Part shown: one piece after another, positions 1 through 64,000 of the stretch
Numbering within the stretch: the stretch's first letter is position 1
How the letters are laid out: every line of letters begins with the position of its first letter
From: Candidatus Blackallbacteria bacterium
GTDB taxonomy: Bacteria > Cyanobacteriota > Sericytochromatia > UBA7694
Assembly (NCBI GenBank): GCA_051715345.1
Contig: JBPXJQ010000003.1
Coordinates: 1,261 to 65,260, forward strand
DNA: 64,000 nt
Reading direction: 5' to 3'
The notes under the pieces: model-generated
The model's input: the letters and a program-made list of their open reading frames with translations, nothing else
Told to the model about the DNA's origin: nothing
Databases searched by the model: none
Made by a program: the position numbers and the translations under genes

Positions 1-322
1 TTGGACATGGGCGCTCCGAGCCACCTTTCTTAAGGCAGATTTAATATGCATTTAGTATTCTTATACCCCGATCAGACCCAAAGGATGCGTGATCAGTACA
101 ATTTTTTTTGCCTTTGATACTTATCATAACTGATCTCAAGGCCCGGCCCAAGGGTCTGTGCGCGGGATTACTGAGCTTTTTGGACAATCTGTTATGCTTA
201 AAAGTGGTGTACGTAGTAGCTAGATGTTTTTGATAACCTTGACGCTATGCGTAGTTGCCATTTTTGTATTTTTCCTTATCATAGGATATGGTTGCTTATA
301 ATCACTACAAAGGAGAAAGCGT

Positions 323-949
323 ATGCTGAAACGCATTGCTGCATTCATGGTGCTTCTGACCATGGTATTTGCTTTCCAGTCAAATGTTTGGGCAGCTGCT
401 GTCCATGCTGAAGACACCGTGGCCCCGAGTGCCGAGGAAGTTATTCGTCTCTCAGAAAACCCCCAAATGGCTCTGTTGAACGACAATCTTCCTGTTGCGG
501 CCGCCACCGGTTTTGGTGGAATGAAAATTGAATCCTGGTTCTGGATTCTGTCTGTGATTCCTGGTCTCGGTCAGTTTATGATGGGAGATATGTGGAGAGG
601 GATCCTCTTCTTTATCGCTCCTATTTTGCTGTCTGTTGTTTGGAGTATCATTGCAGGCATTCTGGTAGCAGGAGCTATTTCAGGTGGAGCAGCAGGAGTC
701 ACCGGTTTTGCGGCCATTGCGCCCACTATCGGTTTGATCGTCTACCTGGCTTCACTGGGTATCTGGATCTGGAACTTGGTTGATGCCTATTTCATGAACC
801 AAACCAAAATGGCTTCAATCGAAGACCAGCAGAAAATGGCTGCCGAATTGGAACAGAAACTGATCGCCATGATCAAGTTTACTGAAGAAAACCAAGTCGT
901 CGCCCTTGATGGCGGTTTCGGACTGAACCATCGCGTGGCTGCTTTCTAA
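323..949 (+). CDS. Secreted/membrane protein of unknown function
   Basis: 208-aa ORF. AGGAG (311-315) lies 7 nt upstream of ATG 323. Hydrophobic signal-like N-terminus (MLKRIAAFMVLLTMVFAFQSNVWAAA) and Gly/Ala-rich TM helices. Intrinsic terminator immediately downstream. Confidence 0.7.
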   Translation: MLKRIAAFMVLLTMVFAFQSNVWAAAVHAEDTVAPSAEEVIRLSENPQMALLNDNLPVAAATGFGGMKIESWFWILSVIPGLGQFMMGDMWRGILFFIAPILLSVVWSIIAGILVAGAISGGAAGVTGFAAIAPTIGLIVYLASLGIWIWNLVDAYFMNQTKMASIEDQQKMAAELEQKLIAMIKFTEENQVVALDGGFGLNHRVAAF

Positions 950-965
950 ACGATTGCAATCAAGC

Positions 966-994
966 AAAGGCCAGAGTTCGCTCTGGCCTTTTTT
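966..994 (+). terminator. Rho-independent terminator of the 323..949 gene
   Basis: Stem GGCCAGAG (969-976), TTCG loop, CTCTGGCC (981-988), followed by TTTTTT (989-994). Confidence 0.8.
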
Positions 995-1002
995 AATGGC
1001 AG

Positions 1003-1040
1003 AAAAACAAAGGCCCTGGCTTGATTAAAGCCAGGGCCTT
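1003..1040 (-). terminator. Rho-independent terminator of the 1054..5550 gene
   Basis: 10-bp stem AGGCCCTGGC (1011-1020) / GCCAGGGCCT (1030-1039). On the minus strand it is followed by TTGTTTTTCT. It lies 14 nt after the stop codon at 1054-1056. Confidence 0.7.
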
Positions 1041-1053
1041 GTTGCTAGAAAGC

Positions 1054-4000
1054 TTAAACCGCCCCCGCAAACAGGCCGGGATCCAACTCGCGGGCCTTGC
1101 TGTGGAATTCATCGGCCGTCTCATAATCCCCCAAATGGCGCAAGACCGTGCCCATGGAATAACAGAGATCCGCAGTACATTCCCCCTCACGCAGGCTCTG
1201 ACTGAGATAGGTCAAGGCTGAGGGGTAATCCTGCTCCATCATATAGGCCACACCGAGGTTATAGGCCACATCGGGCTGATAGGGGTCGACCTGCAGCGCA
1301 TATTTGAATTTTTCAATGGCTTTGGGGTATTCTTGCTGCGAGAAAGCCTGAAAAGCAATGCCCAAGGCCTGTCCCACAATCTGGGTGCGCTGAAAACGAA
1401 AAACCGGGCGCAGGCGCAAGGCGCGCAAATTGGCGATCGCAATTTCTGCTGCCAATTCCCAGCTAAAGCCACCCACAATCGTTTTGCGGGCTTTTTTACC
1501 CTTGGCTTTGGCCTCTTTGCGGTTGTCATAAACGTGGCGCAAGAGGGCCTTGAGAGCCTCAAGATCAGGCTCTCCCCAAAAGGGGTAATCCACGGTCGCC
1601 AAGGTCTGGTCTACCTGTTTTTCGGGGAATTGTTTTTTCTCTGCGGGTATCAAATAGGCGTTTTGATCGTTACAGAAATCCAAGGCGGCACCAAAACCCG
1701 TCACAATAACGGGCAATTCTGAAGCCATTGCCTCGGCAATCGGCAGGCCAAAACCTTCGCCCCGGTAAGGATGCACCAAACAATTACAGGCAGTGTACAG
1801 CGAAGGCATTTCTGACAAAGACAGCTCTTCGGTCAAATGCAAAATTTCAGGCATATTCGGATTGGCCGCTTTGCAGCGTTCCAACCAAGAGGGAATATCC
1901 AAGGCCTCATAGACCGTTCCAGCCCCAAATTCTTTTAAGACCAAGGCCACATTGTCGTCAGAAGTAAAGGTTTCGACAAAGGCCTGCAACAAGACGTCGA
2001 TACCCTTGCGCAAAATCCCACCACCGACAAAGAGAAACTTAAAGGTTTTATTGGTTTCTAGGCGCAGGGGCGGTGTTTTGGGACTGTACAGCTCGGCATT
2101 GACCCCGTTGGGAACCACCACCACTTTTTCTGGGATCAGACCGCTTTCGATATAACAATCCCGCACAAAATGGCTGGGCACCCAAAGTTGATCGAGGTAT
2201 TTGTTCATATTGTAGATCCAGCGCTCGGGGATCGAACCAAACTCCCAGGGCTGGATCATGACCCAATGCCCGGATTGAGAGGGAGGCTCAAAATCGGGAG
2301 GCCAATGGTGGCGAACCACCGCCTGGGGGGAAACAGCCAAAGGCGTATGAATATGGGCCGCCAATTCAGCAAATTCACTGCCTGGCTCGGGTTCAAAGCT
2401 GGCATTGCTGAAAGTCTTTACCTCCAGTTCAAAATGCGGGTGTTTGAGCATCGCAGCGGTCAAATGGCGATTGACCAAGGACAAACTGTGGTAGTTAAAC
2501 AGATCTCCCTGCCACAAAACAGATAGCGTGTCGGGCTCCGGAGCCTTGGGCAGATAATCTTGAAGTTTGCGACCATACCAAACGAAACTGTTTTCATGCT
2601 CCCAAACTTGGGTGCGCACCAGACCGCTCTCCTGCAAGAATTTGTCCACCACTCTTTCCGGATACGGGCGGCAGAGGTGATTGTTTTTCCAGAAGGCTTC
2701 TGAATATTTTTCAAAGCGCAGCAGGACTTCACCACCGGGTTTGAGAATGCGCAAAACATGGCGCAACAAGAGTTGCAAATAGTCAGGTGGCACTTCCTGT
2801 AAAAGGGTATCCAGCATGATAAAGGACTGAGAGGCCGTTTCCTGACGGGCGATCTCTCCCCCATGGGCGGGTTGCCAGACTTTTTCGGCACGGGCATAGA
2901 TTTTTTGCGCCAAAGCCGGCAAAGACAAAGGGCGAGCGACAGGAGCGGGTGCTGCCTGAGTGGGGGTACAGCTATAGGTATGGTGGTTAGCCCGTTGTTG
3001 CTGGGCCGTAACCTCAAAGCCCCATTCCTGCAAAAAGGGTGCCAATTCGGGATAGGGACGGCGGTTGAGCAGGCACTCCCAAAACAGGGAGTGATCACTT
3101 TCGAGTGGCAGGGTCTGAATATGCAATTGCCCGCCAGGAGAAAGCAATTGCCGGGTGCGAACCAAGGCCTTTTGCAATTCATGCGGCAAAAGGGTTTCTG
3201 GCACACCTTGCCAGAGAATCACGTCAAAAGTCCCTTTGAGCTGATTCAAGGTTTTGAGAATATTGCGGCTGTAGTGAATCTGATGGGTTGCCTTGGGCTT
3301 AAACTTGGGCGTGATTTCGGAGAAATTGAGCGAGATCCCCAACATACGTTCACACTGAACGCGGTACATTAACCAGGTGTTTTGAATATGCGGACCAATG
3401 AGCAAAACTTTGGCATCTTCAGGAATCTCGACCGAAAAGAGCTGGCTCTTCCAATGCTCTGCAAAAGCAGGTGTTGAGACTGGCATATTTAAAAGCGGCA
3501 GAGAGGGAAATTTCAGAAAAGCTTCAATCACCCCGTCTTGCCAGCCCTCGTCTTCGGTCAGGGCCTCGGTAAGTTGAAAACCACAGTGTTTGAGCAAAAT
3601 TTCGAGCAGAACCGCTGGATACGGACGCTGATGTGTTTCATCCAGCCACAGTCCCTGTTCGCGGACGGCTGGATTATTGGCATTTAAAAAGCGCAAGACC
3701 AGCTTGCCAGATTTTTCCATGGCAAGATTGCAATCTTGTAAAAAATGCACCAATTGCCAGGGCGAAAAACGCTCAAGGGTATAAGCTGTGTGCAAACCAT
3801 CAAAAATATGCAGAAATTTACCCAGACTCTCGGGGCCACCCGCGAGCATTTGCAGCCCCTGCTCCAATCCCTGTTCGAGACTGGCTGGATTGGACTCCAA
3901 GACGGAGGCGGGTACATTTTGTTCGTTAAGGGCCCGCACCAATGCTTTTTCTTCTGTACCCACCGCAAGGACCTGTTTGCAAGCAAGTAGACGGCTTTGA

Positions 4001-5550
4001 TCCGCCAAGGTTTTTTCAGCCAACGACCCGCCCATGGTGGCCTGGTAAATCAGGCCAAACGAGGGAAAAAGCTTGCCCGCGTGGTGGGTAATCGGGGGAG
4101 CCTGATAGGCTTTGAGAATGTCCTCTGCGCCATGAATGAGTTGAACCTTTTCGGTCTTCAACCCCAACTCAGCCAACAAAGCCAAGTCTGATTCCGACTC
4201 GACAAAAATACGGGCGGCTATCGACACAAACAGACGCTGCAAAATGTGATTCAGACGTTCGGCCTGTTCGCTGCGCAGTTCTGTCCATTGCCCCTGTTTT
4301 TCGGGTTCGCGTAACATTTGGCGAATTTGCAGGGCCGAATGATCTGCCAGGGAATAAAAGACAGGGATATTCAATTCAGCCAAATAAGGCGCCATGTGCA
4401 AGGAGGCCAAACGGAAAGAACTAAAATGAACACGCCGGGGCTGATAGCGATCGACCAATTGTTTTAAAAGTTGGAGCACATCTTGGGAAAAACCCCGGTG
4501 GGCCATGTCCTTTTGTTCTGGCGAAAAATTACAAATATCCACCTCGCGCACCCCTGCACGATAGCGATAATCCACATGCAATCCCAGTTGCTGGGGAATG
4601 GTGCGGGTTGAAAGGTTGATGCGCACAGGGGCTTGGCCTTGTTCTGCCAAACGCTGCAGACAGCCTGTCAGCGACGGGGGCAAATCGGCCTGTTCAGGCA
4701 AAATCCAAAGGGTGCTCTCAGCCTGGGCAGGCAAAAGCAGATCGCTGTATTTTTCGGCAAAGAGGCGAGCTTCTTCGCTCAGACCCCGATTATACAGGGC
4801 CTGCAAAATAGCCTGCAGGGCATAAACGTCTCCCTGAGACGTGCTGGGAAAGACCTCGGGCAAAACCAAATCTTGCAAAGGGTATTTTTCAAGCCAGGAG
4901 CGAAACAGGCCAATAAACTCATCGGCCTGCTCAATGCGTGGCATTAAGCGATTGCGCTGGGGAACAGCCGAAACAGAAACCACAGGCATTTCTACCAAAG
5001 TGTGGTCCGAAAGCCACTCCACCAAGAATTGCTCTTCAAGGTAATAATGGACCATTTTTTCCCAGTTGAGCGCTTTTAAGCTCGCACGCTGAAAAACAAA
5101 AGCAGCAAAAGGCACAGGGCAATCTTCGCTGAGCAAAAAGCCCTTCCATTCTGCAGTCTTGAGATGGGGCGTAAGCGCAGGCAGAGGATAGAGTTCGCGG
5201 TCAAAAGCCTGGGCATGGGCATAGAGCCCTTGGGCAGTGGGTTGAGCTGCCAGGGTTTTTAAAGCAGAGGCAAAATGCAAGGGGTGGTAAAACGCCTCTG
5301 GCTCGGCAAAAGCAATCCAATCATGTTGGGCCTTTTCACTTCCGCGCTGCCAAATTTGGGCCAGGGGAGTGTCTCTTTCAACAGATTCCGTTTGCCATTC
5401 AGCGGGCAGCCATTCAGGCAAGATCAGGCCCTTTTCATAATAGATCAGCACCTCGGGCTGCACTTCCTGCTGCTGAGCAAGACTGTGCAAAAGATGCCTT
5501 TCAACCAAAAGCGGCGCCTGAGGACAATAAACAACCACGCTGATAGACAT
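1054..5550 (-). CDS. Giant multidomain glycosyltransferase / methyltransferase / TPR protein
   Basis: 1498-aa ORF. Domain order by eye: N-terminal GT-A-like part (DWIAFAEPEAFY); at least two SAM-methyltransferase-like segments (LLSPGGQLHIQT, LRILKPGGEVLLRF); a GT-B/GT4 segment with an E-x7-E motif (EGFGLPIAEAMASELPVIVT); C-terminal TPRs (AYNLGVAYMMEQDYPSALTYL). The start is 3 nt from the stop of the upstream gene. Confidence 0.8.
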   Translation of the reverse strand: MSISVVVYCPQAPLLVERHLLHSLAQQQEVQPEVLIYYEKGLILPEWLPAEWQTESVERDTPLAQIWQRGSEKAQHDWIAFAEPEAFYHPLHFASALKTLAAQPTAQGLYAHAQAFDRELYPLPALTPHLKTAEWKGFLLSEDCPVPFAAFVFQRASLKALNWEKMVHYYLEEQFLVEWLSDHTLVEMPVVSVSAVPQRNRLMPRIEQADEFIGLFRSWLEKYPLQDLVLPEVFPSTSQGDVYALQAILQALYNRGLSEEARLFAEKYSDLLLPAQAESTLWILPEQADLPPSLTGCLQRLAEQGQAPVRINLSTRTIPQQLGLHVDYRYRAGVREVDICNFSPEQKDMAHRGFSQDVLQLLKQLVDRYQPRRVHFSSFRLASLHMAPYLAELNIPVFYSLADHSALQIRQMLREPEKQGQWTELRSEQAERLNHILQRLFVSIAARIFVESESDLALLAELGLKTEKVQLIHGAEDILKAYQAPPITHHAGKLFPSFGLIYQATMGGSLAEKTLADQSRLLACKQVLAVGTEEKALVRALNEQNVPASVLESNPASLEQGLEQGLQMLAGGPESLGKFLHIFDGLHTAYTLERFSPWQLVHFLQDCNLAMEKSGKLVLRFLNANNPAVREQGLWLDETHQRPYPAVLLEILLKHCGFQLTEALTEDEGWQDGVIEAFLKFPSLPLLNMPVSTPAFAEHWKSQLFSVEIPEDAKVLLIGPHIQNTWLMYRVQCERMLGISLNFSEITPKFKPKATHQIHYSRNILKTLNQLKGTFDVILWQGVPETLLPHELQKALVRTRQLLSPGGQLHIQTLPLESDHSLFWECLLNRRPYPELAPFLQEWGFEVTAQQQRANHHTYSCTPTQAAPAPVARPLSLPALAQKIYARAEKVWQPAHGGEIARQETASQSFIMLDTLLQEVPPDYLQLLLRHVLRILKPGGEVLLRFEKYSEAFWKNNHLCRPYPERVVDKFLQESGLVRTQVWEHENSFVWYGRKLQDYLPKAPEPDTLSVLWQGDLFNYHSLSLVNRHLTAAMLKHPHFELEVKTFSNASFEPEPGSEFAELAAHIHTPLAVSPQAVVRHHWPPDFEPPSQSGHWVMIQPWEFGSIPERWIYNMNKYLDQLWVPSHFVRDCYIESGLIPEKVVVVPNGVNAELYSPKTPPLRLETNKTFKFLFVGGGILRKGIDVLLQAFVETFTSDDNVALVLKEFGAGTVYEALDIPSWLERCKAANPNMPEILHLTEELSLSEMPSLYTACNCLVHPYRGEGFGLPIAEAMASELPVIVTGFGAALDFCNDQNAYLIPAEKKQFPEKQVDQTLATVDYPFWGEPDLEALKALLRHVYDNRKEAKAKGKKARKTIVGGFSWELAAEIAIANLRALRLRPVFRFQRTQIVGQALGIAFQAFSQQEYPKAIEKFKYALQVDPYQPDVAYNLGVAYMMEQDYPSALTYLSQSLREGECTADLCYSMGTVLRHLGDYETADEFHSKARELDPGLFAGAV

Positions 5551-5553
5551 AAA

Positions 5554-6540
5554 CTAACTCACTTTCAGTTCTGCGAAATAAGCGGCCACAGGATCCTGCT
5601 GCGCATGGCCCTTCCATTGAAAGAGCTGGGGCTGTTTTTGCTCAAAACCCATCTGCAGATACAGACCCGGCAGGGCCTCGCGAAATACAGGCCGCCAACG
5701 TTGGCTAAAGGTATCAGGCATCGAAGATTGCAACAAAATAGCATCGCTGCTGATCCGTTCGGGCAATGTGACAGTAGCGGGATAGAGATGCAACCAGTAT
5801 TGCTGCTGACGCAAACCAATCGAAATATCTTGGGCCAGCCAATCTGCGTCCCAATGGCTGTCTTCCCAGCTCAGACCCAGATAGGCATTGCGGCGCAAAA
5901 GCAAGAGAGACAGAGGCAGAGAAGGCAGAGCCAGAGGCGCTTGAATCAAATTCTGCCAAAGTGTTGCAGGAACGCCTTGCCCCAAGCCCAAAACCCGCTG
6001 TCTGCGGGCCGGAATGCTGTATTCCTGGTCGGCCATTGCCAAACTGTGTTTGGGCTGGTCCAAAATCAGGCAGGTTCCAGCGGTAAGCATTTTTTCTTCC
6101 TTGCAAAGCAAAGGGGAAAGGGCCGCATGATTGGGGTTGGACTTTAAAAAAGCCAACGCATCAGGTAAAAAGGCCAAGTCTTCGGCGCTGGGGGCCCAAT
6201 TTAAATAGAGACAAAACTCAGAACTGGCCTCTTGAATCAAGGTGCGAAAAGAGCGATTGAGCGAGGCTTTTTCAGGGGTGTTCATTAATTTGATTGTGTG
6301 ATTGAGGGCCTGAAAATGGGGACGCAATTGCTCTTCCAATTCAGGGCCTTTCATAATCACCCACTCCGCATGGGCCCTGAGCCACTCCGATTCAGCAATC
6401 AAAGCCTTAAATGCCGCAAGCTCTGGGGCATTTTGAATCTGGCAGAGCAGGGTTAAAGCGGGTTGTGCTTCAGCAGCGGTTCCACGAATAACTTCGACCT
6501 GACTCTGGGAAGAAGATTTGCGAATAATACGAAGTGCCAT
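5554..6540 (-). CDS. Hypothetical protein co-transcribed between rseP and the 1498-aa enzyme
   Basis: 328-aa ORF with 7-nt and 3-nt gaps to its neighbours on the same strand. No motif recognised. Confidence 0.6.
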   Translation of the reverse strand: MALRIIRKSSSQSQVEVIRGTAAEAQPALTLLCQIQNAPELAAFKALIAESEWLRAHAEWVIMKGPELEEQLRPHFQALNHTIKLMNTPEKASLNRSFRTLIQEASSEFCLYLNWAPSAEDLAFLPDALAFLKSNPNHAALSPLLCKEEKMLTAGTCLILDQPKHSLAMADQEYSIPARRQRVLGLGQGVPATLWQNLIQAPLALPSLPLSLLLLRRNAYLGLSWEDSHWDADWLAQDISIGLRQQQYWLHLYPATVTLPERISSDAILLQSSMPDTFSQRWRPVFREALPGLYLQMGFEQKQPQLFQWKGHAQQDPVAAYFAELKVS

Positions 6541-6547
6541 CTGTCAA

Positions 6548-7633
6548 TTATCCTTTTCCGAGGGTCAAGCCCCACACGTCTTTAAAGATTAAAAACACAC
6601 CCAAGCCAATCAGCAGAATAAACCCGGCATAATGCAGCTTTTCTTCAATCCGGCGCGGCAAAGGCTTGCCCCGGACCGCTTCAATCACAAGCAAAAAGAG
6701 ATGCCCCCCATCCAGGGCTGGAATCGGCAAGATATTGAGAATCGCCAGTTCAATGCTGATCAGCGCAGCAAAATACATCAATTGGGAAAAACCCGTTTGT
6801 GAGACTTTGGAGCCCATATGCACGACCTCAACCAGGCCGCCGACTTGGTTCAAAGGCAAAGCACCACTGAACAACTTGGTCAATGCCCCCAGCAACAAAT
6901 CAGTCATACTGAGTGTGTCTTTCCACCCCTGGGCAAAGGCCTCTCCGGGTCCAGAAACAGGGCGTTTGCGGGCCAGGTCCTGAATCTCCACGCCAATCGT
7001 ACCACTGGCTGAAGGGGTGGCTTTGAGGCTCAGGGTTTCGTTCATGCGCTGCACACTGATCGTCAAAGACTGGCCTTTGGCTGCTTTGACTGTAGACTGC
7101 ATATCCGTAACTGTGGCAATCGCTTTGCCATTGATGCTTTTGATCTGATCGCCGGATTTGATCCCCGCTTGGGCTGCGGGGGCATTTTCCATCACCCGGC
7201 CCACCAAAACGCCGCCCTTTTGGCTAAAATCAGGGACCCCCGTGGCAAAGACCAGGGCCACGAGAATTACGTAAGCCGCAATCATATTGGCGACCACGCC
7301 ACCGGAAATAATGATGGCCCGTTCCCAAATCGCCCGGTTTTTCAGAAAACGCTTGTCTCCAGGTTCAAATGTCTCACTTTTTTCGCCGGATTCATCTTCG
7401 TTGTTTTCATCGTCCATAAAGGCACAAAAACCGCCCAATGGCAGAGGGTTGAGCTGAACATCGGTCTCTGCCCAACGAAAGCTGAGCAAAGGACGGGAGC
7501 CCAAAGGAAAACCAATTGAAAAGATCTTGACGGGAACGCCCAAAGATTTGGCACAGATAAAATGACCAAATTCGTGAAAAGCGATCAACAAAGCCAGGAC
7601 CAGAATGACAAGCAGGATATGCGGAAGGTTCAC
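6548..7633 (-). CDS. rseP: RIP metalloprotease RseP (site-2 protease, M50 family) with PDZ domain
   Basis: HEFGHF (HExxH) in the first TM helix. Central PDZ-like segment (GVLVGRVMENAPAAQAGIKSGDQIKSINGK). Second S2P motif NILPIPALDGGH. Confidence 0.9.
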   Translation of the reverse strand: MNLPHILLVILVLALLIAFHEFGHFICAKSLGVPVKIFSIGFPLGSRPLLSFRWAETDVQLNPLPLGGFCAFMDDENNEDESGEKSETFEPGDKRFLKNRAIWERAIIISGGVVANMIAAYVILVALVFATGVPDFSQKGGVLVGRVMENAPAAQAGIKSGDQIKSINGKAIATVTDMQSTVKAAKGQSLTISVQRMNETLSLKATPSASGTIGVEIQDLARKRPVSGPGEAFAQGWKDTLSMTDLLLGALTKLFSGALPLNQVGGLVEVVHMGSKVSQTGFSQLMYFAALISIELAILNILPIPALDGGHLFLLVIEAVRGKPLPRRIEEKLHYAGFILLIGLGVFLIFKDVWGLTLGKG

Positions 7634-7871
7634 GGGGATCTTCGCTCCCTTTCTCAGAATTCAAACCTGTGAGAAACATTTTTTTCTTTCTCAGCAGTAT
7701 ACCACGCAGCCCTCTGCTTCCGGCGTGAACCCCCAGCCAGAGGGTGGGCCCATTCTCAGCAATCCTTCAGCAAGCAAAACAGGGGCTTCTTTCATTGATC
7801 TGGATCAACCTCCCCGTGTCTATTTTTGATTACGATGGGAGCGGATATATCAAAAGGAGCGTTGAGTATAT

Positions 7872-9107
7872 ATGGTATTGAGTGCCTCTCTCCCCTTGGT
7901 TCTGGATTATTTGCCTCAGAATTTTCGCTGGTTCTGGGAAGAACACCATGTTGTACGCCGGCTGGCCGAACGGGAATCGACTCATTTTTTGCTCTTTTCT
8001 GATCTCAAAGAGAGCCAAGACGTTTTGCCCCTGGAAGAGTTTTTTCAGAGCGGCTTGCTCAACCCGGGTCCAGCAGCAGTGACAGCCTTTCTCTGTCTCA
8101 AAGGAGAAAAAGGGATCTACGTGCTTTTTCTGGCCCAAACGGAAAAAGAGGAAGTGCAACAGACCTTGGAAAATGTCTTGGCCGCCCTGAAGAAAAACCA
8201 CCCCTTTTCCCCTGACCCTGAATTGGAAAGCCAAATTTCAGCCATGTTGCTGCGGGCCCAATCACTGAAATACCCCTCAAGACTGGGGCGACTGGTCAAT
8301 CACCATTTGCAAGCAGTGCAACCAGAATCTGAATTGTTCCAACCCCAAGATCATGCCGCCTTTGAGCACCTGCCCAGCCCCCAAAATCCGCTTGATCCAC
8401 TCTTTTGGCAAGATGAATTGAAACAGATGGAAACCTGGGTCAAGCAGCTCCAAGCCACCCAGTTTCAGGAGGCCTATCACAGTGCCCGAGCGCGCTGGAA
8501 AGAGGCCCGCAGAATTCTTGAAGAACACAGCCAAAGCACGCTGCGATTGCGCGAGACCGAACGGGTCTGCCTGCTTTTTGTCCAGGTTGGAGCCTTGGTC
8601 CGGCGTTATTTTTGGCACAATAACCACATTCAAAACCCCGAACAGGTGGCAGCCAATTGGATCTGTCAGGTGATCACCCAAGCCATCAATGCCGCTGCTC
8701 AGAGCACACAGAACCAACGGCTGCTCCGTTTGGCGCAAGGGTTAAAAACGGCCCTGAGCGAATTGAATGAGGCAAAAATCAATCCCCTGCCTGAAAATGA
8801 TCTGCAAATAAATCACTATTTGAGCCTACTCAAGGCCTTGGGGCAAGACCAATACAGTCTCCAGGACTTGCTGGGTATCATCGCCAAAGCCATGACTTTG
8901 GCCGTGGCCGATCGGGCCAGCGCCGCTCAGGAAAAACAGCCGCTTGAAAAAGGCAGTCTGCAGGAGTGCTTGCAGGCCAGCATTTTTTTAGAACTCTCCC
9001 AATTCACCAAGGGAGATATCGATCTGCTAGCCCTTCAGCGCGCCTCAGCCTTGCTTGCTCAGACTCTCTATGCCCGCTTTTTTGGTCCACTGCCCCTGCC
9101 CGATTAA
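7872..9107 (+). CDS. Hypothetical protein
   Basis: 411-aa ORF divergent from rseP. No motif recognised. Start uncertain (AAAGGAG lies about 15 nt upstream of ATG 7872). Confidence 0.55.
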   Translation: MVLSASLPLVLDYLPQNFRWFWEEHHVVRRLAERESTHFLLFSDLKESQDVLPLEEFFQSGLLNPGPAAVTAFLCLKGEKGIYVLFLAQTEKEEVQQTLENVLAALKKNHPFSPDPELESQISAMLLRAQSLKYPSRLGRLVNHHLQAVQPESELFQPQDHAAFEHLPSPQNPLDPLFWQDELKQMETWVKQLQATQFQEAYHSARARWKEARRILEEHSQSTLRLRETERVCLLFVQVGALVRRYFWHNNHIQNPEQVAANWICQVITQAINAAAQSTQNQRLLRLAQGLKTALSELNEAKINPLPENDLQINHYLSLLKALGQDQYSLQDLLGIIAKAMTLAVADRASAAQEKQPLEKGSLQECLQASIFLELSQFTKGDIDLLALQRASALLAQTLYARFFGPLPLPD

Positions 9108-9205
9108 CTCCTTGACGCCCACTCAGAGTTTTTGTATTCTGACGTATACTGGTGCTGTTCATATCTGGTGCTGTTAAAGATCAAAAAAGCATTGCTAATA
9201 ATTTT

Positions 9206-9949
9206 ATGACCCCTGATTTAGATTCGTTTCGCTCCCCTGTTTTAACCCCTGTGATTGCCTTGGATGGCCATGCCGGAGCTGGTAAAAGCACCGTTGCTGG
9301 AGAAGTGGCCCGTCGCTTGGGCTTTTGGCATGTCAACACGGGCCTGTTTTACCGCGCCGTAACCTGGAAAGTCCTGCAAGCACAGTATGATCTGGGCAAT
9401 CAAGCCAGCATCGAAGCCCTGGCCCAGGTGATGGAAATTGAAGTCAAAGAAGATGCCGAAGGCCAGCAACATGTCTGGGTCAATGGCCAAGAGATCACGG
9501 GTGAAATCCGCACCCCCGAGATCAACCGACAAATCTCGTTAATCTCGTCTTTTGCTGGCGTGCGCGATGCGATCACCCGGCAATTGCGCCAAATTCAACA
9601 CCCACGTGGGATTATTATGGACGGCAGAGACATTGGCACAGTCGTCTTTCCCGATGCCCAACTCAAGATCTTTTTGACCGCCTCGGTCGAGGAGCGGGCC
9701 CGCCGCCAATTGCAAGATGTCTTGGCCCAGGGCCAAAGCAGCACAATTGAAGAACTGCAGACGGCCATTGCCCGCCGTGACAAACTCGACTCCGAACGCG
9801 CAGTCGCCCCGCTCAAACAGGCTGCCGACGCGATTCGTGTCGACTCCACTGGATTGGCACCGAACCAAGTGATTGAGCACATTTTGACCCTTTGGAACCA
9901 GAAACAGCCCACCCCGCATGCTCAACCCCAATCAAAAACGCGCAGTTGA
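9206..9949 (+). CDS. cmk: Cytidylate kinase
   Basis: P-loop IALDGHAGAGKSTVA and the family-typical GLFYRAVTW and DGRDIGTVVFPDA segments. ATG 9206 is preferred over the GTG 9152 of the ORF track. The 3' end overlaps the helicase gene by 32 nt. Confidence 0.88.
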   Translation: MTPDLDSFRSPVLTPVIALDGHAGAGKSTVAGEVARRLGFWHVNTGLFYRAVTWKVLQAQYDLGNQASIEALAQVMEIEVKEDAEGQQHVWVNGQEITGEIRTPEINRQISLISSFAGVRDAITRQLRQIQHPRGIIMDGRDIGTVVFPDAQLKIFLTASVEERARRQLQDVLAQGQSSTIEELQTAIARRDKLDSERAVAPLKQAADAIRVDSTGLAPNQVIEHILTLWNQKQPTPHAQPQSKTRS

Positions 9950-12182
9950 ACACCCCGGTGGGCCAACCCTCGTTTTGGCTGGGGCAGGCGCGGGCAAAAC
10001 CAGCGTCTTAACCCAGCGGGTGGCAAGGCTTTGTAAAAGCGGGATCGAACCCAGCCGGATTCTGGTTGTGACCTTTACCAATAAAGCCGCCAAAGAGATG
10101 AAAGAGCGCCTGGGCAAACTCTTGGGCAAAGCGGTCGTCAAAGAAATCTGGGCGGGCACCTTTCACTCGATCTGCTGCCGGATTTTGCGCCAGGAAATTG
10201 CCCATCTCGATTTGGGTTACCAGACCAATTTTGCGATTTACGATCCACGCGATCAGGAAAAAGCCATGGACCGCGTGATTCGCAGCCTGAACCTCGATCC
10301 CAAAGACTACAAGGCCTCACAAATGCTGCAGATGGTTGGCAAATTCAAAAATGCCGGCATCATGCCCAATGCCGTCTCCCCCAGCGATGTCGATGATCCC
10401 TTTCTGATCCGGCTCTACCGTCAATACCAAAGCTTTCTGCGCCAAAACAACGCACTCGACTTCGATGATTTGCTCTTTCTCAGCCTGCAGGTGCTGGAGC
10501 AGGACCCCGAAGTATTGACGCGCCTGCAAACCCGCTTCCAACATATTTTGGTGGATGAATACCAAGATACCAATACGGTGCAGTTTGAACTGATCAAACG
10601 TCTGGGAGAGCATTGGCGCAATGTCTTTGTGGTCGGTGATGTCGATCAGAGTATTTATTCTTTTCGCCACGCCAATTTCCGCATCATTCTCAGGTTTCAG
10701 CAGGACTACCCAGATGCCACGGTGATCAAACTTGAAGAGAACTACCGTTCCACCGGCCGCATCCTGGCCGCCGCCAATGATCTGATCAACCACAACCGCG
10801 AGCGCTTCGAAAAGACCCTGATCGCCACCCGTGGGCCCGGAGAGCCGATTCGCTTTCACCAAGCCCCAAATGAAGACGAAGAGGCCAATTTTATTGTCAG
10901 GCAAATTCAGCGCATCCAAGAACAGCAGGACCTGAAATGGGGAGATTTTGCCATTCTCTACCGCACCAATGTCCAATCGCGCCTGTTTGAGCAAAAATTG
11001 GTCCAGGCCCGCCTGCCCTATCACGTGGTGGGTGGCTTTCGCTTTTACGATCGCCGCGAGATCAAAGACCTGCTCGGCTATCTCTATGTTTTGTCGAATC
11101 CCCAGGACAGTATCAGCCTGCGCCGGATTATCAACACCCCCAAACGCGGCCTGGGCCCCAAAGCCTTGGAGACCCTTGAGACCTTTGCCACCTTTGAAGG
11201 GCGCGGTTTAACACTCTGGGAGGCGATTCAAGAGCCCTCGGTGACAGACCAACTCGGCAGCAAGAACCAAGAGGCCCTGGAAGAATTTGCCCAAACCATG
11301 ACCCGCCTGCGCCAAACGCCTTTGCCCGTGGCCGAATTATTGGAGCGGGTCTATGTTGAAAGCGGCTACAAAGCCGAACTCGAAGCAGAGCCCGACGAAA
11401 AACAGCGCCAAAACCGCAACGAAAATGTACAGGCCTTGATCCAGGCCGCTATTGACTTCGAAGAGAAAAGCAAAGATGCCACCAACCTGCAGAAATTTCT
11501 CGAAGAGGTCGCCCTGTTTTCGGACTCAGACAGCAAAGATGAAACCAAAACCGTCAAGCTGATGACGGTACACAGTGCCAAAGGCCTGGAGTTTCCGGTG
11601 GTCTTTGTGCCCGGCGTCGAAGAGGGCATATTTCCCCATGTGCGCTCGATCTACGATGGGGAACAGGCGATCGAAGAAGAGCGCCGCCTGATGTACGTGG
11701 CCATGACCCGTGCCCGCAACCACCTGTTTTTGATCCACACCGCCAACCGCCGCAATAAACGCGCGACGATTTCCAACCGCATTTCGCGTTTTATGGTTGA
11801 GATCCACCAGCATATTCAGATCCCTGGCACGTTAATGGTGGCCTTTCGCAACCACGAATACGAACAGCGCCTGAAAAAAATGAACAACAAGACCTTTGCG
11901 GATCTGCCGCCGGTTGAAGGCGCACACCCCAAAGCCCCTCCCAGCCGGGTGGCTCCCAGCACATCCAGCGCCACCTTGGCTCCTCCGCGGCCAACACAAA
12001 CAGCCAAAGCGACAGCCCCTTCGGCCTTGCGGCCCGCCCTGCAAGCGGGGGATCGGGTGCGCCACCCTCAATGGGGACTGGGCGAGGTGCAAAAAGTGAT
12101 CCGCAGCTTGGCCAGTGTTTCCTTTGATGGGCAATTGCGCACGCTGGATTTAAACGTGGCGCCGCTGGAGAAATTGTCTTAA
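9918..12182 (+). CDS. pcrA: UvrD/PcrA-family ATP-dependent DNA helicase
   Basis: Walker A AGAGAGKTSVL, motif II DEYQDTN, VGDVDQSIYSFR, TVHSAKGLEFPVVFV, YVAMTRAR. C-terminal Tudor-like tail (GDRVRHPQWGLGEVQKV). The pcrA versus uvrD assignment is not resolvable by eye. Confidence 0.9.
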   Translation: MLNPNQKRAVEHPGGPTLVLAGAGAGKTSVLTQRVARLCKSGIEPSRILVVTFTNKAAKEMKERLGKLLGKAVVKEIWAGTFHSICCRILRQEIAHLDLGYQTNFAIYDPRDQEKAMDRVIRSLNLDPKDYKASQMLQMVGKFKNAGIMPNAVSPSDVDDPFLIRLYRQYQSFLRQNNALDFDDLLFLSLQVLEQDPEVLTRLQTRFQHILVDEYQDTNTVQFELIKRLGEHWRNVFVVGDVDQSIYSFRHANFRIILRFQQDYPDATVIKLEENYRSTGRILAAANDLINHNRERFEKTLIATRGPGEPIRFHQAPNEDEEANFIVRQIQRIQEQQDLKWGDFAILYRTNVQSRLFEQKLVQARLPYHVVGGFRFYDRREIKDLLGYLYVLSNPQDSISLRRIINTPKRGLGPKALETLETFATFEGRGLTLWEAIQEPSVTDQLGSKNQEALEEFAQTMTRLRQTPLPVAELLERVYVESGYKAELEAEPDEKQRQNRNENVQALIQAAIDFEEKSKDATNLQKFLEEVALFSDSDSKDETKTVKLMTVHSAKGLEFPVVFVPGVEEGIFPHVRSIYDGEQAIEEERRLMYVAMTRARNHLFLIHTANRRNKRATISNRISRFMVEIHQHIQIPGTLMVAFRNHEYEQRLKKMNNKTFADLPPVEGAHPKAPPSRVAPSTSSATLAPPRPTQTAKATAPSALRPALQAGDRVRHPQWGLGEVQKVIRSLASVSFDGQLRTLDLNVAPLEKLS

Positions 12183-12186
12183 GATT

Positions 12187-12234
12187 AAGCCCCAGGGCCA
12201 ACAGGTCTTTTTCATTGCGCAGGCCCTGGGGCTT
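12187..12234. terminator. Long hairpin between convergent helicase and kinase genes (possible bidirectional terminator)
   Basis: 13-bp perfect stem AAGCCCCAGGGCC (12187-12199) / GGCCCTGGGGCTT (12222-12234) with a 22-nt loop. No clean U-tract on either strand. Confidence 0.35.
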
Positions 12235-12286
12235 GTGCCAACCGGAGCCACCCACCCCAAAAGTGCCCCTTAATTAAGACCTATTT

Positions 12287-14557
12287 TTAAAAATCATTCA
12301 CACTCTCGACCAGCCAAAAAGCAGCAATCTGCTCAACCAAACGATTGACCCGCTCAATCTCAAATTGCTGCAGGGCCTGCGCCAACTCTTGGCCCAAATC
12401 CGCCACAAATGGACTTTGATTCGCTTGTCCCCAGCGTTGAACTTCGTCGGCAAAGCGGCGAATCAGCTTGAGATTGCGTTTCTTTTGAATTTGGCGGTAG
12501 AGCGGTTCCAATTGGGTTTTGAGCGCAGTGCGCTGTTCTGAATTGAGGACAGGCTGGCGCACTGGAGTTGAAGCCGACTCAGCCGACTCAGACTCTGGCA
12601 AAAAGAGCCCGACCTCATCCATACTGACTGCCGCTTTTAAGACCAGCACAAATGAACTGCCCTGGCCCGGTGCACTCTGCAAATCAATCCGCCCCCCCAT
12701 CAATTCGGCCAAGCGGCGGCAGATCGCCAGTCCCAGACCCGTCCCCCCGTACTTGCGGGTACTTTGCCCATCTTGTTGATGAAAGGGCTCAAAGATAAGC
12801 TCTTGGGCCTCCAAAGGAATACCCAATCCCGTGTCTTGCACCTGCCAGGCCAATTCCCATTCTCCCTCAGCCAACAAATGCCCTGTCACGCGCAAGCCAA
12901 TTTGACCCCGTTCGGTAAACTTAACGGCATTGCCAAGCAGATTAAGTAAAATCTGGCGCACCCGCAGTTCGTCCAAATACAAACATCTCGGCAATTCAGG
13001 CGCCACGTCCAAGACCCATTCCAAGCCTTTTTTTTCAATCGGCAGCGAAAAAAGCCCCGACAATTCATGACAAAGCAACTGCAGGTCACAGGGCATCAAC
13101 TGCAGAGAAAGCTTACCCGCCTCGACTTTGGAAAGATCCAAGAGATCATTGAGAAGCCCCAAAAGTGATTTCCCTCCCGAATGAATCGCTTCGAGATAAC
13201 TGAGTTGCAGGGGATCGGTTAAGTCTTCTTCAAGTAGCTCACTAAAGCCCATCACCGCATTCAGCGGGGTGCGAATCTCGTGGGAGAGATTGGCCAAGAA
13301 CTGCGACTTGAGCCGACTGGCTTCTTCAGCCTGTTCTTTTGCTGTTTTCAGTTCAGCCTGACTGGCCAGAGAGGCACTCAATTCAGCCGCCACCTGAACC
13401 TGCTGCTGATAGAGATTTAAAAATCGCTGCAGCAAAACCAAGAGCAGCGCCAGCACAAACATCAGACAGCCCCAGGGATAGAGTTGCAACGAAAGGGGAA
13501 GCCGGCACATGGCGACCAGCAAATCGAACAGAGAAGCCCCCGAGAAAACCAACATCCCCGTTCCCACCACCTGGGTCAAGGGGTCAAGCTGGAGCCAAAA
13601 ACGCAGTAATAGGGCACTGAAACTTAACAAACCCAACAAAGCCAAAATCTGAAACGGCAACAGCGTTTGCATCAAAGCGAAGCCCAGCAAAACCGCGAGC
13701 AGGCTCAGGCCTGCGAAGACAAAATGCGCCCAGGCCAAAATCTGCAGTGTCCGTTGCAGGGGGCGCATCAGGGGACGAAAACCCGAAAGATCGCGAATAA
13801 AGAGATAGACACAGCCCGGCATAAAATACAAAGCAAAGAGTGAAATAGGGGTAACCCAATCGGGCATGCGCAGCCAAATCGCAGTTAAATCTGATTCACA
13901 GAGGATATACACGCCCAATAAAAAACAGAACAGGCCAAAGAGTTCCGATAATAGACGCTCTGGCAAAAACAGCGCCAACCCCAAGGCAAAGAGACCGAGC
14001 AAGGTAAACAAACAGCCCAACATAAAACTGCCCAAACTCTGATAGAGCAATTGCAAAAACAATTGGCCTTGAGAGGCGAAATACACCTCAGACATAATCC
14101 CAATAAAACGGTGTTCAGAATGCAGTCGAAAATACAGCGTTTGCGAGACAATGTCTTTGGGTAGGGAGATCAAATGCCAGGTATACCCATTAAAACGGCG
14201 GGGAGCCGTTTGCAGGTCACCAAACGAATAAATCCGCTGCTGTCCTTGAAAGACCTCAAAATTCTGATTCAAACGGCGGATAAACAAACTTGGAGCAGAC
14301 ATTTGGAGAGGGGGAAGCTGAACTTTCAGCCAGAGATCATGGCCCGTCTGAGCCGTTGAAAATTGCAATTGGCTGGCCTTTTGCCAATCTTGGGGAGGTG
14401 TCGCTGAGGTGGAAAAAGCGTATTGCCACTGGGTTGGAGCCAATGCAAAAACATGTTTTTCTGAAAAGCGCTCAAGCAATAAATGACCACTGCCGAGCAG
14501 CAAACCGGTCAACAAAACCAAGAACCAATAGAAGCGCAGGAACGAGAATGAGCGCAT
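12287..14557 (-). CDS. Sensor histidine kinase with 7TMR-DISM-type N-terminal sensor (periplasmic domain plus 7 TM helices)
   Basis: About 170-aa extracytoplasmic N-terminus, then seven hydrophobic helices. H-box [13 protein letters not shown] box [10 protein letters not shown] boxes DTGLGIP and GGTGLGLAI. Helical C-terminal extension (possibly Hpt-like). No adjacent response regulator. Confidence 0.85.
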
Positions 14558-14675
14558 AAGGCAATAAAAGCTCCTTCCCTTTGCGCCAGATTTTGAGAAT
14601 CAATAGGCTTGCGACCAGAGGTCGGGGAATTGTTTAATAAAGGGTGCCAACCATTGATCTTCAGGCAGGAAAACA

Positions 14676-15548
14676 GTGAACGCTCCCACAAACGCCCAAA
14701 ACACAGATCCCCCGCTAACCAGCAGTATAACAGGATCGCCAAAAGCACTCCAGCAACTCATTCAGAACTTTCATCAGGCCCATTCTCCGTTGCGGGTGGT
14801 ATCATCACTCAAAGCCCAAGCGTGGATTCACAGCCTTTTGGGCTTGCTTTTCCCCCATTTGAGTGTCTTTCCCGGCAAAGCCGTCGATATCCAGCGTCAA
14901 AGCCAAGAGCTGCAAGTAGAACTCACAGGCCTGCTGGAAGTGGTGGCATTGGACCTCCCTCTGAGTGCCTCAGAACTGGCCCAGGCCTATTTCAGCGAAG
15001 ATTTACCCCAAATTTACCTGACCCTGCAACAAGATGGCCGCTGCATGTTGGCAGGGGATCCGGCTGCTGTCAGTTTGGACGAAGTCTATCAGGCCTATCC
15101 GGGTTTTTTGGCAGTGGCGGTCTACCGTCTGGCCCATGGTCTGTACCTGCGCCAGATCCCGCTTCTGCCAAGGCTATTAACCGAATACGGCCATCGCCTG
15201 ACCGGGGTGGATATTCATCCCGGCGCCAAAATAGGTCCCTCGCTGTGCATTGATCACGGCACCGGAATCGTGATTGGGGAGACCAGCGAAATCGGGGCCG
15301 GTGTCAAACTCTATCAGGGCGTGACCCTGGGCGCGTTGAGCGTAGAAAAAAACATGGCCCAAATCAAACGCCACCCCACCATTCAAGATCGGGTCGTGAT
15401 CTATGCCGGAGCCACCATTTTGGGCGGAGAAACCGTGATCGGTCACGACAGCGTGATTGGCGGGAATGTCTGGCTGACCCGCAGCATAGATCCCTTTTCA
15501 CGGGTCTACCAAACCAGCGAGGTTCGCGTCCAGCCCAAGCGCGAATAG
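14676..15548 (+). CDS. cysE: Serine O-acetyltransferase (long N-terminal form)
   Basis: LTGVDIHPGAKIGPSLCIDHGTGIVIGETSEIG, KRHPTIQDRVVIYAGATILGG and SVIGGNVWL hexapeptide-repeat core. GTG start at 14676 (no in-frame ATG in the N-terminal third). Confidence 0.85.
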   Translation: MNAPTNAQNTDPPLTSSITGSPKALQQLIQNFHQAHSPLRVVSSLKAQAWIHSLLGLLFPHLSVFPGKAVDIQRQSQELQVELTGLLEVVALDLPLSASELAQAYFSEDLPQIYLTLQQDGRCMLAGDPAAVSLDEVYQAYPGFLAVAVYRLAHGLYLRQIPLLPRLLTEYGHRLTGVDIHPGAKIGPSLCIDHGTGIVIGETSEIGAGVKLYQGVTLGALSVEKNMAQIKRHPTIQDRVVIYAGATILGGETVIGHDSVIGGNVWLTRSIDPFSRVYQTSEVRVQPKRE

Positions 15549-15569
15549 GGCTTTATCGTTTGCTTGAGT

Positions 15570-16907
15570 TTAACGCCTGCGCGGCGGCGGCGAAAAGCCC
15601 TTGATCAAGAGTTGCAAGGTCTGCTCATAACTTACTCCGGTTTCAATCGTCTGTTTGAGAAAGTCGAGGATGTCTTCGTAGCGCTCGATCGCTTCGTCGA
15701 TACGTTTATTGCTGCCTGGACTATAAGCGCCAATGCTGATCAAATCCTCGGCCTCACGCCAGGTGGCCAATAGCTCACGCAAGTGGCCTGCTGCTATTTT
15801 TTGCTCTGGGGTGGCCAACTCCAAGGCCAGACGGCTGATGCTCTGTAAGATATCGATGGCGGGGTAGTGATTGCGGCTGGCCAATTCCCGCGAGAGCACA
15901 ATATGTCCATCGAGAATCCCGCGCACGCTGTCGGCAATCGGTTCGTTTTGGTCATCCCCTTCGACCAAAACAGTATACAGTGCTGTGATCGAGCCCCGAT
16001 CCGAGGTGCCTGAGCGTTCGAGCAAACGGGGCAGCAGACCATAGACCGAGGGTGGATAGCCCCGTGTCGCAGGTGGTTCGCCAATTGCCAAGCCGATCTC
16101 GCGCCGGGCCATGGCAAAGCGGGTCACGGAGTCCATCATCAGCAAGACATCTTGTTGCTGATCGCGAAAATATTCAGCAATCGCGGTGGCGGCAAATGCC
16201 CCTTTGATACGCAAAAGGGCGGGCTGGTCGGAGGTGACCACCACCAAGACCGAGCGCTTAAGCCCTTCTTCGCCCAAATCGTTTTCAATAAAATCGCGCA
16301 CCTCGCGGCCACGTTCCCCGATCAGGCCAATCACATTGACGTCGGCATTGGTATAACGGGCCACCATCCCCAAGAGTGTGCTTTTGCCGACCCCCGAACC
16401 CGAAAAAATCCCCAGGCGTTGGCCCCGACCACAGGTCAGCAGACCATCCAGGGCCTTGATCCCCAGTCCCAGGGGCTGGGTAATGCGCTGGCGCAGCATC
16501 GGGTTGGGGGGACTGGCATCAAGCAGATAGCGGTGGTGTGTCAAAGGTGGCGGTTTGCCATCCAGTGGATTGCCCAGCGGGTCAATCACACGGCCCAGCA
16601 ATTCTGGGCCCACGGGTACCATTTGGGGAATGCCCGTGGCCACGACCTCACTGCCTGCACGAATGCCATGCACCTCATCCAAGGGCATCAGCAGCACAGT
16701 GCTACCGCGAAAGCCCACGACCTCGGCACGGGCAATTTGTTCGCCGCAGTGGATTTTACACAATTCGCCCAAATGCACTGCCGGACCTTCAGCTTCAATC
16801 ACGGCACCAATCACCTGGGTCACCCAACCTTTGTGCAAAACCGGATCCACCTGTTCCAGAACATGGCGATAGGGTTCTAAATTGAGCTGACGCAGATGTT
16901 CCATCAA
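15570..16907 (-). CDS. fliI: FliI/YscN-family (flagellar / type III secretion) ATPase
   Basis: 445 aa. Walker A GSGVGKSTLLGM, Walker B VLLMMDSVTRFA, and LIGERGREV typical of T3SS ATPases. The start overlaps the upstream TPR gene stop by 4 nt (16904-16907). Confidence 0.85.
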   Translation of the reverse strand: MMEHLRQLNLEPYRHVLEQVDPVLHKGWVTQVIGAVIEAEGPAVHLGELCKIHCGEQIARAEVVGFRGSTVLLMPLDEVHGIRAGSEVVATGIPQMVPVGPELLGRVIDPLGNPLDGKPPPLTHHRYLLDASPPNPMLRQRITQPLGLGIKALDGLLTCGRGQRLGIFSGSGVGKSTLLGMVARYTNADVNVIGLIGERGREVRDFIENDLGEEGLKRSVLVVVTSDQPALLRIKGAFAATAIAEYFRDQQQDVLLMMDSVTRFAMARREIGLAIGEPPATRGYPPSVYGLLPRLLERSGTSDRGSITALYTVLVEGDDQNEPIADSVRGILDGHIVLSRELASRNHYPAIDILQSISRLALELATPEQKIAAGHLRELLATWREAEDLISIGAYSPGSNKRIDEAIERYEDILDFLKQTIETGVSYEQTLQLLIKGFSPPPRRR

Positions 16908-18469
16908 GTTCTTTTCGGTGCGGGCGTCAGGGTTTTTAACAATTCCTGCAGAGCCGGTGCATCTGCTGCCGCAGGGTTCTGCTGCAAATACAGTTTAAGT
17001 GCGCTGCGGGCCTTGTCTTTTTGCCCCTGTTTGAGCCAAGCCAGCCCCAGGTATTTTGAGAGTTCACGCTGGCCGGGAGCCAGTTTTTGGGCCTGTTCGA
17101 GCCAGGCAATGGCCTGTGCCGCTTGGCCCTGCTGAGAGGCCAAGATGCCCGCCACAATCAAGGTTTGAGTATCACGGGGATGGGTTTTGAGATAACTTTC
17201 CAGGTATTTCAGGGCCTCTCCCGCACGGCCCTGACGGGAAAGCCAAAAGGCAGCTTCGGGCAAGGCCTCTTGAGGCGGAGGCGCAATCGCAAAAGCCTGG
17301 GCAAAAAAGGACTCAGCTTTGGATTTTTGACCATTTAAATGCGCCAATTTGCCCAATAAGTGCAAAACTGAGGCGTTGACAGGTTCAGCCTCCGCCAAAG
17401 GTGCCAATAAATCCCAGGCCTCAGCACGGTGATTCAGTTTCAATTCCCAATGCACCAATTGCAAACGGGCCGATTCATCTTCGGGCCGAAAACGCAAATA
17501 ATCGCGCAGAAGCACCACCAATTGGGCGCCTTGATTTTGTGCTGTGAGTACCTGCAAAAGCAATCCTCGCGCGGAATCATGCTCTGGACGCAACCAGAGT
17601 ACATGGTACAAATCCGCTTCAGCCCCGACCAGATTTTTGGCTCGGATCGCCAAACGGGCGCGTTCATAATAAGCTGCGGCATGGTTGGGATCTTGTTGAA
17701 TGACTTGGTTTAAATCGTCCAGGGCCCCCCGCCAATTTTGAGCTGCCAAATAGATGCGGGCCCGGCGAAAGGCCGCAGCGGCACAACTGGGATGGGCCTT
17801 TAATAATTGGCTATAGGCGCCCAAGGCTGCCGCTGTCTTCCCCTGTTCTTCAAGGGCCACTGCCTGCCGATAGCCACTCAAGGCAACAGCCGGCTCAAAC
17901 CCAGGAGAAACAGCCGGAGGCAAGGCTTGCAGTTTTTTTTCCAGAGCGGGCTCACGTTTGAGTGCAAGGGCCCGTTGCCAGGCTGCACGGGCGGCATCTG
18001 GCGCTGAAGCAGGAGAGTCAAGCTGGCTTTGTATCAGCTCCAATTGACCCAAATTGAACCACAACTCGCGCGCCAAGGGACGGGTAAGCAAAGCCTGGGT
18101 GTACAAGCTGCGCGCAGCCGCCAGGTCTTCGAGTTGTATAAATGCCAAACCAAGATGGTTGAGGGCAAAGAGATGATCGGGAGCGAGTTCTAAGGCCTTT
18201 TGCAAATGGCTGAGGGCCAAAACAGCATCACCACTGAGCAGCGCAGCGCTGCCGACCTGATAGTGCAGTTCAGCACTGCCAGGATTGTCTGCCAAAAGTG
18301 GCAAATAAAGGGCCAAGGCTTGGGAATAGGCCTTGGCTTGGAAAGCCGCCTGAGCCTGCTCTGCCAAAGTAAGGTCTGCGGCAAAGACAGGCAGACTCAG
18401 TGCCGCACAGGCCAAAAGACCTGTGAACATTGTTTTGAAGGGTGTGTAAAGCTGCTTGATTTTAAACAT
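16904..18469 (-). CDS. Secreted TPR-repeat protein
   Basis: AAGGAG lies 5 nt upstream of ATG 18469, which is preferred over the ORF-track start 18511. Signal peptide MFKIKQLYTPFKTMFTGLLACAALSLPVFA. TPR-like Ala/Leu-rich repeats throughout. Confidence 0.8.
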   Translation of the reverse strand: MFKIKQLYTPFKTMFTGLLACAALSLPVFAADLTLAEQAQAAFQAKAYSQALALYLPLLADNPGSAELHYQVGSAALLSGDAVLALSHLQKALELAPDHLFALNHLGLAFIQLEDLAAARSLYTQALLTRPLARELWFNLGQLELIQSQLDSPASAPDAARAAWQRALALKREPALEKKLQALPPAVSPGFEPAVALSGYRQAVALEEQGKTAAALGAYSQLLKAHPSCAAAAFRRARIYLAAQNWRGALDDLNQVIQQDPNHAAAYYERARLAIRAKNLVGAEADLYHVLWLRPEHDSARGLLLQVLTAQNQGAQLVVLLRDYLRFRPEDESARLQLVHWELKLNHRAEAWDLLAPLAEAEPVNASVLHLLGKLAHLNGQKSKAESFFAQAFAIAPPPQEALPEAAFWLSRQGRAGEALKYLESYLKTHPRDTQTLIVAGILASQQGQAAQAIAWLEQAQKLAPGQRELSKYLGLAWLKQGQKDKARSALKLYLQQNPAAADAPALQELLKTLTPAPKRT

Positions 18470-18594
18470 AGTTTCTCCTTGCAGTTTAACGGTCAGTAAC
18501 ACATCAGGCAACCAGACATTGGCATTTCGCTAGGCATTTCGCTGCGAGATTGATATGATCGAGCTGTCTCAAATCAATTCAATCCTGCGGAGCA

Positions 18595-19563
18595 ATGGCT
18601 ATGTTTGGCCCATTTTACCAGACCCTGGCGGCAGACAAACTCCAGCCCTGGCTGCAACACCTGCCCGCCCGTCTGGCCCAGTGGGAGCGTGACCTGAGCC
18701 GCTCACAACAACAAAATTATCTGCAGGTGCCCAGCGCCTTGCCCCCCATCAGTCCATCAGAATTGGAACTCAAGCAAACTCTGCGTGTCGGGCTGCCCCA
18801 AGACCTGGCACCCGGCCAAGAAAAAATGCTCTTGCAACTCCTGCAACGCCTCAAACCCTGGCGCAAAGGTCCGTTAAACCTCTTCGGGATCGAAATCGAA
18901 ACAGAGTGGCGTTCGGATTGGAAATGGGACAGAATTGTGCCGCATATTTCGCCCTTGGCGGACCGCCGGGTTTTGGACGTGGGCTGCGGCAATGGCTATT
19001 ATCTCTGGCGCATGCGCGGCGAAGGCGCCGCTTGTGTGATCGGGATTGACCCCATGGTGATCTTTTTGGCCCAGTTCCTCTGTTGTCAGCATTTTATTCA
19101 AGATCCAGCCGTACATGTATTGCCCTTGGGGGTGGATGATCTGCCCTCTCTGCCCCTCTTTGACACGGTTTTTTCGCTGGGTGTGCTCTACCACCGCCGC
19201 TCGCCCATTGATTTTTTAACACAACTACACAGCCAATTGCGGCCCGGCGGCGAACTCGTGCTCGAAACCCTGGTGGTCGAAGGCGATGAGCAAACCGTGC
19301 TGGTGCCTCAAGACCGCTATGCCCAGATGCGCAATGTCTGGTTTATTCCCTCGGTGGCCGCATTACAACGCTGGTTAGAGCGGGTTGGGTTTACAGAGAT
19401 CGCGCTGGTCAACTTAAACACCACCTCATTAGACGAGCAACGGCGGACGGCCTGGATGGAATGGGAATCCCTGGCAGATTTCCTCGATCCAAATGACCGC
19501 AGCAAAACCGTGGAAGGTTATCCAGCACCCCTGCGGGCCGTGTTGGTAGCTCAAAAAGCCTAA
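18595..19563 (+). CDS. cmoB: tRNA U34 carboxymethyltransferase CmoB
   Basis: LKPWRKGPLNLFGIEIETEWRSDWKWDRI signature, SAM-binding VLDVGCGNGYY, and 322-aa length typical of CmoB. Confidence 0.8.
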   Translation: MAMFGPFYQTLAADKLQPWLQHLPARLAQWERDLSRSQQQNYLQVPSALPPISPSELELKQTLRVGLPQDLAPGQEKMLLQLLQRLKPWRKGPLNLFGIEIETEWRSDWKWDRIVPHISPLADRRVLDVGCGNGYYLWRMRGEGAACVIGIDPMVIFLAQFLCCQHFIQDPAVHVLPLGVDDLPSLPLFDTVFSLGVLYHRRSPIDFLTQLHSQLRPGGELVLETLVVEGDEQTVLVPQDRYAQMRNVWFIPSVAALQRWLERVGFTEIALVNLNTTSLDEQRRTAWMEWESLADFLDPNDRSKTVEGYPAPLRAVLVAQKA

Positions 19564-20651
19564 GGCGTGGTGAAAGAACCCAGATTCAAAACCTTGCTCA
19601 GAGATTGATTGAGTTGATCGAGGGCATTCATCATATTGCGCAGGGCATTTTTGTCAAACTTCTGGGTATCCAACATGCGCTCGGTTTTATCAAAGAAATT
19701 GAGGATCCGTTCAAACTGCGGCGGCACTTTTTCCAATTTGTGTTTGGCCTCTTCCAGATCTTGCCGCTCTTTGATCTCCTTGCGCAGCATGTCCAACTCG
19801 ACGCGCCGCTTGCGAATAAAAGATTTCAGCACAGCCTGGGCCACTTCTGCCGGGTCATTGTTGAGGGCATTCATCATCAGGGCCTTGTCCTCTTCACTCA
19901 TGCCAAAGGCCACCTGCAACTCATTGGCGTTCATATAAGCCATGATCTTATAAGCGGCTTCGATCAATGCATCCATGTGCTGTTCGGCAGCCCATTTTTG
20001 TAAGCGCTCTTCCTCTTCCAACAAGGCCATGGCGTCTTCGTTTTCGTAACGCCACTGGGGTTGGGCCAGAGCTTGCGCTTGGGGATCCGTGGCACGTTCA
20101 AAAAACTGCTGCAGGCTGTCTCCGGCACTGCCACTGGCTTCTGCCGCTGGGATCAGGCCAGCTTGACCGCTACTGGCCAAGCTGGGATCTGGGCTGAGCT
20201 GTTCCATACTCAAGGCCATTTTTACCGCGGTCACTTGATACGACGTGACCCCTGCGGCATTGATCACCGGGGTAAAAATCTCAATCAAGCTGGCGCGTGT
20301 ACTTTCATCGGCGTATTTTTTAACGCTGACAGGCTGGCCTTGGGCAGGCATGACCTCGGCGGGGACTTCATAAGCGGCCACTTGAATTTTAAGATGTAAA
20401 TCGGTGGTGCTGAGCGAAACAGCGCCCCCCATGGAACTCGGGGGAGGAGGCGTTGTCACCTGTTTTTGTTTGCGGGCGGCTTCGGCCAAATGCTCCAATT
20501 GCAGGAAATAGTTCACAAAATCGCGGAACGCGTACTGAACCATATTGCGCTGGGTAGGTGTCAACGCCGGGGAGGCAAGTCCTTCGCCACGGGCCGATTC
20601 GACCTGCTGCAATAATTGGGCTTCCAGCCTTGAAATGGATAAACTTGTCAT
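19560..20651 (-). CDS. Hypothetical protein (acidic, coiled-coil-like C-terminal half)
   Basis: 363-aa ORF, convergent with cmoB and overlapping it by 4 nt. No motif recognised. Confidence 0.55.
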   Translation of the reverse strand: MTSLSISRLEAQLLQQVESARGEGLASPALTPTQRNMVQYAFRDFVNYFLQLEHLAEAARKQKQVTTPPPPSSMGGAVSLSTTDLHLKIQVAAYEVPAEVMPAQGQPVSVKKYADESTRASLIEIFTPVINAAGVTSYQVTAVKMALSMEQLSPDPSLASSGQAGLIPAAEASGSAGDSLQQFFERATDPQAQALAQPQWRYENEDAMALLEEEERLQKWAAEQHMDALIEAAYKIMAYMNANELQVAFGMSEEDKALMMNALNNDPAEVAQAVLKSFIRKRRVELDMLRKEIKERQDLEEAKHKLEKVPPQFERILNFFDKTERMLDTQKFDKNALRNMMNALDQLNQSLSKVLNLGSFTTP

Positions 20652-20869
20652 AAGTTAAAAACAGCCACCTTCAATCAATAGCCGAAACTACCAATACGGA
20701 TTTAATTTCCCTTAAATTAACATATTCAGCACAGGCAGGACAATACGTTAAATTCGCAACCCTGAAGCAGGCTGAATAATCCTGCTCAAAAAGTGTAAGA
20801 TTTTTGCTGCTTTGCCGTCTCTTAAGTACAGAGCAGAAAAATCTGCCAAGCAAAAGGAGAAACTTGAAT

Positions 20870-20998
20870 ATGTCTGATGATTGCTGTCAAAATTGTAATT
20901 GTGGTACCCCAGTGGACAAGGGTTGCTGCTGTGGAGCAGAATGCCTGTGTGGCCCAAATTGCCAATGCCCACCTGAATGCAATTGCCCAGGCAAATAA
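20870..20998 (+). CDS. Metallothionein-like Cys-rich small protein
   Basis: 42 aa: MSDDCCQNCNCGTPVDKGCCCGAECLCGPNCQCPPECNCPGK, with 13 Cys in CC/CxC/CCC arrays. AGGAG (20855-20859) lies 10 nt upstream of ATG 20870. The ORF-track start 20804 is rejected. Confidence 0.65.
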   Translation: MSDDCCQNCNCGTPVDKGCCCGAECLCGPNCQCPPECNCPGK

Positions 20999-21035
20999 GT
21001 CCTGACGCAAAATAAACTTTCCGCAAAGGAATTCA

Positions 21036-21575
21036 ATGACCATGACACAGCGTGAGTCCGACCTCAAACAGGCCCTGTTACAACTGCGCCCGGGCATGAT
21101 CCGCCAGGTAACGATCCGGACGGGCTCACGCGATCTGGCCGAAGAGGTGGTACAAGTGGCCTTGCTCAAAGCCCTTGAAGGGTTGGACCGCTTAAAAGAT
21201 CCTCGCCGCCTGAAAAGTTGGTTTGGCACGATTGTGCAACACAGCCTGCAAGACGAATTCCGACAGTGGTCGCGACAGGCCCCTTTAGAGCAGGCCGAAA
21301 GTCTGCCCGATTTACAGGCTGAAGAAAAAGCCGAGCCACCGCTGAGCTGTGGCTGCGTCTTGAAATTATTGCCCACTCTGCGACCGGCTTACGCTCAATT
21401 ATTGGAAGCGGTGGATCTGCGCGGCGACTCGCTGCAGAAATTGGCCCAAAACTGGGGGCTGAGCCCCAACAATCTGTCGGTGCGCTTGCACCGTGCCCGC
21501 CAGGCCCTGCGCAAAAAATTGGGTCAGCGCTGTGGCACACACTCTGTGGCCGCTTGCCTGGAATGCGGCTGTTAA
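21036..21575 (+). CDS. ECF sigma factor with C-terminal Cys-rich extension (CorE-like)
   Basis: 179 aa. Sigma-2 and sigma-4 regions (DLAEEVVQVALLKALEGL; LSPNNLSVRLHRARQALRKKL). A CxC (SCGCV) sits between the regions, and the C-terminal tail is QRCGTHSVAACLECGC. No anti-sigma gene is adjacent. Confidence 0.75.
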   Translation: MTMTQRESDLKQALLQLRPGMIRQVTIRTGSRDLAEEVVQVALLKALEGLDRLKDPRRLKSWFGTIVQHSLQDEFRQWSRQAPLEQAESLPDLQAEEKAEPPLSCGCVLKLLPTLRPAYAQLLEAVDLRGDSLQKLAQNWGLSPNNLSVRLHRARQALRKKLGQRCGTHSVAACLECGC

Positions 21576-21682
21576 AAACCCGACTCTCTCTGTTTTCAAA
21601 AAAGCAAGATCCTGGTTTAAAATTGGGATAGACTGACAAGGACCTTCAGGTTCAAATTTAAGATCAGTGGCAGGCGACATTT

Positions 21683-22870
21683 ATGAGTCCCGGATTGACA
21701 TTTGAAAAAGAGATCTCGTTGCGTGGCGACAATAAAACCTATAAAAAGGTGGCCCTCAATCTCAAACGCAATCAGCAGCAGGACAATACCGATGCCTTGG
21801 ACTCACTGGCAGAGACTTTTAATTACAGTGAGTGTGCCCACGAATACTGGAACCCCGAAGAATTCTCGCTGCTCTACGGCACGCCGCTCTGGGATCAGGC
21901 CACCCAAGCCCAACGTGTGCTGCTCAACCAACTCTATTGGATTGGCTATTATTCCCAGATCATCTCTGCTGAAATTGCCACGATCTTTTTGAACCAGACT
22001 GCTGCAGCCGGCCTCTATGGCATGGAAGACTTTCGCATTGTCTGCGACTCACTCGACTTTGAATCCCACCAAGAGCGGGCACATATCAACGCCTTTAAGA
22101 CGATCTCCGAAGCCACCGAGCGTGAAGTCTTTGGTGAGCGGATTTTCAGTTACCCGATGAAAAATTTCGCCAGCGAGACCATGATTTTCCAAGACACAAA
22201 TCCCTTTCGCGAGCGCTGGAAAAAATTTCAATTGCACTTTTTCGCCTTTCTCTCTTCTTCAAATGCCTTTATTGCCAGTCAATACCTCACAGTGCGGGGC
22301 ATGCGCACCCTGAATGGTAAAATAGTCCAGCATCAGCTCAGCCAGTATTACGAAAAACATGCAGATCAGGCCAACGCGCCGATACCAGCCAAGATCAGCT
22401 ACCATCACTTTTTGGATGAGTCCTATCACTTCAACAATTCCACCCTGATTGGTCATGAAGTGGTCAAAAGCCTCAAGCCCCCCACCCCGTTTGAGAAAAA
22501 GATCGTCAATATGTCGATCTGGGGCTGCCAAAAAGATCACTTTAATTTTAATTGCTCAGTCAATGGCATCTTCTGGTACGAACCCGCGATTTTTGGCACG
22601 ATCTACAAGGTGCTGCGCAGCCGGGCCTTTGGCTTTGAACACCAGGCCGCCCTGGATATGATTGATAAGTGCTTTTGCCAGGAAAACGAAGGCGTGAATC
22701 TGGCTTACAAGACCCACAAAGTGGCCCGGGAGTCCTATGAACAATACCTGAGTGATCTGGACTTCCTCAGCCCCGAAAACAAAAGCGTGAAATTGATGAA
22801 GCAGTCCAGCATTGAGCATTATCTGCAAACCAATCGCCGGGCCTTCCAAAGCTTTAAACCGGCCGCCTAA
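21683..22870 (+). CDS. AurF-like ferritin-fold diiron oxygenase
   Basis: 395 aa. Two E-x-x-H motifs in helical context (ESHQERAHINAF and LDESYHFNNS). The overall resemblance to the p-aminobenzoate N-oxygenase (AurF) family was judged by eye. Confidence 0.6.
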   Translation: MSPGLTFEKEISLRGDNKTYKKVALNLKRNQQQDNTDALDSLAETFNYSECAHEYWNPEEFSLLYGTPLWDQATQAQRVLLNQLYWIGYYSQIISAEIATIFLNQTAAAGLYGMEDFRIVCDSLDFESHQERAHINAFKTISEATEREVFGERIFSYPMKNFASETMIFQDTNPFRERWKKFQLHFFAFLSSSNAFIASQYLTVRGMRTLNGKIVQHQLSQYYEKHADQANAPIPAKISYHHFLDESYHFNNSTLIGHEVVKSLKPPTPFEKKIVNMSIWGCQKDHFNFNCSVNGIFWYEPAIFGTIYKVLRSRAFGFEHQAALDMIDKCFCQENEGVNLAYKTHKVARESYEQYLSDLDFLSPENKSVKLMKQSSIEHYLQTNRRAFQSFKPAA

Positions 22871-22907
22871 CAAAGAGCCACTGAGAAAAATAGGCGAAAC
22901 AAACACG

Positions 22908-23198
22908 ATGCAACGGCACCGGCTGGAATTTTCGAATGGCACAGCGATTGACGTCAACGCGGGAGAGAAGCTCTCGGAGTCGCTTGATGTCACCAACTCG
23001 CCGATCTTATTTGGCTGTCGCACAGGTATTTGCGCCACCTGTTTGGTGCAGGTATTGGCAGGCATGGAAAACCTCTCGCCCCTGAGCGAAGACGAAGAAG
23101 AGGTGCTTGAGATCTACGCCGAGGACCGCCCCAATTGCCGATTGTCCTGCCAACTCAGGCTCTCAGGCCCTGCCAAACTGGCGTATATCGGAAAATAA
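22908..23198 (+). CDS. Plant-type 2Fe-2S ferredoxin
   Basis: 96 aa from ATG 22908. C-x4-C-x2-C (CRTGICATC) plus a distal Cys (NCRLSCQL). Confidence 0.8.
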   Translation: MQRHRLEFSNGTAIDVNAGEKLSESLDVTNSPILFGCRTGICATCLVQVLAGMENLSPLSEDEEEVLEIYAEDRPNCRLSCQLRLSGPAKLAYIGK

Positions 23199-23209
23199 GA
23201 GGCCGTTTT

Positions 23210-24334
23210 ATGCACGCTCCCGAAAAAATGATTCCCGAACAGCTTGAGCTCGGCGCTCAGGGCGAGCAGCAGTTGCCCATGCAGGCGCCCATGCAGGCCC
23301 CCACCCAACCCGTCTCGTTTAAACACTATTGGTATATTGCCTGCCAGACCCATGAACTCAAAGCCAACCAAGCGATACAGCGCACGGTGATGGATGAATG
23401 GATTGCCTTATTTCGGGACGAAAATGGCCAGCCTGTTGCTTTACAGGATCGCTGTCCGCACCGCAATTTTAAACTCTCCCAGGGCTATGTCAAAGACGGC
23501 CTCTTGCAATGCCCGTATCATGGCTGGGTCTTTGATAAAACAGCCCAGGTTGTGGCCATTCCCTCTGAGAGCAAAAATTTTAAACCGCTCAAATCCCGCT
23601 GTGCCAAACGTTTTGAGGTCATGGAGATCGATGATTTTATCTTTGTGCGCCTCGAAAGCCACCCCGAACTCCAGGCCCCGCCCTTTCGCTCCCCCCATTA
23701 TGGCGAAAAGGGCTACCGCACGGAACGCCTGTTTAATATCTTTAAAAACAATGTCACCAATTGTGCCGAAAACTATGTCGATGTGCCGCACACGGTCTTT
23801 GTCCACGACAAGATCTTTCGCGTCAGCCGCGATGAAAAAGTCGACGCCACTGTCGAGCGTAAAAACGGCAGCGTGATTGTCGATTACCGCAATGAAACCG
23901 ACAATATGGGCTGGTTCTCGCTCTTTCTCAACCCCAAAAAAGAAAAAATAGTCCACCGCGACTTTTTCCATGTTCCCAATATCACCAGCGTGGAGTATAT
24001 TTTTTCGCCCGGCAAAGAATTTTATATCACCTCCCACAGCACGCCAGTGAATGACCAATTGACCTATGTTTACACCGATTTGACCTACCGCTTTGGCATC
24101 TTTAATCCCTTTGCAGGCCCGATTGTGCGCTATCAAGGCCAAAGCGTGATCGACCAAGACATTGTCGTTTTAGACACCCAAATGGAAGTCATTCAAAAAT
24201 ACGGCGAGCGCTTCTCCAATGCCACTGCGGATATTGTGCATGTGATGATCGAATCTCTGCGCAACGCCATTGCCAAAGGCCAGAATCCCCACACCCTGAG
24301 CGAGCAAAAACACGATTTTGAATTTTGGATCTAG
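23210..24334 (+). CDS. Rieske 2Fe-2S non-heme-iron oxygenase (PaO/Tic55-like)
   Basis: Rieske motif CPHRNFKLSQGYVKDGLLQCPYH. Mononuclear iron motif ENYVDVPHTVFVH (E-N-x2-D-x2-H-x4-H). ATG 23210 lies 11 nt after the ferredoxin stop. Confidence 0.85.
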   Translation: MHAPEKMIPEQLELGAQGEQQLPMQAPMQAPTQPVSFKHYWYIACQTHELKANQAIQRTVMDEWIALFRDENGQPVALQDRCPHRNFKLSQGYVKDGLLQCPYHGWVFDKTAQVVAIPSESKNFKPLKSRCAKRFEVMEIDDFIFVRLESHPELQAPPFRSPHYGEKGYRTERLFNIFKNNVTNCAENYVDVPHTVFVHDKIFRVSRDEKVDATVERKNGSVIVDYRNETDNMGWFSLFLNPKKEKIVHRDFFHVPNITSVEYIFSPGKEFYITSHSTPVNDQLTYVYTDLTYRFGIFNPFAGPIVRYQGQSVIDQDIVVLDTQMEVIQKYGERFSNATADIVHVMIESLRNAIAKGQNPHTLSEQKHDFEFWI

Positions 24335-24337
24335 ACC

Positions 24338-25078
24338 ATGCTTGAACTGCTGGTCTTTTGGCTGCTCTTTGTCTGGTTGCTGCGCTCGCCCCAGGCCCGC
24401 CAGGACTTAAAAAACAAAACGCCTTTTGAGTGGCTGCTCGACGGCAGCAATTTATTGATCCAGGGCTTTTTAATTCCTTTTTTGCGGGTGGCTGTCCTTT
24501 GGGTGCTGCTCAAACAGGTTTGGCCCGCTGGCCAGGGCCTCTGGCGCATGGGCAATGGGCTGGGATTTTTGCTCTGTTTTATCGGCGTGGACTATCTCTA
24601 TTATTGGAACCACCGCATTTTTCACCTGCGTAAGATCTTTCCCGTACACCTGATTCACCACAGCGTAACCCGTATGGACGTGATGGCGACCTCGCGCAAC
24701 ACCCTTTGGACCAGCTTTGTGATCGTCTATCTCTGGGTCAATGGCCTGATGCTCTACCTGACAGATCTCAATGCTGGGTTTATACTGGCCATGAGCCTGA
24801 CCGCCTGTTTGGACATGTGGAAACATTCCAACCTGCTCCAAGAACGCCCCCAATGGCAAGCCCTGCTGTCTAAATATCTGGGTTTAATGACGCCCCTGGA
24901 ACACGCTTGGCACCACTCCCACAAACTGAATCAAAACTTCGGCGCCAATTTTAACCTCTTTGATAAATTACACGGCACCTATACCGCCGAAAGCGCTTAT
25001 CCCGAGCGCCTGGGCGTGAGTGTGGCCAAGCTCAAACCCTGGCAACAATTGTTCTTTCCCTTTCAGGCCCGCCCATGA
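24338..25078 (+). CDS. Fatty-acid hydroxylase / sterol desaturase superfamily membrane di-iron enzyme
   Basis: His boxes HRIFH, HLIHH and HAWHHSH in a polytopic membrane protein. The start is 3 nt after the Rieske stop. Confidence 0.8.
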   Translation: MLELLVFWLLFVWLLRSPQARQDLKNKTPFEWLLDGSNLLIQGFLIPFLRVAVLWVLLKQVWPAGQGLWRMGNGLGFLLCFIGVDYLYYWNHRIFHLRKIFPVHLIHHSVTRMDVMATSRNTLWTSFVIVYLWVNGLMLYLTDLNAGFILAMSLTACLDMWKHSNLLQERPQWQALLSKYLGLMTPLEHAWHHSHKLNQNFGANFNLFDKLHGTYTAESAYPERLGVSVAKLKPWQQLFFPFQARP

Positions 25079-25761
25079 CCTTGCTCTCGACCCTGCTCTC
25101 CTTTTTTCCGCTTTCGGTGCTGCTGCTGGCGGGTGGGGCTTTTTATTACCTGCTTGTATCTCCGAGTTGGCAGGGAATCGTGGCCCTGCTCGGGGTGCTC
25201 TATCTTTACCCTGTGGCGGTCTTTCGTCTGATCAACCTCTTTTGGCCGCTCAAAGAAGGGCGCTATGACCTGCGCCAAAACAAATACAATCCCTGGTGGG
25301 GCAGCCACCAAATCCAATTGATCTACTTTGCCTGCCCCTGGCTGGAGGCCTTGCTGCGCCTGATTCCTGGCGTTTACAGTTTTTGGCTGCGGCTCTGGGG
25401 CGCAAAAATTGGCAAAGGCATTTACTGGACTCCGAACGTGCAAATTGATGACCGGCCGCTGACAGACATCGGCAGCGGCGTGATTATTGGGCACAAATTG
25501 CATTTTATCAGCCACGTGATTCTGCCCTACAAAGACAAATTGCCGCTGTACGTCAAACGCATCAGTGTGGGGGATCATTGCTTTTTGGGGGCGGGCTCTC
25601 GGCTGGGACCCGGCGTGGTGGTCGAAAACAGCACCTGCCTACCGATTCTGACCGAAGGAAAAATCAACCAACACTTTGCAACGGGCAATTATATTACGGG
25701 CCCAAACACAGCCCAAAACACAGTCCAAAACACAGGCAAAAACACGGAAAATCCGGCGTGA
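25075..25761 (+). CDS. Membrane protein with left-handed beta-helix (hexapeptide) domain, resembling the C-terminal TM/LbH modules of Pls-type synthetases
   Basis: Two N-terminal TM helices. WLRLWGAKIGKGIYW, then hexapeptide-like IGSGVIIGHKLHF and ISVGDHCFLGAGSRLGPGVVVENS. ATGA overlap with the upstream gene. Confidence 0.6.
   Translation: MTLLSTLLSFFPLSVLLLAGGAFYYLLVSPSWQGIVALLGVLYLYPVAVFRLINLFWPLKEGRYDLRQNKYNPWWGSHQIQLIYFACPWLEALLRLIPGVYSFWLRLWGAKIGKGIYWTPNVQIDDRPLTDIGSGVIIGHKLHFISHVILPYKDKLPLYVKRISVGDHCFLGAGSRLGPGVVVENSTCLPILTEGKINQHFATGNYITGPNTAQNTVQNTGKNTENPA
25700..25747 (+). repeat. Four tandem copies of a roughly 12-nt unit (CCAAAACACAG-like) at the 3' end of the LbH gene
   Basis: cccaaacacag / cccaaaacacag / tccaaaacacag / gcaaaaacacgg. 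It encodes PNTA-QNTV-QNTG-KNTE. Confidence 0.8.
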
Positions 25762-27299
25762 GAGGCTTGCTTTTAAAGGCCTTTCGGCTGGCCACAGCAC
25801 CTATTTGGAAACGTTTTGAGGCCGATTTACACCAGCCCTTGAAAGCCCAAATGCGTACCCTGAGTGCCATTCTCAAATTGGCCAACACAGCCGGAATAGA
25901 GACCTACGCAGATTTTCAGCAACTCCCTTTGCGCAGCTACGAAGAGTTCGAAGCCCAGATCTTAAAGGCCGAACAAACAGGGCACAACTTTCTCAGCCGT
26001 GAAAAACCCAAGACCCACGAACCGACCAGTGGCTCCAGTGGCGCCCGCAAATTGATACCCTATACCCCGGCGCTCTTAAACGGGTTTACCCAACTCTTTT
26101 TACTCTGGGCCCACGATCTGCTCAGCCACGGGCCACACCTCAAGGGCGGACGCCTCTACTTTAGTGTCTCGCCCCAGTTTCACGAAACCAAGCACGGCCT
26201 CAATGACGACAGTGATTACCTGACAGGCCTAACAGGTCAGCTGTTTAAAGCCTTTGTGCTGGTGCCCCCCCAAATCAAAAAGCTGAAAAACCCCGATGAT
26301 TTTTTTTATGTGCTGGCGCGTTATTGGCTGGGAGCTGACGATCTGGAAGTGATCTCGATTTGGTCGCCCAGTTTTATGCTGGCCATCTTGGACTATATTC
26401 AAAGCCATGCTTCAGCCCTGATCGCCTCGGGCCAGACAGGCCAAATTCAGATCGCAGGCCAGAGCTTTACACCGGGTGCAATTTCGGCCGCTAAACAGGC
26501 CGAATTACAAAAGCCCCAGCCCAATTGGCAAAAACTCTTTCCGGGCCTCAAGCTGATCTCTGCTTGGGGGGCCCAGAATTCAGCCACGGGGTTTCAGCAA
26601 TTAAAGACCCTGTTCCCAGATGTACATCTGCAAGAAAAAGGCCTGCTCGCCACCGAAGCCCCTTTGAGTTTCCCCTCTGAGCGCCACCAGGCCTTTTTGC
26701 CGCTTTTAAACGAAGTTTTCTTTGAATTCCTCGATGCCGAAGGCCAATTATGGCAACTGGATCAGGTGGCTGTTGGCGAGAGCTATGAATTGCTGATCAG
26801 CCAAAAATCGGGGCTGCTGCGTTACCGGCTCAAAGACCGTGTCAGAATTGAGAAAAAGGTCTTCAACACCCCCTGTTTTCAGTTTATCGGCAGGGGTGAA
26901 AATCTCTGCGATCTTGTCGGCGAAAAGCTCAACGAGACCTTTGTGGCAGAGCTGGCCAAGCAGCTCTGCCCGGGCAATTATCTCTGCCTTGTGCCCGATT
27001 TGGCCACACGGGGGTATACCCTTTTTTCGGAGCAAACCGTAGATTTGGAGCGCTTTGAACAGGGCCTAAGACAATCGCCCCATTACCACAATGCCCGCGA
27101 ACTCAAGCAATTATCGCCGCTGCAGGGGCAAATCACCCCAGATCTGCAAACCCGGCTCAAGGCCTTTTTTAGCCAAGTCAGAGGTCTGAAGCTGGGAGAT
27201 ATCAAAGACAGCTATCTTTACAGCCGCGAAACCAACGGGGAACTCTTGGCCTATTTAATTTTGGCAGTTTTAAGCCCCGTGGTCGTTTCAGAGACTTAA
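25758..27299 (+). CDS. GH3-family acyl-acid amido synthetase (adenylate-forming)
   Basis: GTG 25758 overlaps the upstream TGA (GTGA). It is the only plausible start, because the next in-frame ATG would truncate the conserved N-terminus. Adenylation motif EPTSGSSGARKLIPYT. About 510-aa length and overall pattern typical of bacterial GH3 proteins. Confidence 0.7.
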   Translation: MRGLLLKAFRLATAPIWKRFEADLHQPLKAQMRTLSAILKLANTAGIETYADFQQLPLRSYEEFEAQILKAEQTGHNFLSREKPKTHEPTSGSSGARKLIPYTPALLNGFTQLFLLWAHDLLSHGPHLKGGRLYFSVSPQFHETKHGLNDDSDYLTGLTGQLFKAFVLVPPQIKKLKNPDDFFYVLARYWLGADDLEVISIWSPSFMLAILDYIQSHASALIASGQTGQIQIAGQSFTPGAISAAKQAELQKPQPNWQKLFPGLKLISAWGAQNSATGFQQLKTLFPDVHLQEKGLLATEAPLSFPSERHQAFLPLLNEVFFEFLDAEGQLWQLDQVAVGESYELLISQKSGLLRYRLKDRVRIEKKVFNTPCFQFIGRGENLCDLVGEKLNETFVAELAKQLCPGNYLCLVPDLATRGYTLFSEQTVDLERFEQGLRQSPHYHNARELKQLSPLQGQITPDLQTRLKAFFSQVRGLKLGDIKDSYLYSRETNGELLAYLILAVLSPVVVSET

Positions 27300-28621
27300 A
27301 GGCGGGGCACCTGGGCAGCCAGACAATGCCAAGTGCCACCATACGTGACCAGATGATCAGCGTTGGCCCAGATCGGCTGATAACCGGCCTCGCGATACAG
27401 GGCTTCGACCTGCAGTTCATAATTGGCAAGCAAGTCTGCATCGGGATAATCATGCACACCATCATCTAAAAAAAGCCTTTCAAAACGGGGCAAAATCACT
27501 TTTCCATTGATCAAGAGAGAGTTGACATAAGAGCGAAAAAAGCTGATCTCATTCAGAACCATCGGCAAAGGCAGAGGAATGCGCTTAATTTTCACATCGG
27601 GATCCCAGGTTTTGAGTTGGGTCGCCAAGGTATCGGAAAGGGTTTTCCCGGCTGAATCCCGGCCCGTGGCCTGCTGATTGAGAAAGACTTGCAATTGCAG
27701 ATAAAAATCCCGCGACTCAGGCGGTACCAGCGCCAGCGTCTCGGGCAGAATTTCAGCGATCAGCAAAAGGTCGTCGCTGAGAAATTTGGCCCAGAGATCC
27801 ATATGGCCGTTGGGCTCTTTTGGCATCTTCGGCACCATCAAAAGACGTTGACTGAAGCGGCGCTTAAAATCTGCGTAGATGGCATTCATACCTTGGGGGT
27901 TCTGCTCAGCCACTTTGGCAGAGACAAAACAGAGATGGTCATTGCAGAGCAGGTTGCCGCCTTCTAAAATCAGAGGCAACTCTGATTTGAGCAGCGCGAT
28001 CTGTTTGGGCAGCAAACGCTGCTGTTTGAGTTCAAATTTAAGTTGGGCAGGCACAGCATCGTCATTGCTCACATCGGCATCGGATCGGTGGTAGTGGGGA
28101 TCAACCAATTTGAGCTCTTTGCTTCCCCCCAGAGTGCGAGCAGCAAACAAAGGTGCCCAATCACGGGTCCAAGCTGAGATGGTCTGGACATGCAAAGGTG
28201 TTAAATATTTCAACTTGTCTTTTGCTGACCCGAGTTCCAGATTATCGCGATACATTTCAAAATCCTGATTTTGCCCAGAGAGCAACCAAACCGGAATATC
28301 TGCTTTGAGCAGGGTCGAAACCAGATTTTTATCGCCGTGGTGTTTGTGCAAATTTTCAGAGACCAGAACTGCCGTGGTGGTTTCATATTCAGGCACCATG
28401 CGGTAGCGCAGCAGGGGCTTTTTTAAATTGACATCGTCCAAACAATCCTGAAAACGTGGCATTGCACGGGTCAAAAAAACACGTCCTTTGATACAGGGGT
28501 TGTCGGTTTGTTTGGGGGGAATGGTTTTCCCGCGCAGTCCCCCGCAGGCCGAAAGAAACCCACAACAAAAAAACAAAATAAAAAAGAAACGTATTTTGTC
28601 AGCCGTCATTTTCACAATCAC
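27296..28621 (-). CDS. Lipoprotein of the agmatine deiminase / Porphyromonas-type peptidyl-arginine deiminase family
   Basis: Lipobox FLSAC. Family motifs WTRDWAPLF, LEGGNLL, NGHMDLWAKF, SYVNSLLINGKVILPRF. C-terminal catalytic GGTWHC. Confidence 0.75.
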   Translation of the reverse strand: MIVKMTADKIRFFFILFFCCGFLSACGGLRGKTIPPKQTDNPCIKGRVFLTRAMPRFQDCLDDVNLKKPLLRYRMVPEYETTTAVLVSENLHKHHGDKNLVSTLLKADIPVWLLSGQNQDFEMYRDNLELGSAKDKLKYLTPLHVQTISAWTRDWAPLFAARTLGGSKELKLVDPHYHRSDADVSNDDAVPAQLKFELKQQRLLPKQIALLKSELPLILEGGNLLCNDHLCFVSAKVAEQNPQGMNAIYADFKRRFSQRLLMVPKMPKEPNGHMDLWAKFLSDDLLLIAEILPETLALVPPESRDFYLQLQVFLNQQATGRDSAGKTLSDTLATQLKTWDPDVKIKRIPLPLPMVLNEISFFRSYVNSLLINGKVILPRFERLFLDDGVHDYPDADLLANYELQVEALYREAGYQPIWANADHLVTYGGTWHCLAAQVPRL

Positions 28622-28720
28622 TCAGTCATTTCACGGATATCTAAATCTCAAAGACAGTATATTTAATCTGCCGACAAAACAGAAGCGAAAACCCGGAATA
28701 TAAGCGCAATATTAAACCAA

Positions 28721-28773
28721 ACACCCAAAACAAAAGAACTGTGTCAAATCTTAAGCAAATTTGACACAGTTCT
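28721..28773 (-). terminator. Rho-independent terminator of the OMP gene
   Basis: 15-bp perfect stem AGAACTGTGTCAAAT (28735-28749) / ATTTGACACAGTTCT (28759-28773). On the minus strand it is followed by TTTGTTTTGGG. Confidence 0.75.
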
Positions 28774-28805
28774 GACTAAAATATTCAGCTATTCAACAGA
28801 GGGGC

Positions 28806-29378
28806 TTAAATCGTCCAGCGCAGACCGAGGATATCACCTTGGCCGTTGTAGCCCAGGGTGCCTTCGAGACTGGGACTAAATTTATACCCGAGTTCGAAAC
28901 CGCTGGCAGGCGGATAAAAATCGGAAAAGCCCAAACGGCTGCCAAAGAAATTATAGCCACCTGCAATGTTTAAACGGCCGGTCAGTTGTGGGGTAAATTT
29001 ATACGCCAAACCAATCCCCAATTCCAGACCAACCCAGCGAGACAGGGTGGTATTGCTAAAATTGGCACTGCCCCAGACCCCAAAGATACCACTCAGAGAA
29101 AAGCCGCCCTGCTGTAAAAAGCGGTAGACGACACGCACATCATAACGGCTGTTGACGCCATTATTAAAGCCTTCCACAAGAAAAGGCAGGCCCAGTGACG
29201 CGCCGAGCGAAACCTGGGGAGCCAGTTTAAAGTCAAAAGCCAGACTGGGTCCGAGGGCAAAGACAAAAGCGGAGTGGTCCACTTCTGCTTTGGGCATGGT
29301 CGAGGCTTCTGCAGCGCCTGCAATCAGGCAGGATACAGCCAAAGCCAGGCTTGCAAGTGCAATAGAGGTTTTTTTCAT
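28806..29378 (-). CDS. Small outer-membrane beta-barrel protein
   Basis: Signal peptide MKKTSIALASLALAVSCLIAGAAEA. Alternating hydrophobic beta-strand pattern rich in Gly and aromatics. Confidence 0.7.
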   Translation of the reverse strand: MKKTSIALASLALAVSCLIAGAAEASTMPKAEVDHSAFVFALGPSLAFDFKLAPQVSLGASLGLPFLVEGFNNGVNSRYDVRVVYRFLQQGGFSLSGIFGVWGSANFSNTTLSRWVGLELGIGLAYKFTPQLTGRLNIAGGYNFFGSRLGFSDFYPPASGFELGYKFSPSLEGTLGYNGQGDILGLRWTI

Positions 29379-29390
29379 AGTTCTTATTCC

Positions 29391-30377
29391 TTACCAATAA
29401 TGGTTGTGATTCTTTTGATAAAATTCCAGGGTTTGGGCCAGTCCCTGCCGAATACTCAGCCGGGGAGCCCAGCCCAATTGAGAGCGAATCTGGGCGATGT
29501 CGAGAACAAAGTCACCCACGTCATAATTGCGACTGCCAGGGGGCCAATCGGTTTGTTCGAGGTGACCTGAACCCGCCAATTCAATGATTGTCTGGGCCAG
29601 TTCAATAAACGGCAGACCTTCACCTGCGCCCACATTCCAAACTTTGCCCAGAGCCGCTGGGTGTAGACCTGACAAAAGCAAAGCCTCACACGCATCACCC
29701 ACATGTAAATAATCGCGGACCTGTTGGCCATCGCCATAAATTTTCAGTGGGCGGTTTTCCAGAGCCAGTCGCAGAAAGAAATTGAGCACATTGTACTTGG
29801 GATGTTTCATCTGGGCCCGTGGACCATAGATGTTGCCGACCCGCAGGGAAGTCACTGGCAAACCATAGTGCAGATGATAAATCAGGTGGTACTGCTCTGC
29901 CGCAAAGCGGTTGATCGAATAAATATCCCGAGGCAAAACCGGAGAGTCTTCTGTTGCAGGCAAAAACGGTGGACTGCCATAAAAGGCCCGAGTGCCCACG
30001 AAAACAATCCGGGCTGCAGGATTGACCTGACGACAGGCTTCCAAAAGAATCAAATTGCCTTTGCAGTTGATATCTAAATCCAGCAAAGGATTAGACATGC
30101 TGTCGGAATGACTGGTCTGGGCGGCAATATTGAAGACAATCTCCTGCTCAGGCAAAAGTGCGCGCAAGGCCTCCGAATTGCGCAAATCCGAAAGATGGAC
30201 CTGCACCTGATCCCGAAAACCTTCAAGGTTAAACCAATTGGCACCATGATCCGGTAAAAAATTGTCCACCAATGTAACCTGAGCACCGAGCTGAACCAGC
30301 CGCTGGGCCAAGTTGCTGCCAATAAAGCCCAGGCCGCCCAGCAGCAAAACTTTGCGCCGCGAATAGCCTTCGATCAC
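29391..30377 (-). CDS. NAD-dependent sugar-nucleotide epimerase/dehydratase (extended SDR)
   Basis: Rossmann motif LLLGGLGFIGSNL. Typical VGNIYGPR segment. The catalytic-tetrad position reads YSINR (YxxxR) rather than YxxxK. Confidence 0.8.
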   Translation of the reverse strand: MIEGYSRRKVLLLGGLGFIGSNLAQRLVQLGAQVTLVDNFLPDHGANWFNLEGFRDQVQVHLSDLRNSEALRALLPEQEIVFNIAAQTSHSDSMSNPLLDLDINCKGNLILLEACRQVNPAARIVFVGTRAFYGSPPFLPATEDSPVLPRDIYSINRFAAEQYHLIYHLHYGLPVTSLRVGNIYGPRAQMKHPKYNVLNFFLRLALENRPLKIYGDGQQVRDYLHVGDACEALLLSGLHPAALGKVWNVGAGEGLPFIELAQTIIELAGSGHLEQTDWPPGSRNYDVGDFVLDIAQIRSQLGWAPRLSIRQGLAQTLEFYQKNHNHYW

Positions 30378-30464
30378 TTTATTTTCTTCCTTTTCCGGAC
30401 TCTGCCGCAGACCCCGTACAAGTCAGGTCTGTTTAAGCAGTATACCCGAATAACGCACTCAAAG

Positions 30465-32915
30465 TCAGAAGTGGTAGCCCGTACCAAAGGTCACCCCATG
30501 GTAAATCTGACTGGCCTCAGAGCCCAGGTCAAACATCATCAGGCCCTGGTAGCCCAGATTGAGCGAGATCTTACTCTGGCCCAAATTGATCATATCCCAG
30601 TTGATCAGGAAATTAATCTGGGTATCCCAGCGGCTGAGTGGCAGTCCCGACAATTGGATATTGGAGAGATCCTGCATGACATAATGGGGGGCGAGACTGA
30701 GCTCCAACGAAAGGGGCTCGATGATCCGATAGCCCATGTGCAGACGCAGGCCGGCACCAATATACGAACGGGCCGCCAAGAAATAGTGATTACGCGGATC
30801 GTTGCTGCTGCTGGTGCTGCGGTAATAGCCATCGAGCCCGGTTGCCAGTTCAAACTGGGGCGTAGCCACCACTTTGTACAAAACAGCCAAGTTGGCATTG
30901 ATCAATTCACTCAAGGTGCCATTTTGGCTGGTGACATTGCTGGTATAGTCAAAGCCACTCAAAGAGCTGAGATCCAATGCAACCCCAAGTTTGCCCAAGG
31001 CAGTAGTGGGCTCGCCAAACCAGATCAGGGTATTCAAGTGGGCTGATATGCCCGCACTGCCACTGACCGTTTGCTCTGCATCGTTCATTTTGAGCCCCTC
31101 TTTGACAGAGGTTGGAACGCGCTCATCGTAGATCAGCTTATACGTGCCCAGCAGCATCAAGCGATTGCGCAACGGGGGAGGCATCACATTGGCAGCAGCA
31201 GCAGAGGGCAAAGGTGTCGGGCTCGCTTTGGCCACCTGATTGGGACTGGCCGTGGGCAGGGGAATATTAACCAAACTGTCGGGATCAGCTGGTTTGAGTG
31301 TCGGAACAGCGGAAGGGGCCGCAGTACTGGCTCCTGGCGAGGGGCTGGCACTGAGACTGCGCAATTGGTTTTCCAAATCACTCAGACTCAAATCACCGCT
31401 GCTGGGAGAGGCTTTAGGCAAAGGAACCGGTGTAGGCATGGGCTGTGCAACCGAAGGTTTGGCTGTCGGCAGTGGCGAAACAGGTTTTTGGCTGGCCACA
31501 GGGGTGGGCTTGCCGCTCGGTTTGGCCGTCGGCTTGGCTGTTGGCTTGGCTGTCGGTTTAGTGCTGGGTTTGGGCGTGGGTTTGATCTGCGGTGGCTTGG
31601 CCGTCAATTTGGGCGAGGGCAACACAGAAGGTTTGGCACTCAAGCTCGGGCTGGGCACCACAGGCGGTTTGGTCGAGGCCGTCGGAGGGTTAAACAGGGC
31701 ATTCAAGGCATCCATATCTGCACTGCCACTGGGTTTGGGTGTAACAGGTGCGCCCGAAGGTTTGGGGGTCGCAGGCACAGCGGTAGGCTTGGCCGTCGGT
31801 TTGGCGGTTGGGGAAGGCTTGGGAGTTGCAGGGGCCTTACTGGGCTGCGCACAATCACTCAGCAGGGCTTCCAACTCGCTCAAAGAGCCATCGCCACATT
31901 TATTCGCGCCAGAGGCCTGGGGCTTGGCCGTTGGTTTTGCCGTCGGCTTCGCGGTCGGTTTGGCCGTGGGCACAGGTTTGGGTGTTGCGGTCGGCACAGG
32001 GCGAGCAGTTGGAACGGGGGTGGGTTTGGACGAGGGCGCAACCGAGGGTTTGCTGGTCGGCGGCGTGCCCGAGGGCGTACCCGAAGCACAGGTGCCAGAG
32101 AGCAGGCATTCGATTTGACTGAGATTGTCTCCCGAAGAGCCGGTCGGCGGGGTGCTGGTGGGAGGAAGCCCTGTTGGGGGCGTGATCGTGGGGGGAGTGC
32201 CTGTTGGCGGCAGCGAGCCCAGGGAATCTTCAATCGGAGGCTGAGGACGGGGCTGTGAGAGCGCTGCTTTGACATCTTCGTAGAGCAAACCCGCAGCTTT
32301 GGCCGCCATGATCAGGGTTTCGTAGCGGGTAATTTTATTCTTGCCTTTGAAACTGCCACCTGGGTAGCCATTGGTTAATTGCCAAGTATTGGTAATTCTG
32401 TCGATCATTTGCTCATGATCTTTGTCGACATCTTTGAGCGAGATTTTTTTGTCTCGGGGCATGGGAGGAGAGGCAGGCATAAAGGTCAGTAATCGATTCA
32501 TACTGTCGGCAAATTCATAGCGAGAGACAGGACGCAGACCTTCAAATAAACCACTGTCCATGGTCATTAAATCAGCTTGAACAACCCGATTGATGTATTT
32601 ATACTCTTTGCTGTCAGGTGAAACATCGGAAATAATCAGAATGGTGACATTGGGAATTTGTTTGCTGCCCATCATGCGGTCAAGCAATTCGGCAAATTGA
32701 AAGCGCGTCAGAGGCAAATCCCCAGCAAAGCGATCATAAGACACACCCTGCATGAATTTTTTATCATACATGACCTTGGCTTCGAGCGAGGCCCAGTGTT
32801 TATAATCCACATCGGTATAGGGTAAACCTTCGGCAAAGGCCCCCATCACCAGAGTAAAGACCAAGAACCAAGCCAAATACACCCGGAAGATCGACTGTCT
32901 GAAAATAGCGCTCAC
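30465..32915 (-). CDS. SLH-domain / Pro-Thr-Lys-rich linker / C-terminal beta-barrel outer-membrane tether protein
   Basis: Signal peptide. N-terminal SLH-like repeats (PYTDVDYKHWASLEA, RYEFADSMNRLL, TRYETLIMAAKA). Low-complexity linker of about 350 aa. C-terminal beta-barrel ending GVTFGTGYHF. Confidence 0.8.
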   Translation of the reverse strand: MSAIFRQSIFRVYLAWFLVFTLVMGAFAEGLPYTDVDYKHWASLEAKVMYDKKFMQGVSYDRFAGDLPLTRFQFAELLDRMMGSKQIPNVTILIISDVSPDSKEYKYINRVVQADLMTMDSGLFEGLRPVSRYEFADSMNRLLTFMPASPPMPRDKKISLKDVDKDHEQMIDRITNTWQLTNGYPGGSFKGKNKITRYETLIMAAKAAGLLYEDVKAALSQPRPQPPIEDSLGSLPPTGTPPTITPPTGLPPTSTPPTGSSGDNLSQIECLLSGTCASGTPSGTPPTSKPSVAPSSKPTPVPTARPVPTATPKPVPTAKPTAKPTAKPTAKPQASGANKCGDGSLSELEALLSDCAQPSKAPATPKPSPTAKPTAKPTAVPATPKPSGAPVTPKPSGSADMDALNALFNPPTASTKPPVVPSPSLSAKPSVLPSPKLTAKPPQIKPTPKPSTKPTAKPTAKPTAKPSGKPTPVASQKPVSPLPTAKPSVAQPMPTPVPLPKASPSSGDLSLSDLENQLRSLSASPSPGASTAAPSAVPTLKPADPDSLVNIPLPTASPNQVAKASPTPLPSAAAANVMPPPLRNRLMLLGTYKLIYDERVPTSVKEGLKMNDAEQTVSGSAGISAHLNTLIWFGEPTTALGKLGVALDLSSLSGFDYTSNVTSQNGTLSELINANLAVLYKVVATPQFELATGLDGYYRSTSSSNDPRNHYFLAARSYIGAGLRLHMGYRIIEPLSLELSLAPHYVMQDLSNIQLSGLPLSRWDTQINFLINWDMINLGQSKISLNLGYQGLMMFDLGSEASQIYHGVTFGTGYHF
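31521..31580 (-). repeat. Tandem 12-nt repeats encoding (KPTA)n in the SLH-porin linker
   Basis: Five consecutive 12-nt units on the plus strand (tttggccgtcgg, cttggctgttgg, cttggctgtcgg and so on). Similar arrays lie near 31786-31810 and 31920-31975. Confidence 0.85.
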
Positions 32916-32995
32916 CTTTTCTGAGTTATAGTTAATTAAATTATACCTGTATTTGCCCTCTGACTTACTTGCACCAGAGGCCCAAAGGAGATTTC

Positions 32996-33550
32996 ATGCA
33001 GATTCATTTTCATGCCGAGCCCCTCGCTTACCAAGGCCCGGAACTCACCTCTCACTTTATTTACAACCGTTTTGGCCTGCGCGGAGATGCCATGGTGGCC
33101 TTTGCAGGCCCCTGTGAGGTTCATTTAAAAGACATGGTGGACCTCGAAGATGTTCACGCCGATGCCCCGATCTACAGCGAGTCTATGTTGCATTTTTTAA
33201 TTGAACATTTTCAAACCCCTTTAGAGACCATGGTATTGCGTCAGCGTCTGCTCACGGCCCAAATTCAAACCCGCTTGCAGGCAGCCGGGCAAAGCCAGGT
33301 CCGCCGCAGCGGTGACGATCTTTATGATGGTTCAAATAAACTGTCAGTTTCAATTGCCACAGTCAGTCCGGTCTCAGGCCTGATCCATTTTGGGATCAAT
33401 CTCTCTAGTAAAAACACCCCAGTGCCAACACGCGGCCTGAACGATTATGGGATTGAGTGGCAAGCGTTTGCCCAGGCTGTACTCACAACCTATTTAGACG
33501 AAGACCGCTCCATTCGCCAGGCCTTGACCAAAGTGCGTTGGGTTGCTTAA
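32996..33550 (+). CDS. Conserved hypothetical protein (DUF366-like by recollection)
   Basis: AAAGGAG (32984-32990) lies 5 nt upstream of ATG 32996. 184 aa. The segments MVDLEDV, MLHFLIEHF, LRQRLL, GDDLY and KLSVSIATVSPVS resemble DUF366-family proteins. The family call is from memory only. Confidence 0.6.
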   Translation: MQIHFHAEPLAYQGPELTSHFIYNRFGLRGDAMVAFAGPCEVHLKDMVDLEDVHADAPIYSESMLHFLIEHFQTPLETMVLRQRLLTAQIQTRLQAAGQSQVRRSGDDLYDGSNKLSVSIATVSPVSGLIHFGINLSSKNTPVPTRGLNDYGIEWQAFAQAVLTTYLDEDRSIRQALTKVRWVA

Positions 33551-33727
33551 AACTGAGTGGGGATCCCAAAATAATTGCAGAAATGGGAGCGTGTACAGAA
33601 AAGCAGCCAAAGCCTTACTTTATGAGCCTCAAGAAGTAAAAAAGATCGCCGAGAAAGGGCTTCTAGATCTTTTCTTAACAAAAACTTAGCCAAAAATTAG
33701 AAAGAAATCCCGATCAGCAGCCTATAG

Positions 33728-33733
33728 TATAAT
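33728..33733 (+). promoter_or_regulatory. Candidate -10 box (perfect TATAAT) for the peptidoglycan-binding repeat protein gene
   Basis: TATAAT at 33728-33733, 32 nt upstream of ATG 33765 and upstream of the AGGAAGG RBS (33753-33759). No convincing -35 element at 17-nt spacing. Confidence 0.3.
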
Positions 33734-33764
33734 GAAGATCAGCTATAGCGCAAGGAAGGTTATC

Positions 33765-36017
33765 ATGTTCAACGGCAATGTGAACTACAACAACCCGCAG
33801 ATACCCATGGCATCTACGGTTCCGGTCCAGGGCAGCCCGCCCCCGGTTTATGCACAACCCCCTCAGACCTATCAACCCGCAGGTTTGCCGCAGCCCTATG
33901 CGCCACAACCTGCCTATGGGGCAGATCAGGCCCGTTTCTCTCCCCAAATGCCAGTAACTTCGCCCGCTCCTGCCGTTGAAGTGGGTCTTTTCGACAAGAT
34001 GAAATCGTATTTCAACGATGTCTACCGCTCCGATGACAACCTGCGCGCATATAAAGTTTTCCAGAGCGAAGTGGACAACAATCCCGCAACCCTCAAACCT
34101 GGCAGCGGCGATAAAACCCGCGTCAGCGACCTGCAACAGAAGCTGAATATTGCAGGATTTAAAGCCAATGTCAACGGCATTTATGGCTATGCCACCGGTG
34201 AAGCCGTCAAAGAATTTAAAGTCAAAATGGGCCTGAACGATGGCTATCTTGATGCCGATGGCAAACCTGCCGTGTCGGATATTGCCACCCCCCAGATGCA
34301 GTCTGTGCTGCAATCTGTGGTCAGCCGCAAGCTCTCTGGCCAACCCGGCCCCGTCAATCCTCTGCCGATCACCCAAGAAGATATGCTCTGGGCCCAAAAC
34401 CTGATGACCCGTGTTCAGAATTTTGGCTATAAACCCAGCCAGCAAGAATACGATCGCTATCAGGATATTCTTGCCCGCCAGCAGCAAAATGGCGCTCCTG
34501 CCATGCCTGTTCCGGCTCAGCCTGCTCCACCTGTCTATGCTCCCCAGCCTGCGCCCCCTGTCTATGCCCCCAATCCCACCGCTCCCGTTCAGGGCGCAGT
34601 GACTCAGCAAGAACTCGATTGGGCCATGCAAATGCAGGATCGGATTGTGCAGGGCTACCGCCCCAACCCACAGGAAGCAGCCGCTTATGAAAACATTCAA
34701 CAGCGTTACACCGCTCAGCAGCCTGCAGCTCCAGCCGCACCTCAGCCTTCGGGCCAATTGCGCCCGGTCACCCAGGAAGAGCTGGACTGGGCCACGCAAA
34801 TGCAAGATCGCATTATCAAAGGCTATCGCCCCAATCAGGCGGAAGCGGATCGCTACACAGATATTTTCAACCGCTATCAGAGCCAGCCTGCCAACCCTGG
34901 CACACCTCCCGCACCGCCCAAGCCCGAAAAACCGGCTTATGATCCCGGTGTGACAGCCCCTGTGGTGGTGGACAATACGGTCAGCGAGCAGGAATTGCAA
35001 TGGGCCATGGACTTGCAGAAACGGATTGATACCCAGGGTTACCGTCCGACACAACACGAAATTGCCCGCTACACGGATATTTACACCCGTTACCAAGCAC
35101 AACAGGCCCAACAGCCTGCGGCACCCACCCAGCCAGTGGCTCCCACCCAGCCACAGCAACCGGCAGGTCCCTCGCAGCCTGCCGTGCCCACCCAGCCCCA
35201 ACAGCCCGCGGCTCCACCCGTGCAACGGGGTGCCACCATGGATGAAATCCGCTGGGCCAATCAGCTCGAAGACAAAATGGCCAAAGGTATCCAAGCCAGT
35301 GCCGATGAGCTCTACCAATACAACCAGATTCAGATGAAGCTGGCCAATTATGGTGTGGCTTCTACAGCACCAGCGGCTCCCACGGCCCCTGCAGCCCCCA
35401 CAGCAGGCAGTCTGACCCAGTCTGAAATTGACTGGGCACTGCAATTGCAACACAAAGTACAATTTGAAGGTTATCAGCCCACCCAGCAAGAGGTGGCCGC
35501 TTATACCCAGATTTTTGCTCTTTACCAACAATTGCTGGAAAGCCAACAGGCCCAGCCTCAACCACAACCCCAGGCCCCCATGCAACCGGTTCAGCCGATT
35601 CAACCCGCTCAACCCGTCGCTCCTGCCGCCCCGACAGCGCCTGTGGCTCCCAGCGGAGCACGCCCGGTCACCCAGGAAGAAATCCAGTGGGCCAGCCAAT
35701 TGCAGCAATTGGTTCAGGGTGGTTATCAGGCCTCTGAGCAGGAAATCGCCACTTATACCGACATTTACAACCGCATGCAAGGGGGCGTCAGCGCCCAGGC
35801 ACCTGCGGCCCCAACAGCGCCGACCGCACCCGCTCCCCAGCCCGCACCCGTGGCGCCTGGCAGCGTGATGGTCAATGTGGGCGCCACTGACCCCGAATTG
35901 CAGTGGGCCCTGGAATTGCTCAATCGCTACCGTCAGGGCTACCAGCCCAGCGCTCCCGAGTTGACGATGTATGAGCAAATCATTGGCCGCAAAGCCGTTC
36001 CCGGCGCGACACCGTAA
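33765..36017 (+). CDS. Secreted/envelope protein: Pro/Gln-rich N-terminus, PG_binding_1-like domain, 8 copies of a novel helical repeat of about 38 aa
   Basis: RBS AGGAAGG lies 5 nt upstream of ATG 33765. The peptidoglycan-binding-like segment is VSDLQQKLNIAGFKANVNGIYGYATGEAVKEFKVKMGL. The eight repeats are listed under feature 34368..35990. Confidence 0.8.
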   Translation: MFNGNVNYNNPQIPMASTVPVQGSPPPVYAQPPQTYQPAGLPQPYAPQPAYGADQARFSPQMPVTSPAPAVEVGLFDKMKSYFNDVYRSDDNLRAYKVFQSEVDNNPATLKPGSGDKTRVSDLQQKLNIAGFKANVNGIYGYATGEAVKEFKVKMGLNDGYLDADGKPAVSDIATPQMQSVLQSVVSRKLSGQPGPVNPLPITQEDMLWAQNLMTRVQNFGYKPSQQEYDRYQDILARQQQNGAPAMPVPAQPAPPVYAPQPAPPVYAPNPTAPVQGAVTQQELDWAMQMQDRIVQGYRPNPQEAAAYENIQQRYTAQQPAAPAAPQPSGQLRPVTQEELDWATQMQDRIIKGYRPNQAEADRYTDIFNRYQSQPANPGTPPAPPKPEKPAYDPGVTAPVVVDNTVSEQELQWAMDLQKRIDTQGYRPTQHEIARYTDIYTRYQAQQAQQPAAPTQPVAPTQPQQPAGPSQPAVPTQPQQPAAPPVQRGATMDEIRWANQLEDKMAKGIQASADELYQYNQIQMKLANYGVASTAPAAPTAPAAPTAGSLTQSEIDWALQLQHKVQFEGYQPTQQEVAAYTQIFALYQQLLESQQAQPQPQPQAPMQPVQPIQPAQPVAPAAPTAPVAPSGARPVTQEEIQWASQLQQLVQGGYQASEQEIATYTDIYNRMQGGVSAQAPAAPTAPTAPAPQPAPVAPGSVMVNVGATDPELQWALELLNRYRQGYQPSAPELTMYEQIIGRKAVPGATP
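34368..35990 (+). repeat. Eight protein-level repeats separated by Pro/Ala/Gln linkers; consensus (V/L)TQxE(L/I)xWAxQ(L/M)QxR(I/V)xxGYxPxxxExxxYxxI(F/Y)xRYQ
   Basis: Copies start near 34368, 34599, 34767, 34980, 35232, 35412, 35667 and 35886. Examples: VTQQELDWAMQMQDRIVQGYRPNPQEAAAYENIQQRY and VTQEEIQWASQLQQLVQGGYQASEQEIATYTDIYNRMQ. Confidence 0.85.
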
Positions 36018-36030
36018 GTAAAGGAAGTCC

Positions 36031-36067
36031 ACAAGCTCCAGGTTGCAAGCCTGGAGCTTGTGTTTTA
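36031..36067 (+). terminator. Hairpin terminator/attenuator between the repeat protein and the SpoIID gene
   Basis: 12-bp perfect stem ACAAGCTCCAGG (36031-36042) / CCTGGAGCTTGT (36050-36061), followed by GTTTTA. Confidence 0.6.
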
Positions 36068-36072
36068 AGCCC

Positions 36073-37437
36073 ATGAATCTGCACATTCCCAGTTCATTAC
36101 AAACACTTTTCCCGCCCCAGCTGCCGGGGCCAGTCGCCCTGCGCACAATTGCCACCCCCGCTGCCCCAGCGGAGATCCGCGATCAACTGCGTTTCAATCC
36201 CCAAGTCCGCTTGCAGGGCCCTGTCCCCAGTGACTCAATTTTTGCCAGCCAAGAAAGCTGGTTGCAAGAAATACAAAAAATCAAACAGGTGGCTCCCAGT
36301 CTGGCTGAATTGCCGGATTTTGCTGTGACCCCTTTGCGCATTGGTGTGGGCATTGGCCTGCAAAATGCCAGCTTTTCCTTTGAAAAAGGCCAACTCCAGG
36401 TCGACACCCCACAAGGCACAGTGTCTTTGGGTGAATTTGAAAATGCCCGCTTTCAGATCAGAGCACTGCCGGGTGGCTTTCAGATTCAAACCTCTGAAGG
36501 CAAAGATTTGGGCAGCTTTGAAGGGGTCTTGCGTTTGGAGAGCAGCGCAGGCCCGGTTTCACTCAATGGCTCCCGCTACCGGGGCAGCTTGGAAATTCGC
36601 CCCCATCCCGAAAATCCCAGCCGCTTTAATTTGATCAATACGGTCATGCTCGAAGACTATCTGCTCAGCGTGGTGCCCTCTGAGAGCCCTGCCTCGTGGC
36701 CGATTGAAAGCCTCAAAGCTCAGGCCATGGCCGCTCGAACCTATGCTGTCGCCAATTGGCGCAAACGTGAAGCCCTGGGCTTTGATATGAATGCCGACAC
36801 CTCCGATCAGATGTATACCGGTATCCAGGGCGAACAACCGGCATCCAGCGAAGCTGTCAAAGCCACCCAGAACCAAATTATTGCCTTCCAAGGCAAACCC
36901 ATCACAGCTCTGTTTTTCTCAAGCTCAGGTGGTTATACCGACTCCTCTTTGGAAGTTTGGGGTGTGGATCTGCCGTATATCCAACCGGTGAAAGACTTTG
37001 ACCAAGCAGCTCCCCGCTACCGCTGGGACAAAACCATGACCCCCAACCAAGTACAGGCCGCCTTGACCAAATTGGGCCTGAATGTGGGCACTTTGCGCAA
37101 AATAGAAGCCTTGCAAACCACCCCCCAAGGCCGGGTCAAGCAGATCCGCTTCAGTGGCAGCACGGGCAGTGTCGACGTCGATGCCAATAAATTCCGCTTT
37201 GCCGCCGGTCTCTCCAGCACCCGCTGGACAGTGGCTGCCGAGGGCCAACCCCCCCGCAGTTTTCGCTTTGACGGCGGTGGCTGGGGCCACGGCCTGGGCA
37301 TGTCGCAGTGGGGCGCCCGCCAAATGGCCGCAGACGGCAAAAATGCCGCTGAGATTATCCACCACTATTACACAGGCGTTGAGATTCAATCCCTCAAAGT
37401 CGAAGAAACAGTCGAAGAAACAGCTTCAGGGATTTAA
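36073..37437 (+). CDS. SpoIID/LytB-domain protein (peptidoglycan remodelling)
   Basis: LEDYLLSVVPSESPASWPIESLKAQAMAARTYA, FFSSSGGYTDS and GHGLGMSQWGARQMA. Start uncertain: ATG 36073 has no clear RBS or signal peptide, and TTG 36043 lies inside the terminator hairpin. Confidence 0.8.
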   Translation: MNLHIPSSLQTLFPPQLPGPVALRTIATPAAPAEIRDQLRFNPQVRLQGPVPSDSIFASQESWLQEIQKIKQVAPSLAELPDFAVTPLRIGVGIGLQNASFSFEKGQLQVDTPQGTVSLGEFENARFQIRALPGGFQIQTSEGKDLGSFEGVLRLESSAGPVSLNGSRYRGSLEIRPHPENPSRFNLINTVMLEDYLLSVVPSESPASWPIESLKAQAMAARTYAVANWRKREALGFDMNADTSDQMYTGIQGEQPASSEAVKATQNQIIAFQGKPITALFFSSSGGYTDSSLEVWGVDLPYIQPVKDFDQAAPRYRWDKTMTPNQVQAALTKLGLNVGTLRKIEALQTTPQGRVKQIRFSGSTGSVDVDANKFRFAAGLSSTRWTVAAEGQPPRSFRFDGGGWGHGLGMSQWGARQMAADGKNAAEIIHHYYTGVEIQSLKVEETVEETASGI

Positions 37438-37923
37438 CTTCGCACCTTCGGCAATCCAACGTCCGATCAGGGCTCTTTCGGCTTCGGGCAAGCCCCCGGG
37501 AGGCATACTCTTTTGTTCGACGACACGGGCTTGAATGCGCGGAACCGCCTGCAGAATTTGCTCAGAGCTGCGCAAACTGACTCCGCCATTAAAACCATGA
37601 CAGGTTGAGCAGCGCAGATCAATGATCTGGCTAATGGTTTGAAAGGCCACAGGGCTGGGTGTTGCTTGGGGGGGCGTCTGGGGCGTTGCTGGGGGCGCCA
37701 CAGATGGAGAGATCGTGGGCTGTGCACTGGGACTGACAGCAGGAGCCACAGGGGTTGGCTGAGAGGTGATTTGAGCAGAGGGCTGTGTAGAAGGCTGCAA
37801 AACGGGAGCGGTGGAGGCCCCCACCGCTGGACTGGGTGTTGTCGCACATCCCACCAAACAGGCTCCGGTTCCAATCCAAGCAACCAAAAGTGCTGATCGC
37901 AAAAGAAATGGCAAGACAGTCAT
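37426..37923 (-). CDS. Lipoprotein c-type cytochrome
   Basis: ATG 37923 gives MTVLPFLLRSALLVAWIGTGACLVGC (lipobox). Ser/Pro/Thr-rich linker. Haem-binding CSTCH with a distal Met (KSMPPGG). Confidence 0.75.
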   Translation of the reverse strand: MTVLPFLLRSALLVAWIGTGACLVGCATTPSPAVGASTAPVLQPSTQPSAQITSQPTPVAPAVSPSAQPTISPSVAPPATPQTPPQATPSPVAFQTISQIIDLRCSTCHGFNGGVSLRSSEQILQAVPRIQARVVEQKSMPPGGLPEAERALIGRWIAEGAKLNP

Positions 37924-38041
37924 TATTTTATACCTCAATATATGCAAAGATTCACAGTGCTGGCAGATTGCTGCTTTCAGAATCTACCATGGCCAGCTCC
38001 AAGTCCCAAGCAAAAACGCTCAATTCTGCTAAACTGTCGGC

Positions 38042-39319
38042 ATGAGTACCAAAATCGCCCTGCTGGGTTTTTCGAATGTGGCCTATCGCACCGCTTTGCG
38101 CTTGCTTGAAACAGACGCAGAAGTGCTGTTTTTTGCGCACGAGCAGGACCATTACCAACTCACGTCTCTGCCCAGCAAGGTTATGCGTCATCTCTTGCCC
38201 TATTTACACCCCCAAAACCTGCCGGACGCGCTGCTAAGCTGTGACGCCGTGATCATTGCCAGCGAAGACGAACAGTTTAATTTACATGCCACCTTGCAAT
38301 TGCACTCACTCAGCCCAGAGATGCGGATTGTCACCCGCTGTTTTAATCTCGATTTGGGCCGCGAGATCGAAGAACGTCTGCCCCATGTGCGCGTCTTGAG
38401 TGTCTCCGATCGGGCCGCGCCTTTTTTTGCCGCCACCGCCTTCAGCGATGGCGTTCTCTCAGCCTGGAAAGACGAAAAGGGTCTGATGGCACGCCTGCAA
38501 ATGGGCTCTGAGACCTCCATCACGGCCTTACAGGCCAGCGACTTTCACAGGGATCAGCCCACACCCGAAAGGCAACGCCGTTCCCGACTCAAAGCCAAAG
38601 CCAAACCAGACCCGCTACTCTTGGCGGTTTTGTTGGGACTTTTGTCGGTGATTGCCCTCGGCAGTGCCTTTTTCTGGTTGCGCCATGGCCTGCCGCTGGG
38701 TGATGCCCTCTATTTTGTTGTCACCACCCTGACCACCACAGGTTATGGCGACTACAGTTTAAAAGACTTCCCCTTTGGCAGTAAATTGGTGGGAATGGGG
38801 CTGATGTTAAGCGGAGCCAGCCTTTTTGCGATTCTGTTTGCTTTGCTGACCGACAAACTCTTTCAGCTGCGCCTGGAGTCGCTGCTCGGGCAAGGTAGGG
38901 TCAACTTATCCGGGCATATTATCGTCTGTGGCGCGGGGGATGTGGGCCTGCGGGTGATCGAAAACCTGCTCTGCACAGGAGCAGAAGTGGTTGTACTCGA
39001 AAAAAATCCCGAAGGGCGTTTTAATCAACACCTGCGCGCAGCGGGGCTGCCGCTTTTAATTGGCGATGCCCGCCTGCCAGAAACCCTGGAACGGGCAGGC
39101 ATTGCCAGAGCCCAAACGATTCTCTGCGCGAGCACCGCAGACATGGACAATCTCGAAATGGCCCTCAATGCCCGGCAGCTCAACCCACATATTCGCATTG
39201 TGGTGAGGGTCTATGACCGGGATTTTGCCGAACAAATGCGCAGTTACTTTGGCCTGGATGTGGCTTTGAGTTCATCAGCGATTGCCGCCCAGGCCTTTGC
39301 CGATGCGGCCCTGAATTAA
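38042..39319 (+). CDS. Potassium channel with flanking RCK/TrkA-N-like domains
   Basis: Selectivity filter TTTGYGD between two TM helices. C-terminal Rossmann-like IIVCGAGDVGLRV. N-terminal segment of about 150 aa that is also RCK-like. Confidence 0.8.
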   Translation: MSTKIALLGFSNVAYRTALRLLETDAEVLFFAHEQDHYQLTSLPSKVMRHLLPYLHPQNLPDALLSCDAVIIASEDEQFNLHATLQLHSLSPEMRIVTRCFNLDLGREIEERLPHVRVLSVSDRAAPFFAATAFSDGVLSAWKDEKGLMARLQMGSETSITALQASDFHRDQPTPERQRRSRLKAKAKPDPLLLAVLLGLLSVIALGSAFFWLRHGLPLGDALYFVVTTLTTTGYGDYSLKDFPFGSKLVGMGLMLSGASLFAILFALLTDKLFQLRLESLLGQGRVNLSGHIIVCGAGDVGLRVIENLLCTGAEVVVLEKNPEGRFNQHLRAAGLPLLIGDARLPETLERAGIARAQTILCASTADMDNLEMALNARQLNPHIRIVVRVYDRDFAEQMRSYFGLDVALSSSAIAAQAFADAALN

Positions 39320-40461
39320 GGAGCTTTGAGTTGGCCCCCGGCCTGAAGCAAAAGCGCTTTAAACTCAGGGTAAGGCAAAATTCCCGCCTGTTTTTTGCCA
39401 TTGATAAAATACGCCGGGGTGCTGTTTACCCCGAGAAAGAGTCCCTCTTGAATCTCGTTTAAAACAGACGTTTGTACTGCTTGACCGGCCATACAGCTCT
39501 GGATTTGCGCGGGCTGCAACTTCAACTCATGGCTGAGTCTGTCCCAGGTTTCTGAAGACAGCCCTTCATGCCCCTGATGCAGGGCTTCAGCCGCCTGCCA
39601 AAATTTGCCCTGCAGACCCGCACATTTGGCAAAATAAGCCGCTTGGCAGGCAAAGGGATGCATTTGGCGTTCACCCAAAAGACGGTTGCATTGGCGATCG
39701 AGGGGAAACTCCTTGCGAATCAAGCGCAGATTGGTAAATTCCTGCAGGGCCTGTTGCAAGGTCGGCTCAAATTGAGCGCAATAAGGGCATTGGTAATCAG
39801 AAAAGACCTCCAGCACAACGCCCGCGTTCTCTGCTTCGGCCCCAACACTGGCTTGCCAGTTTTGGAGGTCAAAATACCCTGGGGGATAAGCCAATAATGC
39901 CTGCGGGGTGGCGCGTTGTGCAGGTGCCAGCGGGTGAAAAACCAGATAAGCAGGCATCAAAATACCCAAACTGAGCAATGAATAAGCCAAAACGGGCAGA
40001 GGCAAAAGTCCCAGATTTTCAAACAGGTGCACAGCAGGGGGGCGAAGCGTCAAAAACAGCAATCCGGCTGTGGCCCCCCAATTGATCAGATAGGTAAACA
40101 GACAATAGAGACAGATCAGCTGCAATTCCTGTTTGGTGATCCAGAAATAATACAGGCTCACGCCCGAAAACAGCCCATAGATTAACAAGAGAGGCAGACG
40201 CAGGTCTTTGGCACGGTTAAAAAACAAATAGGCCAAAACCAAGGCGTAACCCAAAAGCCCCCAAGCAGCAACGGGAATCCCAAGCAAAAAGGCATAAGAA
40301 CTGCGGGCCACGGCACTGCAATCAAAGGTGGCATTGAGGTTGCACTCAGCCACACCTGTGCCTGTCAAAACAGTGTAGTCGAGCATGATCAAGCGCAGCG
40401 AAAGCAGCAGGCCCAAGCCACTCAGGCCAAAGAAAATCCAGAAGAAAAAGCGTTTGTTCAT
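39316..40461 (-). CDS. Vitamin K epoxide reductase (VKOR) fused to a DsbA/thioredoxin-like domain
   Basis: Polytopic N-terminal half with loop cysteines (CNLNATFDC) and CxxC (CLYC). C-terminal thioredoxin-fold domain with CPYC. Confidence 0.8.
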   Translation of the reverse strand: MNKRFFFWIFFGLSGLGLLLSLRLIMLDYTVLTGTGVAECNLNATFDCSAVARSSYAFLLGIPVAAWGLLGYALVLAYLFFNRAKDLRLPLLLIYGLFSGVSLYYFWITKQELQLICLYCLFTYLINWGATAGLLFLTLRPPAVHLFENLGLLPLPVLAYSLLSLGILMPAYLVFHPLAPAQRATPQALLAYPPGYFDLQNWQASVGAEAENAGVVLEVFSDYQCPYCAQFEPTLQQALQEFTNLRLIRKEFPLDRQCNRLLGERQMHPFACQAAYFAKCAGLQGKFWQAAEALHQGHEGLSSETWDRLSHELKLQPAQIQSCMAGQAVQTSVLNEIQEGLFLGVNSTPAYFINGKKQAGILPYPEFKALLLQAGGQLKAP

Positions 40462-40529
40462 GAATAAAACCGATCAAGCCAAAGCTGTCTATTTCCCTAT
40501 CAGGATAACATGGGGGTAAAATAACCTGC

Positions 40530-41102
40530 ATGGGACTTATTACAAATCGGCTCGGCCTGCTGCTCTGGTCCGCACTGTTACTCGCCATCTTGCCCGCGCT
40601 CCCGGCCCTGGCCGAAGGGGTGTCAGCGCCACCTGCCCTCTTTTTGCAGGCCCAGGGCAAGTTTCTGCTGATTATACATGCCCTGATGGCCGTGCTGCTG
40701 CTGGGGTCACTCACCCACAATGTGCTGATCAGCGTGAATTATCTGCGTGGCAAATTCGCAAAAATCCGCTTGGAGAAACTCTATGTCAAAGTTGGGTTTG
40801 TGGCCTATTTGCTGACCTTTGGCCTGGGTGCCCTGATTTATCCCAATTACCGCTACCATGTACGGGAACTCTATTTCGATCTCAAAATGCCCTGGGCCAG
40901 CAACCTCTTTGATATCAAAGAGCACTGGGCTGGCATTGGCTTGGCCCTGTTTGTGGCCTTTTTTCTGCTCAGCCGAACAATTGATCCCCGCACTGATCGG
41001 CGCATGCTCCTTTTTTATGTCTTTTTATCAGCCACCTTGGCAGGCATTGTCTGGTTTGGCGTGATTGCCGGCCTGCTCCTCGTGAGTTACCGGAGCATTT
41101 AA
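40530..41102 (+). CDS. Integral membrane protein, unknown function
   Basis: 190 aa, with a signal-like N-terminus and four hydrophobic helices. Divergent from the VKOR gene. Confidence 0.6.
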   Translation: MGLITNRLGLLLWSALLLAILPALPALAEGVSAPPALFLQAQGKFLLIIHALMAVLLLGSLTHNVLISVNYLRGKFAKIRLEKLYVKVGFVAYLLTFGLGALIYPNYRYHVRELYFDLKMPWASNLFDIKEHWAGIGLALFVAFFLLSRTIDPRTDRRMLLFYVFLSATLAGIVWFGVIAGLLLVSYRSI

Positions 41103-41103
41103 C

Positions 41104-41463
41104 ATGGGCAAAAATATGGGCAAAGAAAAAATCTATTTGCTGCTGCTGCTCTCCGTATTGGCCTTTACAGGCAGTTATTTTCTGAGTGAAATTTTCCCCT
41201 TCCCACTCTGGTGGTATTATCCCCTCGATCAACATTGGGAATTTGGGATTGTCACCAGCAAAGGACTGCGCATGGGCTGGTATGGAAAAGTGCTGCTAAG
41301 TGTTTTCTGCAGCTTGGCTGTGGCCCTGCTCAGCGGCCTGGGGCTGAAGTTCATGCCTGGCGAGCCCCCTGAAGCACTGGCGGATTTTTTGACGCTGGCG
41401 GGCATGGGCATGACCCTGTTTCTGCTCTATTATATCGTCCGCATGCTGTCGGGCGGCGCCTAA
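41104..41463 (+). CDS. Small integral membrane protein, unknown function
   Basis: 119 aa, three or four TM helices, starts 1 nt after the preceding stop. Confidence 0.55.
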   Translation: MGKNMGKEKIYLLLLLSVLAFTGSYFLSEIFPFPLWWYYPLDQHWEFGIVTSKGLRMGWYGKVLLSVFCSLAVALLSGLGLKFMPGEPPEALADFLTLAGMGMTLFLLYYIVRMLSGGA

Positions 41464-41472
41464 GAAAACGGC

Positions 41473-41501
41473 TTGACAGCCCTCCAGGCCTGTAATACAC
41501 T
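41473..41501 (+). promoter_or_regulatory. Candidate sigma-70 promoter upstream of tRNA-Lys/rho
   Basis: Perfect -35 TTGACA (41473-41478), 17-nt spacer, -10 TACACT (41496-41501; 4/6 match). Confidence 0.25.
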
Positions 41502-41697
41502 AGGTGTAACTGCTGAGAGTTTTGATGATTCTTGGCCAGTATGTGCGCAAAATGTTTCTGGGCCATGCTTGTACGATATACAAACGATGTATAGATAACT
41601 TACAGACAATGACAGACTACGACTTGCTTGCACAGGTATTTTTGAGCATCTGTTCCCTCAATCAAGAGCCCAGTGCTCCCTTTTACAACTAAATCGT

Positions 41698-41770
<73 letters not shown>

Positions 41771-41861
41771 CTTTTTTTAGTAATCGTTTCTCAGCATCTG
41801 TATTCCAGATTTCAATTCAAATAGCCGGTCAAACCGGTCCTTCACGGAGTTATCCAAGCCC

Positions 41862-43253
41862 ATGACATTTACGGTTCCCAAGAAAGATATGCGTCGGAAC
41901 AACAACAATAACAACAATCGGCCCTTCAAGAAGCGCCACCCACAACAGCATCACCAACACCATTCTCGGCCGCAAATGCCGCAAGAAGCATATCAGGAAC
42001 CCGATCTCACTCTGCTGATGGAAAAAACCCTCAAAGACCTGATGGATATTGCCAAAGAGGTCGACATTCATCAGCCCTCCAAACTGCGCAAACACGATCT
42101 GGCCCTGCGCATTTTTCAGGCCGAAGAAGCCAAAGCCAATACCCGCAAAGGCATCCTCGAAATCATGCCCGAAGGCTACGGGTTTTTGCGTGTCAATGGC
42201 TATTTCCCCAGCTCCGACGATGTGTATATCTCCCAGGCCCAAATCAAACGCTTTAAACTGCAGACCGGCCACACGCTTGTGGGCCAGATTCGTCCCGCCA
42301 AAGAGGGCGAAAAATATGCCAGCATGGTCAAAATCGACTCTGCCAATGGCCTCGAACCCGAAAAAATCCAGTATTTGAAGCCCTTCGACAGCTTAATTCC
42401 AATCTATCCCGAAGGCCATATCAACCTCGAAACCCCGCGCCACGACCTCTCGATGCGCATTATGGATATTTTCTCCCCGATTGGCAAAGGCCAACGCGGC
42501 CTGATTGTCTCTCCCCCCAAAGCGGGCAAAACCACCCTGCTCAAAGGCATTGCCCATGCCATCGCCGAAAATCACCCCGAAATCGTCTTGATCGCCCTGC
42601 TGATTGATGAACGCCCCGAAGAAGTCACCGACTTTGAGCGCTCGGTCAAAGGCGAAGTCGTGGCCTCGACCTTCGACCGCCTGCCCGAACACCACACCCG
42701 TATCACCGAATTGGTGCTCGAAAAAGCCAAACGCCTGGTCGAAGTGGGCCGCGACGTGGTCATTCTGGTGGATTCAATCACGCGCATGAGCCGCGCGTAT
42801 AACCTGATCATCCCCCCCAGTGGCCGTACGCTGTCGGGCGGTTTGGATCCCAATGCCATGCACTCCCCCAAGCGCTTCTTTGGCGCGGCCCGCAATATGG
42901 AACACGGCGGCAGCCTGACCATTCTGGCCACAGCCCTGGTAGATACCGGCAGCCGCATGGACGAGGTGATCTTCGAAGAGTTTAAAGGCACCGGCAATAT
43001 GGAATTGCGCCTGGATCGCAAATTGGCCGAACGCCGCCTCTTTCCTGCCATCGACATCAAACTCTCGGGCACCCGCAAAGAAGAACTCCTGCTCGGCACG
43101 GATGTGCTGCGCAAAGAACACCTGCTGCGCCGCATGCTCTCCAATGCCGACACCGTCGAAGCCACCGAGTTTATTCTGGAGCGCTTCAAAAAGAGCAAAA
43201 CCAACGACGAGTTCTTGCAGACGATTGTCGATGACAATATGTCGGTGCTTTAG
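41862..43253 (+). CDS. rho: Transcription termination factor Rho with a basic Asn/His/Gln-rich N-terminal extension
   Basis: GYGFLR RNA-binding motif, Walker A PPKAGKTTLL, LIDERPEEV, VILVDSITRMSRAYN, and a typical C-terminus. The N-terminal extension of about 45 aa includes N7 (41898-41918). Confidence 0.95.
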   Translation: MTFTVPKKDMRRNNNNNNNRPFKKRHPQQHHQHHSRPQMPQEAYQEPDLTLLMEKTLKDLMDIAKEVDIHQPSKLRKHDLALRIFQAEEAKANTRKGILEIMPEGYGFLRVNGYFPSSDDVYISQAQIKRFKLQTGHTLVGQIRPAKEGEKYASMVKIDSANGLEPEKIQYLKPFDSLIPIYPEGHINLETPRHDLSMRIMDIFSPIGKGQRGLIVSPPKAGKTTLLKGIAHAIAENHPEIVLIALLIDERPEEVTDFERSVKGEVVASTFDRLPEHHTRITELVLEKAKRLVEVGRDVVILVDSITRMSRAYNLIIPPSGRTLSGGLDPNAMHSPKRFFGAARNMEHGGSLTILATALVDTGSRMDEVIFEEFKGTGNMELRLDRKLAERRLFPAIDIKLSGTRKEELLLGTDVLRKEHLLRRMLSNADTVEATEFILERFKKSKTNDEFLQTIVDDNMSVL

Positions 43254-43256
43254 GGC

Positions 43257-43280
43257 TCCCTTCGACTCCGCTCAGGGAGC
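43257..43280. repeat. Copy 1 of a 24-nt dispersed hairpin repeat (TCCCTTCGACTCCGCTCAGGGAGC)
   Basis: Identical 24-mer at 60687-60710. Here the stem is extended to GGCTCCC/GGGAGCC (43255-43281). It starts 2 nt after the rho stop and ends 9 nt before ATG 43290. Confidence 0.85.
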
Positions 43281-43289
43281 CGAGTCAGT

Positions 43290-43736
43290 ATGGATACGAA
43301 AATAACAGACAATAGCTATCGTTTTGGTGTGCTTTCATGGCTGGCTTTTGACACGGGATATCTCTATCTAACACTCTTTTATCAGAGCTTTTGGGTTGGT
43401 TTAGCCACCGATCATTGGCATTATTATGCTGCGGCAATTCTGGCGGTCTTGATGGTACTGGCCTGTTGGGCTTTTTTGCCGCGAGCAAAACCATATAAAT
43501 GGGCCATTTGGCCTATTCTGCTGTTAGCAGGGCTCTTTCCCCTGGGAATTCTGACGGTCCTTATAGGACAGCCACCTTTGGGCAATGAACTTTATCCTTT
43601 GGGGTGGGAAGGAAACATTGCTCTTGTCATCATCTTCGCCGCTTATGCTGGGCAACTGGCACTGCTGGTGCAGTGCCTTTCGCCCCAGGACAGGAAAACA
43701 AGAAACCAAAATTCTGGCCTATATGAAGATTCCTGA
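43290..43736 (+). CDS. Integral membrane protein, unknown function (lower-GC gene)
   Basis: 148 aa with four hydrophobic helices. Hand counts of lines 43321, 43381 and 43441 give 25, 27 and 29 G+C per 60 nt, below the surrounding genes. Confidence 0.55.
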   Translation: MDTKITDNSYRFGVLSWLAFDTGYLYLTLFYQSFWVGLATDHWHYYAAAILAVLMVLACWAFLPRAKPYKWAIWPILLLAGLFPLGILTVLIGQPPLGNELYPLGWEGNIALVIIFAAYAGQLALLVQCLSPQDRKTRNQNSGLYEDS

Positions 43737-43929
43737 ACTCAGCCAAGCTATCATGGGCAATTACATTGGCCCTTAGCTTTTTTAACATCACATTTCTATA
43801 GAGTTGTGAGTGACCCCATAGCGCTTTTAAAGCTCAGCCAGTTGCTTTTCGGCGTTTGGATAGTTCCGCAGCAGCGCCTTCAGCTGTAGCGCCTGTGGTA
43901 CAGTGAGCAAAAACCATCCCAAAATACAT

Positions 43930-45387
43930 ATGAAAAAAAACGAAACCCTTGAACTGAATATCTCTGAGCTCGGCCCCGCAGGCCAGGGCCTGGCCCACCA
44001 TGGCGATTGGCAGGTGCTTGTGCCTTATGCTTTGCCCGGCCAAAAAGTGACAGCGCGCATTCTCAAGCGCCGCCAGAAAAAGGCCGAAGGCCGCATTCAG
44101 AGTGTGATTGAGCCCCGGCCCGATCAGATTCAGGCCGCCTGCAAACACTTCGGCCAACCCCCCAATGAAAACAGCGAGGGCCTGAGCGATGGAATCAGCA
44201 ATGGCTGCGGCGGCTGCGCTTGGCAACAGGCGGATTATGGCTTGCAATTGCAGTGGAAGCACCAAATTGTCAGCGGTCTGCTGCGCCCTTTGCTGGGTGA
44301 GAGCATTGAAATTCCCGCCGTGCTGCCCAGCCCCCGCCCCTTTGGCTACCGCAATAAATTTGAATTGAGTTTTGGCGACAAAATCTATCTGTCTGACGAA
44401 CGCTACCTGGCCCTGCGCCAAGCCAAAGAACCCATGCCACGCGGCGATTATCTCGGCTTTCATGTGCCCGGCTCGTTTGGCACCTTGGTCGATGTGCACA
44501 GGTGTGAACTCATGCCTGCAGGGCTACAAGCACTCTACAAAATTGTGCGCCAGGTCTGGCCCAAACTCGGCGGCGAAGTCTACAGCCCCCGCTTTCATAC
44601 AGGCTATTGGCGGCATCTCGTCTTGCGCCAGGGCATGCGTACAGGTGAGCTGATGTTACACCTCAACACCGCGGATGGCCACAGCCCCGATTGGCAGATT
44701 CTGCTTGATGCATTGAAAGACTTTGACTTGCCCGATCATCATATTCGCAGTGTCTTGCACAGCGAACACACAGGCGACGCCCAGATCGTCGGCCACCAGC
44801 CCCCGACCCTGCTGCAGGGCGAAGCCCGCATCAGCGACCGCCTCTGCGGCCTGAACTTTGACATCTCGCCCTACGCCTTTTTTCAGACCAATACCGAAGC
44901 CGCTGAAATTCTCTACCAGCAAGTCCAGCGTTTTGCCTCCCAATGCCAAGCAAAAACCATCTACGATCTCTACAGTGGCACCGGCACGATTGGCATGGTC
45001 TTGGCTGGCCAAGCCGAACGGGTCTTTGGCATCGAAGAAATTGCCAGCGCCGTCAGCGATGCCCGCGCCAACGCCGAGCGCAATGGCATTCACAATTGCA
45101 GCTTTGAAGCAGGCAAAGTCGAAGCCCTCTTGCCCGAGCTGGTGGCACAACACCCGGCTGATCTGGTGATTATCGACCCGCCACGGGCCGGGCTGCACCC
45201 CAAGGCCCTCAAAACCCTGCTCGACCTCCAAGCACCGGCCCTGATCTATGTCTCCTGTAATCCTTCAGCCTTGGCCCGCGATCTCGAAGCCCTGCTCGAG
45301 CGTTACAGTGTGGAAGCAATTCAACCAGTGGATCTCTTCCCCCAGACCGGCCACGTGGAAACAGTTGTGGCGCTTAAGCTAAAATAG
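43930..45387 (+). CDS. rlmD: 23S rRNA (uracil-C5)-methyltransferase, RlmD/RumA family
   Basis: N-terminal TRAM-like domain (LELNISELGPAGQGLAHHGDWQVLVPYALPGQKV). Cys cluster (CGGCAWQ). SAM motif DLYSGTGTIG. DPPRAG and the catalytic YVSCNP. ATG 43930 is preferred over GTG 43903. Confidence 0.8.
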   Translation: MKKNETLELNISELGPAGQGLAHHGDWQVLVPYALPGQKVTARILKRRQKKAEGRIQSVIEPRPDQIQAACKHFGQPPNENSEGLSDGISNGCGGCAWQQADYGLQLQWKHQIVSGLLRPLLGESIEIPAVLPSPRPFGYRNKFELSFGDKIYLSDERYLALRQAKEPMPRGDYLGFHVPGSFGTLVDVHRCELMPAGLQALYKIVRQVWPKLGGEVYSPRFHTGYWRHLVLRQGMRTGELMLHLNTADGHSPDWQILLDALKDFDLPDHHIRSVLHSEHTGDAQIVGHQPPTLLQGEARISDRLCGLNFDISPYAFFQTNTEAAEILYQQVQRFASQCQAKTIYDLYSGTGTIGMVLAGQAERVFGIEEIASAVSDARANAERNGIHNCSFEAGKVEALLPELVAQHPADLVIIDPPRAGLHPKALKTLLDLQAPALIYVSCNPSALARDLEALLERYSVEAIQPVDLFPQTGHVETVVALKLK

Positions 45388-45472
45388 CTTGGCGAACAAG
45401 CCCAAGCCCAAAATCAGCTATAATACCCCTAAGTGCCAATTTTTTGCTGGCCACGCTGCCAAGGGGAATTCC

Positions 45473-46615
45473 ATGTCATCACTTACCGAAACCCGCATCT
45501 TTAACCAACCCGACACGGTGGTTGAGTCCTGGTATTGGGCGTTTAAATCTTCAGATCTCAAAAAAGGGCAAATCAAACCCCTCAATTTCCTGGGCCAGGA
45601 ACTGGCCGTCTACAGAGGCGAAGATGGCGTGGTCAGAGCCGTCGAAGCCTATTGCCCACATATGGGTGCCCATCTGGCCGAAGGAAAAGTCGACGGCAAA
45701 GGCGTGCGCTGCTTTTTTCATGCCTGGAAATTCGACGAAAGCGGCGAATTGGTGGACATTCCCTGCCGCAAATCCCCCGGCATTCAAGAAAAGATCAAAC
45801 TCTTCCCGGTCTGTGAACAATACGGCGTAATCTGGATTTATACCGGCGAGACCCCCAGCCACCCCGTGCACTTTGTGCCCGAACTCGAAGGTGTCGAAGT
45901 GGCCCATGCCTTTGGCAATCAATTTGTCAAAGAATGCCACCCCAATGTGGTGATGATCAACGCGATTGATGCCCACCACTTTACCTCTGTGCACCACCTG
46001 CCCGTGAACGTGCAGTTTGAAACCATCCCGCTCAGCCCGCATACGATCCAATTTAACAACACCACCCATATGCCCCAAAGCAAGTGGTACCTGCGCTTTT
46101 TTAGCAAATTTTATGCCGGCCCGCTGACCTATTCAATGGCATATACCGCTGGCAGCACAGGTTCTGTCACCGTTGGCCCAGATTTCTTGCACTGCCACAT
46201 CATCTTTGCCCTGCGCCCCAATGCCCAGGGCCACGCCGAAGGCCTGACCATTTTACTCACCCCCACGGGCGCTCACAAAAACAAATTGGGCTGGCTGAAT
46301 ATCTTTAATCCGATCATTCTCTTTGCCACCAAACTCGTGGGCAATTATTTCGCCGGCGGCGATACCGAGGTCTTTAAAACGATCAAGTTTAAATTCAACC
46401 GCCCAATCAAAGAGGATTCTTCGATTATCAAGTTCATGCAGCACCTGGAAAAACAAAAAACAGCCCGCTGGGGCTTTGGCAACAAAATGACGGGAGAAAC
46501 CCCACTGCCCCTGCATCAAGAGGCCCTGGACGCCCCCGCAGAGTCTCTGCTCGACAATATTATCGACATCAATACCCGCGAAGAAAACAAGCGCAGCCAG
46601 AAAGTGGCCCCATGA
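45473..46615 (+). CDS. Rieske 2Fe-2S non-heme-iron oxygenase (paralogue of 48338..49504)
   Basis: CPHMGAHLAEGKVDGKGVRCFFH Rieske motif. Mononuclear iron motif NAIDAHHFTSVH (D-x2-H-x4-H). ATG 45473 is preferred over TTG 45389. Confidence 0.85.
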   Translation: MSSLTETRIFNQPDTVVESWYWAFKSSDLKKGQIKPLNFLGQELAVYRGEDGVVRAVEAYCPHMGAHLAEGKVDGKGVRCFFHAWKFDESGELVDIPCRKSPGIQEKIKLFPVCEQYGVIWIYTGETPSHPVHFVPELEGVEVAHAFGNQFVKECHPNVVMINAIDAHHFTSVHHLPVNVQFETIPLSPHTIQFNNTTHMPQSKWYLRFFSKFYAGPLTYSMAYTAGSTGSVTVGPDFLHCHIIFALRPNAQGHAEGLTILLTPTGAHKNKLGWLNIFNPIILFATKLVGNYFAGGDTEVFKTIKFKFNRPIKEDSSIIKFMQHLEKQKTARWGFGNKMTGETPLPLHQEALDAPAESLLDNIIDINTREENKRSQKVAP

Positions 46616-47430
46616 AAAAACTCAAAGCCTTTGGCTACGCCGTCTCCGACTTAAGTACAGAGCAAATCGAAAGCATGTTTCAGCTCTTTGCTGAGTATTA
46701 TGCCAACGTGACCTACGAACAATTCCGCAAAGACCTGAGCCAAAAAGACCATGTCTTTGTGCTCAAAGACAAAGCCACCCTGGAGATCAAGGGCTTTTCC
46801 ACGATTGTGGCGTTGAACTCCACGGTCAATGGCAAACCCGTGCGCGGCTTCTTCAGCGGCGATACGGTCGTCGATCGCGAGTATTGGGGCCAGGGCACCT
46901 TGGGGGTGGCCTTTCTCAAATTTCTGTTTTTGCACAAATTGCGCAAACCCTTTGAACCGCTCTATTGGTTTTTGATCTCCAAAGGCTACAAGACCTATCT
47001 GCTGATGGCGAATAATTTTCAGACCCATTATCCGCGCTGTGAAAAACCCACCCCGCCTGAAATTCAGACCCTGATCAACACCTTCAGCACGACCCTCTAT
47101 GGCGATTGTTATTATGCCGATCGCGGGGTGATCAGTTTCGCGGGCCAGCAATCACATATCAAAGATGCGCTCAAAGAAGACATCACCCCGATCAGCGAAG
47201 ACCTGCTGAAAAACCCACGTGTGGCCTTCTTTGCAGAAAAAAACCCCCAGTGGGACCAGGGCGACGAATTGGCCTGTGTGGCTCTGATGACCTTCAGCAT
47301 GCCCTTTTATTACCAACTCAAAACCTTTAAAAAGCTGGCCCAGCGCGCCTTCAGCGGCAAAAAAGCCCGCAGCGAAAAACCCCGCAATACGGGATCGCTC
47401 GACCCGGCCCAGGAAGGCGCAAGGCCTTGA
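46612..47430 (+). CDS. GNAT-like acyl/acetyltransferase
   Basis: 272 aa with an ATGA overlap to the upstream Rieske gene. REYWGQGTLG resembles GNAT motif A (R/Q-x-x-G-x-G/A). The family call is tentative. Confidence 0.55.
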   Translation: MKKLKAFGYAVSDLSTEQIESMFQLFAEYYANVTYEQFRKDLSQKDHVFVLKDKATLEIKGFSTIVALNSTVNGKPVRGFFSGDTVVDREYWGQGTLGVAFLKFLFLHKLRKPFEPLYWFLISKGYKTYLLMANNFQTHYPRCEKPTPPEIQTLINTFSTTLYGDCYYADRGVISFAGQQSHIKDALKEDITPISEDLLKNPRVAFFAEKNPQWDQGDELACVALMTFSMPFYYQLKTFKKLAQRAFSGKKARSEKPRNTGSLDPAQEGARP

Positions 47431-47435
47431 ATGAC

Positions 47436-48320
47436 ATGCTTTTTAGCGCCACCCTTGAAAATTCGCTGAGCAAAACCCACGTCCCCAGCAACCGCGAAGT
47501 CGAACAAATTCTGACCCGCAAACTCTCACACATCGCCCCGGAGCCAAATTTTGCAGGTCTTTGGGATCTCAACGATCACCGTTTGGGCCACGTATCGCAG
47601 GTTCTTTCTGCCTCACAAGACACCCGCCAAGCGATTTTGACTGACTTGGCCCAGGGCCGCTTTCGTGAGGCCTACGGGATCGAAAAAGCGGGCATGAGCT
47701 TTGCCGCCAAAATGAGTTTGCTGGCCCAGAGCCTCAACGAACAAAAGCTCTATTCGCTCTTTGCCTCGGAAGAGGCGGCCCATTTTCACTTTATTCAAGC
47801 GGTCTTGGGTGATCCCCCCGATCTGTCAAAAGACCCGTTTATTCAGTTTTTAAATGAGCTGATCATCTCTGCCGAGCGCCGCCCGCTGCTGTTTATTATC
47901 CAGGTCGTGCTTGAAGGCTGGGGTCTCGACCATTATGCAGGCATGCTCAAAAGCTGCAAACAGGCCAGCTTTAAAGGGCCCTTGCAGCAGATTCTCAGCG
48001 ACGAAGCCGCCCACCATGGCAGCGGCCTCTCACTCTTTCAAGAAGACGAATTGAGTCAGTCTGAACTCAAATACACCTTGGAGATGATAAGTGCCTTCTT
48101 GGACATGGTGCGGATCGGCCCTGTCGGCCTGATGCAGACCCTCGACAGCCATCTCGGTGGCTTAACCACAGCACAAAAGCAAGCGGTGCTGACAGAGATG
48201 GACGCCGTTGAAGACACCACGCGCAAATTGAATCTGCTCAAAGGGCTGATGCAAAAGGCCCAGGCCAAGCGGATTCTGGCTGAGTTAGAGGCGAAATCGG
48301 CCTTCGCGCTGCTGTTTTAG
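47436..48320 (+). CDS. Ferritin-like diiron (ExxH x2) oxygenase-like protein
   Basis: Two E-x-x-H motifs in helical context (SEEAAHFHF and SDEAAHHGS) with upstream acidic residues. The start is either ATG 47436 or TTG 47427, which overlaps the upstream stop. Confidence 0.6.
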   Translation: MLFSATLENSLSKTHVPSNREVEQILTRKLSHIAPEPNFAGLWDLNDHRLGHVSQVLSASQDTRQAILTDLAQGRFREAYGIEKAGMSFAAKMSLLAQSLNEQKLYSLFASEEAAHFHFIQAVLGDPPDLSKDPFIQFLNELIISAERRPLLFIIQVVLEGWGLDHYAGMLKSCKQASFKGPLQQILSDEAAHHGSGLSLFQEDELSQSELKYTLEMISAFLDMVRIGPVGLMQTLDSHLGGLTTAQKQAVLTEMDAVEDTTRKLNLLKGLMQKAQAKRILAELEAKSAFALLF

Positions 48321-48337
48321 GCCAACATCACTAGAAG

Positions 48338-49504
48338 CTAATTCTCGCTCTCAACCACGGGCACAGGCCGCTCTGCCGCCATCGGCAAAGCCGTTTGGTC
48401 CCCATTGCCCGGCGCAGGTGCATAACTCTGGCTCCAGGGCGAGGCCTTGAGGCGGTTGATATACCTTAAATATTTGGCCACAGGCGCATCCATGCCCAAT
48501 AAATTGCGGGTATTAAAGCGGATATTTTCGTAGATCTGGCCATCTTCGCCCTGCAAGGAGAAAAAGGCCCGCTTGGTAAAAAACAGGCAGAGCCAAGTGG
48601 CAATCGCCCCACGCAGGCCCTCGCGCTTTTTCGTGACATAAATCGGCTGAACCAGCGTTTGGCCGGGGGCCACCATTTGGTAGGCAAAGAACATATACAA
48701 TTCGGGCAAAAGGCCCGCTTTGCCAAAGAAACTCACATCCCGCATCAGGGTCAAAGCCGCCAGACAGCCATCGGCATAGGTCATCGAATAGCAATAATTG
48801 GGCCCCAAGACCTTGCGCACGAGCTTTTCAGCAAAGGTCGTGTTGGGCGTTTGGCCCCGCAATTCGATGGTGATCACCCGGTCGTTGTCTTCGATCTGCA
48901 CATCCATGTCCATGTGGATATTGTGAACGGTGCGCAGGTGCTGGGGATCTATGCCGTTGATCATCGTGATGTGGAAATGGCATTTGCGCGTATACATTTT
49001 GCCATGCTGAAAGCTCACTTCTTGGCCTTCGAGGGCGGGAATCTCCAGCACATGGCTGGGGGTGTTGGGGTCGGGGTGCACCCAGACAAAGCCATATTTT
49101 TCTTCGCAGGCATAGGTCTGCAAACAGGCGGTTTTGGGAATCTCTTTTTGGATCGGGATATGTTGGCAGCGGCCATCGCTGCCGTATTCCCAGTGGTGAA
49201 AAAAGCAGCGCACGCGGTCGTTGACCACTTTGCCAATGCCAAGATCGACGCCCATGTGGGGGCAAAAGCCGTCCATGGCATGCACTTCGCCTTTGGAATT
49301 GCGGAAGACGCAGATTCTCTGACCGGCCAGATCCCGCGTCAGAACCTGGTTGAGCCCCAACTCCGAGGCGGCACAGAGAATATACCAGCCCTCGGTGACA
49401 ATCTCCCAATTGTTGAAGATTTTGTGCCGGGCCTGGGGCTGGGTATGGATATTCTGGTGTTCGGTGCGCCGTTCTGGTCGCCGCTGATGGGGTGTTTGGT
49501 TCAT
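48338..49504 (-). CDS. Rieske 2Fe-2S non-heme-iron oxygenase (paralogue of 45473..46615)
   Basis: CPHMGVDLGIGKVVNDRVRCFFH. Iron motif NGIDPQHLRTVH. Convergent with the diiron gene (17-nt gap). Confidence 0.85.
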   Translation of the reverse strand: MNQTPHQRRPERRTEHQNIHTQPQARHKIFNNWEIVTEGWYILCAASELGLNQVLTRDLAGQRICVFRNSKGEVHAMDGFCPHMGVDLGIGKVVNDRVRCFFHHWEYGSDGRCQHIPIQKEIPKTACLQTYACEEKYGFVWVHPDPNTPSHVLEIPALEGQEVSFQHGKMYTRKCHFHITMINGIDPQHLRTVHNIHMDMDVQIEDNDRVITIELRGQTPNTTFAEKLVRKVLGPNYCYSMTYADGCLAALTLMRDVSFFGKAGLLPELYMFFAYQMVAPGQTLVQPIYVTKKREGLRGAIATWLCLFFTKRAFFSLQGEDGQIYENIRFNTRNLLGMDAPVAKYLRYINRLKASPWSQSYAPAPGNGDQTALPMAAERPVPVVESEN

Positions 49505-49597
49505 ATTTGGTTGATGGTGTTTTCCTGGCTACATTATAGCCTGTTGGCAGCGGCCACCTGCGTGATTTTCTGGAGAGCCCGCCAAAAATCCGCTAAA

Positions 49598-50146
49598 ATG
49601 ATACAAACAGGATTGCGAGGTATCGTAAAGATGCTGATGGATAAAAAAACAATGGGCACCGCCGAAGTGATCGGTGGCATGGGGTTGCTGCTGCTGGGTC
49701 ACAAACTCAAAGGATTGGGCATGTTTGCCCATGGTTTTACGGCCCTCGAAGAACTCTACCGCGAAGCCCATCCCGAGCTCAAACCCGGCTTGCAGGCCCG
49801 CTGGGAAAAAGCCACTGAATTTTACGAAGCCAACCATCAGAACGAAACCAACCGCACCTTGCACCGCCTGGGCATCCCGTTGATTGTCGGTGGCGCTTTG
49901 GGCCTTTTGGTCAGCAAACCCCACCGCCTGCCGTGGATGGTCTCTGCTGCGGCCTTTGCGGGCGGCTGGGCCTCAAATATTATTGGCCACAGCGTCTACG
50001 AGAAAAATGCCCCGGCTTTTACCGAAGATCCGCTTTCGTTTATTGCCGGGCCTGTTTGGGACATTCAACAGATGATGGCCCTTTCAAACGCCCAACAAAA
50101 AGGCCGCATCGAAGAGCGGGTCACCGTGGAAGTTGAAAATGCCTGA
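49598..50146 (+). CDS. DUF962 / Mpo1-like membrane protein (family of Fe(II)-dependent 2-hydroxy fatty acid dioxygenase)
   Basis: Only the 3' third of the 495-aa ORF-track entry is taken as real. Motifs NHQNETNRTLHRLGIPLIV and IGHSVYEKNAPAFTEDPLSFIAGPVWD. The start could also be ATG 49631. Confidence 0.6.
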   Translation: MIQTGLRGIVKMLMDKKTMGTAEVIGGMGLLLLGHKLKGLGMFAHGFTALEELYREAHPELKPGLQARWEKATEFYEANHQNETNRTLHRLGIPLIVGGALGLLVSKPHRLPWMVSAAAFAGGWASNIIGHSVYEKNAPAFTEDPLSFIAGPVWDIQQMMALSNAQQKGRIEERVTVEVENA

Positions 50147-50654
50147 GCAAGTGCCCAAGCAAGTGCCCAAGCAAGTGCCGGATCAAGTGCCGGATCAAGT
50201 GCATAAGCAAGTGCCCTCGGTCCACAAAGACAACCCCTTCTTTCAAGCGCGGGTCGAAAACTCCCGCACCCGCGTGGTCAAAATTGTCTTTCCCAAAGAC
50301 ACCAATAACTTCGATACCCTGTTTGGGGGCACGGCCCTGCAGTGGATGGATGAAGTGGCAGCCATTGCCTCGATGCGTTTCTCGCGCCAACAGACTGTGA
50401 CCATTTCGCTGGATGCCATCACGTTTAAAAAAGCCATTCCCTCCGCCAATTTTGTCGAATTGGTGGCAGAGGTCGTGGAGGTGGGGCGCACCAGCATGAA
50501 AATCCAGGTCGATGTCTATCTCGAACCCATGGACCAGGATATTCGCATCAAAGCGATCCACGGCTGTTTTACCTTTGTGGCGATCAATGCCGAGCGGCAG
50601 CCGATCGCAATAGAATGGGACAAACCTTTACCAGAGGCAATAAGACATGAGTAG
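50139..50654 (+). CDS. Hotdog-fold acyl-CoA thioesterase (YciA/ACOT-like) with a QVPx repeat N-terminus
   Basis: VVKIVFPKDTNNFDTLFGGTALQWMDEVAAIASMRF, VTISLDAITFKKAIP and GRTSMKIQVDVY. ATG 50139 overlaps the upstream stop (ATGCCTGA). Confidence 0.75.
   Translation: MPEQVPKQVPKQVPDQVPDQVHKQVPSVHKDNPFFQARVENSRTRVVKIVFPKDTNNFDTLFGGTALQWMDEVAAIASMRFSRQQTVTISLDAITFKKAIPSANFVELVAEVVEVGRTSMKIQVDVYLEPMDQDIRIKAIHGCFTFVAINAERQPIAIEWDKPLPEAIRHE
50148..50219 (+). repeat. Six tandem 12-nt units (CAAGTGCCNNNN) encoding QVPK-QVPK-QVPD-QVPD-QVHK-QVPS
   Basis: Read directly from the sequence: caagtgcccaag x2, caagtgccggat x2, caagtgcataag, caagtgccctcg. Confidence 0.9.
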
Positions 50655-52761
50655 CATTCAAGAGGGCATTCAAGCCAAAAAAATCTCCGAAATTCGGCAT
50701 TTAATGAATACGGGCAACCTCCCCGAGGCCTTTTTGCGCTGCCAGAAGTTTGTGGATAAATACCCTCAAATCCACACAGGTTGGTACCTGATGGGGCTGG
50801 TGGCCGAACAACAGGGCGACCTGCACGCCGCCGAGGTGGCCTGGGAAACGACCTTGCTGGTCAAACCCGAAGATGCCTTGACCCATTTTAAACTGGGTAT
50901 GTTGCTGCAGAGCCAAGGGCCCACCGATCGCTCACTCAAACACCTGCAGGCCGCACGGGCCTTTGCCCCTGAAGAATCTGTGTATACCCGTACCCTGGCC
51001 CGTGTGCACATGATGTTGGGCAATAACGAGGACCTGATACTCTATGCCCGCGCCCTGTTGGAGCAAAATCCCAAAGACGGGGACGCCTTCTTTTTGCTGG
51101 GCGCGGGACTCCATCTTTCAGGCAAATACGCCGATGCCGAACTGGCCCTCAAACAGGCCAGCGAATACGACCCCAGCCACGTCTCAGCTTCGTTTCAATT
51201 GGGTTTGGTGCAGCTGGAGCGCCAAGAGCTGTCTGAGGCTGTCAGCAGCTTTGAAAGAACCCTGCAAGTCAGCCAAGGACAAGGGGTACAGGCCTCTTGG
51301 CTGGCCCGCGTTTGGGCCCTGCTGGGCCGGGCTTACCAGCTTCAGGGCCAAGTCGGCCCCGCCGCAGAAGCCTGGCAATCGGCCCTCAAACTCTGGCCCG
51401 ACGGCCTGGCCTGTACCGGCCTCTCACTGCAATTGCCCGCTGTCTACCAAAAAGCCGAAGACATCCCAACCTGGCGCAAAAACTTTATCACAGGGATCGA
51501 AACCCTCGAAGCCAAAGCCCGCGAGATCAGCACCCCGCTGGGTGAACACCTGCTGCCGCCCTTCGACCTGAGCCTGATGGGCCAAGCAGATTTGGCACTT
51601 AAACAGCGCGTGGGCAGCTTTTACCAAAGTTATTTAAGCGACAAAACAGAGCCCACAGGCAGCCAGAAAAACAGCCTAACGGTGGTCTGGCTCGGTATCA
51701 GCGCCCTCTGGGAACCGGCCCTGATGGCGCTGGTCAAAGCCCTCAATCCGCTCTTGCCAGTGACGGTTTTAACCAGCGAAGCGAATCTGGCCGAACGTCT
51801 GCTCAAAGCGGGTCTAACCGTTCAGCCCGTGCCTTATTTGCGCGAAAATATTAAACAGGCCTTGCTCTACAGCAAACCCGATCACCTGCTCTATCTCGAT
51901 CTGCGCAACCCGCTGGCGTATAGCTTGGCCTTGGAAAAACTCGCGCCGGTTCAGAGCGTGCTCTGTTTGCAGCCCGAGAGTTCGGGTTTAAACACCCTTG
52001 ATTATTTTTTCTCAGCGGCCGCCCTTGAACCGGCCCAGGCCGAAGCACAGTACAGCGAAACCCTGGTCAAGCTCAAAAACTGGCCGATTCTACCCTCGCT
52101 GCCTGCTCTGCCCGCCTGGAAAAGCAAGCGCGATCTGCGTCTAACAGAGTTGGGTACCATTTATCTCTGCCCCGTTGAGAGCAATAAAATTCACCCTGAC
52201 TTTGACCCTGTCCTGCAGGCCATTCTCGAAAAAGACCGCAAGGCCTTCCTGTATTTTCTTTACCGCGAAGGGGACGTGGCCCATACCTATCTGCAGCAAC
52301 GGCTGCAAGAGCGTCTGGGGGCCCGTGCTGACAAAGCCAAATTTGTCAGTTGGGCCCATACCGAAGAATTGCTGCAGTATTTACACCGTGCCGATGTGGT
52401 GCTGGATACCCCCTATTCTGGCGGCCGCAGCCTGATCGGCTGGGCCATGGGCCTGGGTGTGCCCGTGATCAGCCTCGAAGGCCCTGCCCAACAGAGCCGC
52501 TGGGGCAGCAGTTTGAATAGAGCCCTGGGTCATCCTGAGTTCAATGCAGACAGCCTGGAAAAATACCCAGGCATCGCCTGTACACACGCCAGCGCGGGGC
52601 CCCAGCGTGTTATTCTGAAAGCGAGTCTGACAGAGCGCTATTCCCAGCTCTGGAACCCCAGTCAGGCCGCCCAAGAGATTGTGGCCTTTCTGAGCCCAAA
52701 ACCAGCAGATCAGAATGCGGCTGCCCCGACAGAGACCGACCAAGACGAAGAACAAGGATAA
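50647..52761 (+). CDS. TPR-repeat protein with C-terminal GT41 (SPINDLY/OGT-like) glycosyltransferase domain
   Basis: N-terminal TPRs over about 250 aa. C-terminal half with GT41-like blocks (LAPVQSVLCLQPESSGLNTLDYFFS, YSETLVKL, DVVLDTPYSGGRSLIGWAMGLGVPVISLEG). The start overlaps the thioesterase stop by 8 nt. Confidence 0.75.
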   Translation: MSSIQEGIQAKKISEIRHLMNTGNLPEAFLRCQKFVDKYPQIHTGWYLMGLVAEQQGDLHAAEVAWETTLLVKPEDALTHFKLGMLLQSQGPTDRSLKHLQAARAFAPEESVYTRTLARVHMMLGNNEDLILYARALLEQNPKDGDAFFLLGAGLHLSGKYADAELALKQASEYDPSHVSASFQLGLVQLERQELSEAVSSFERTLQVSQGQGVQASWLARVWALLGRAYQLQGQVGPAAEAWQSALKLWPDGLACTGLSLQLPAVYQKAEDIPTWRKNFITGIETLEAKAREISTPLGEHLLPPFDLSLMGQADLALKQRVGSFYQSYLSDKTEPTGSQKNSLTVVWLGISALWEPALMALVKALNPLLPVTVLTSEANLAERLLKAGLTVQPVPYLRENIKQALLYSKPDHLLYLDLRNPLAYSLALEKLAPVQSVLCLQPESSGLNTLDYFFSAAALEPAQAEAQYSETLVKLKNWPILPSLPALPAWKSKRDLRLTELGTIYLCPVESNKIHPDFDPVLQAILEKDRKAFLYFLYREGDVAHTYLQQRLQERLGARADKAKFVSWAHTEELLQYLHRADVVLDTPYSGGRSLIGWAMGLGVPVISLEGPAQQSRWGSSLNRALGHPEFNADSLEKYPGIACTHASAGPQRVILKASLTERYSQLWNPSQAAQEIVAFLSPKPADQNAAAPTETDQDEEQG

Positions 52762-52765
52762 AGAC

Positions 52766-53797
52766 ATGTCTGAATTGGATCCCAAGATCAAAGAGGCCCA
52801 AGAAGCCCTGAGCCAAGGCAAAAGCGCCGAAACAACCCAGATTTGTGAAGCCTTACTCGCCAGCGACCCCAACAACGCCGAAGCGTGGCATCTCTTGGGA
52901 CTGGTCGCTTACCAGGTCCAAGATTTTAAAACCGCTGAAGAGAAAATCCGCAAAGCGATTGAATTCAAAGCCCAGCCCCATTTTTACAATAATTTGGGCA
53001 ATGTGCTCAGCGACCAGAATCAGAATGACAAGGCCCGCGAAATGTACCAAAGTGCCGTGCGGCTCAATCCGAGCTTCTCGGGGGGTTACAATAATTTGGG
53101 CAATATCTCGCGCAAAATGGGCAAAGTCGAAGAGGCCGTATTTAATTACCAAAAAGCCCTCAAAGCCGATCCCAGCCAACCCGATGCGTATATCAACCTC
53201 GGCAATTTGTTCTTTGATATGGGCCGTTACCCCCAGTCGATCGACAATTATAAAAAGGCCCTGGCGATCAATCCCACCATGGTGCAGGCCCTGAATAATT
53301 TGGGCAGCCTTTACCACCACCAGGGCTTAGGCGAAGAAGCCAGTCAATATTACGCAAAGGCCCTCGAAGCCAATCCCGACTTTATTCCCGCCCTGTTTAA
53401 TCTGGCCCATCTCAAACGCGAACAGGGCTTTATCGACGAAGCCCTCGCTCTCTACCAGAGATGCATCGACAACAATGCCAATATGTTGGATGCCTATTTG
53501 AATATGTCACGGATTTACCAATTCCAAGGCCAGCCCGATGAGACCGCTCGCTGTTTAAACAAGGTACTGGAACTCAACCCCCAGATTGCCGAAGCAGAAA
53601 ATGGCCTGGCTCTGATTGCGCTGGAGCGCGGCGATAAACAGACGGCCCTGAAACACTTCCACCGCGCCTTTGATATCGAGCCGCAGAACCCCGATGTCTG
53701 TTATAACATGGGCTCGTTGCTGCGCGAATTGGGCCAATTGGAAGCGGCTTCGCACTTTTTGAATATGGCCCTGCAATTGCAGGATGCACACGCTTAG
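52766..53797 (+). CDS. TPR-repeat protein
   Basis: 343 aa from ATG 52766 (AAGGA lies 8 nt upstream). About nine canonical TPRs (for example AWHLLGLVAYQVQDFKTAEEKIRKAIEF and YNNLGNISRKMGKVEEAVFNYQKALKADP). Confidence 0.85.
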   Translation: MSELDPKIKEAQEALSQGKSAETTQICEALLASDPNNAEAWHLLGLVAYQVQDFKTAEEKIRKAIEFKAQPHFYNNLGNVLSDQNQNDKAREMYQSAVRLNPSFSGGYNNLGNISRKMGKVEEAVFNYQKALKADPSQPDAYINLGNLFFDMGRYPQSIDNYKKALAINPTMVQALNNLGSLYHHQGLGEEASQYYAKALEANPDFIPALFNLAHLKREQGFIDEALALYQRCIDNNANMLDAYLNMSRIYQFQGQPDETARCLNKVLELNPQIAEAENGLALIALERGDKQTALKHFHRAFDIEPQNPDVCYNMGSLLRELGQLEAASHFLNMALQLQDAHA

Positions 53798-54042
53798 CTT
53801 TCAACGTGACTGCGCCCCAAAACTTGTCAGTAAACATAAACGGACGAGAAATCGAGGAATCAACAGTTCAGAGCAGGTGAGGCCTTGATTGAGCATCCGG
53901 GCCGCTCACTGCGCCCATCCATGGGCTTCATTCGCTACAGCACCTTCGGTGCTAAGTAAGCGCCTTCTACACATCGCCGATGGCTCTGCTAGAAGCGCTT
54001 AAGAGTCACCCCGCCTTTGTCCCTCCTGGACCGGCGGGGTTC

Positions 54043-55491
54043 CTATTGCCCGTCTTGCCCACTCAGGCCTTTCCCCTGCTCAGGCTTTAACTCGCTCTCA
54101 GGCGCTTTGTAAACGGTGCTGACCGTGCCGCCGGGCGTAATCTTGCGAATGGCATGGTTGCCCGTGTCTGCCACATAGAGATTGCCTACACCGTCCAAAC
54201 TGAGGGCCGTGGGCAGATAAAAGCTGGCTGCTCTGCCCTGCCCGTCTTGATAGCCCTTTTGGCCGGAGCCCGCCAAGACAGTCAGGCTGCCTTCGCTGTG
54301 ATCGGGTTTAAGGCGAATGACCCAGATCTGGTGGTTTTTGACGTCGCTTAGGTAAAAAAGGTCAGCGGAGGCGGCTCTCAGCTCGTAAAGTTGAATAAGG
54401 GGGGGGCGTTGCGTAAAAGTAAAAGGAATTTTGATTGGCAATTTGCTCTTAGATAATTCGCTTTCCTGAAGTTCAAACAATCCTTTTACTGTAAAGGTAT
54501 TGTGGTTTTTGAGGATATCTTGATAAGTTTGGGGTTGTCCTATTTCTATCCCATTTTCGGACCAAAGCCGATAGGCTTTTCCTCCTACAAAAGTGTAGAG
54601 AGGTTGTTGAGAAGACAATTCAAACCCCATTAAAGCGATTAAATCTTGAGATTTACCCGAATGGACATCCAGTTTCCGCAAGCGATAATCACTGGCTGAA
54701 GAGCCTGCGTATAAATGAAAGTACAATTGCCCCAATCGTAATTGCAAGCCATAAGGAGGTGGAAAAGTGTGCTTGGCTTTGGGAGCACAACAGCCCAAGG
54801 GATCTCCTGCCTCTGAAATTTCATTATTCGTTAAAATGCTTGTAAATTTAAGTGCTGAATTCAGCTTTTCAATTTTGTTCTGATGGAGATTCACTAAATA
54901 AAGTTGATCAAAACTATCTATCTCTAAGTCATACCCCATCATGCAGCTTTTTTCTTGGTGTGATTCATTAAGAATTTGTTCAGCTTTGCCATTTTGAATG
55001 CGAAACAATAATTGACGTTTTAAAGCCTGTGGAAACGCTGGTTCAGAAAAAGCACAGTTGGGCAGAATATCAACTAAAAAAATCCCGTTGTTTATTGTGC
55101 GATTGCAGCCGGAATTGATAGCGTAAATTGTGTTTCCATCAACAGTTACTGCAACATCTGTTGGGTATTTTAAGATAGGTGATTTTGGCAAAGGTTCGCA
55201 ATAATAATTTTGATAACCGAGGGGATCGGGAATCTTGAGATCCACATAATCGGGAGGAGGAATCACCGGGGGATAATGCGGGGGCTGAGTATAAGCAGGG
55301 GTTGGAACAGCAGATACCCAAGGAGTGGGAGAGGGATCTGGGTAATTGTTGTACAGCACCTGCGGGCGTTCTGTGACTCGGGGTGCTGGGCTGGGCTGTT
55401 GAGATGTTTGGCTCAAAGGTTGGCAGGCAAAGAGCAAAAAAGCAGCCAGCCAACCACACCGTATTTCTTTCCACGTGTATTGCATCATCAT
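54043..55491 (-). CDS. Lipoprotein with a Pro-rich linker, a low-GC central domain and C-terminal NHL repeat(s)
   Basis: Lipobox LLFAC. Pro-rich stretch. C-terminal NHL-like segments GQGRAASFYLPTALSLDGVGNLYVADTGNHAIRKI. Confidence 0.7.
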   Translation of the reverse strand: MMMQYTWKEIRCGWLAAFLLFACQPLSQTSQQPSPAPRVTERPQVLYNNYPDPSPTPWVSAVPTPAYTQPPHYPPVIPPPDYVDLKIPDPLGYQNYYCEPLPKSPILKYPTDVAVTVDGNTIYAINSGCNRTINNGIFLVDILPNCAFSEPAFPQALKRQLLFRIQNGKAEQILNESHQEKSCMMGYDLEIDSFDQLYLVNLHQNKIEKLNSALKFTSILTNNEISEAGDPLGCCAPKAKHTFPPPYGLQLRLGQLYFHLYAGSSASDYRLRKLDVHSGKSQDLIALMGFELSSQQPLYTFVGGKAYRLWSENGIEIGQPQTYQDILKNHNTFTVKGLFELQESELSKSKLPIKIPFTFTQRPPLIQLYELRAASADLFYLSDVKNHQIWVIRLKPDHSEGSLTVLAGSGQKGYQDGQGRAASFYLPTALSLDGVGNLYVADTGNHAIRKITPGGTVSTVYKAPESELKPEQGKGLSGQDGQ

Positions 55492-55690
55492 AGCCCTATT
55501 TTTATCAAAATGCTGCTCTGATACTAAACCGACAACATAAAAACGTCAACAAAAAACCAACAAATTGGCTGCTGCGGCAGAAATTCGGCACAGAATCCGT
55601 TCATTCCAGAAAGATGTGCGCAGGCTTTACACCCACAGCCTTGAAGTGCTTGAATGAGAGAGAAGTTCAAAACAAGGAAATCAAGCCTGC

Positions 55691-57184
55691 ATGTCTGAGA
55701 TTCACGCCCGATTGCCGCACCATGGAACCCCTGTGGGGGGTGCGTTCACACCGCTCAAGCCCTCTGCACCAGTAGAAACAGTCAGCAGTCCGGCAACAAA
55801 CCCAGATCGCATCACTCTCAAAGCAGGTGATCAGGCCCCATTGAAACCCAATGGCAACCCCCTGCCCGCCACACTTAAGCTGATTCAAGACAGCCCCACT
55901 TCGCTCTCAGAAAAAATCCGCAATACGGTCACGCCGCCCCCCGCCTGGGGCAGCACCTCTCAGGTCCAGGGCACCCTGCGCGATCTGCACGATGTGCAAG
56001 GCAACCGCGATGGGCTCTGGGACAACGAAAGCAAGCCCGCAGGCAGTGTCGGTGGCTTTGTGAAACAACAGCCCCTGCCCAGCAAAGCCCAAAATTGGGC
56101 CAGTGGCCTGGGAGATTTAGACAGTCAGATTCAAGCCTTGCAAGCCTTTCGCACAGAAAAGGAAGCCGCTTGGGGCCAGCCCGTGACCCAACTCGATTTG
56201 GCCCAGCTCAAAGACGGCAAGCTCTTTGCCGCCCAAAAGGCGATTGCCTTGGTGCGTTTGGGCCGTACCCCCGCAGAGCTGACTGAAGGTTTTGTCTCAG
56301 CCAAGGGCCAGGTCAATGGCGTTAAAATTGCCGATCGTGAGCTGTTTTGGCAGCGCTTTCATCCCCAGGGTGAGCCCACAGGCAAGGTGATTGTGATGCT
56401 GCCGGGCTTTTTGCAGACCGGACGCAACTTTTACGAACAGGCCGACGCCTTGAGCAAAGCGGGGCACGATGTGCTGATCATGGACCAGCAATGGGGCGGT
56501 CAGACCAAAGGGGGCGAAGCGGGCCACGTCGATCGCGGCTATGGCATTACCCGCGATGTGGCGGCCATGGCGGCCTACGCCCAGACCCACCGCGAAAAAA
56601 CCTATCCAGGCAAAGCGGGCGCAGAAGTGATCCTGATGGGCACCAGCCTCGGCGGTGGCCCTGGCACCTTTGCAGCGTTAACGCTGAACGAACAGAACTT
56701 GATTGCCTTGGAAGGCCCTGCCATGCCCAAAGGCCTGAAAGCGGTCCTGCAAGGGCCCTTCTTTGGGCCCAGCGATAACTTTTTAAATGACAGCTTTGGC
56801 CTCTTGAGCAAAGTGCCCCTGGTCAAAGACATTCCCCTGCCTTCATTGGGTTTGCCGATTCTGAGCACCGACCCCGAGGCCAAACAAAAAATCGCCCAGG
56901 GCGCCGTGCTCGAAGATCTGCGGGCCCAGGCCCAGGCCATGACCGCCACCTTGCCAGATATGCAGGCCGTGTTGGATAAAGTTGAAGCAGGCCAAGGCCC
57001 CAGCAACCAAATCCAGATTGTGCACAGCAAGGGCGACCCGCTGGCCAACAGCGCCTTGAGCCAGAAACTGGCGCAAAAACTGCCCAATGTGAAATTGACG
57101 CTTTTAGAAGGCCAAAACCACGTTTTGGAGCAAAGTGACGCCGAACAAAAAGTGGCCTTGGATTTGCTCAAGAAACTCAACTAA
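55691..57184 (+). CDS. Alpha/beta hydrolase with a long disordered N-terminal region
   Basis: Core VIVMLPGFLQTGRNFY, nucleophile elbow GTSLGG (GxSxG), late HSKGDP. The preceding 200 aa or so are Pro/Gly/Ser-rich. Confidence 0.7.
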   Translation: MSEIHARLPHHGTPVGGAFTPLKPSAPVETVSSPATNPDRITLKAGDQAPLKPNGNPLPATLKLIQDSPTSLSEKIRNTVTPPPAWGSTSQVQGTLRDLHDVQGNRDGLWDNESKPAGSVGGFVKQQPLPSKAQNWASGLGDLDSQIQALQAFRTEKEAAWGQPVTQLDLAQLKDGKLFAAQKAIALVRLGRTPAELTEGFVSAKGQVNGVKIADRELFWQRFHPQGEPTGKVIVMLPGFLQTGRNFYEQADALSKAGHDVLIMDQQWGGQTKGGEAGHVDRGYGITRDVAAMAAYAQTHREKTYPGKAGAEVILMGTSLGGGPGTFAALTLNEQNLIALEGPAMPKGLKAVLQGPFFGPSDNFLNDSFGLLSKVPLVKDIPLPSLGLPILSTDPEAKQKIAQGAVLEDLRAQAQAMTATLPDMQAVLDKVEAGQGPSNQIQIVHSKGDPLANSALSQKLAQKLPNVKLTLLEGQNHVLEQSDAEQKVALDLLKKLN

Positions 57185-57208
57185 ACCTGAAAGCCGCATC
57201 CAGCACAG

Positions 57209-59338
57209 ATGTCCCTCTCAGCACACTTGGCCCAGGCCATGCAATTACACGTCGGGGGACAAGTCGCACAGGCCCTGTCGCTTTACCAGTTTTTGCTACA
57301 GACCGAACCAGAGGCCCGGCAGCTTCCCCAACTTTGGTGGGGCTTGGCGCTCTTGGCCTGGCAAGCGGGAGAAGGGCGGCGGGCCGAGGGCTTTTTTCAG
57401 CAGGCTTGGCAATACGCGGCCCCCAGCTTGCCACTGCCCAATGCCAGCGAATTTGGGGCATTTCCCAGAGATTACCAGCAGCTGGTGCTGAGCTTTGTCT
57501 TGGCCCTGATCGCCGCCTGGCAGGCCAGCCCTGCCCGTGCTTTGGCCCATCAATTGGCGCAGAGACTCTGCAGCTACCCGCCGACTCATGCTGAACAGAG
57601 CTGCATTCTGGCCTCACTTCTGCATGCGCTGGGCGAACACGCCCAAGCCCTACAAACCTGCCGCCAATCACTTGAGATCAGCCCTTCGGCCCAGGCCTGG
57701 TTTGTACTGGCGCAATTGCGCTTTTCGCTCGGCGATGCCAGCGGGGGCAGCGAAGCCTGTCGCTTGGCCCTCGATCTCGATCCCTTGCACAGCGAGGCCC
57801 GCACCCTCTTGGCCCATGCGCTGCTCGAAAGCCACCAATTGGAAGCCGCCCTGGACCAGTATGAGACCGTGCTGGCCCAAAAGCCCGACTTTGCAGCGCT
57901 GCACTTTCATTTGGGGCGAATGTACCAGTCGCTGGGCGCATTGCCCGAGGCGCAAAGACATTACCACCGCGCCACAGAGCAAGCCCCCAACCTACTCTGG
58001 GAGCTGCAGTCTCGTTTGTGTTATGCACCCCTGCCCGCATCCCAAGCGGCGCTTCAGAAGAGCTTAGCGGGCCTGGAAAGCAGTCTGAATCAGCCCCAGG
58101 TCGCGATTGAATTGGCCCCGCTGCAAGCCCAATTGGCCCAGACCAATCTCGACACCCTCTTTGATCTCAATTATCTCTGTGAAGATCCCCTGCCGCTCAA
58201 ACGGCGCTTTGGGCAATTGTTTGAATATGAGGCCGGCCCCGCAGCCCACTCAAAGCCTGCCTTCACCCCCACTGAACCTGCGCGCCCGCTCAAAATGGGG
58301 GTCTTGATCAGCCCCAAACATGAAGGGGTCTTTGCCTTTGTCAGCGGGCAGCTCTTGGCCCAATTGGACCCCACTGACATTGAAGTCACGCTGCTAATCT
58401 GGCCCGCCTCAGAGGCGATTTGCGCCCAGCTCTTGCCCAGTTTGCCCCGGCAGATCCTCAGTGCCGACTGGGCCCAGAGCGTGGCAAGTGTACAGGCCAA
58501 ACGCTTTGACCTGGTCTATTTTTGGGAGGTGGGCACCGACCCACTCAATTATTTTTTGCCGTATTTCCGCCTGGGTAAAATCCAGTGGACCTCCTGGGGC
58601 AGTGGGGGCAGCACCGGCCATCCCCAGATCGACGCCTTTCTCTCGACCCAAAACCTCGAAGGGCCTCAGCCCGAAAGCCGCTACAGCGAAAAGCTCTACC
58701 AAATGCAAGCGCTGCCCCTGTGGTACGAGCCCCGGCATTTGCCCGCATCCAATCTGAGCCGAAGCCAACTCGGCCTTCCTGAAGACGCCGTTTTAGCGCT
58801 CTGCCCCCACAATTTGCTCAAATTGCACCCCCATTTTGACGCCATTTTGGCCGAGATCTGCAGGCAGAACCCCGAATTAAAGCTGGTCTTGGTCCACAGC
58901 CGCAACCCGGTCTGGAACCGGCAAATAGACACCCGCCTGAAACAAAACATCGCCCCCGAACAATTGATCTTTTTACAGCGCCTGCCCGCCCCCGACTTTT
59001 TGGCGCTTTTGCAAGTGGGGGATTTTGCCCTTGATCCCTGGCCCTATGGCGCAGGCAAACTGGCCTTTGAAATGTTGGGGCTGGGGCTGCCCCTTTTAAC
59101 CCGGCCCAGTAAAATGCTCAAAGGCCGCATCCCCACAGCCCTTTACCAGGTCTTGGAAATGCCTGAACTGCTGGCCCGCTCTGAGCAAGACTATCTGGAT
59201 AAAGCCCATCGTTTGGCCAGAGATCGCAGCTATCGCGAAGCACTCAAAGCAACACTCCAAGAGAGGCGCAGCCGTCTATTTGCCAATCAAGCAGCAGTGG
59301 TTGAATTGACCCAGGTGCTCAAGCAGATGGCGCAGTAG
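57209..59338 (+). CDS. TPR-repeat protein with C-terminal GT41 (SPINDLY/OGT-like) glycosyltransferase domain
   Basis: N-terminal TPRs. C-terminal GT41-like blocks (FDLVYFWEVGTDPLNYFLPYFRLGKIQWTSWGSGGSTGHPQIDAFLS, YSEKLYQM, DFALDPWPYGAGKLAFEMLGLGLPLLT). Confidence 0.75.
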   Translation: MSLSAHLAQAMQLHVGGQVAQALSLYQFLLQTEPEARQLPQLWWGLALLAWQAGEGRRAEGFFQQAWQYAAPSLPLPNASEFGAFPRDYQQLVLSFVLALIAAWQASPARALAHQLAQRLCSYPPTHAEQSCILASLLHALGEHAQALQTCRQSLEISPSAQAWFVLAQLRFSLGDASGGSEACRLALDLDPLHSEARTLLAHALLESHQLEAALDQYETVLAQKPDFAALHFHLGRMYQSLGALPEAQRHYHRATEQAPNLLWELQSRLCYAPLPASQAALQKSLAGLESSLNQPQVAIELAPLQAQLAQTNLDTLFDLNYLCEDPLPLKRRFGQLFEYEAGPAAHSKPAFTPTEPARPLKMGVLISPKHEGVFAFVSGQLLAQLDPTDIEVTLLIWPASEAICAQLLPSLPRQILSADWAQSVASVQAKRFDLVYFWEVGTDPLNYFLPYFRLGKIQWTSWGSGGSTGHPQIDAFLSTQNLEGPQPESRYSEKLYQMQALPLWYEPRHLPASNLSRSQLGLPEDAVLALCPHNLLKLHPHFDAILAEICRQNPELKLVLVHSRNPVWNRQIDTRLKQNIAPEQLIFLQRLPAPDFLALLQVGDFALDPWPYGAGKLAFEMLGLGLPLLTRPSKMLKGRIPTALYQVLEMPELLARSEQDYLDKAHRLARDRSYREALKATLQERRSRLFANQAAVVELTQVLKQMAQ

Positions 59339-59341
59339 GGC

Positions 59342-60562
59342 TTATTCGCCAGCGGGCAATTGGGTGTCGTTGCCGCTCTCGGTGCTGCTGCAAATGCGGT
59401 TGTCATATGGGGGCACGCGGTTGGTAAGAGAGGCCTTTTTTAAACGCTCAAATTCGGCTTGGTAAAATTGGGCCACTTTGGGTGAGCGAATCAGCAGGGT
59501 GTTTTCGTTGTTGTTGTTTTCGGCATTTTTGGAAAAATTATACGAGCCCGTGATCACCAATTGGTCGTCGATAATAATCACCTTGCTGTGCAAAAGAGCC
59601 TGGTTGCCATCGATCATGACGGGAATATTTTTGGTCAAGAGCTGTTGGTAGACCGAATACTGGCTGATCATGCAGCCATCAAAAATGCCTTCCACTTTTA
59701 CACCAGCGCGGTGTTTGTCGATCAACATTTTCTGAATATCTTCATCGGTGATCGAAAAAGCCATAAAGCGAATGCGTTTGCGGGCTTTGCCCAGGGCCTC
59801 CATAATCGCGGGTTTGGTGCCGCCTTTGGGCGAGAAAAAGGTCTGAATCACAGCGCCATCGACCTGCACCACAGGGAAGGGAATTTCGTGGGGATTCGGT
59901 CCACGTACTTCTTTGACATAGAGACGGTCAAACTCGGCTTGGTAATTGGCTGCCAATTGTTTGGAGGTAATTTTGAGGGAGTTGTTGTTGTCGCGGTACA
60001 TCGAATAGGGCGTGAGATTGAGCGAACCCGTGACCACGTGTTCGCCGTCGATAATCATGAATTTATTGTGCATAAAGGCCGTGCGGTTATCGCCTTTGAT
60101 GCCGATCCCGGCTTTTTTCATGGCGGCGTGCAGGGGTTTGAGGGGGCCGCTGCGGCCTTTGGCATACATATTGTCGCTGTCGGTCATGATCCGCACTTTC
60201 ACGCCCCGTTTGCGGGCGGCGATCAGGGCTTCACCGGCAGAGGGTTCTTCGATGTCAAAGATCGCGACATCAATGGTATTTTTGGCTTCAGCAATCAGTT
60301 TGACAAAGATTTTATCTGGGTTTTGGGGGTCTTGGTGGCCCGCCACTTCGTTATCGGCATAAAGGGCCTGGTAGGCATTGTTGAATTTGACGGCCAGATC
60401 GCCGTGGTAGAGGGCGTCGAAGGCACCCAGCGCAATTGGGGAGCGGTTGGGCATCAGGGCTTGCTGGAAAGGCATGGGAGCGGCAGAGCAGGCAGTCAAC
60501 GAGCCGAGCGCCAAGACGCTGGCCAGAAGACCCTTTAAAATCGTGGTTGTTTTGAAAGACAT
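59342..60562 (-). CDS. Phospholipase D-superfamily lipoprotein (two HKD motifs)
   Basis: Lipobox LTAC. HKD motifs HNKFMIIDGEHVVTGSLN and HSKVIIIDDQLVITGSYN. Confidence 0.85.
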   Translation of the reverse strand: MSFKTTTILKGLLASVLALGSLTACSAAPMPFQQALMPNRSPIALGAFDALYHGDLAVKFNNAYQALYADNEVAGHQDPQNPDKIFVKLIAEAKNTIDVAIFDIEEPSAGEALIAARKRGVKVRIMTDSDNMYAKGRSGPLKPLHAAMKKAGIGIKGDNRTAFMHNKFMIIDGEHVVTGSLNLTPYSMYRDNNNSLKITSKQLAANYQAEFDRLYVKEVRGPNPHEIPFPVVQVDGAVIQTFFSPKGGTKPAIMEALGKARKRIRFMAFSITDEDIQKMLIDKHRAGVKVEGIFDGCMISQYSVYQQLLTKNIPVMIDGNQALLHSKVIIIDDQLVITGSYNFSKNAENNNNENTLLIRSPKVAQFYQAEFERLKKASLTNRVPPYDNRICSSTESGNDTQLPAGE

Positions 60563-60686
60563 GCCAAAAACCTCTCTACGCGCTTTATCCCTGTTATTTA
60601 GTACATCCGAGGTTGAGAGGCAAAGCTTGCGGGAGTTAAAGGATAATTAACCTGGGTTTTAATTGAAAATAATCTTATTGGAGTGT

Positions 60687-60710
60687 TCCCTTCGACTCCG
60701 CTCAGGGAGC
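60687..60710. repeat. Copy 2 of the 24-nt dispersed hairpin repeat
   Basis: Identical to 43257-43280. It is embedded in a larger imperfect inverted repeat, CCTTCGACTCCGC (60689-60701) / GCGGAGCCGAAGG (60736-60748). Confidence 0.85.
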
Positions 60711-60994
60711 GCTGGAAAAACACAACAGGAGCGTCGCGGAGCCGAAGGACATTGCCCAGACCAGGCCGATCCGTCTTTGCTCTTATGTGGAGTGAGAAGA
60801 CGTCCTTCTCTGTGCTTTTGTTCATTCTGCATGTGAATTCTCTCCCGAATGGAATAAATATCTGTGGCCCACAATTGGTTTCAATTGGTTATTAATTGGG
60901 AATGAAAGATGTTGGTCGCTACAATAATGTTTTGGAGGTATGTGCTGGACTATGAAACGACGATATTCCCCATTTGACAGTTACAACCTGTCTT

Positions 60995-62716
60995 ATGAAT
61001 GAAAATGATATTGAACCCCTCGTGATTGAACTTGTTATCGAATGTCAGATTACAATAATTGAAAACGAACTTGCGCTAAAAACTGAGGAAGAGAGATTAC
61101 AATGGGAGGAAGAGTGCTTTAATTCCTTATTAAAACGCTTAAAATCAAGCAAATCTTCCGATCGAGAAGATGCTTTAATTAATCTGAGCTATACACGAAA
61201 TCAAAAACTAATCGAGCCCCTCCTTGCGTCCGTCCAAGATGCATCTCCATCCATCCAAGCAAAGTCACTTAAGCTACTGGGTTACCAAAATCAAGCAGAG
61301 CATATACCGATTATCCTTAAATATGTAAACAACCTCAATTGGATAGTTCGCAAAGGGGCTCTTCAAGCCCTAAATGAATACAACGATTTAGACTTATTGG
61401 AACATTTTATAAAATCTTTGAATGATATTCATCCTGAAGTGCGTATTTGCGCAATAGAATGTTTGAGCAAAAAAAACGCTAAAAAGGCCCTTGATTGGGG
61501 GCTTATTATGAACAAAGATTCAAATAATGCTGTCCGCAATACAGCTCTTAGGGTTTTAGGAAAAAGCTGTTACGAATTGAATTTAGCCTCGATAATAGCA
61601 CAACGTCTAGCAAAAGACTCAGCAATTCAAAGTACACTGCCTGAATATCTCAGCAATAATAAAATTGAATCCACCCTGGATACTTTATTAGAGGCCAGCC
61701 AAGATACCGATCTAAAAATCCGACAAGCTGCATTTGAAGCATTGAAATACATACCAGATCCTCGCTCAATTGATTTGCTGATAACAGCCCTAGAAAAAGA
61801 TCTTGAGCCAAATCGTTCTGCAGCAGCAATCAGCCTATACTCAATCGCAAAAGCTCTTGGGTTACTTTCTCAACAACGGGTTGTAAATGCCTTTCAAAAA
61901 GCACTGAAAGACAAAAACTATAATGTTTATCATTCTGCAATCTACGCCCTGATTGAAAGTCGGGAAATCGACGCTATCATCATTGCCTTACAATCACCAA
62001 ATGTGGATTTGCGCAGAATTGCAGTGAGATCTCTGAGAAAATTTCAAGGCCCAAAAGTAGTTGAAGCCTTGATCAAAGCCCTAAAAGACCAAGATAAATT
62101 CGTACCGAAATGGGCAGCACATGCTTTGGGGGTTCTTCATGCCAACAATGCAGTGGGTCCATTGATACACATATATAAAACAAAGGACCCCGAGACTCAA
62201 AATCACATACTCAAAGCATTAAGATTAATTGGAGATCATTCTGTCATTCCATTTTTACTTTCGGTGGCGCAAGAGTTGAGTCCAGAATTAAAAGCCTCCG
62301 CCTTGAGAGCGTTGGTTCATTTTAAAACACCCCAAGCTGCTGAAATATTTCTCCTGAGTTATCAAAACCAAAATACGGAAATACGGAAATTGGCAATTAA
62401 GGGACTGAGAAAATTAAAATTACCATTAGCAGTACCCGTATTGATATCAGCATTAAACGATGTTGATGTCATGATCCGAGCCGAGGCTGCTAAGGGATTG
62501 GGTATTTTAAAGGATCATCGTTCAATTGAACCTCTTATACTCAGTTTGAACGATGAATCTCGAATCGTCAGTTCAGCCGCAGCCAAAGCACTGATAAAAA
62601 TGAAAGCCACAGAAGGAAAAGAATCTCTTATTAGAACGCTAGAAACAGGCCTTCCTCATGCGCGTATTTTAGCTGCCGATTTAATCGGTAAACTAAAATT
62701 GACCTTTTCCCAATAA
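60995..62716 (+). CDS. HEAT-repeat (PBS-lyase HEAT-like) protein, strongly low-GC
   Basis: About 15 repeats of roughly 31 aa of the type D..VR..A..ALG.....A...L (for example DVDVMIRAEAAKGLGILKDHRSIEPLILSLND). Line 61021-61080 has 20 G+C of 60 by hand count. ATG 60995 or TTG 60974; no clear RBS. Confidence 0.75.
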   Translation: MNENDIEPLVIELVIECQITIIENELALKTEEERLQWEEECFNSLLKRLKSSKSSDREDALINLSYTRNQKLIEPLLASVQDASPSIQAKSLKLLGYQNQAEHIPIILKYVNNLNWIVRKGALQALNEYNDLDLLEHFIKSLNDIHPEVRICAIECLSKKNAKKALDWGLIMNKDSNNAVRNTALRVLGKSCYELNLASIIAQRLAKDSAIQSTLPEYLSNNKIESTLDTLLEASQDTDLKIRQAAFEALKYIPDPRSIDLLITALEKDLEPNRSAAAISLYSIAKALGLLSQQRVVNAFQKALKDKNYNVYHSAIYALIESREIDAIIIALQSPNVDLRRIAVRSLRKFQGPKVVEALIKALKDQDKFVPKWAAHALGVLHANNAVGPLIHIYKTKDPETQNHILKALRLIGDHSVIPFLLSVAQELSPELKASALRALVHFKTPQAAEIFLLSYQNQNTEIRKLAIKGLRKLKLPLAVPVLISALNDVDVMIRAEAAKGLGILKDHRSIEPLILSLNDESRIVSSAAAKALIKMKATEGKESLIRTLETGLPHARILAADLIGKLKLTFSQ

Positions 62717-62723
62717 CTCTGAT

Positions 62724-64000
62724 ATGTTCAGCATCTTACTCCTGCCCACAACCCCATCATTGCTGCCCCACGTTCTCAAAGCCTGGGCCTGGCAAAACCT
62801 GCCACGCTCAGAATTTGAGGTCTCTATGGTGCTGCCAGAGGGAGAAAACAGCGCAGACATCGATTGGCCAAACGGCTTGGCGGGCGGGGTGCTTAGCCCC
62901 GAACAGGCCAAAGCACTTGGTTCACAGCCAGCCAGAGACATTCTGCTCTGGGAGGCAGATTTTAGGCCCCACCGCGACCTGCTTTGGCAATTCAAAGCCG
63001 CCCGCACGACTGAGCCCGCAGGGCTTTTGCAAGCGGTGGGCACCTGGCCCACACCGCTACCGCCTATTTGGCAGGAGATACTCACACAGGCCGACCTGCC
63101 CCCTCCCTTTCAGCCTGATGCCTTTGATTCGCGTGTTTTGGCCCCCGATGAGGCCTTTGCTTCGGGTCTGTTGTTGCCCGCGGAGGCTTTTCAGGCTTTG
63201 TTACAGGCCCACCCCGATTTTTTAAGTCAAGATAGGCCTGAAGCTTGCACTCAGAGCCTGCGCCACTGGCTGCAAACCCAATCTCCCAGCGCGTCTCACC
63301 CTGTGCATTTGATTCCCTCGGCCCGCGCCACGTGCTTAAAATCCCCCCCCCCAAACAGCGCAGAATCCGCACAGGCCCAACCGCTGCCGATTTGGGAGCC
63401 CCCGCCCTGCCCGCTCAAGCTGCTGGTGGGCCCCCTGCCCGATCCGGCTCTGCTGGGGGACTATCTCTACAGCCCCAACGTCAAAACCTTTACGGCCCGG
63501 CCCTTTGCCCGTTTGCTCAGCCAAGCTGCCAATTACCCGCTTGAGGCCTACGACCTAAGCTTTGATTTAAACGAAGACCATTTTGAAGATCTCTTCAAGC
63601 CCTTGCAAGCAGACTGGCAACCGGATCTGATTCTCTGGTTGGCCCCGGCGGTTCAAGGCCTGCCGCCGGGCATCGAAGAGAGCCCTGTGCCCGTGGTGGC
63701 CCTGGCTCACGATTGGCACAGCCAGGGCCTGGGCACGCTCTTGGACTGTGCCACAGACTTCGATTGGCTCTTTTGCGATCAAAGTCTGCAAGCGATTTTA
63801 ACCGCAGCAGGGCATCAGCACCTGTCGTATTGGCCTTGTTATGGCTTGGATCCTGAGCGCAGTTATGCCCTGCCCTGGCAGCCTGAGCCCGTGCCAGAGA
63901 AAGGCCCCCGCCCTTATGCCGTGGGTTTTGTTGGCACTTTGGCCTCGCCGTATTACCCCGAGCGCGAGCGGCTTTTGGCAGAAGTCGCTCTGCTAAGCGC
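62724..64000 (+). CDS. Partial (3'-truncated by the window) protein, possibly CgeB-like glycosyltransferase
   Basis: Not in the ORF track because no stop occurs before the window end. Hand translation from ATG 62724 (in-frame TGA at 62700-62702) gives 425 codons without a stop: MFSILLLPTTPSLLPHVLKAW ... PYAVGFVGTLASPYYPERERLLAEVALLS. GC-rich codon usage matches the host genes. The function call rests only on the last segment. Confidence 0.7.
   Translation, partial: MFSILLLPTTPSLLPHVLKAWAWQNLPRSEFEVSMVLPEGENSADIDWPNGLAGGVLSPEQAKALGSQPARDILLWEADFRPHRDLLWQFKAARTTEPAGLLQAVGTWPTPLPPIWQEILTQADLPPPFQPDAFDSRVLAPDEAFASGLLLPAEAFQALLQAHPDFLSQDRPEACTQSLRHWLQTQSPSASHPVHLIPSARATCLKSPPPNSAESAQAQPLPIWEPPPCPLKLLVGPLPDPALLGDYLYSPNVKTFTARPFARLLSQAANYPLEAYDLSFDLNEDHFEDLFKPLQADWQPDLILWLAPAVQGLPPGIEESPVPVVALAHDWHSQGLGTLLDCATDFDWLFCDQSLQAILTAAGHQHLSYWPCYGLDPERSYALPWQPEPVPEKGPRPYAVGFVGTLASPYYPERERLLAEVALLS

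Follow-up and report, generated by a model that had tools for sequence, protein, structure and literature searches.

A ten-family module of iron oxygenases and acyl-transfer enzymes in a Sericytochromatia genome is a new instance of a catalogued orphan cluster

Two earlier surveys describe the cluster type to which the locus reported here belongs: it appears as 'cluster f', the fed6 cluster, in Cassier-Chauvat and Chauvat 2014 (PMC4284462) and as the 'Rieske-containing' class of CylC-homologue BGCs in Eusebio et al. 2021 (PMC8406957), and neither description assigns it a product. All characterised CylC-family enzymes act on fatty acyl chains (PMC8406957; PMC12101540), and Eusebio et al. independently proposed carrier-protein-free action on central fatty-acid intermediates (PMC8406957). 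What might such a cluster make? We analysed a 64,000-nucleotide stretch of DNA (the window) from a Candidatus Sericytochromatia MAG, in which the original prediction had singled out a six-gene cassette as a combination it did not recognise from any described system, a view that the two surveys overturn.

Gene layout and conservation

ORF analysis places six plus-strand genes, g1 to g6, at 21683-27299; the first four are spaced by 37, 11 and 3 nt, and the last two junctions are 4-nt overlaps (ATGA and GTGA), exactly as originally claimed. Orthologue alignments begin at points that back the GTG start of g6 and, for g2 and g3, the internal starts. No convincing plus-strand terminator was found inside the cassette, and a promoter-like site (TTCAAA-17-TAAAAT; 21595-21623, plus strand) about 60 nt 5' of g1 is weak evidence, coming from a consensus scan only. 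Directly upstream of g1, a SigZ-like ECF-type sigma factor gene (21036-21575, plus strand; Sigma70_r2 and r4_2 domains) is conserved in no relatives other than L004, L005 and L007, which are 98-99% identical, and, from its position alone, is possibly a lineage-specific regulator of the module. The large ORFs of the window contain no PKS, NRPS or terpene cyclase domain, in line with the original prediction.

The neighbourhood comparison proposed for the six-gene order drew on 30 independent loci, each with 7 kb or more flanking a g1 homologue (54-85% identity) on both sides. All six families occur in 24 of them, and in 22 they run from 1 to 6 on a single strand, a grouping far beyond chance; g2 holds its place after g1 in 27. 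This order is seen among Cyanobacteria, Sericytochromatia and Bdellovibrionota and in one Pseudomonadales MAG; the loci include Crinalium PCC 9333, Halobacteriovorax marinus, Nostocales, Pseudobdellovibrionaceae and many metagenome contigs.

The six genes hold together as one conserved functional unit, but they are the larger part of a module of about ten genes. Most other genomes place four additional families directly beside the cassette, namely a GNAT-fold acyltransferase, two more Rieske enzymes and another ferritin-like diiron protein; at least nine of the ten families are present in 22 of the 30 loci, and the ten-family set is conserved across phyla. In our genome these four families sit 18 kb away, leaving the module split between 21.7-27.3 kb and 45.4-49.5 kb; because L020, at 85% g1 identity, is the closest relative whose module is uninterrupted, we regard the split as recent. 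Block order varies by lineage (4-1-2-3-5-6; 6-5 / 1-2-3-4; 1-B-2-...) while the blocks remain together, which argues for selection on co-localisation. Recurrent accessories across 63 loci are an SDR (19/63), an Amidohydro_3 hydrolase (18/63), a member of the Mpo1-like 2-hydroxy-fatty-acid dioxygenase family, a membrane GT2 and an HpnN/MMPL-type lipid exporter. The window has its own Mpo1-like (DUF962) gene at 49637-50146 on the plus strand (PF06127, 62.1 bits against a cut-off of 24), divergent from the last gene of the second block, h4. It is probably an accessory member of the module: about six other module loci have a divergent Mpo1-like gene, the Calothrix NIES-22 cluster opens with a DUF962 gene, and P0047, on a contig of 2.7x coverage, is an Mpo1-like::CylC-like fusion.

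Enzymes of the module

Five of the six original family calls stand, the exception being g1 (21683-22870, plus strand; 395 aa), which had been called AurF-like. It is a CylC-like ferritin-fold diiron protein: its Pfam AurF score of 22.1 falls below the 29.6 cut-off, and its homologues carry PF28091 ('CylC-like'). Judged by sequence, g1 belongs to this dimetal-carboxylate halogenase family, within a Rieske-associated clade. The Pfam matches of g2, g3, g4 and g6 exceed curated cut-offs, so that the proposed profile searches succeed for Fer2, Rieske, FA_hydroxylase and GH3 and fall short for AurF, Hexapep and TIGR02353.

The ferredoxin g2 (22908-23198, plus strand; 96 aa) is of the [2Fe-2S] type, with the motif CRTGICATC and a Fer2 score of 41.7 bits, and is the counterpart of Synechocystis Fed6 (ssl2559), a link given by Table S4 of Eusebio et al. 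(PMC8406957) and by 'cluster f' (PMC4284462). Next comes g3 (23210-24334, plus strand; 374 aa), an alpha3-type Rieske non-heme-iron monooxygenase (Rieske C) with CPH-X17-CPYH (CPH..CPYH), DVPHTVFVH and ENYVDVPHTVFVH. Its 'PaO-type' label found no confirmation: the only domain matches are to Rieske (88.5 bits) and VanA_C (30.4 bits), and among solved structures DdmC, SxtT and NdmA, all alpha3 monooxygenases, come closest; its Synechocystis counterpart is sll1297, 'pobA'. The membrane His-box diiron hydroxylase/desaturase g4 (24338-25078, plus strand; 246 aa) combines hydrophobic segments with the three boxes HRIFH/HLIHH/HAWHH, belongs to the FA_hydroxylase or 'sterol desaturase' family (FA_hydroxylase 78.9 bits) and corresponds to sll1510.

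The last two genes encode acyl-transfer and ligation enzymes. The product of g5 (25075-25761, plus strand; 228 aa), the counterpart of sll1511, is a LacA/Maa/WcaF-like left-handed beta-helix (LbH) acyltransferase anchored in the membrane, with hydrophobic helices at its N-terminus. Its Hexapep score is 22.5 against a cut-off of 27 and its TIGR02353 score (Pls/PosA C-terminal domain) 29.5 against 423; the family profile matches galactoside and maltose O-acetyltransferases (E = 1e-8), and H147, D126 and R127 are invariant. The GH3-family adenylating acyl-acid amido synthetase g6 (25758-27299, plus strand; 513 aa; GH3 90.1 and GH3_M 57.4 bits) carries the motif TSGSSGARKLIPYT; its family profile matches JAR1 and GH3.x structures across the N- and C-terminal parts (E = 3e-26), with T90 S91 G92 S93 ... 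K98 and R355 Y356 ... D360 invariant.

The second block opens with h1, Rieske monooxygenase A (45473-46615, plus strand; Rieske 85.8 bits; CPH..CFFH, DAHHFTSVHH), the counterpart of sll0264, which adjoins the cassette in 25 of the 30 loci. Its longest ORF runs from 45389, with ATG 45473 the probable start, since orthologue alignments begin at residue 29. Overlapping its end by 4 nt is h2 (46612-47430, plus strand), the counterpart of sll0263, a family of 3186 homologues with no match in Pfam or NCBIfam; its AF2 model (pLDDT 89) matches AAC(2')-Ia, NatD and other GNATs in Foldseek (E = 1e-6), pointing to a GNAT-fold acyltransferase. The second soluble ferritin-like diiron protein, h3 (47427-48320, plus strand, starting at TTG 47427 or ATG 47436), scores 28.0 bits for Ferritin_2 against a cut-off of 24.7, is the counterpart of sll0265 and keeps E86, E116xxH119, E163 and E193xxH196 invariant; the nearest folds to its AF2 model (pLDDT 95.6), PaaA-like, AurF, aldehyde-deformylating oxygenase and RNR-R2, all match weakly (E >= 0.016). 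Convergent with it lies h4, Rieske monooxygenase B (48338-49504, minus strand; Rieske 80.1 bits; CPH..CFFH, DPQHLRTVH), found in 20 of the 30 well-flanked loci.

Proposed function and its alternatives

Oxidative tailoring of a lipid-like substrate followed by GH3-type amide conjugation, as first suggested, is still the most economical reading. We propose, with a probability of roughly 0.45, that the ferredoxin-fed oxygenases and the acyl-transfer and ligation enzymes convert a fatty-acyl lipid of primary metabolism into an oxidised amide-linked lipid; gene content, family membership and the cross-phylum conservation of the ten families are shown, and what we infer is the kind of substrate, the sequence of reactions and the end product. 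One [2Fe-2S] ferredoxin could supply all six O2-activating iron enzymes, namely three alpha3-type Rieske monooxygenases, two soluble ferritin-like diiron proteins (one CylC-like) and the membrane His-box hydroxylase/desaturase, which would hydroxylate, desaturate or possibly chlorinate unactivated C-H bonds. The LbH O-acyltransferase and the GNAT-fold N-acyltransferase would then acylate the new hydroxyl and amino functions, and the ligase, GH3, would adenylate a carboxylate and join it to an amine or amino acid, giving a product of the aminolipid or lipoamino-acid type.

The module contains no scaffold synthase, acyl-AMP ligase or carrier protein, and the most likely substrate is therefore a fatty-acyl-derived lipid from primary metabolism, met at the membrane. 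FA_hydroxylase-family membrane enzymes act on membrane lipids. The family of g4, the fatty-acyl chemistry of the CylC family, the membrane anchor of g5, the recurrent SDR, Mpo1-like, GT2 and HpnN/MMPL-type accessory genes and the proposal of Eusebio et al. all argue for a lipid; amide and ester chemistry is suggested by the GH3 profile match, the GNAT fold of h2, the LacA/Maa-like g5 and the recurrent Amidohydro_3 hydrolase. Against this reading, matches to characterised lipid enzymes lie far under family cut-offs (OlsE, the nearest NCBIfam model for g4, 55 bits against 475; SdmA 65-85 against 600), Pfam and NCBIfam profiles reveal no similarity of h2 to OlsB or N-acyl-amino-acid synthase families, and the folds it matches best belong to small-molecule and protein N-acetyltransferases. 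Nor do we know of aminolipids of this type reported from cyanobacteria, or of any aminolipid pathway that uses as many as six oxygenases.

Could g1 instead be a true halogenase at the heart of a dedicated natural-product cluster? Its substrate would be a fatty acyl chain, free or lipid-bound, and the chlorination would be a last decorating step or a cryptic activation for later C-O, C-N or C-C bond formation (compare CylC/CylK and BrtJ/BrtB), and the remaining enzymes would elaborate a halogenated specialised metabolite. Membership of PF28091 favours this, as do the ExxQExxH and HxxDExxH motifs by which dimetal-carboxylate halogenases are recognised and told from AurF (invariant in the g1 clade as E97, E127xxQ130E131xxH134 and H242xxD245E246xxH249), the identity in g1 of eight of nine residues shown essential in NocO, and the placement of such clusters among CylC-homologue BGCs by Eusebio et al. 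We nevertheless consider it unlikely. The g1 clade is the sister group to all characterised halogenases, has an invariant glutamine (Q216) where those have the equivalent of NocO E252, lacks the ~45-aa insertion of FAAL/ACP-linked CylC homologues and never adjoins a FAAL or ACP gene; furthermore, a ten-gene core spread over heterotrophic predators, non-photosynthetic Sericytochromatia and Gammaproteobacteria resembles a housekeeping lipid function more than strain-specific secondary metabolism.

That the module tailors an isoprenoid, polycyclic or long-chain (a hopanoid, say, or a sterol-like or carotenoid-like lipid), seems distinctly doubtful. Here the Rieske and His-box enzymes would oxidise methyl groups stepwise to a carboxylate (compare SdmA/SdmB and ERG25), the SDR would handle a keto or hydroxy intermediate and GH3 would join the new acid to an amino acid, which would account for the source of its carboxylate. 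SdmA, a 4beta-methylsterol monooxygenase, tops the NCBIfam matches of all three Rieske proteins, g4 falls in the 'sterol desaturase' family, and the SDR, the HpnN-like MMPL transporter, a GT2 weakly similar to HpnI/HpnB and, at one locus, a bile-acid:sodium symporter family gene would be fitting accessories. The SdmA scores, however, are about one tenth of the cut-off and lie mostly over the generic Rieske domain, generic SDR models outscore every lipid-specific one, none of about 60 neighbourhoods holds a cyclase or isoprenoid gene, the known CylC-family chemistry concerns fatty acyl chains, and the Mpo1-like accessory suggests 2-hydroxy fatty acids.

A catabolic or detoxifying module, in which alpha3 enzymes likened to VanA, DdmC, NdmA and GbcA would O- or N-demethylate or hydroxylate an exogenous aromatic, quaternary-amine or amide compound and the amidohydrolase and acyltransferases would process the fragments, is very improbable, for although dicamba O-demethylase and methylxanthine N-demethylases are the closest solved relatives of g3, which has a VanA_C domain, and Amidohydro_3 hydrolases and, at one locus, a choline-dehydrogenase-like GMC oxidoreductase accompany the module, the GH3 ligase, which spends ATP, the pair of acyltransferases and the membrane His-box enzyme all have a biosynthetic character, transporter, regulator and ring-cleavage genes are not consistently found in the neighbourhoods, and the carriers of the module include both obligate photoautotroph lineages and predators of very different diets.

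Relation to the catalogued clusters

In Synechocystis, ssl2559-sll1297 belong to a transcription unit that is induced ~32-fold on phosphate starvation, and the induction of ssl2559 depends on PhoB (PMC4195498, PMC11126600). Such a response would fit remodelling towards a lipid that lacks phosphorus, although the signal could stem from the upstream sll1291 chemotaxis-like operon rather than from the module; the module promoters in the window show no Pho-box-like site above chance. With its Fed6-type ferredoxin, three Rieske monooxygenases and CylC-like protein, the module is a new instance of the orphan cluster, without an assigned product, already catalogued as 'cluster f' and as the 'Rieske-containing' class.

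A ten-family module and its neighbours

The observation behind the original prediction, a six-gene cassette on the + strand at 21683-27299, is correct and the reasoning built on it is largely sound, and three findings alter how it is to be viewed: the six genes make up half of a larger module, the first of them belongs to the CylC family, and the cluster type has already been catalogued. The six ORFs and their junctions were reproduced exactly in the window sequence. The CylC-like gene g1 (21683-22870) is followed after 37 nt by the [2Fe-2S] ferredoxin gene g2 (22908-23198), after 11 nt by the Rieske gene g3 (23210-24334) and after 3 nt by the FA_hydroxylase gene g4 (24338-25078), which shares an ATGA overlap with the probable LbH acyltransferase gene g5 (25075-25761); a GTGA overlap then joins g5 to the GH3 gene g6 (25758-27299), all six on the + strand. 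The motifs quoted in the prediction were all located in these proteins, and Fer2 (g2), Rieske and VanA_C (g3), FA_hydroxylase (g4), and GH3 and GH3_M (g6) score above the Pfam gathering thresholds. A promoter-like site lies about 60 nt 5' of g1, and no convincing + strand terminator was found inside the cassette.

Searches of the other window ORFs against loci that carry g1 homologues in other genomes and metagenomes revealed four genes that adjoin the cassette elsewhere. Here they lie 18 kb away from g1-g6 and encode a Rieske protein (h1 or Rieske A, 45389/45473-46615, +), a GNAT-fold protein of 272 aa (h2, 46612-47430, +), a ferritin-like protein of 297 aa (h3, 47427-48320, +) and another Rieske protein (h4 or Rieske B, 48338-49504, -). 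In a set of 30 independent loci, each extending 7 kb or more to either side of the g1 homologue, all six cassette genes co-occur at 24 and keep their order at 22, at least nine of the ten families are found at 22, and all ten at 13, statistics that rule out chance adjacency. The g1-g6 order recurs in Crinalium PCC 9333, Halobacteriovorax marinus, further Sericytochromatia, Nostocales, Sphaerospermopsis and a Pseudobdellovibrionaceae MAG. The ten-family set together with an SDR is found in a Pseudomonadales MAG and on a 3-Mb metagenome contig. In 80 further metagenome loci the ten families recur as two blocks, [1-2-3-4-5-6] and [A-N-F](B), whose placement relative to each other varies widely. 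The window set almost certainly belongs to a conserved orphan module. Its core is ten families, not six, and includes the GH3 ligase, the GNAT-fold protein and a second diiron protein; the module extends well beyond cyanobacteria and can be divided between loci.

The 18-kb split in the window is recent, because the module is contiguous in the closest relative beyond the window's species cluster (L020, g1 identity 85%). Four Candidatus Sericytochromatia MAG contigs carry genes 98-99% identical to g1, and on three of them (L004, L005 and L007) the flanking genes are collinear with those of the window. In Synechocystis the orthologues are scattered (sll0263-0265, ssl2559, sll1297, sll1510, sll1511; Eusebio et al., PMC8406957). 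Three metagenome loci with g1 homologues of about 57% identity (L060, L061, L062) have flanks of up to 10 kb on each side with none of the other nine families nearby, and may represent a dispersed layout of the Synechocystis 'PriA-containing' kind.

Accessory genes were counted over 63 loci, each with at least five core families. An SDR is present at 19 of these, an Amidohydro_3 metallohydrolase at 18, a membrane GT2 at seven, a SnoaL-like membrane protein at six, a divergent Mpo1-like/DUF962 protein at about six and an HpnN/MMPL-type transporter at three. The predicted absence of PKS, NRPS and terpene cyclase genes was borne out, as none of these domains occurs in the large window ORFs scanned; nor did the window ORFs scanned or the recurrent accessory families of the 63 loci include an acyl-AMP ligase, a carrier protein or a PKS/NRPS.

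An Mpo1-like gene (PF06127, 62 bits) adjoins h4 divergently in the window, and the Calothrix NIES-22 cluster has a DUF962 gene as its first gene (Eusebio et al., PMC8406957). The 3' end of the window's Mpo1-like gene is overlapped by a YciA-like acyl-CoA thioesterase gene (50133-50654, +), of which no homologue was found in other module loci, and a gene for a TPR and GT41 (O-GlcNAc-transferase-like) protein follows (50647-52761, +); the Mpo1-like, thioesterase and GT41 genes seem to make up a single operon that diverges from Rieske B. A database protein, P0047 (L100), is a single 562-aa ORF in which an Mpo1-like and a CylC-like part with 65% identity to g1 are fused. It comes from a 1956-bp contig at 2.7x coverage, and the fusion may be genuine or may be a frameshift artefact joining two adjacent genes.

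An ECF sigma factor gene (21036-21575) flanks the g block in the window's lineage. A gene for a PAD_porph lipoprotein-like protein of the agmatine/peptidyl-arginine deiminase family (27296-28621, -) converges on g6, with a 4-nt overlap at the g6 stop codon. The window and L005 have this gene, but it is missing from the 98-99% identical L004 and L007, and is therefore a recent indel and not a member of the system. A TRAM and tRNA/rRNA U5-methyltransferase gene (43903-45387, +) ends 1 nt before the longest Rieske A ORF, whose true start is probably 85 nt further downstream, and a CmoB-like methyltransferase gene (18595-19563) lies near the g block. Neither seems to be more than a chance neighbour: the idea of a role in tRNA modification, to which the MiaE-like annotation that some sources give h3 also belonged, was rejected because these neighbours are conserved in the closest relatives only.

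The other window genes are ordinary chromosome content, among them a FliI-type ATPase, an SLH-domain protein, Rho, a UvrD helicase and a histidine kinase. The FliI/T3SS-type ATPase gene and one for a 535-aa TPR protein that follows it lie at 15570-18511 (-), and no other flagellar or injectisome genes were found near them within the window. The SLH-domain protein (816 aa; 30465-32915, -) varies among close relatives (81-92% identity, with indels), whose versions contain extended repeats rich in Pro, Thr and Ala and probably end in a beta-barrel-like region at the C-terminus. A GC-rich stretch (0.58) with strong negative GC skew holds an ORF of about 800 codons (33714-36155, -) and one of about 760 (33732-36017, +) that lie almost entirely across from each other on the two strands, the - strand ORF having no Pfam match. 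The window also encodes a VKOR-DsbA/thioredoxin fusion protein (39316-40461, -) and a tRNA-Lys(CTT) (41698-41771) just upstream of rho. The density of large glycosyltransferase fusions is unusual: the TPR and Glyco_transf_41 protein at 50647-52761 has a paralogue less than 7 kb away (57209-59338, +), and a 1498-aa protein combines GT4, methyltransferase and TPR domains (1054-5550, -).

Iron oxygenases and acyl-transfer proteins

The prediction had called g1 AurF-like, an assignment that we reject: PF11583 scores 22.1 bits against a cut-off of 29.6, over residues 19-155 only, and the motif pattern is CylC-like, including an ExxQExxH motif that AurF lacks. PF28091, named 'CylC-like' in the neighbourhood tables, is present in 120 of the 120 g1 homologues listed, one of them 98% identical to g1, and g1 is assigned to the family through the annotation of these homologues. 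This family comprises dimetal-carboxylate halogenases and includes CylC, NocO and BrtJ, from the cylindrocyclophane, nocuolin and bartoloside pathways. Two motifs, ExxQExxH and HxxDExxH, define the halogenase family and set it apart from AurF (Wang et al. 2025; 2026 halogenase-annotation preprint). In g1 they read ESHQERAH (from residue 127) and HFLDESYH (from residue 242), and both are invariant, together with E97, across 29 clade members; g1 shares with CylC, NocO and BrtJ the family, both motifs and the first-helix Glu, and a ferritin-like diiron fold is predicted for it as well.

The differences emerged from an alignment of g1 with two canonical FAAL-ACP-PKS-linked homologues from cyanobacterial plasmids. 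Eight of the nine NocO-essential active-site residues are conserved in g1; the ninth, NocO E252, is a Glu in the canonical homologues (in 'YEY'), whereas the g1 clade has an invariant Gln216, a substitution known in a small subset of homologues (Wang et al.). The g1 clade also lacks an insertion of about 45 residues found in canonical CylC homologues, and identity between g1 and the FAAL/ACP-linked homologues is 23-31%. Genes for FAAL and ACP flank the canonical homologues (L016, L017) but were never seen beside g1-clade genes in the neighbourhoods examined; g1 has no FAAL, ACP or PKS partner, and its clade, associated with Rieske genes, is sister to all other CylC homologues, the proven halogenases among them (Eusebio et al., PMC8406957). 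Judged by its sequence, g1 is a CylC-family protein of this Rieske-associated clade, with halogenation as a possible activity. PDB sequence searches with g1, h2 and g4 returned nothing usable.

Three further oxygenases, g3, h1 and h4, each carry a CxH-X15-20-CxxH Rieske motif and a (D/E/N)xxH-X3-5-H mononuclear-iron motif, and their Rieske Pfam scores of 80-88 bits and motif content place them as predicted alpha3-type Rieske monooxygenases. The 'PaO-type' label given to g3 did not hold: only VanA_C was matched, with no PaO-domain match at E <= 0.01, which speaks against the PaO / Tic55 / PTC52 subgroup, and h1 and h4 likewise have no PaO-domain match at E <= 0.01 and match KshA_C weakly. The description of g4 as a His-box membrane enzyme stands, with HRIFH, HLIHH and HAWHH boxes, hydrophobic segments and a PF04116 score of 78.9 against a threshold of 31.

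NCBIfam offered only distant matches to the g block (OlsE, 55 vs 475; SdmA, 68 vs 600; TIGR02353, 29.5 vs 423). Thus g4 is not OlsE (NF052566; 55.5 bits against the equivalog cut-off), and SdmA, the best NCBIfam match of g3, h1 and h4, is rejected as an equivalog for scores so far under the cut-off (about 10% of it). The remaining iron enzyme, h3, passes the Ferritin_2 threshold and has an E...ExxH...E...ExxH ligand set that is invariant in 40 homologues. Its high-confidence model (pLDDT 95.6) has weak similarity to PaaA-like proteins, AurF, aldehyde-deformylating oxygenase and RNR-R2, the fold search giving only a generic ferritin-like diiron oxygenase fold with weak E-values. We take h3 to be a second soluble diiron oxygenase, in a separate subfamily.

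Among the acyl-transfer proteins, g5 scores below the Hexapep cut-off (22.5 vs 27 bits), but its family profile matches LacA/Maa O-acetyltransferases (E = 1e-8 to 1e-6), H147 is invariant in the family and the N-terminus contains membrane helices. It is not the C-terminal membrane domain of Pls/PosA: the sub-threshold TIGR02353 match spans 110 residues, and g5 is a stand-alone 228-aa protein, whereas TIGR02353 domains are terminal in NRPS; the two have no more in common than a membrane-anchored LbH unit. The identification of g6 as a GH3 protein is upheld by PF03321 (90.1 bits) and PF23571 (57.4 bits), both above threshold, and both lobes, including residues 330-512, are covered when its family profile is aligned to JAR1 and other GH3 structures (E = 3e-26). 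TSGSSGARK, R355, Y356 and D360 are invariant, and the consensus YRLGD of the family appears as YRLKD in the window protein. No Pfam or NCBIfam family matched h2, despite more than 3000 homologues, but its AF2 model (pLDDT 89) shows the GNAT fold, extended at the C-terminus, and a fold search gave 145 PDB matches at E <= 1e-3, all 50 of those listed being GNAT-type acyltransferases.

A possible lipid product

What might such a set of enzymes make? Six O2-activating iron enzymes, drawn from three mechanistic classes, are combined in the module with a single ferredoxin, a GNAT protein, a probable membrane LbH acyltransferase and a GH3 ligase; it contains no scaffold synthase or carrier protein, and its families co-localise strongly across phyla. 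We suggest that the substrate would be a lipid from primary metabolism, because lipid chains are what FA_hydroxylase enzymes and every known CylC enzyme work on, because g4 and g5 are membrane proteins, and because the accessory genes (Mpo1-like, MMPL, GT2, SDR) have a lipid character. The oxygenases would put hydroxyl, halide or double-bond functions on this substrate, the GNAT and LbH proteins would acylate amino and hydroxyl groups, and the GH3 protein would adenylate a carboxylate to form an amide. The product might then be of an aminolipid or lipoamino-acid type, in agreement with a hint from phosphate starvation. We place the probability of this reading as a whole, an oxidised, amide-linked lipid, at roughly 0.4-0.45.

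The phosphate hint comes from Synechocystis, for whose locus tags literature searches gave expression data only: ssl2559-sll1297 belong to a transcription unit raised about 32-fold in phosphate starvation, and the induction of ssl2559 is PhoB-dependent (PMC4195498, PMC11126600). The fed6 gene was called essential in 2014 (PMC4284462), which a later study contradicted by deleting it completely. A Pho-box scan of the window gave 4 matches against 2.3 expected, none of them at module promoters.

Other products deserve consideration. A halogenated specialised metabolite seems unlikely to us. Methyl oxidation of an isoprenoid or triterpenoid followed by conjugation is a weaker proposition still, and recalls bacterial sterol C4-demethylation by SdmA/SdmB: the pairing of an alpha3 Rieske protein with an SDR is found there as in about 30% of module loci, but an SDR is part of that system and the window's module has none, and no sterol or hopanoid synthesis genes lie near the module. 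Catabolism of an exogenous compound we hold to be very improbable. A siderophore, once suggested by the combination of GNAT, N-oxygenase and amide ligase, is rejected because the module needs six iron enzymes, because sll0266, which we take to be the Synechocystis CylC homologue, is repressed under iron deprivation, and because no NIS or transport genes recur in the 63 loci.

The oxidised, amide-linked lipid can be taken a step further. It is conceivable, if somewhat unlikely, that the module makes an undescribed class of membrane lipid, oxidised, possibly chlorinated and amide-linked, that is induced by phosphate limitation and common to Cyanobacteria, their non-photosynthetic sister lineages and predatory Bdellovibrionota. 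If so, the CylC-like enzyme would need no carrier protein and would take as substrate an acyl chain that is free or bound to the membrane, and g6 would be the first bacterial GH3 protein with an assigned role, since to our knowledge no bacterial member of the family has one. The full ten-gene set is what experimenters must express or delete together. Its function, once solved, would reveal the chemistry performed by a carrier-independent CylC-type enzyme, wanted as a biocatalyst for C-H functionalisation, and would establish a role for bacterial GH3 proteins and possibly a new membrane lipid tied to phosphate stress.

Comparison with known systems

Plant GH3 proteins (JAR1, GH3.5/3.6/3.12) have the N, M and C architecture, the ATP-binding TSGSSG..K loop and the YR..D motif in common with g6, but at very low identity (a single-sequence E of only about 1e-6), and g6, unlike them, is encoded alongside oxygenases and acyltransferases in an operon of a bacterium. 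The ornithine-lipid pathway (OlsB, OlsA, OlsC/D/E) is built on a logic like that of the proposed mechanism, with an N-acyltransferase, an O-acyltransferase and lipid hydroxylases; one of these hydroxylases is of the FA_hydroxylase family, OlsE being the nearest NCBIfam model to g4, and phosphate limitation induces ornithine-lipid synthesis in several bacteria. The pathways differ in that g4 falls far short of OlsE (55 vs 475), h2 matches no OlsB-type family, and the O-acyltransferase is of PlsC type there and an LbH protein (g5) here, and the Ols pathway has no counterpart of the GH3 protein, the three Rieske proteins or the two soluble diiron proteins.

The gene combination had not been recognised as a described system, but its cluster type was already catalogued, as an orphan, in papers of 2014 and 2021. 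The first reported a conserved 'cluster f' around fed6 (hypothetical; Rieske; hypothetical; hypothetical; fed6; pobA (Rieske); sterol desaturase; hypothetical; Cassier-Chauvat & Chauvat 2014, PMC4284462), and the second 'Rieske-containing' clusters of CylC homologues, the commonest CylC-homologue context in cyanobacteria (36 of 95 clusters surveyed), which have no carrier proteins and do have non-cyanobacterial members (Eusebio et al. 2021, BMC Genomics 22:633, PMC8406957). Neither paper names the GH3 ligase (0 occurrences), searches of later literature on 'Rieske-containing' clusters, CylC with GH3 and cyanobacterial GH3 with Rieske found no functional characterisation, and the literature found assigns no product to a cluster type flagged as conserved since 2014.

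Their gene set (fed6, 2-4 Rieske proteins, 'sterol desaturase', 'acyl transferase' and ferritin-like diiron protein) matches that of the window. The families of g1-g4 follow the order of CylC homologue, [2Fe-2S] ferredoxin, Rieske protein and 'sterol desaturase' given in the accounts of the Calothrix cluster and 'cluster f'; there are three Rieske proteins (g3, h1, h4), the ferritin-like h3 and the predicted acyltransferases g5 and h2, the hypothetical protein of those clusters being the GNAT-fold h2 here, and a carrier protein is missing from both. The Crinalium, Nostocales and Sphaerospermopsis clusters even keep the g1-g6 order of the window. What sets the window apart is its host, a non-photosynthetic Sericytochromatia MAG, the 18 kb that separate the two loci of its module, and the genes for an ECF sigma factor, an Mpo1-like protein and a YciA-like thioesterase that flank the two halves in this lineage. 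The window cluster is a split, non-cyanobacterial member of a known but uncharacterised cluster type.

Follow-up and report, generated by a model that had tools for sequence, protein, structure and literature searches.

A Rieske, GNAT-like and diiron gene locus of a Candidatus Blackallbacteria bacterium as the probable half of a conserved, putatively lipid-directed cluster

The window, i.e. the whole stretch of DNA that was analysed (64,000 nucleotides of contig JBPXJQ010000003.1 from a Candidatus Blackallbacteria bacterium), contains the following genes and promoter-like elements at the locus under study.

45410..45424, plus strand: promoter-like motif AAAATCAGCTATAAT, bearing a -10-like TATAAT; it lies 49 nt before the Rieske1 ATG
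45473..46615, plus strand: Rieske1, alpha3-type Rieske non-heme iron oxygenase of orthogroup 1 (Pfam Rieske, 86 bits)
46612..47430, plus strand: GNATl, GNAT-fold acyltransferase of an undescribed family (ATGA overlap with Rieske1)
47427..48320, plus strand: DiFe, ferritin-like diiron-carboxylate protein (Pfam Ferritin_2, 28 bits)
48338..49504, minus strand: Rieske2, second Rieske oxygenase, of orthogroup 2 (Pfam Rieske, 80 bits)
49585..49599, plus strand: the promoter-like motif for a second time (AAAATCCGCTAAAAT, an exact match), upstream of the DUF962 operon
49631..50146, plus strand: DUF962/Mpo1-like small membrane protein (PF06127, 62 bits; cut-off 24)
50139..50654, plus strand: hotdog (4HBT) thioesterase (Pfam 4HBT, 59 bits; 8-nt overlap with the DUF962 gene)
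50647..52761, plus strand: TPR-GT41-like protein (TPR families and Glyco_transf_41, 41 bits; 8-nt overlap with the thioesterase gene)
52766..53797, plus strand: TPR protein, encoded at the end of the DUF962 operon (TPR_1, 201 bits; ATG 4 nt past the TPR-GT41 gene)

The coordinates, overlaps, gaps and iron motifs given for the genes of 45473-50654 by the first-pass annotation were all confirmed. The Rieske1 ATG is preceded by a GGGGA Shine-Dalgarno-like site, and the longer ORF starting at TTG 45389 would include the promoter-like motif, which makes it unlikely to represent the true start. DiFe begins either at TTG 47427 (4-nt overlap) or at ATG 47436 (5-nt gap), and Rieske2 is convergent with it across a gap of 17 nt. 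In the DUF962 gene, in-frame ATGs occur at 49598 (the longest form), 49631, 49637 and 49652; the start at 49631 was preferred because the second promoter-like motif overlaps ATG 49598. A 12-nt tandem repeat (50146-50216) is found in the 5' end of the thioesterase gene, the product of which scored 50 bits against the YciA model (cut-off 162).

GNATl is a protein of 272 residues, about 100 of which form a C-terminal extension, and searches against Pfam, NCBIfam and PDB sequence models gave no match. Its homologues number 3186 in a large database, where the named ones among the matches listed are called hypothetical, and form 2040 clusters at 50% identity in a representative library. Some 50 alignment columns do not vary, among them those of YWGQG and YWxLISKGxKxYL. 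The GNAT-like fold previously proposed for this protein was borne out by an AF2 model (pLDDT 88.6), for which Foldseek returned AAC(2')-Ia, Eis and NatD with a probability of 1.0 (E values of 7e-8 or weaker). However, the canonical Q/RxxGxG/A motif of GNAT enzymes is replaced by ExxGxG, and CoA dependence is thus an assumption.

The diiron fold that had been suggested for DiFe (297 residues) was likewise upheld. The AF2 model (pLDDT 92.9) is a ferritin-like four-helix bundle in which the ligand set E86, E116xxH119, E163 and E193xxH196 (E/ExxH/E/ExxH) is invariant over 24 sequences, and the Foldseek matches were AurF, aldehyde-deformylating oxygenase, RNR R2, PaaA and VlmB, all of them weak (E about 1e-2; TM-score 0.33-0.53 when query-normalised and up to 0.59 when target-normalised).

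The window proteins were compared by tblastn with 80 genome loci; 36 loci had at least 8 kb on each of the two sides (full-flank loci). A Rieske gene was observed directly upstream of the GNAT-like gene in 53 of 72 related loci, and a diiron gene no more than 1.4 kb downstream of it in 50 of 62. This arrangement is far from chance, and the recurrence of Rieske-GNAT-diiron triplets in other genomes proved to be wide among related loci. Furthermore, in most of 77 related loci, which represent at least eight phyla, the Rieske1-GNAT-like-diiron-Rieske2 set adjoins the genes of a cassette (cassette 1) that in the window is situated about 18 kb away, at 21.7-27.3 kb:

21683..22870, plus strand: CylC-like diiron protein, first cassette gene (weak AurF match)
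22905..23198, plus strand: 2Fe-2S ferredoxin (NCBIfam ferredoxin matches)
23210..24334, plus strand: Rieske3 of orthogroup 3, the C-terminal domain of which is VanA_C-like (Pfam Rieske, 88 bits, and VanA_C)
24338..25078, plus strand: membrane protein of the FA_hydroxylase/sterol-desaturase family (Pfam FA_hydroxylase, 79 bits)
25075..25761, plus strand: hexapeptide-repeat acyltransferase (weak Pfam Hexapep match)
25578..27299, plus strand: GH3-like adenylating amido-synthetase (Pfam GH3, 90 bits, and GH3_M, 57 bits)

As the mechanical ORF of the GH3 gene overlaps the hexapeptide gene by 184 nt, its true start probably lies near 25760. The usual order over the 80 loci was Rie1-GNATl-(SDR)-DiFe-CylC-like-(Fdx)-Rie3-FAH-Hexapep-GH3-Rie2 or a close permutation; the CylC-like gene adjoins DiFe or Rieske1 in most loci, and the ferredoxin family, present in 28 loci, is sited between the CylC-like and Rieske3 genes. 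At least three of five cassette-1 genes were present in 27 of the 36 full-flank loci, with the hexapeptide acyltransferase kept in 30 and the GH3-like enzyme in 31. The cluster was encountered in at least eight phyla (Bdellovibrionota, Myxococcota, Acidobacteriota, Gammaproteobacteria, Oligoflexia, Planctomycetota, Bacteroidota and Sericytochromatia), and it is undivided in Halobacteriovorax marinus SJ and in Blackallbacteria. In the Blackallbacteria locus L082, Rieske2 is convergent, as in the window.

The locus had been described as a second module mirroring the 21.7-27.3 kb cassette; instead, locus and cassette complement each other as halves that lie side by side in most other genomes, and a rearrangement in the Sericytochromatia lineage of the window would have parted them. 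We therefore consider it probable (about 0.7) that 45473-49504 is half of one conserved cluster of about ten genes, the rest of which lies at 21683-27299, and for which a lipid-directed mechanism is proposed below.

A broader reading, in which all of 45473-53797, thioesterase and GT41/TPR genes included, works as a single functional unit, appears doubtful. The junctions of the DUF962 operon (two 8-nt overlaps and a 4-nt gap) suggest translational coupling, and the operon has a promoter-like motif in common with the Rieske1 operon: exact matches to AAAATCNGCTAWAAT occur only twice in the window, upstream of these two operons. The Rieske1-side motif has the same position in loci L002-L005 and L083, the DUF962-side copy is kept in L002, L004, L005 and L083, and the 15-nt motif was not found away from these two sites in 1.27 Mb of related loci; the region upstream of the CylC-like cassette yielded no common motif. 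The exact identity of this promoter-like motif suggests that the Rieske1 and DUF962 operons may be co-regulated. In addition, DUF962-family proteins recur within the clusters of other lineages: 26 of 77 clusters contain them, as does the Calothrix cluster. However, a profile of these cluster-embedded proteins does not detect the DUF962 protein of the window, which belongs to a different subfamily. The place given to this protein in the locus is ambiguous.

The inclusion of the thioesterase, GT41 and TPR genes in the locus did not stand. By tblastn and family clustering, none of the three was found in related clusters beyond about 84% identity, so that they are limited to the closest relatives; the TPR-GT41 and TPR genes were seen at L002, L004, L005 and L083 alone. 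In L084, a locus of another Sericytochromatia genome, the DUF962-4HBT-TPR-TPR unit neighbours rplM and rpsI in a region free of Rieske genes, and the Blackallbacteria cluster is devoid of this unit. Thus, DUF962-thioesterase-GT41-TPR is a separate, independently conserved Sericytochromatia operon and not part of the conserved core, and the TPR-GT41 protein is probably a lineage-specific neighbour outside the cluster. Since the DUF962 operon adjoins Rieske2 and has the promoter-like motif in common with the Rieske1 operon, the DUF962-thioesterase pair may add a step in the window lineage, possibly alpha-oxidation or acyl release.

As to the substrate, a lipid or acyl-amide is the best-supported class (the first-pass annotation had proposed a lipid or acyl-amine locus), and the assignment is wholly one of guilt by association. 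GNATl domains occur in fusion with MMPL (three proteins), with FA_desaturase alone or with FA_desaturase and PAP2 together; variant mini-clusters have the composition GNATl-Rieske-GH3-FA_desaturase, and at one locus GNATl adjoins an Aas-like LPLAT-ACP-AMP-binding protein. The cluster itself includes the membrane FA_hydroxylase protein (top NCBIfam match OlsE, 55 bits; cut-off 475), and an MMPL-like neighbour occurs in some loci. The cluster thus probably acts on a membrane lipid. Genes for a carrier protein, an acyl-CoA ligase or a lipid-backbone synthase are absent from it, and for this reason the substrate cannot be named.

The architecture matches that of the orphan "Rieske-containing CylC-homolog" cluster reported in cyanobacteria by Eusebio et al. 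(2021), and the window cluster belongs to this already described type, for which we found no product. For orthologues of the CylC-like protein, a precomputed PF28091 CylC-like assignment exists, and the window protein has the CylC-subfamily motifs QERAH (130) and HFLDESYH (242). The retention of the halogenase-subfamily QExxH and HxxDExxH motifs, the placement of the architecture among CylC-type BGCs by the same authors, the patchy distribution of the cluster inside phyla and the MMPL-type exporter at times adjacent or fused would all suit a halogenated, polyoxygenated, fatty-acid-derived natural product that is secreted, rather than a membrane lipid. Nevertheless, this is unlikely: PKS, NRPS, FAAL and carrier protein are absent, the fusion partners are membrane desaturases and PAP2, and conservation of an orthologous set in at least eight phyla, among them the small genomes of the predators Halobacteriovorax, Bdellovibrio and Peredibacter, would be unusual for a specialised metabolite.

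The CxH...CxxH Rieske motif is common to Rieske1 (CPH...CFFH, with NAIDAHHFTSVH) and Rieske2, the iron motif of which is NGIDPQHLRTVH; that of Rieske3 is NYVDVPHTVFVH. Orthogroup 1 was present in 55 loci, orthogroup 2 in 29 (39 members) and orthogroup 3 in 30, and the three orthogroups are ancient, each with a distinct iron motif. An aromatic or xenobiotic catabolic locus, with ring-hydroxylating or O-demethylating Rieske enzymes and accessory enzymes, could be evoked from PDB and NCBIfam matches to phthalate, carbazole, dicamba and anthranilate oxygenases and from the VanA_C-like domain of Rieske3. However, these matches cover no more than the Rieske domain and the beginning of the catalytic domain, at 20-86 bits where the cut-offs are 600-830; the closest solved structures of Rieske1 (SxtDIOX/SxtT, a phthalate dioxygenase and KshA) align over residues 16-175 only, and Rieske2 has an additional weak Pfam match to KshA_C. 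The Rieske proteins fall, as had been anticipated, outside the characterised aromatic-catabolism families (NCBIfam 65-86 bits against cut-offs of at least 600), the partner enzymes are of lipid type, and beta subunit, dihydrodiol dehydrogenase, ring-cleavage dioxygenase and reductase are all absent, making such a function very improbable.

An RNA-modification locus, with DiFe as a MiaE-like tRNA hydroxylase acting together with the RlmD and CmoB methyltransferases nearby, can practically be dismissed: some sources call DiFe homologues 'MiaE', the gene directly before Rieske1 is RlmD and cassette 1 has a CmoB-like gene near it, but DiFe has no MiaE-model match (weak Ferritin_2 and DUF455 only), the promoter-like motif separates RlmD from Rieske1, and RlmD adjacency is limited to the closest relatives (0 of 36 full-flank loci).

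For the cluster of about ten genes, the following lipid-directed scheme is proposed. The substrate would be a molecule of fatty-acyl or membrane-lipid type, free of any carrier protein. The GH3-like enzyme, which has weak PDB matches to JAR1 and further GH3 enzymes, would adenylate a carboxylate and form an amide on it, the GNAT-like enzyme would use acyl-CoA for N- or O-acylation, and the hexapeptide transferase may be the third enzyme of this assembly or re-acylation. Stepwise oxidation by six O2-dependent iron enzymes would follow, namely three Rieske oxygenases, two soluble diiron enzymes (one of them halogenase-type) and one membrane di-iron hydroxylase. The 2Fe-2S ferredoxin of the cluster is the likely electron donor and would supply these enzymes.

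Taken as a whole, the earlier interpretation is retained for the folds, the triplets and the lipid class, abandoned for the mirror module, and not supported for the attached glycosyltransferase operon. In the organism studied here, the split of the cluster might mean that its two halves are now separately regulated.

The arrangement of the genes was established from the ORF map, the junctions being read directly, and the coordinates, overlaps and gaps described in the first-pass annotation were all borne out. Both iron motifs quoted there were also found, with CxH...CxxH in both Rieske1 and Rieske2. The elements considered in the text are listed below.

Genes and motif copies of the two cassettes and of the adjoining operon (window positions)
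21683-22870: CylC-like diiron protein, with the motifs QERAH and HFLDESYH
22905-23198: 2Fe-2S ferredoxin, Fer2-type match
23210-24334: Rieske3, third Rieske paralogue
45410-45424: first copy of the motif AAAATCNGCTAWAAT, 49 nt upstream of the Rieske1 ATG (Rieske1-GNATl-DiFe operon)
45473-46615, plus strand: Rieske1; ATG preceded by a GGGGA Shine-Dalgarno-like site; Pfam Rieske, 86 bits
46612-47430, plus strand: GNATl, a GNAT-like protein; ATGA overlap with Rieske1
TTG 47427 or ATG 47436 to 48320, plus strand: DiFe, a ferritin-like diiron protein; Pfam Ferritin_2, 28 bits
48338-49504, minus strand: Rieske2; 17-nt convergent gap to DiFe; Pfam Rieske, 80 bits
49585-49599: second copy of the motif AAAATCNGCTAWAAT, upstream of the DUF962 gene (DUF962-thioesterase-GT41-TPR operon)
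end at 50146, plus strand: DUF962/Mpo1-like gene; Pfam PF06127, 62 bits against a cut-off of 24
ATG 50139-50654, plus strand: hotdog thioesterase; 8-nt overlap with the DUF962 gene; Pfam 4HBT, 59 bits
50647-52761, plus strand: TPR-GT41 gene; 8-nt overlap with the thioesterase gene; Pfam Glyco_transf_41 and TPR
ATG 52766-53797, plus strand: TPR gene; 4-nt gap after the TPR-GT41 gene

Species-representative genomes were scanned with the GNAT-like alignment, which yielded 80 loci from many phyla, and all the window proteins were then compared with these loci by tblastn. The Rieske1-GNATl-DiFe triplet was conserved: a Rieske gene lay immediately upstream of GNATl in 53 of 72 loci, and DiFe was found at most 1.4 kb downstream of it in 50 of 62. 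In most genomes the triplet directly adjoined the genes located at 21.7-27.3 kb in the window (cassette 1), the typical order being Rie1-GNATl-(SDR)-DiFe-CylC-like-(ferredoxin)-Rie3-FA_hydroxylase-hexapeptide transferase-GH3-Rie2. Flanks of 8 kb or more on each side were available for 36 loci; of these, 27 carried at least three of the five cassette-1 genes, and RlmD, thioesterase, GT41, TPR and PAD genes were found in none of them. An uninterrupted cluster is found in Halobacteriovorax marinus SJ and in the nearest class-level relative, a Candidatus Blackallbacteria genome (L082), where the GH3, Hexapep, FA_hydroxylase (FAH), Rie3, ferredoxin and CylC-like genes lie in this order on one strand, followed by Rie1-GNATl-DiFe and then by a convergent Rie2.

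In the window, the corresponding halves occupy 21.7-27.3 kb and 45.5-49.5 kb, about 18 kb apart, and the same split half was observed in an 84%-identical relative (L083). Since the halves are contiguous in other genomes, they belong to a single cluster whose parts moved about 18 kb apart in this lineage; the window does not hold a pair of analogous modules. That the two cassettes are one unit is a new result of this analysis. What had been described as a second, parallel module is the complementary half of a cluster that is contiguous in most genomes.

The closest relatives (L002-L005, Candidatus Sericytochromatia MAG contigs) showed 98-99% protein identity to the window; Sericytochromatia are non-photosynthetic relatives of cyanobacteria. 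One of them, L002, carries a 5.6-kb insertion (11798-17248) exactly at the convergent DiFe/Rieske2 junction. From a reading of its sequence only, the cargo would comprise secreted or lipoprotein-like proteins with NHL-like repeats and an AbiEi/AbiEii toxin-antitoxin-like gene pair, and the insertion looks like a strain-variable island.

Accessory genes were identified by all-against-all clustering of the locus ORFs. An SDR gene was present directly after GNATl, between GNATl and DiFe, in 39 loci (e.g. L006, 10783-11619), and was missing from the versions found in Sericytochromatia (the window included), Blackallbacteria and H. marinus. Its NCBIfam matches were generic SDR models, among them KdsR (3-ketodihydrosphingosine reductase) at 151 bits against a cut-off of 400. 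A 2Fe-2S ferredoxin occurred in 28 loci, and small DUF962-type membrane proteins, an E2/CAT-like acyltransferase and an MMPL-like transporter were further frequent partners.

Three neighbours of the CylC-like half were also recorded in the window. An ECF-type sigma factor gene (Sigma70_r2 and r4_2; 21036-21575, plus strand) lies directly upstream and could be a dedicated regulator. A PAD_porph gene (agmatine/peptidyl-arginine deiminase-like; 27296-28621, minus strand) faces the GH3-like gene in convergent orientation. Upstream of cassette 1 lies a CmoB-like methyltransferase gene (18595-19563, plus strand), which was not beside the cluster in the loci listed by tblastn.

Clusters of this kind are known from cyanobacteria, where Eusebio et al. 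2021 grouped 36 clusters encoding CylC homologues as 'Rieske-containing BGCs' (PMC8406957). The Rieske-associated CylC homologues stand apart as a clade and an SSN cluster of their own, and non-cyanobacterial relatives fall in the same sequence-similarity cluster (PMC8406957). For Calothrix brevissima NIES-22 (NIES22_66770-66890), Table S4 of that study lists DUF962, Rieske, hypothetical (sll0263), Rieske (sll0264), ferritin-like (sll0265), CylC-like (sll0266), ferredoxin (ssl2559), Rieske (sll1297), sterol desaturase (sll1510) and acyltransferase (sll1511), and the Synechocystis equivalents are dispersed (sll0263-0266, sll1849, sll1297, ssl2559, sll1510-1511) (PMC8406957).

The window cluster resembles this type in having a CylC-like protein, a ferredoxin, three Rieske proteins, a ferritin-like protein, the 'hypothetical' protein, a sterol-desaturase/FA-hydroxylase and an acyltransferase, and in having no carrier protein. 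From its size and position, we infer that the 'hypothetical' protein (sll0263) corresponds to GNATl. In the window, the CylC homologue is of the Rieske-associated clade, and its orthologues in the related loci L082 and L001 carry PF28091 CylC-like. Three Rieske proteins were found where the type has two to four, and FA_hydroxylase, Hexapep, Ferritin_2 and Fer2-type matches were all obtained; no PP-binding or AMP-binding domain was detected in either cluster half. Contiguity in one locus was observed in L082 and L001, and not in the window. Unlike the cyanobacterial clusters, that of the window belongs to a non-photosynthetic Sericytochromatia genome, lies in two loci 18 kb apart (the Synechocystis set is also dispersed) and is flanked by the lineage-specific DUF962-thioesterase-GT41-TPR operon. 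The window adds a split, non-cyanobacterial example to a cluster type that had been described before and is functionally orphan, and the present analysis documents the wide occurrence of the cluster outside cyanobacteria.

The motifs QExxH and HxxDExxH define the dimetal halogenase subfamily (PMC12101540). Both are retained in the window CylC-like protein, as in the CylC/NocO dimetal-carboxylate halogenases, and by these motifs it is a putative halogenase-type diiron enzyme. CylC/NocO halogenases act on acyl-ACP in the cylindrocyclophane and nocuolin pathways, whereas no ACP or FAAL partner is encoded in the window cluster. A literature search found no functional study of the cluster after the 2021 survey, the genes being otherwise mentioned in two expression tables only. 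In Synechocystis 6803, the ssl2559-sll1297 transcription unit, which contains the ferredoxin and Rieske3 orthologues, was up 32-fold under phosphate starvation (PMC4195498), and the CylC-like gene sll0266 was down under iron depletion (PMC3516471).

The GNAT-like protein (272 aa) gave no Pfam or NCBIfam match at E ≤0.01 and no PDB sequence match, and the precomputed Pfam field was blank for all 120 homologues listed. The 90%-clustered database contains 3186 homologues, and among those listed the named ones are called 'hypothetical'; in the representative library the family forms 2040 clusters at 50% identity. About 50 columns of the alignment are invariant, including YWGQG and YWxLISKGxKxYL. 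When the AF2 model (pLDDT 88.6) was submitted to Foldseek, AAC(2')-Ia, Eis-like and NatD structures were matched over about 140 residues (probability 1.0, E down to 7e-8), an additional C-terminal region of about 100 aa extending beyond the GNAT fold. Compared with the GNAT pyrophosphate-binding motif Q/R-x-x-G-x-G/A, the invariant W92-G93 and near-invariant Q94 give E/D-Y-W-G-Q-G, an ExxGxG variant as judged by sequence alignment alone. GNATl is thus predicted by its model to have the GNAT alpha/beta fold.

For DiFe (297 aa), the residues E86, E116xxH119, E163 and E193xxH196, an E/ExxH/E/ExxH ligand set, are invariant in 24 diverse homologues. Its AF2 model is all-helical (pLDDT 92.9), in keeping with a four-helix bundle, and was matched by Foldseek to AurF, aldehyde-deformylating oxygenase (ADO), RNR R2, PaaA and VlmB. 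Ferritin_2 was the only model to pass its cut-off (28 bits); DUF455 reached 25 bits against a cut-off of 34 in one orthologue, and no match to any MiaE, AurF or other curated model of Pfam or NCBIfam was obtained. PDB sequence searches gave no meaningful match for the GNAT-like, diiron, hexapeptide and CylC-like proteins, nor did NCBIfam give any for the GNAT-like, diiron, CylC-like and GH3-like proteins. Neither GNATl nor DiFe is near any characterised subfamily.

All three Rieske paralogues contain CxH...CxxH and a mononuclear-iron motif of the form N/D-x2-D-x2-H-x4-H. They belong to three orthogroups, each with its own iron motif (Rie1 in 55 loci; Rie2 with 39 members in 29 loci, including a Rie2b subclade; Rie3 in 30 loci), and are ancient, functionally distinct paralogues, not recent duplicates. 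The best PDB matches were alpha3-type Rieske monooxygenases (SxtT/SxtDIOX, KshA, DdmC, phthalate dioxygenase), with which the domain architecture and iron motifs agree, no beta subunit being encoded. However, the similarity spans only residues 16-175 approximately, with E values of 1e-20 or weaker. Because the sequences of the C-terminal substrate pockets are not related to those of the alpha3-type enzymes, this comparison gives no basis for inferring the substrate. A role in aromatic catabolism is unlikely, since the similarity to characterised enzymes ends after the Rieske domain. An aromatic ring-hydroxylating catabolic operon is likewise unlikely, with scores of 20-86 bits against cut-offs of 600-830; neither cluster half encodes a beta subunit, a dihydrodiol dehydrogenase or a ring-cleavage enzyme.

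The thioesterase, GT41 and TPR genes were found beside the cluster in L002, L004, L005 and L083 only. A search for DUF962 homologues and their context revealed a DUF962-4HBT-TPR-TPR unit alone, beside rplM and rpsI, in another Sericytochromatia MAG (L084), and more distant homologues of the window DUF962 protein occur in unrelated contexts. DUF962-family proteins are also embedded in 26 of 77 related clusters, and one occurs in the Calothrix cluster. All 19 aligned members of this embedded group match PF06127 (best 4e-11) and share three invariant His and one invariant Asp. Identity of the window protein with this group was rejected: profile comparison gave an E value of 0.0016 and a probability of 16%, and a search of the six frames of the window with the embedded-DUF962 profile retrieved nothing. 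The window protein was therefore treated as a different subfamily.

Yeast Mpo1 is a 2-hydroxy fatty acid dioxygenase of Fe2+-dependent alpha-oxidation (PMC10398889). The window protein, at most a candidate for such an activity, belongs to the Pfam Mpo1-like/DUF962 family; it is bacterial and 171 aa long, and its gene shares a Sericytochromatia-specific operon with those of a hotdog thioesterase and of TPR/GT41 proteins. The thioesterase scored 50 bits against the YciA equivalog model NF007970 (cut-off 162), the general 4HBT domain alone passing. The 5' end of its gene contains a 12-nt tandem repeat (50146-50216; 5.9 copies, 84% matches) that encodes (K/D)QVP repeats. This tract is apparently variable in length, because the L083 orthologue has 150 aa against 173 aa for the TTG-start ORF of the window, or 171 aa from the preferred ATG at 50139.

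The exact 15-nt motif that precedes each of the two plus-strand operons has a -10-like hexamer at its end and occurs just twice in the window, where about 0.001 exact matches would be expected by chance, as estimated from base composition. Both copies are kept in L083, L002, L004 and L005, and the motif was absent elsewhere in 1.27 Mb of related loci. A regulatory motif common to the upstream region of the CylC-like cassette was also considered and rejected, A-rich partial matches only being observed. The shared promoter-like sequence favours a local functional link between the two operons. Because of this conserved motif, the DUF962 protein, and perhaps the thioesterase, is rated a possible lineage-specific recruit, which might serve, for example, in the release and alpha-oxidation of a 2-hydroxyacyl chain. 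The DUF962-thioesterase-GT41-TPR part is only weakly tied to the cluster, and GT41 and TPR are probably unrelated to it.

The natural fusions of GNATl may help to identify the substrate. In the representative library, the fused proteins (P0281, P0373, P0382, P0292, P0361, P0305, P0328) include three MMPL transporters, the other partners being PAP2 with FA_desaturase, FA_desaturase alone, a JmjC/cupin hydroxylase, and RnfD-like with FG-GAP/ASPIC. Also new here is the assignment of the cluster's 'hypothetical' gene to a predicted GNAT-fold enzyme, found several times in fusions with lipid desaturases and MMPL transporters. Furthermore, one variant cluster has the order GNATl-Rieske-GH3-FA_desaturase (L063), another has GH3 and three FA_desaturases around GNATl-Rieske (L081), and in L054 GNATl adjoins an Aas-like LPLAT-ACP-AMP-binding protein. 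Characterised relatives of the CylC-type enzyme act on fatty acyl chains. By association, the fusions, the variant clusters, FA_hydroxylase, the CylC-type enzyme and DUF962 point to a fatty-acyl or membrane-lipid substrate.

The interpretation given in the first-pass annotation stands in part. Its lipid or acyl-amide theme agrees with these associations, the folds proposed for the GNAT-like and diiron proteins hold, the triplet whose recurrence it proposed to check does recur, and the Rieske proteins fall outside the characterised aromatic-catabolism families. The parallel module has to be abandoned, as does the inclusion of the thioesterase and glycosyltransferase genes, in view of their restricted distribution.

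In the pathway that we propose, the GH3-like enzyme would adenylate a carboxylate and then form an amide, and the GNAT-like and hexapeptide transferases would add acyl groups. Hydroxylation, desaturation or halogenation would then follow in successive steps, catalysed by the three Rieske proteins, the two soluble diiron proteins and the membrane hydroxylase, the ferredoxin of the cluster supplying the electrons. The ornithine-lipid pathway (OlsB, OlsA, OlsC/D/E) is comparable in that two acyltransferases, one of them an N-acyltransferase with a GNAT fold, work with several O2-dependent hydroxylases. The window FAH had OlsE as its top NCBIfam match, at 55 bits against a cut-off of 475, and GNATl matched no GNAT, OlsB or other acyltransferase model of Pfam or NCBIfam. 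The Ols pathway is not known to include Rieske, diiron or GH3 components.

A link to sphingolipids is speculative: the SDR resembles KdsR, FAH, Mpo1 and PAP2_3 fusions occur, and bacterial ceramide synthase is GNAT-like, but serine palmitoyltransferase was found in none of the loci and NCBIfam gave no supporting match. A sterol link, suggested by weak SdmA and KshA_C matches and by the FAH and SDR genes, was rejected, as the scores were far under the cut-offs and the host range of the cluster includes organisms not known to make sterols.

A more far-reaching reading, tentative and with a probability of roughly 0.3, is that the cluster makes a lipid of an undescribed class, a polyoxygenated, possibly transiently chlorinated, N-acylated membrane lipid, by a pathway that would be common to cyanobacteria (including Synechocystis 6803), Sericytochromatia, predatory Bdellovibrionota, Myxococcota, Acidobacteriota and others. 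The 32-fold induction of the Synechocystis orthologues by phosphate starvation hints at a phosphorus-free replacement lipid.

As many as seven iron enzymes that depend on O2, together with three enzymes that form acyl or amide products, are encoded in the cluster, whose genes have conserved orthologues in at least eight bacterial phyla. The GNAT-like family by itself exceeds 3000 members when clustered at 90%. A dispersed copy exists in the model cyanobacterium Synechocystis 6803, which, with Halobacteriovorax marinus SJ and Peredibacter, is among the culturable, genetically accessible carriers. As the cassettes form one unit, a GNAT fold is predicted for the 'hypothetical' protein and tractable hosts are at hand, the question is directly testable. 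The finding is of value because the cluster is so broadly conserved, because its GNAT family is undescribed and because tractable organisms carry it. The cluster could also yield carrier-protein-independent CylC-type C-H functionalising enzymes, of interest as biocatalysts.
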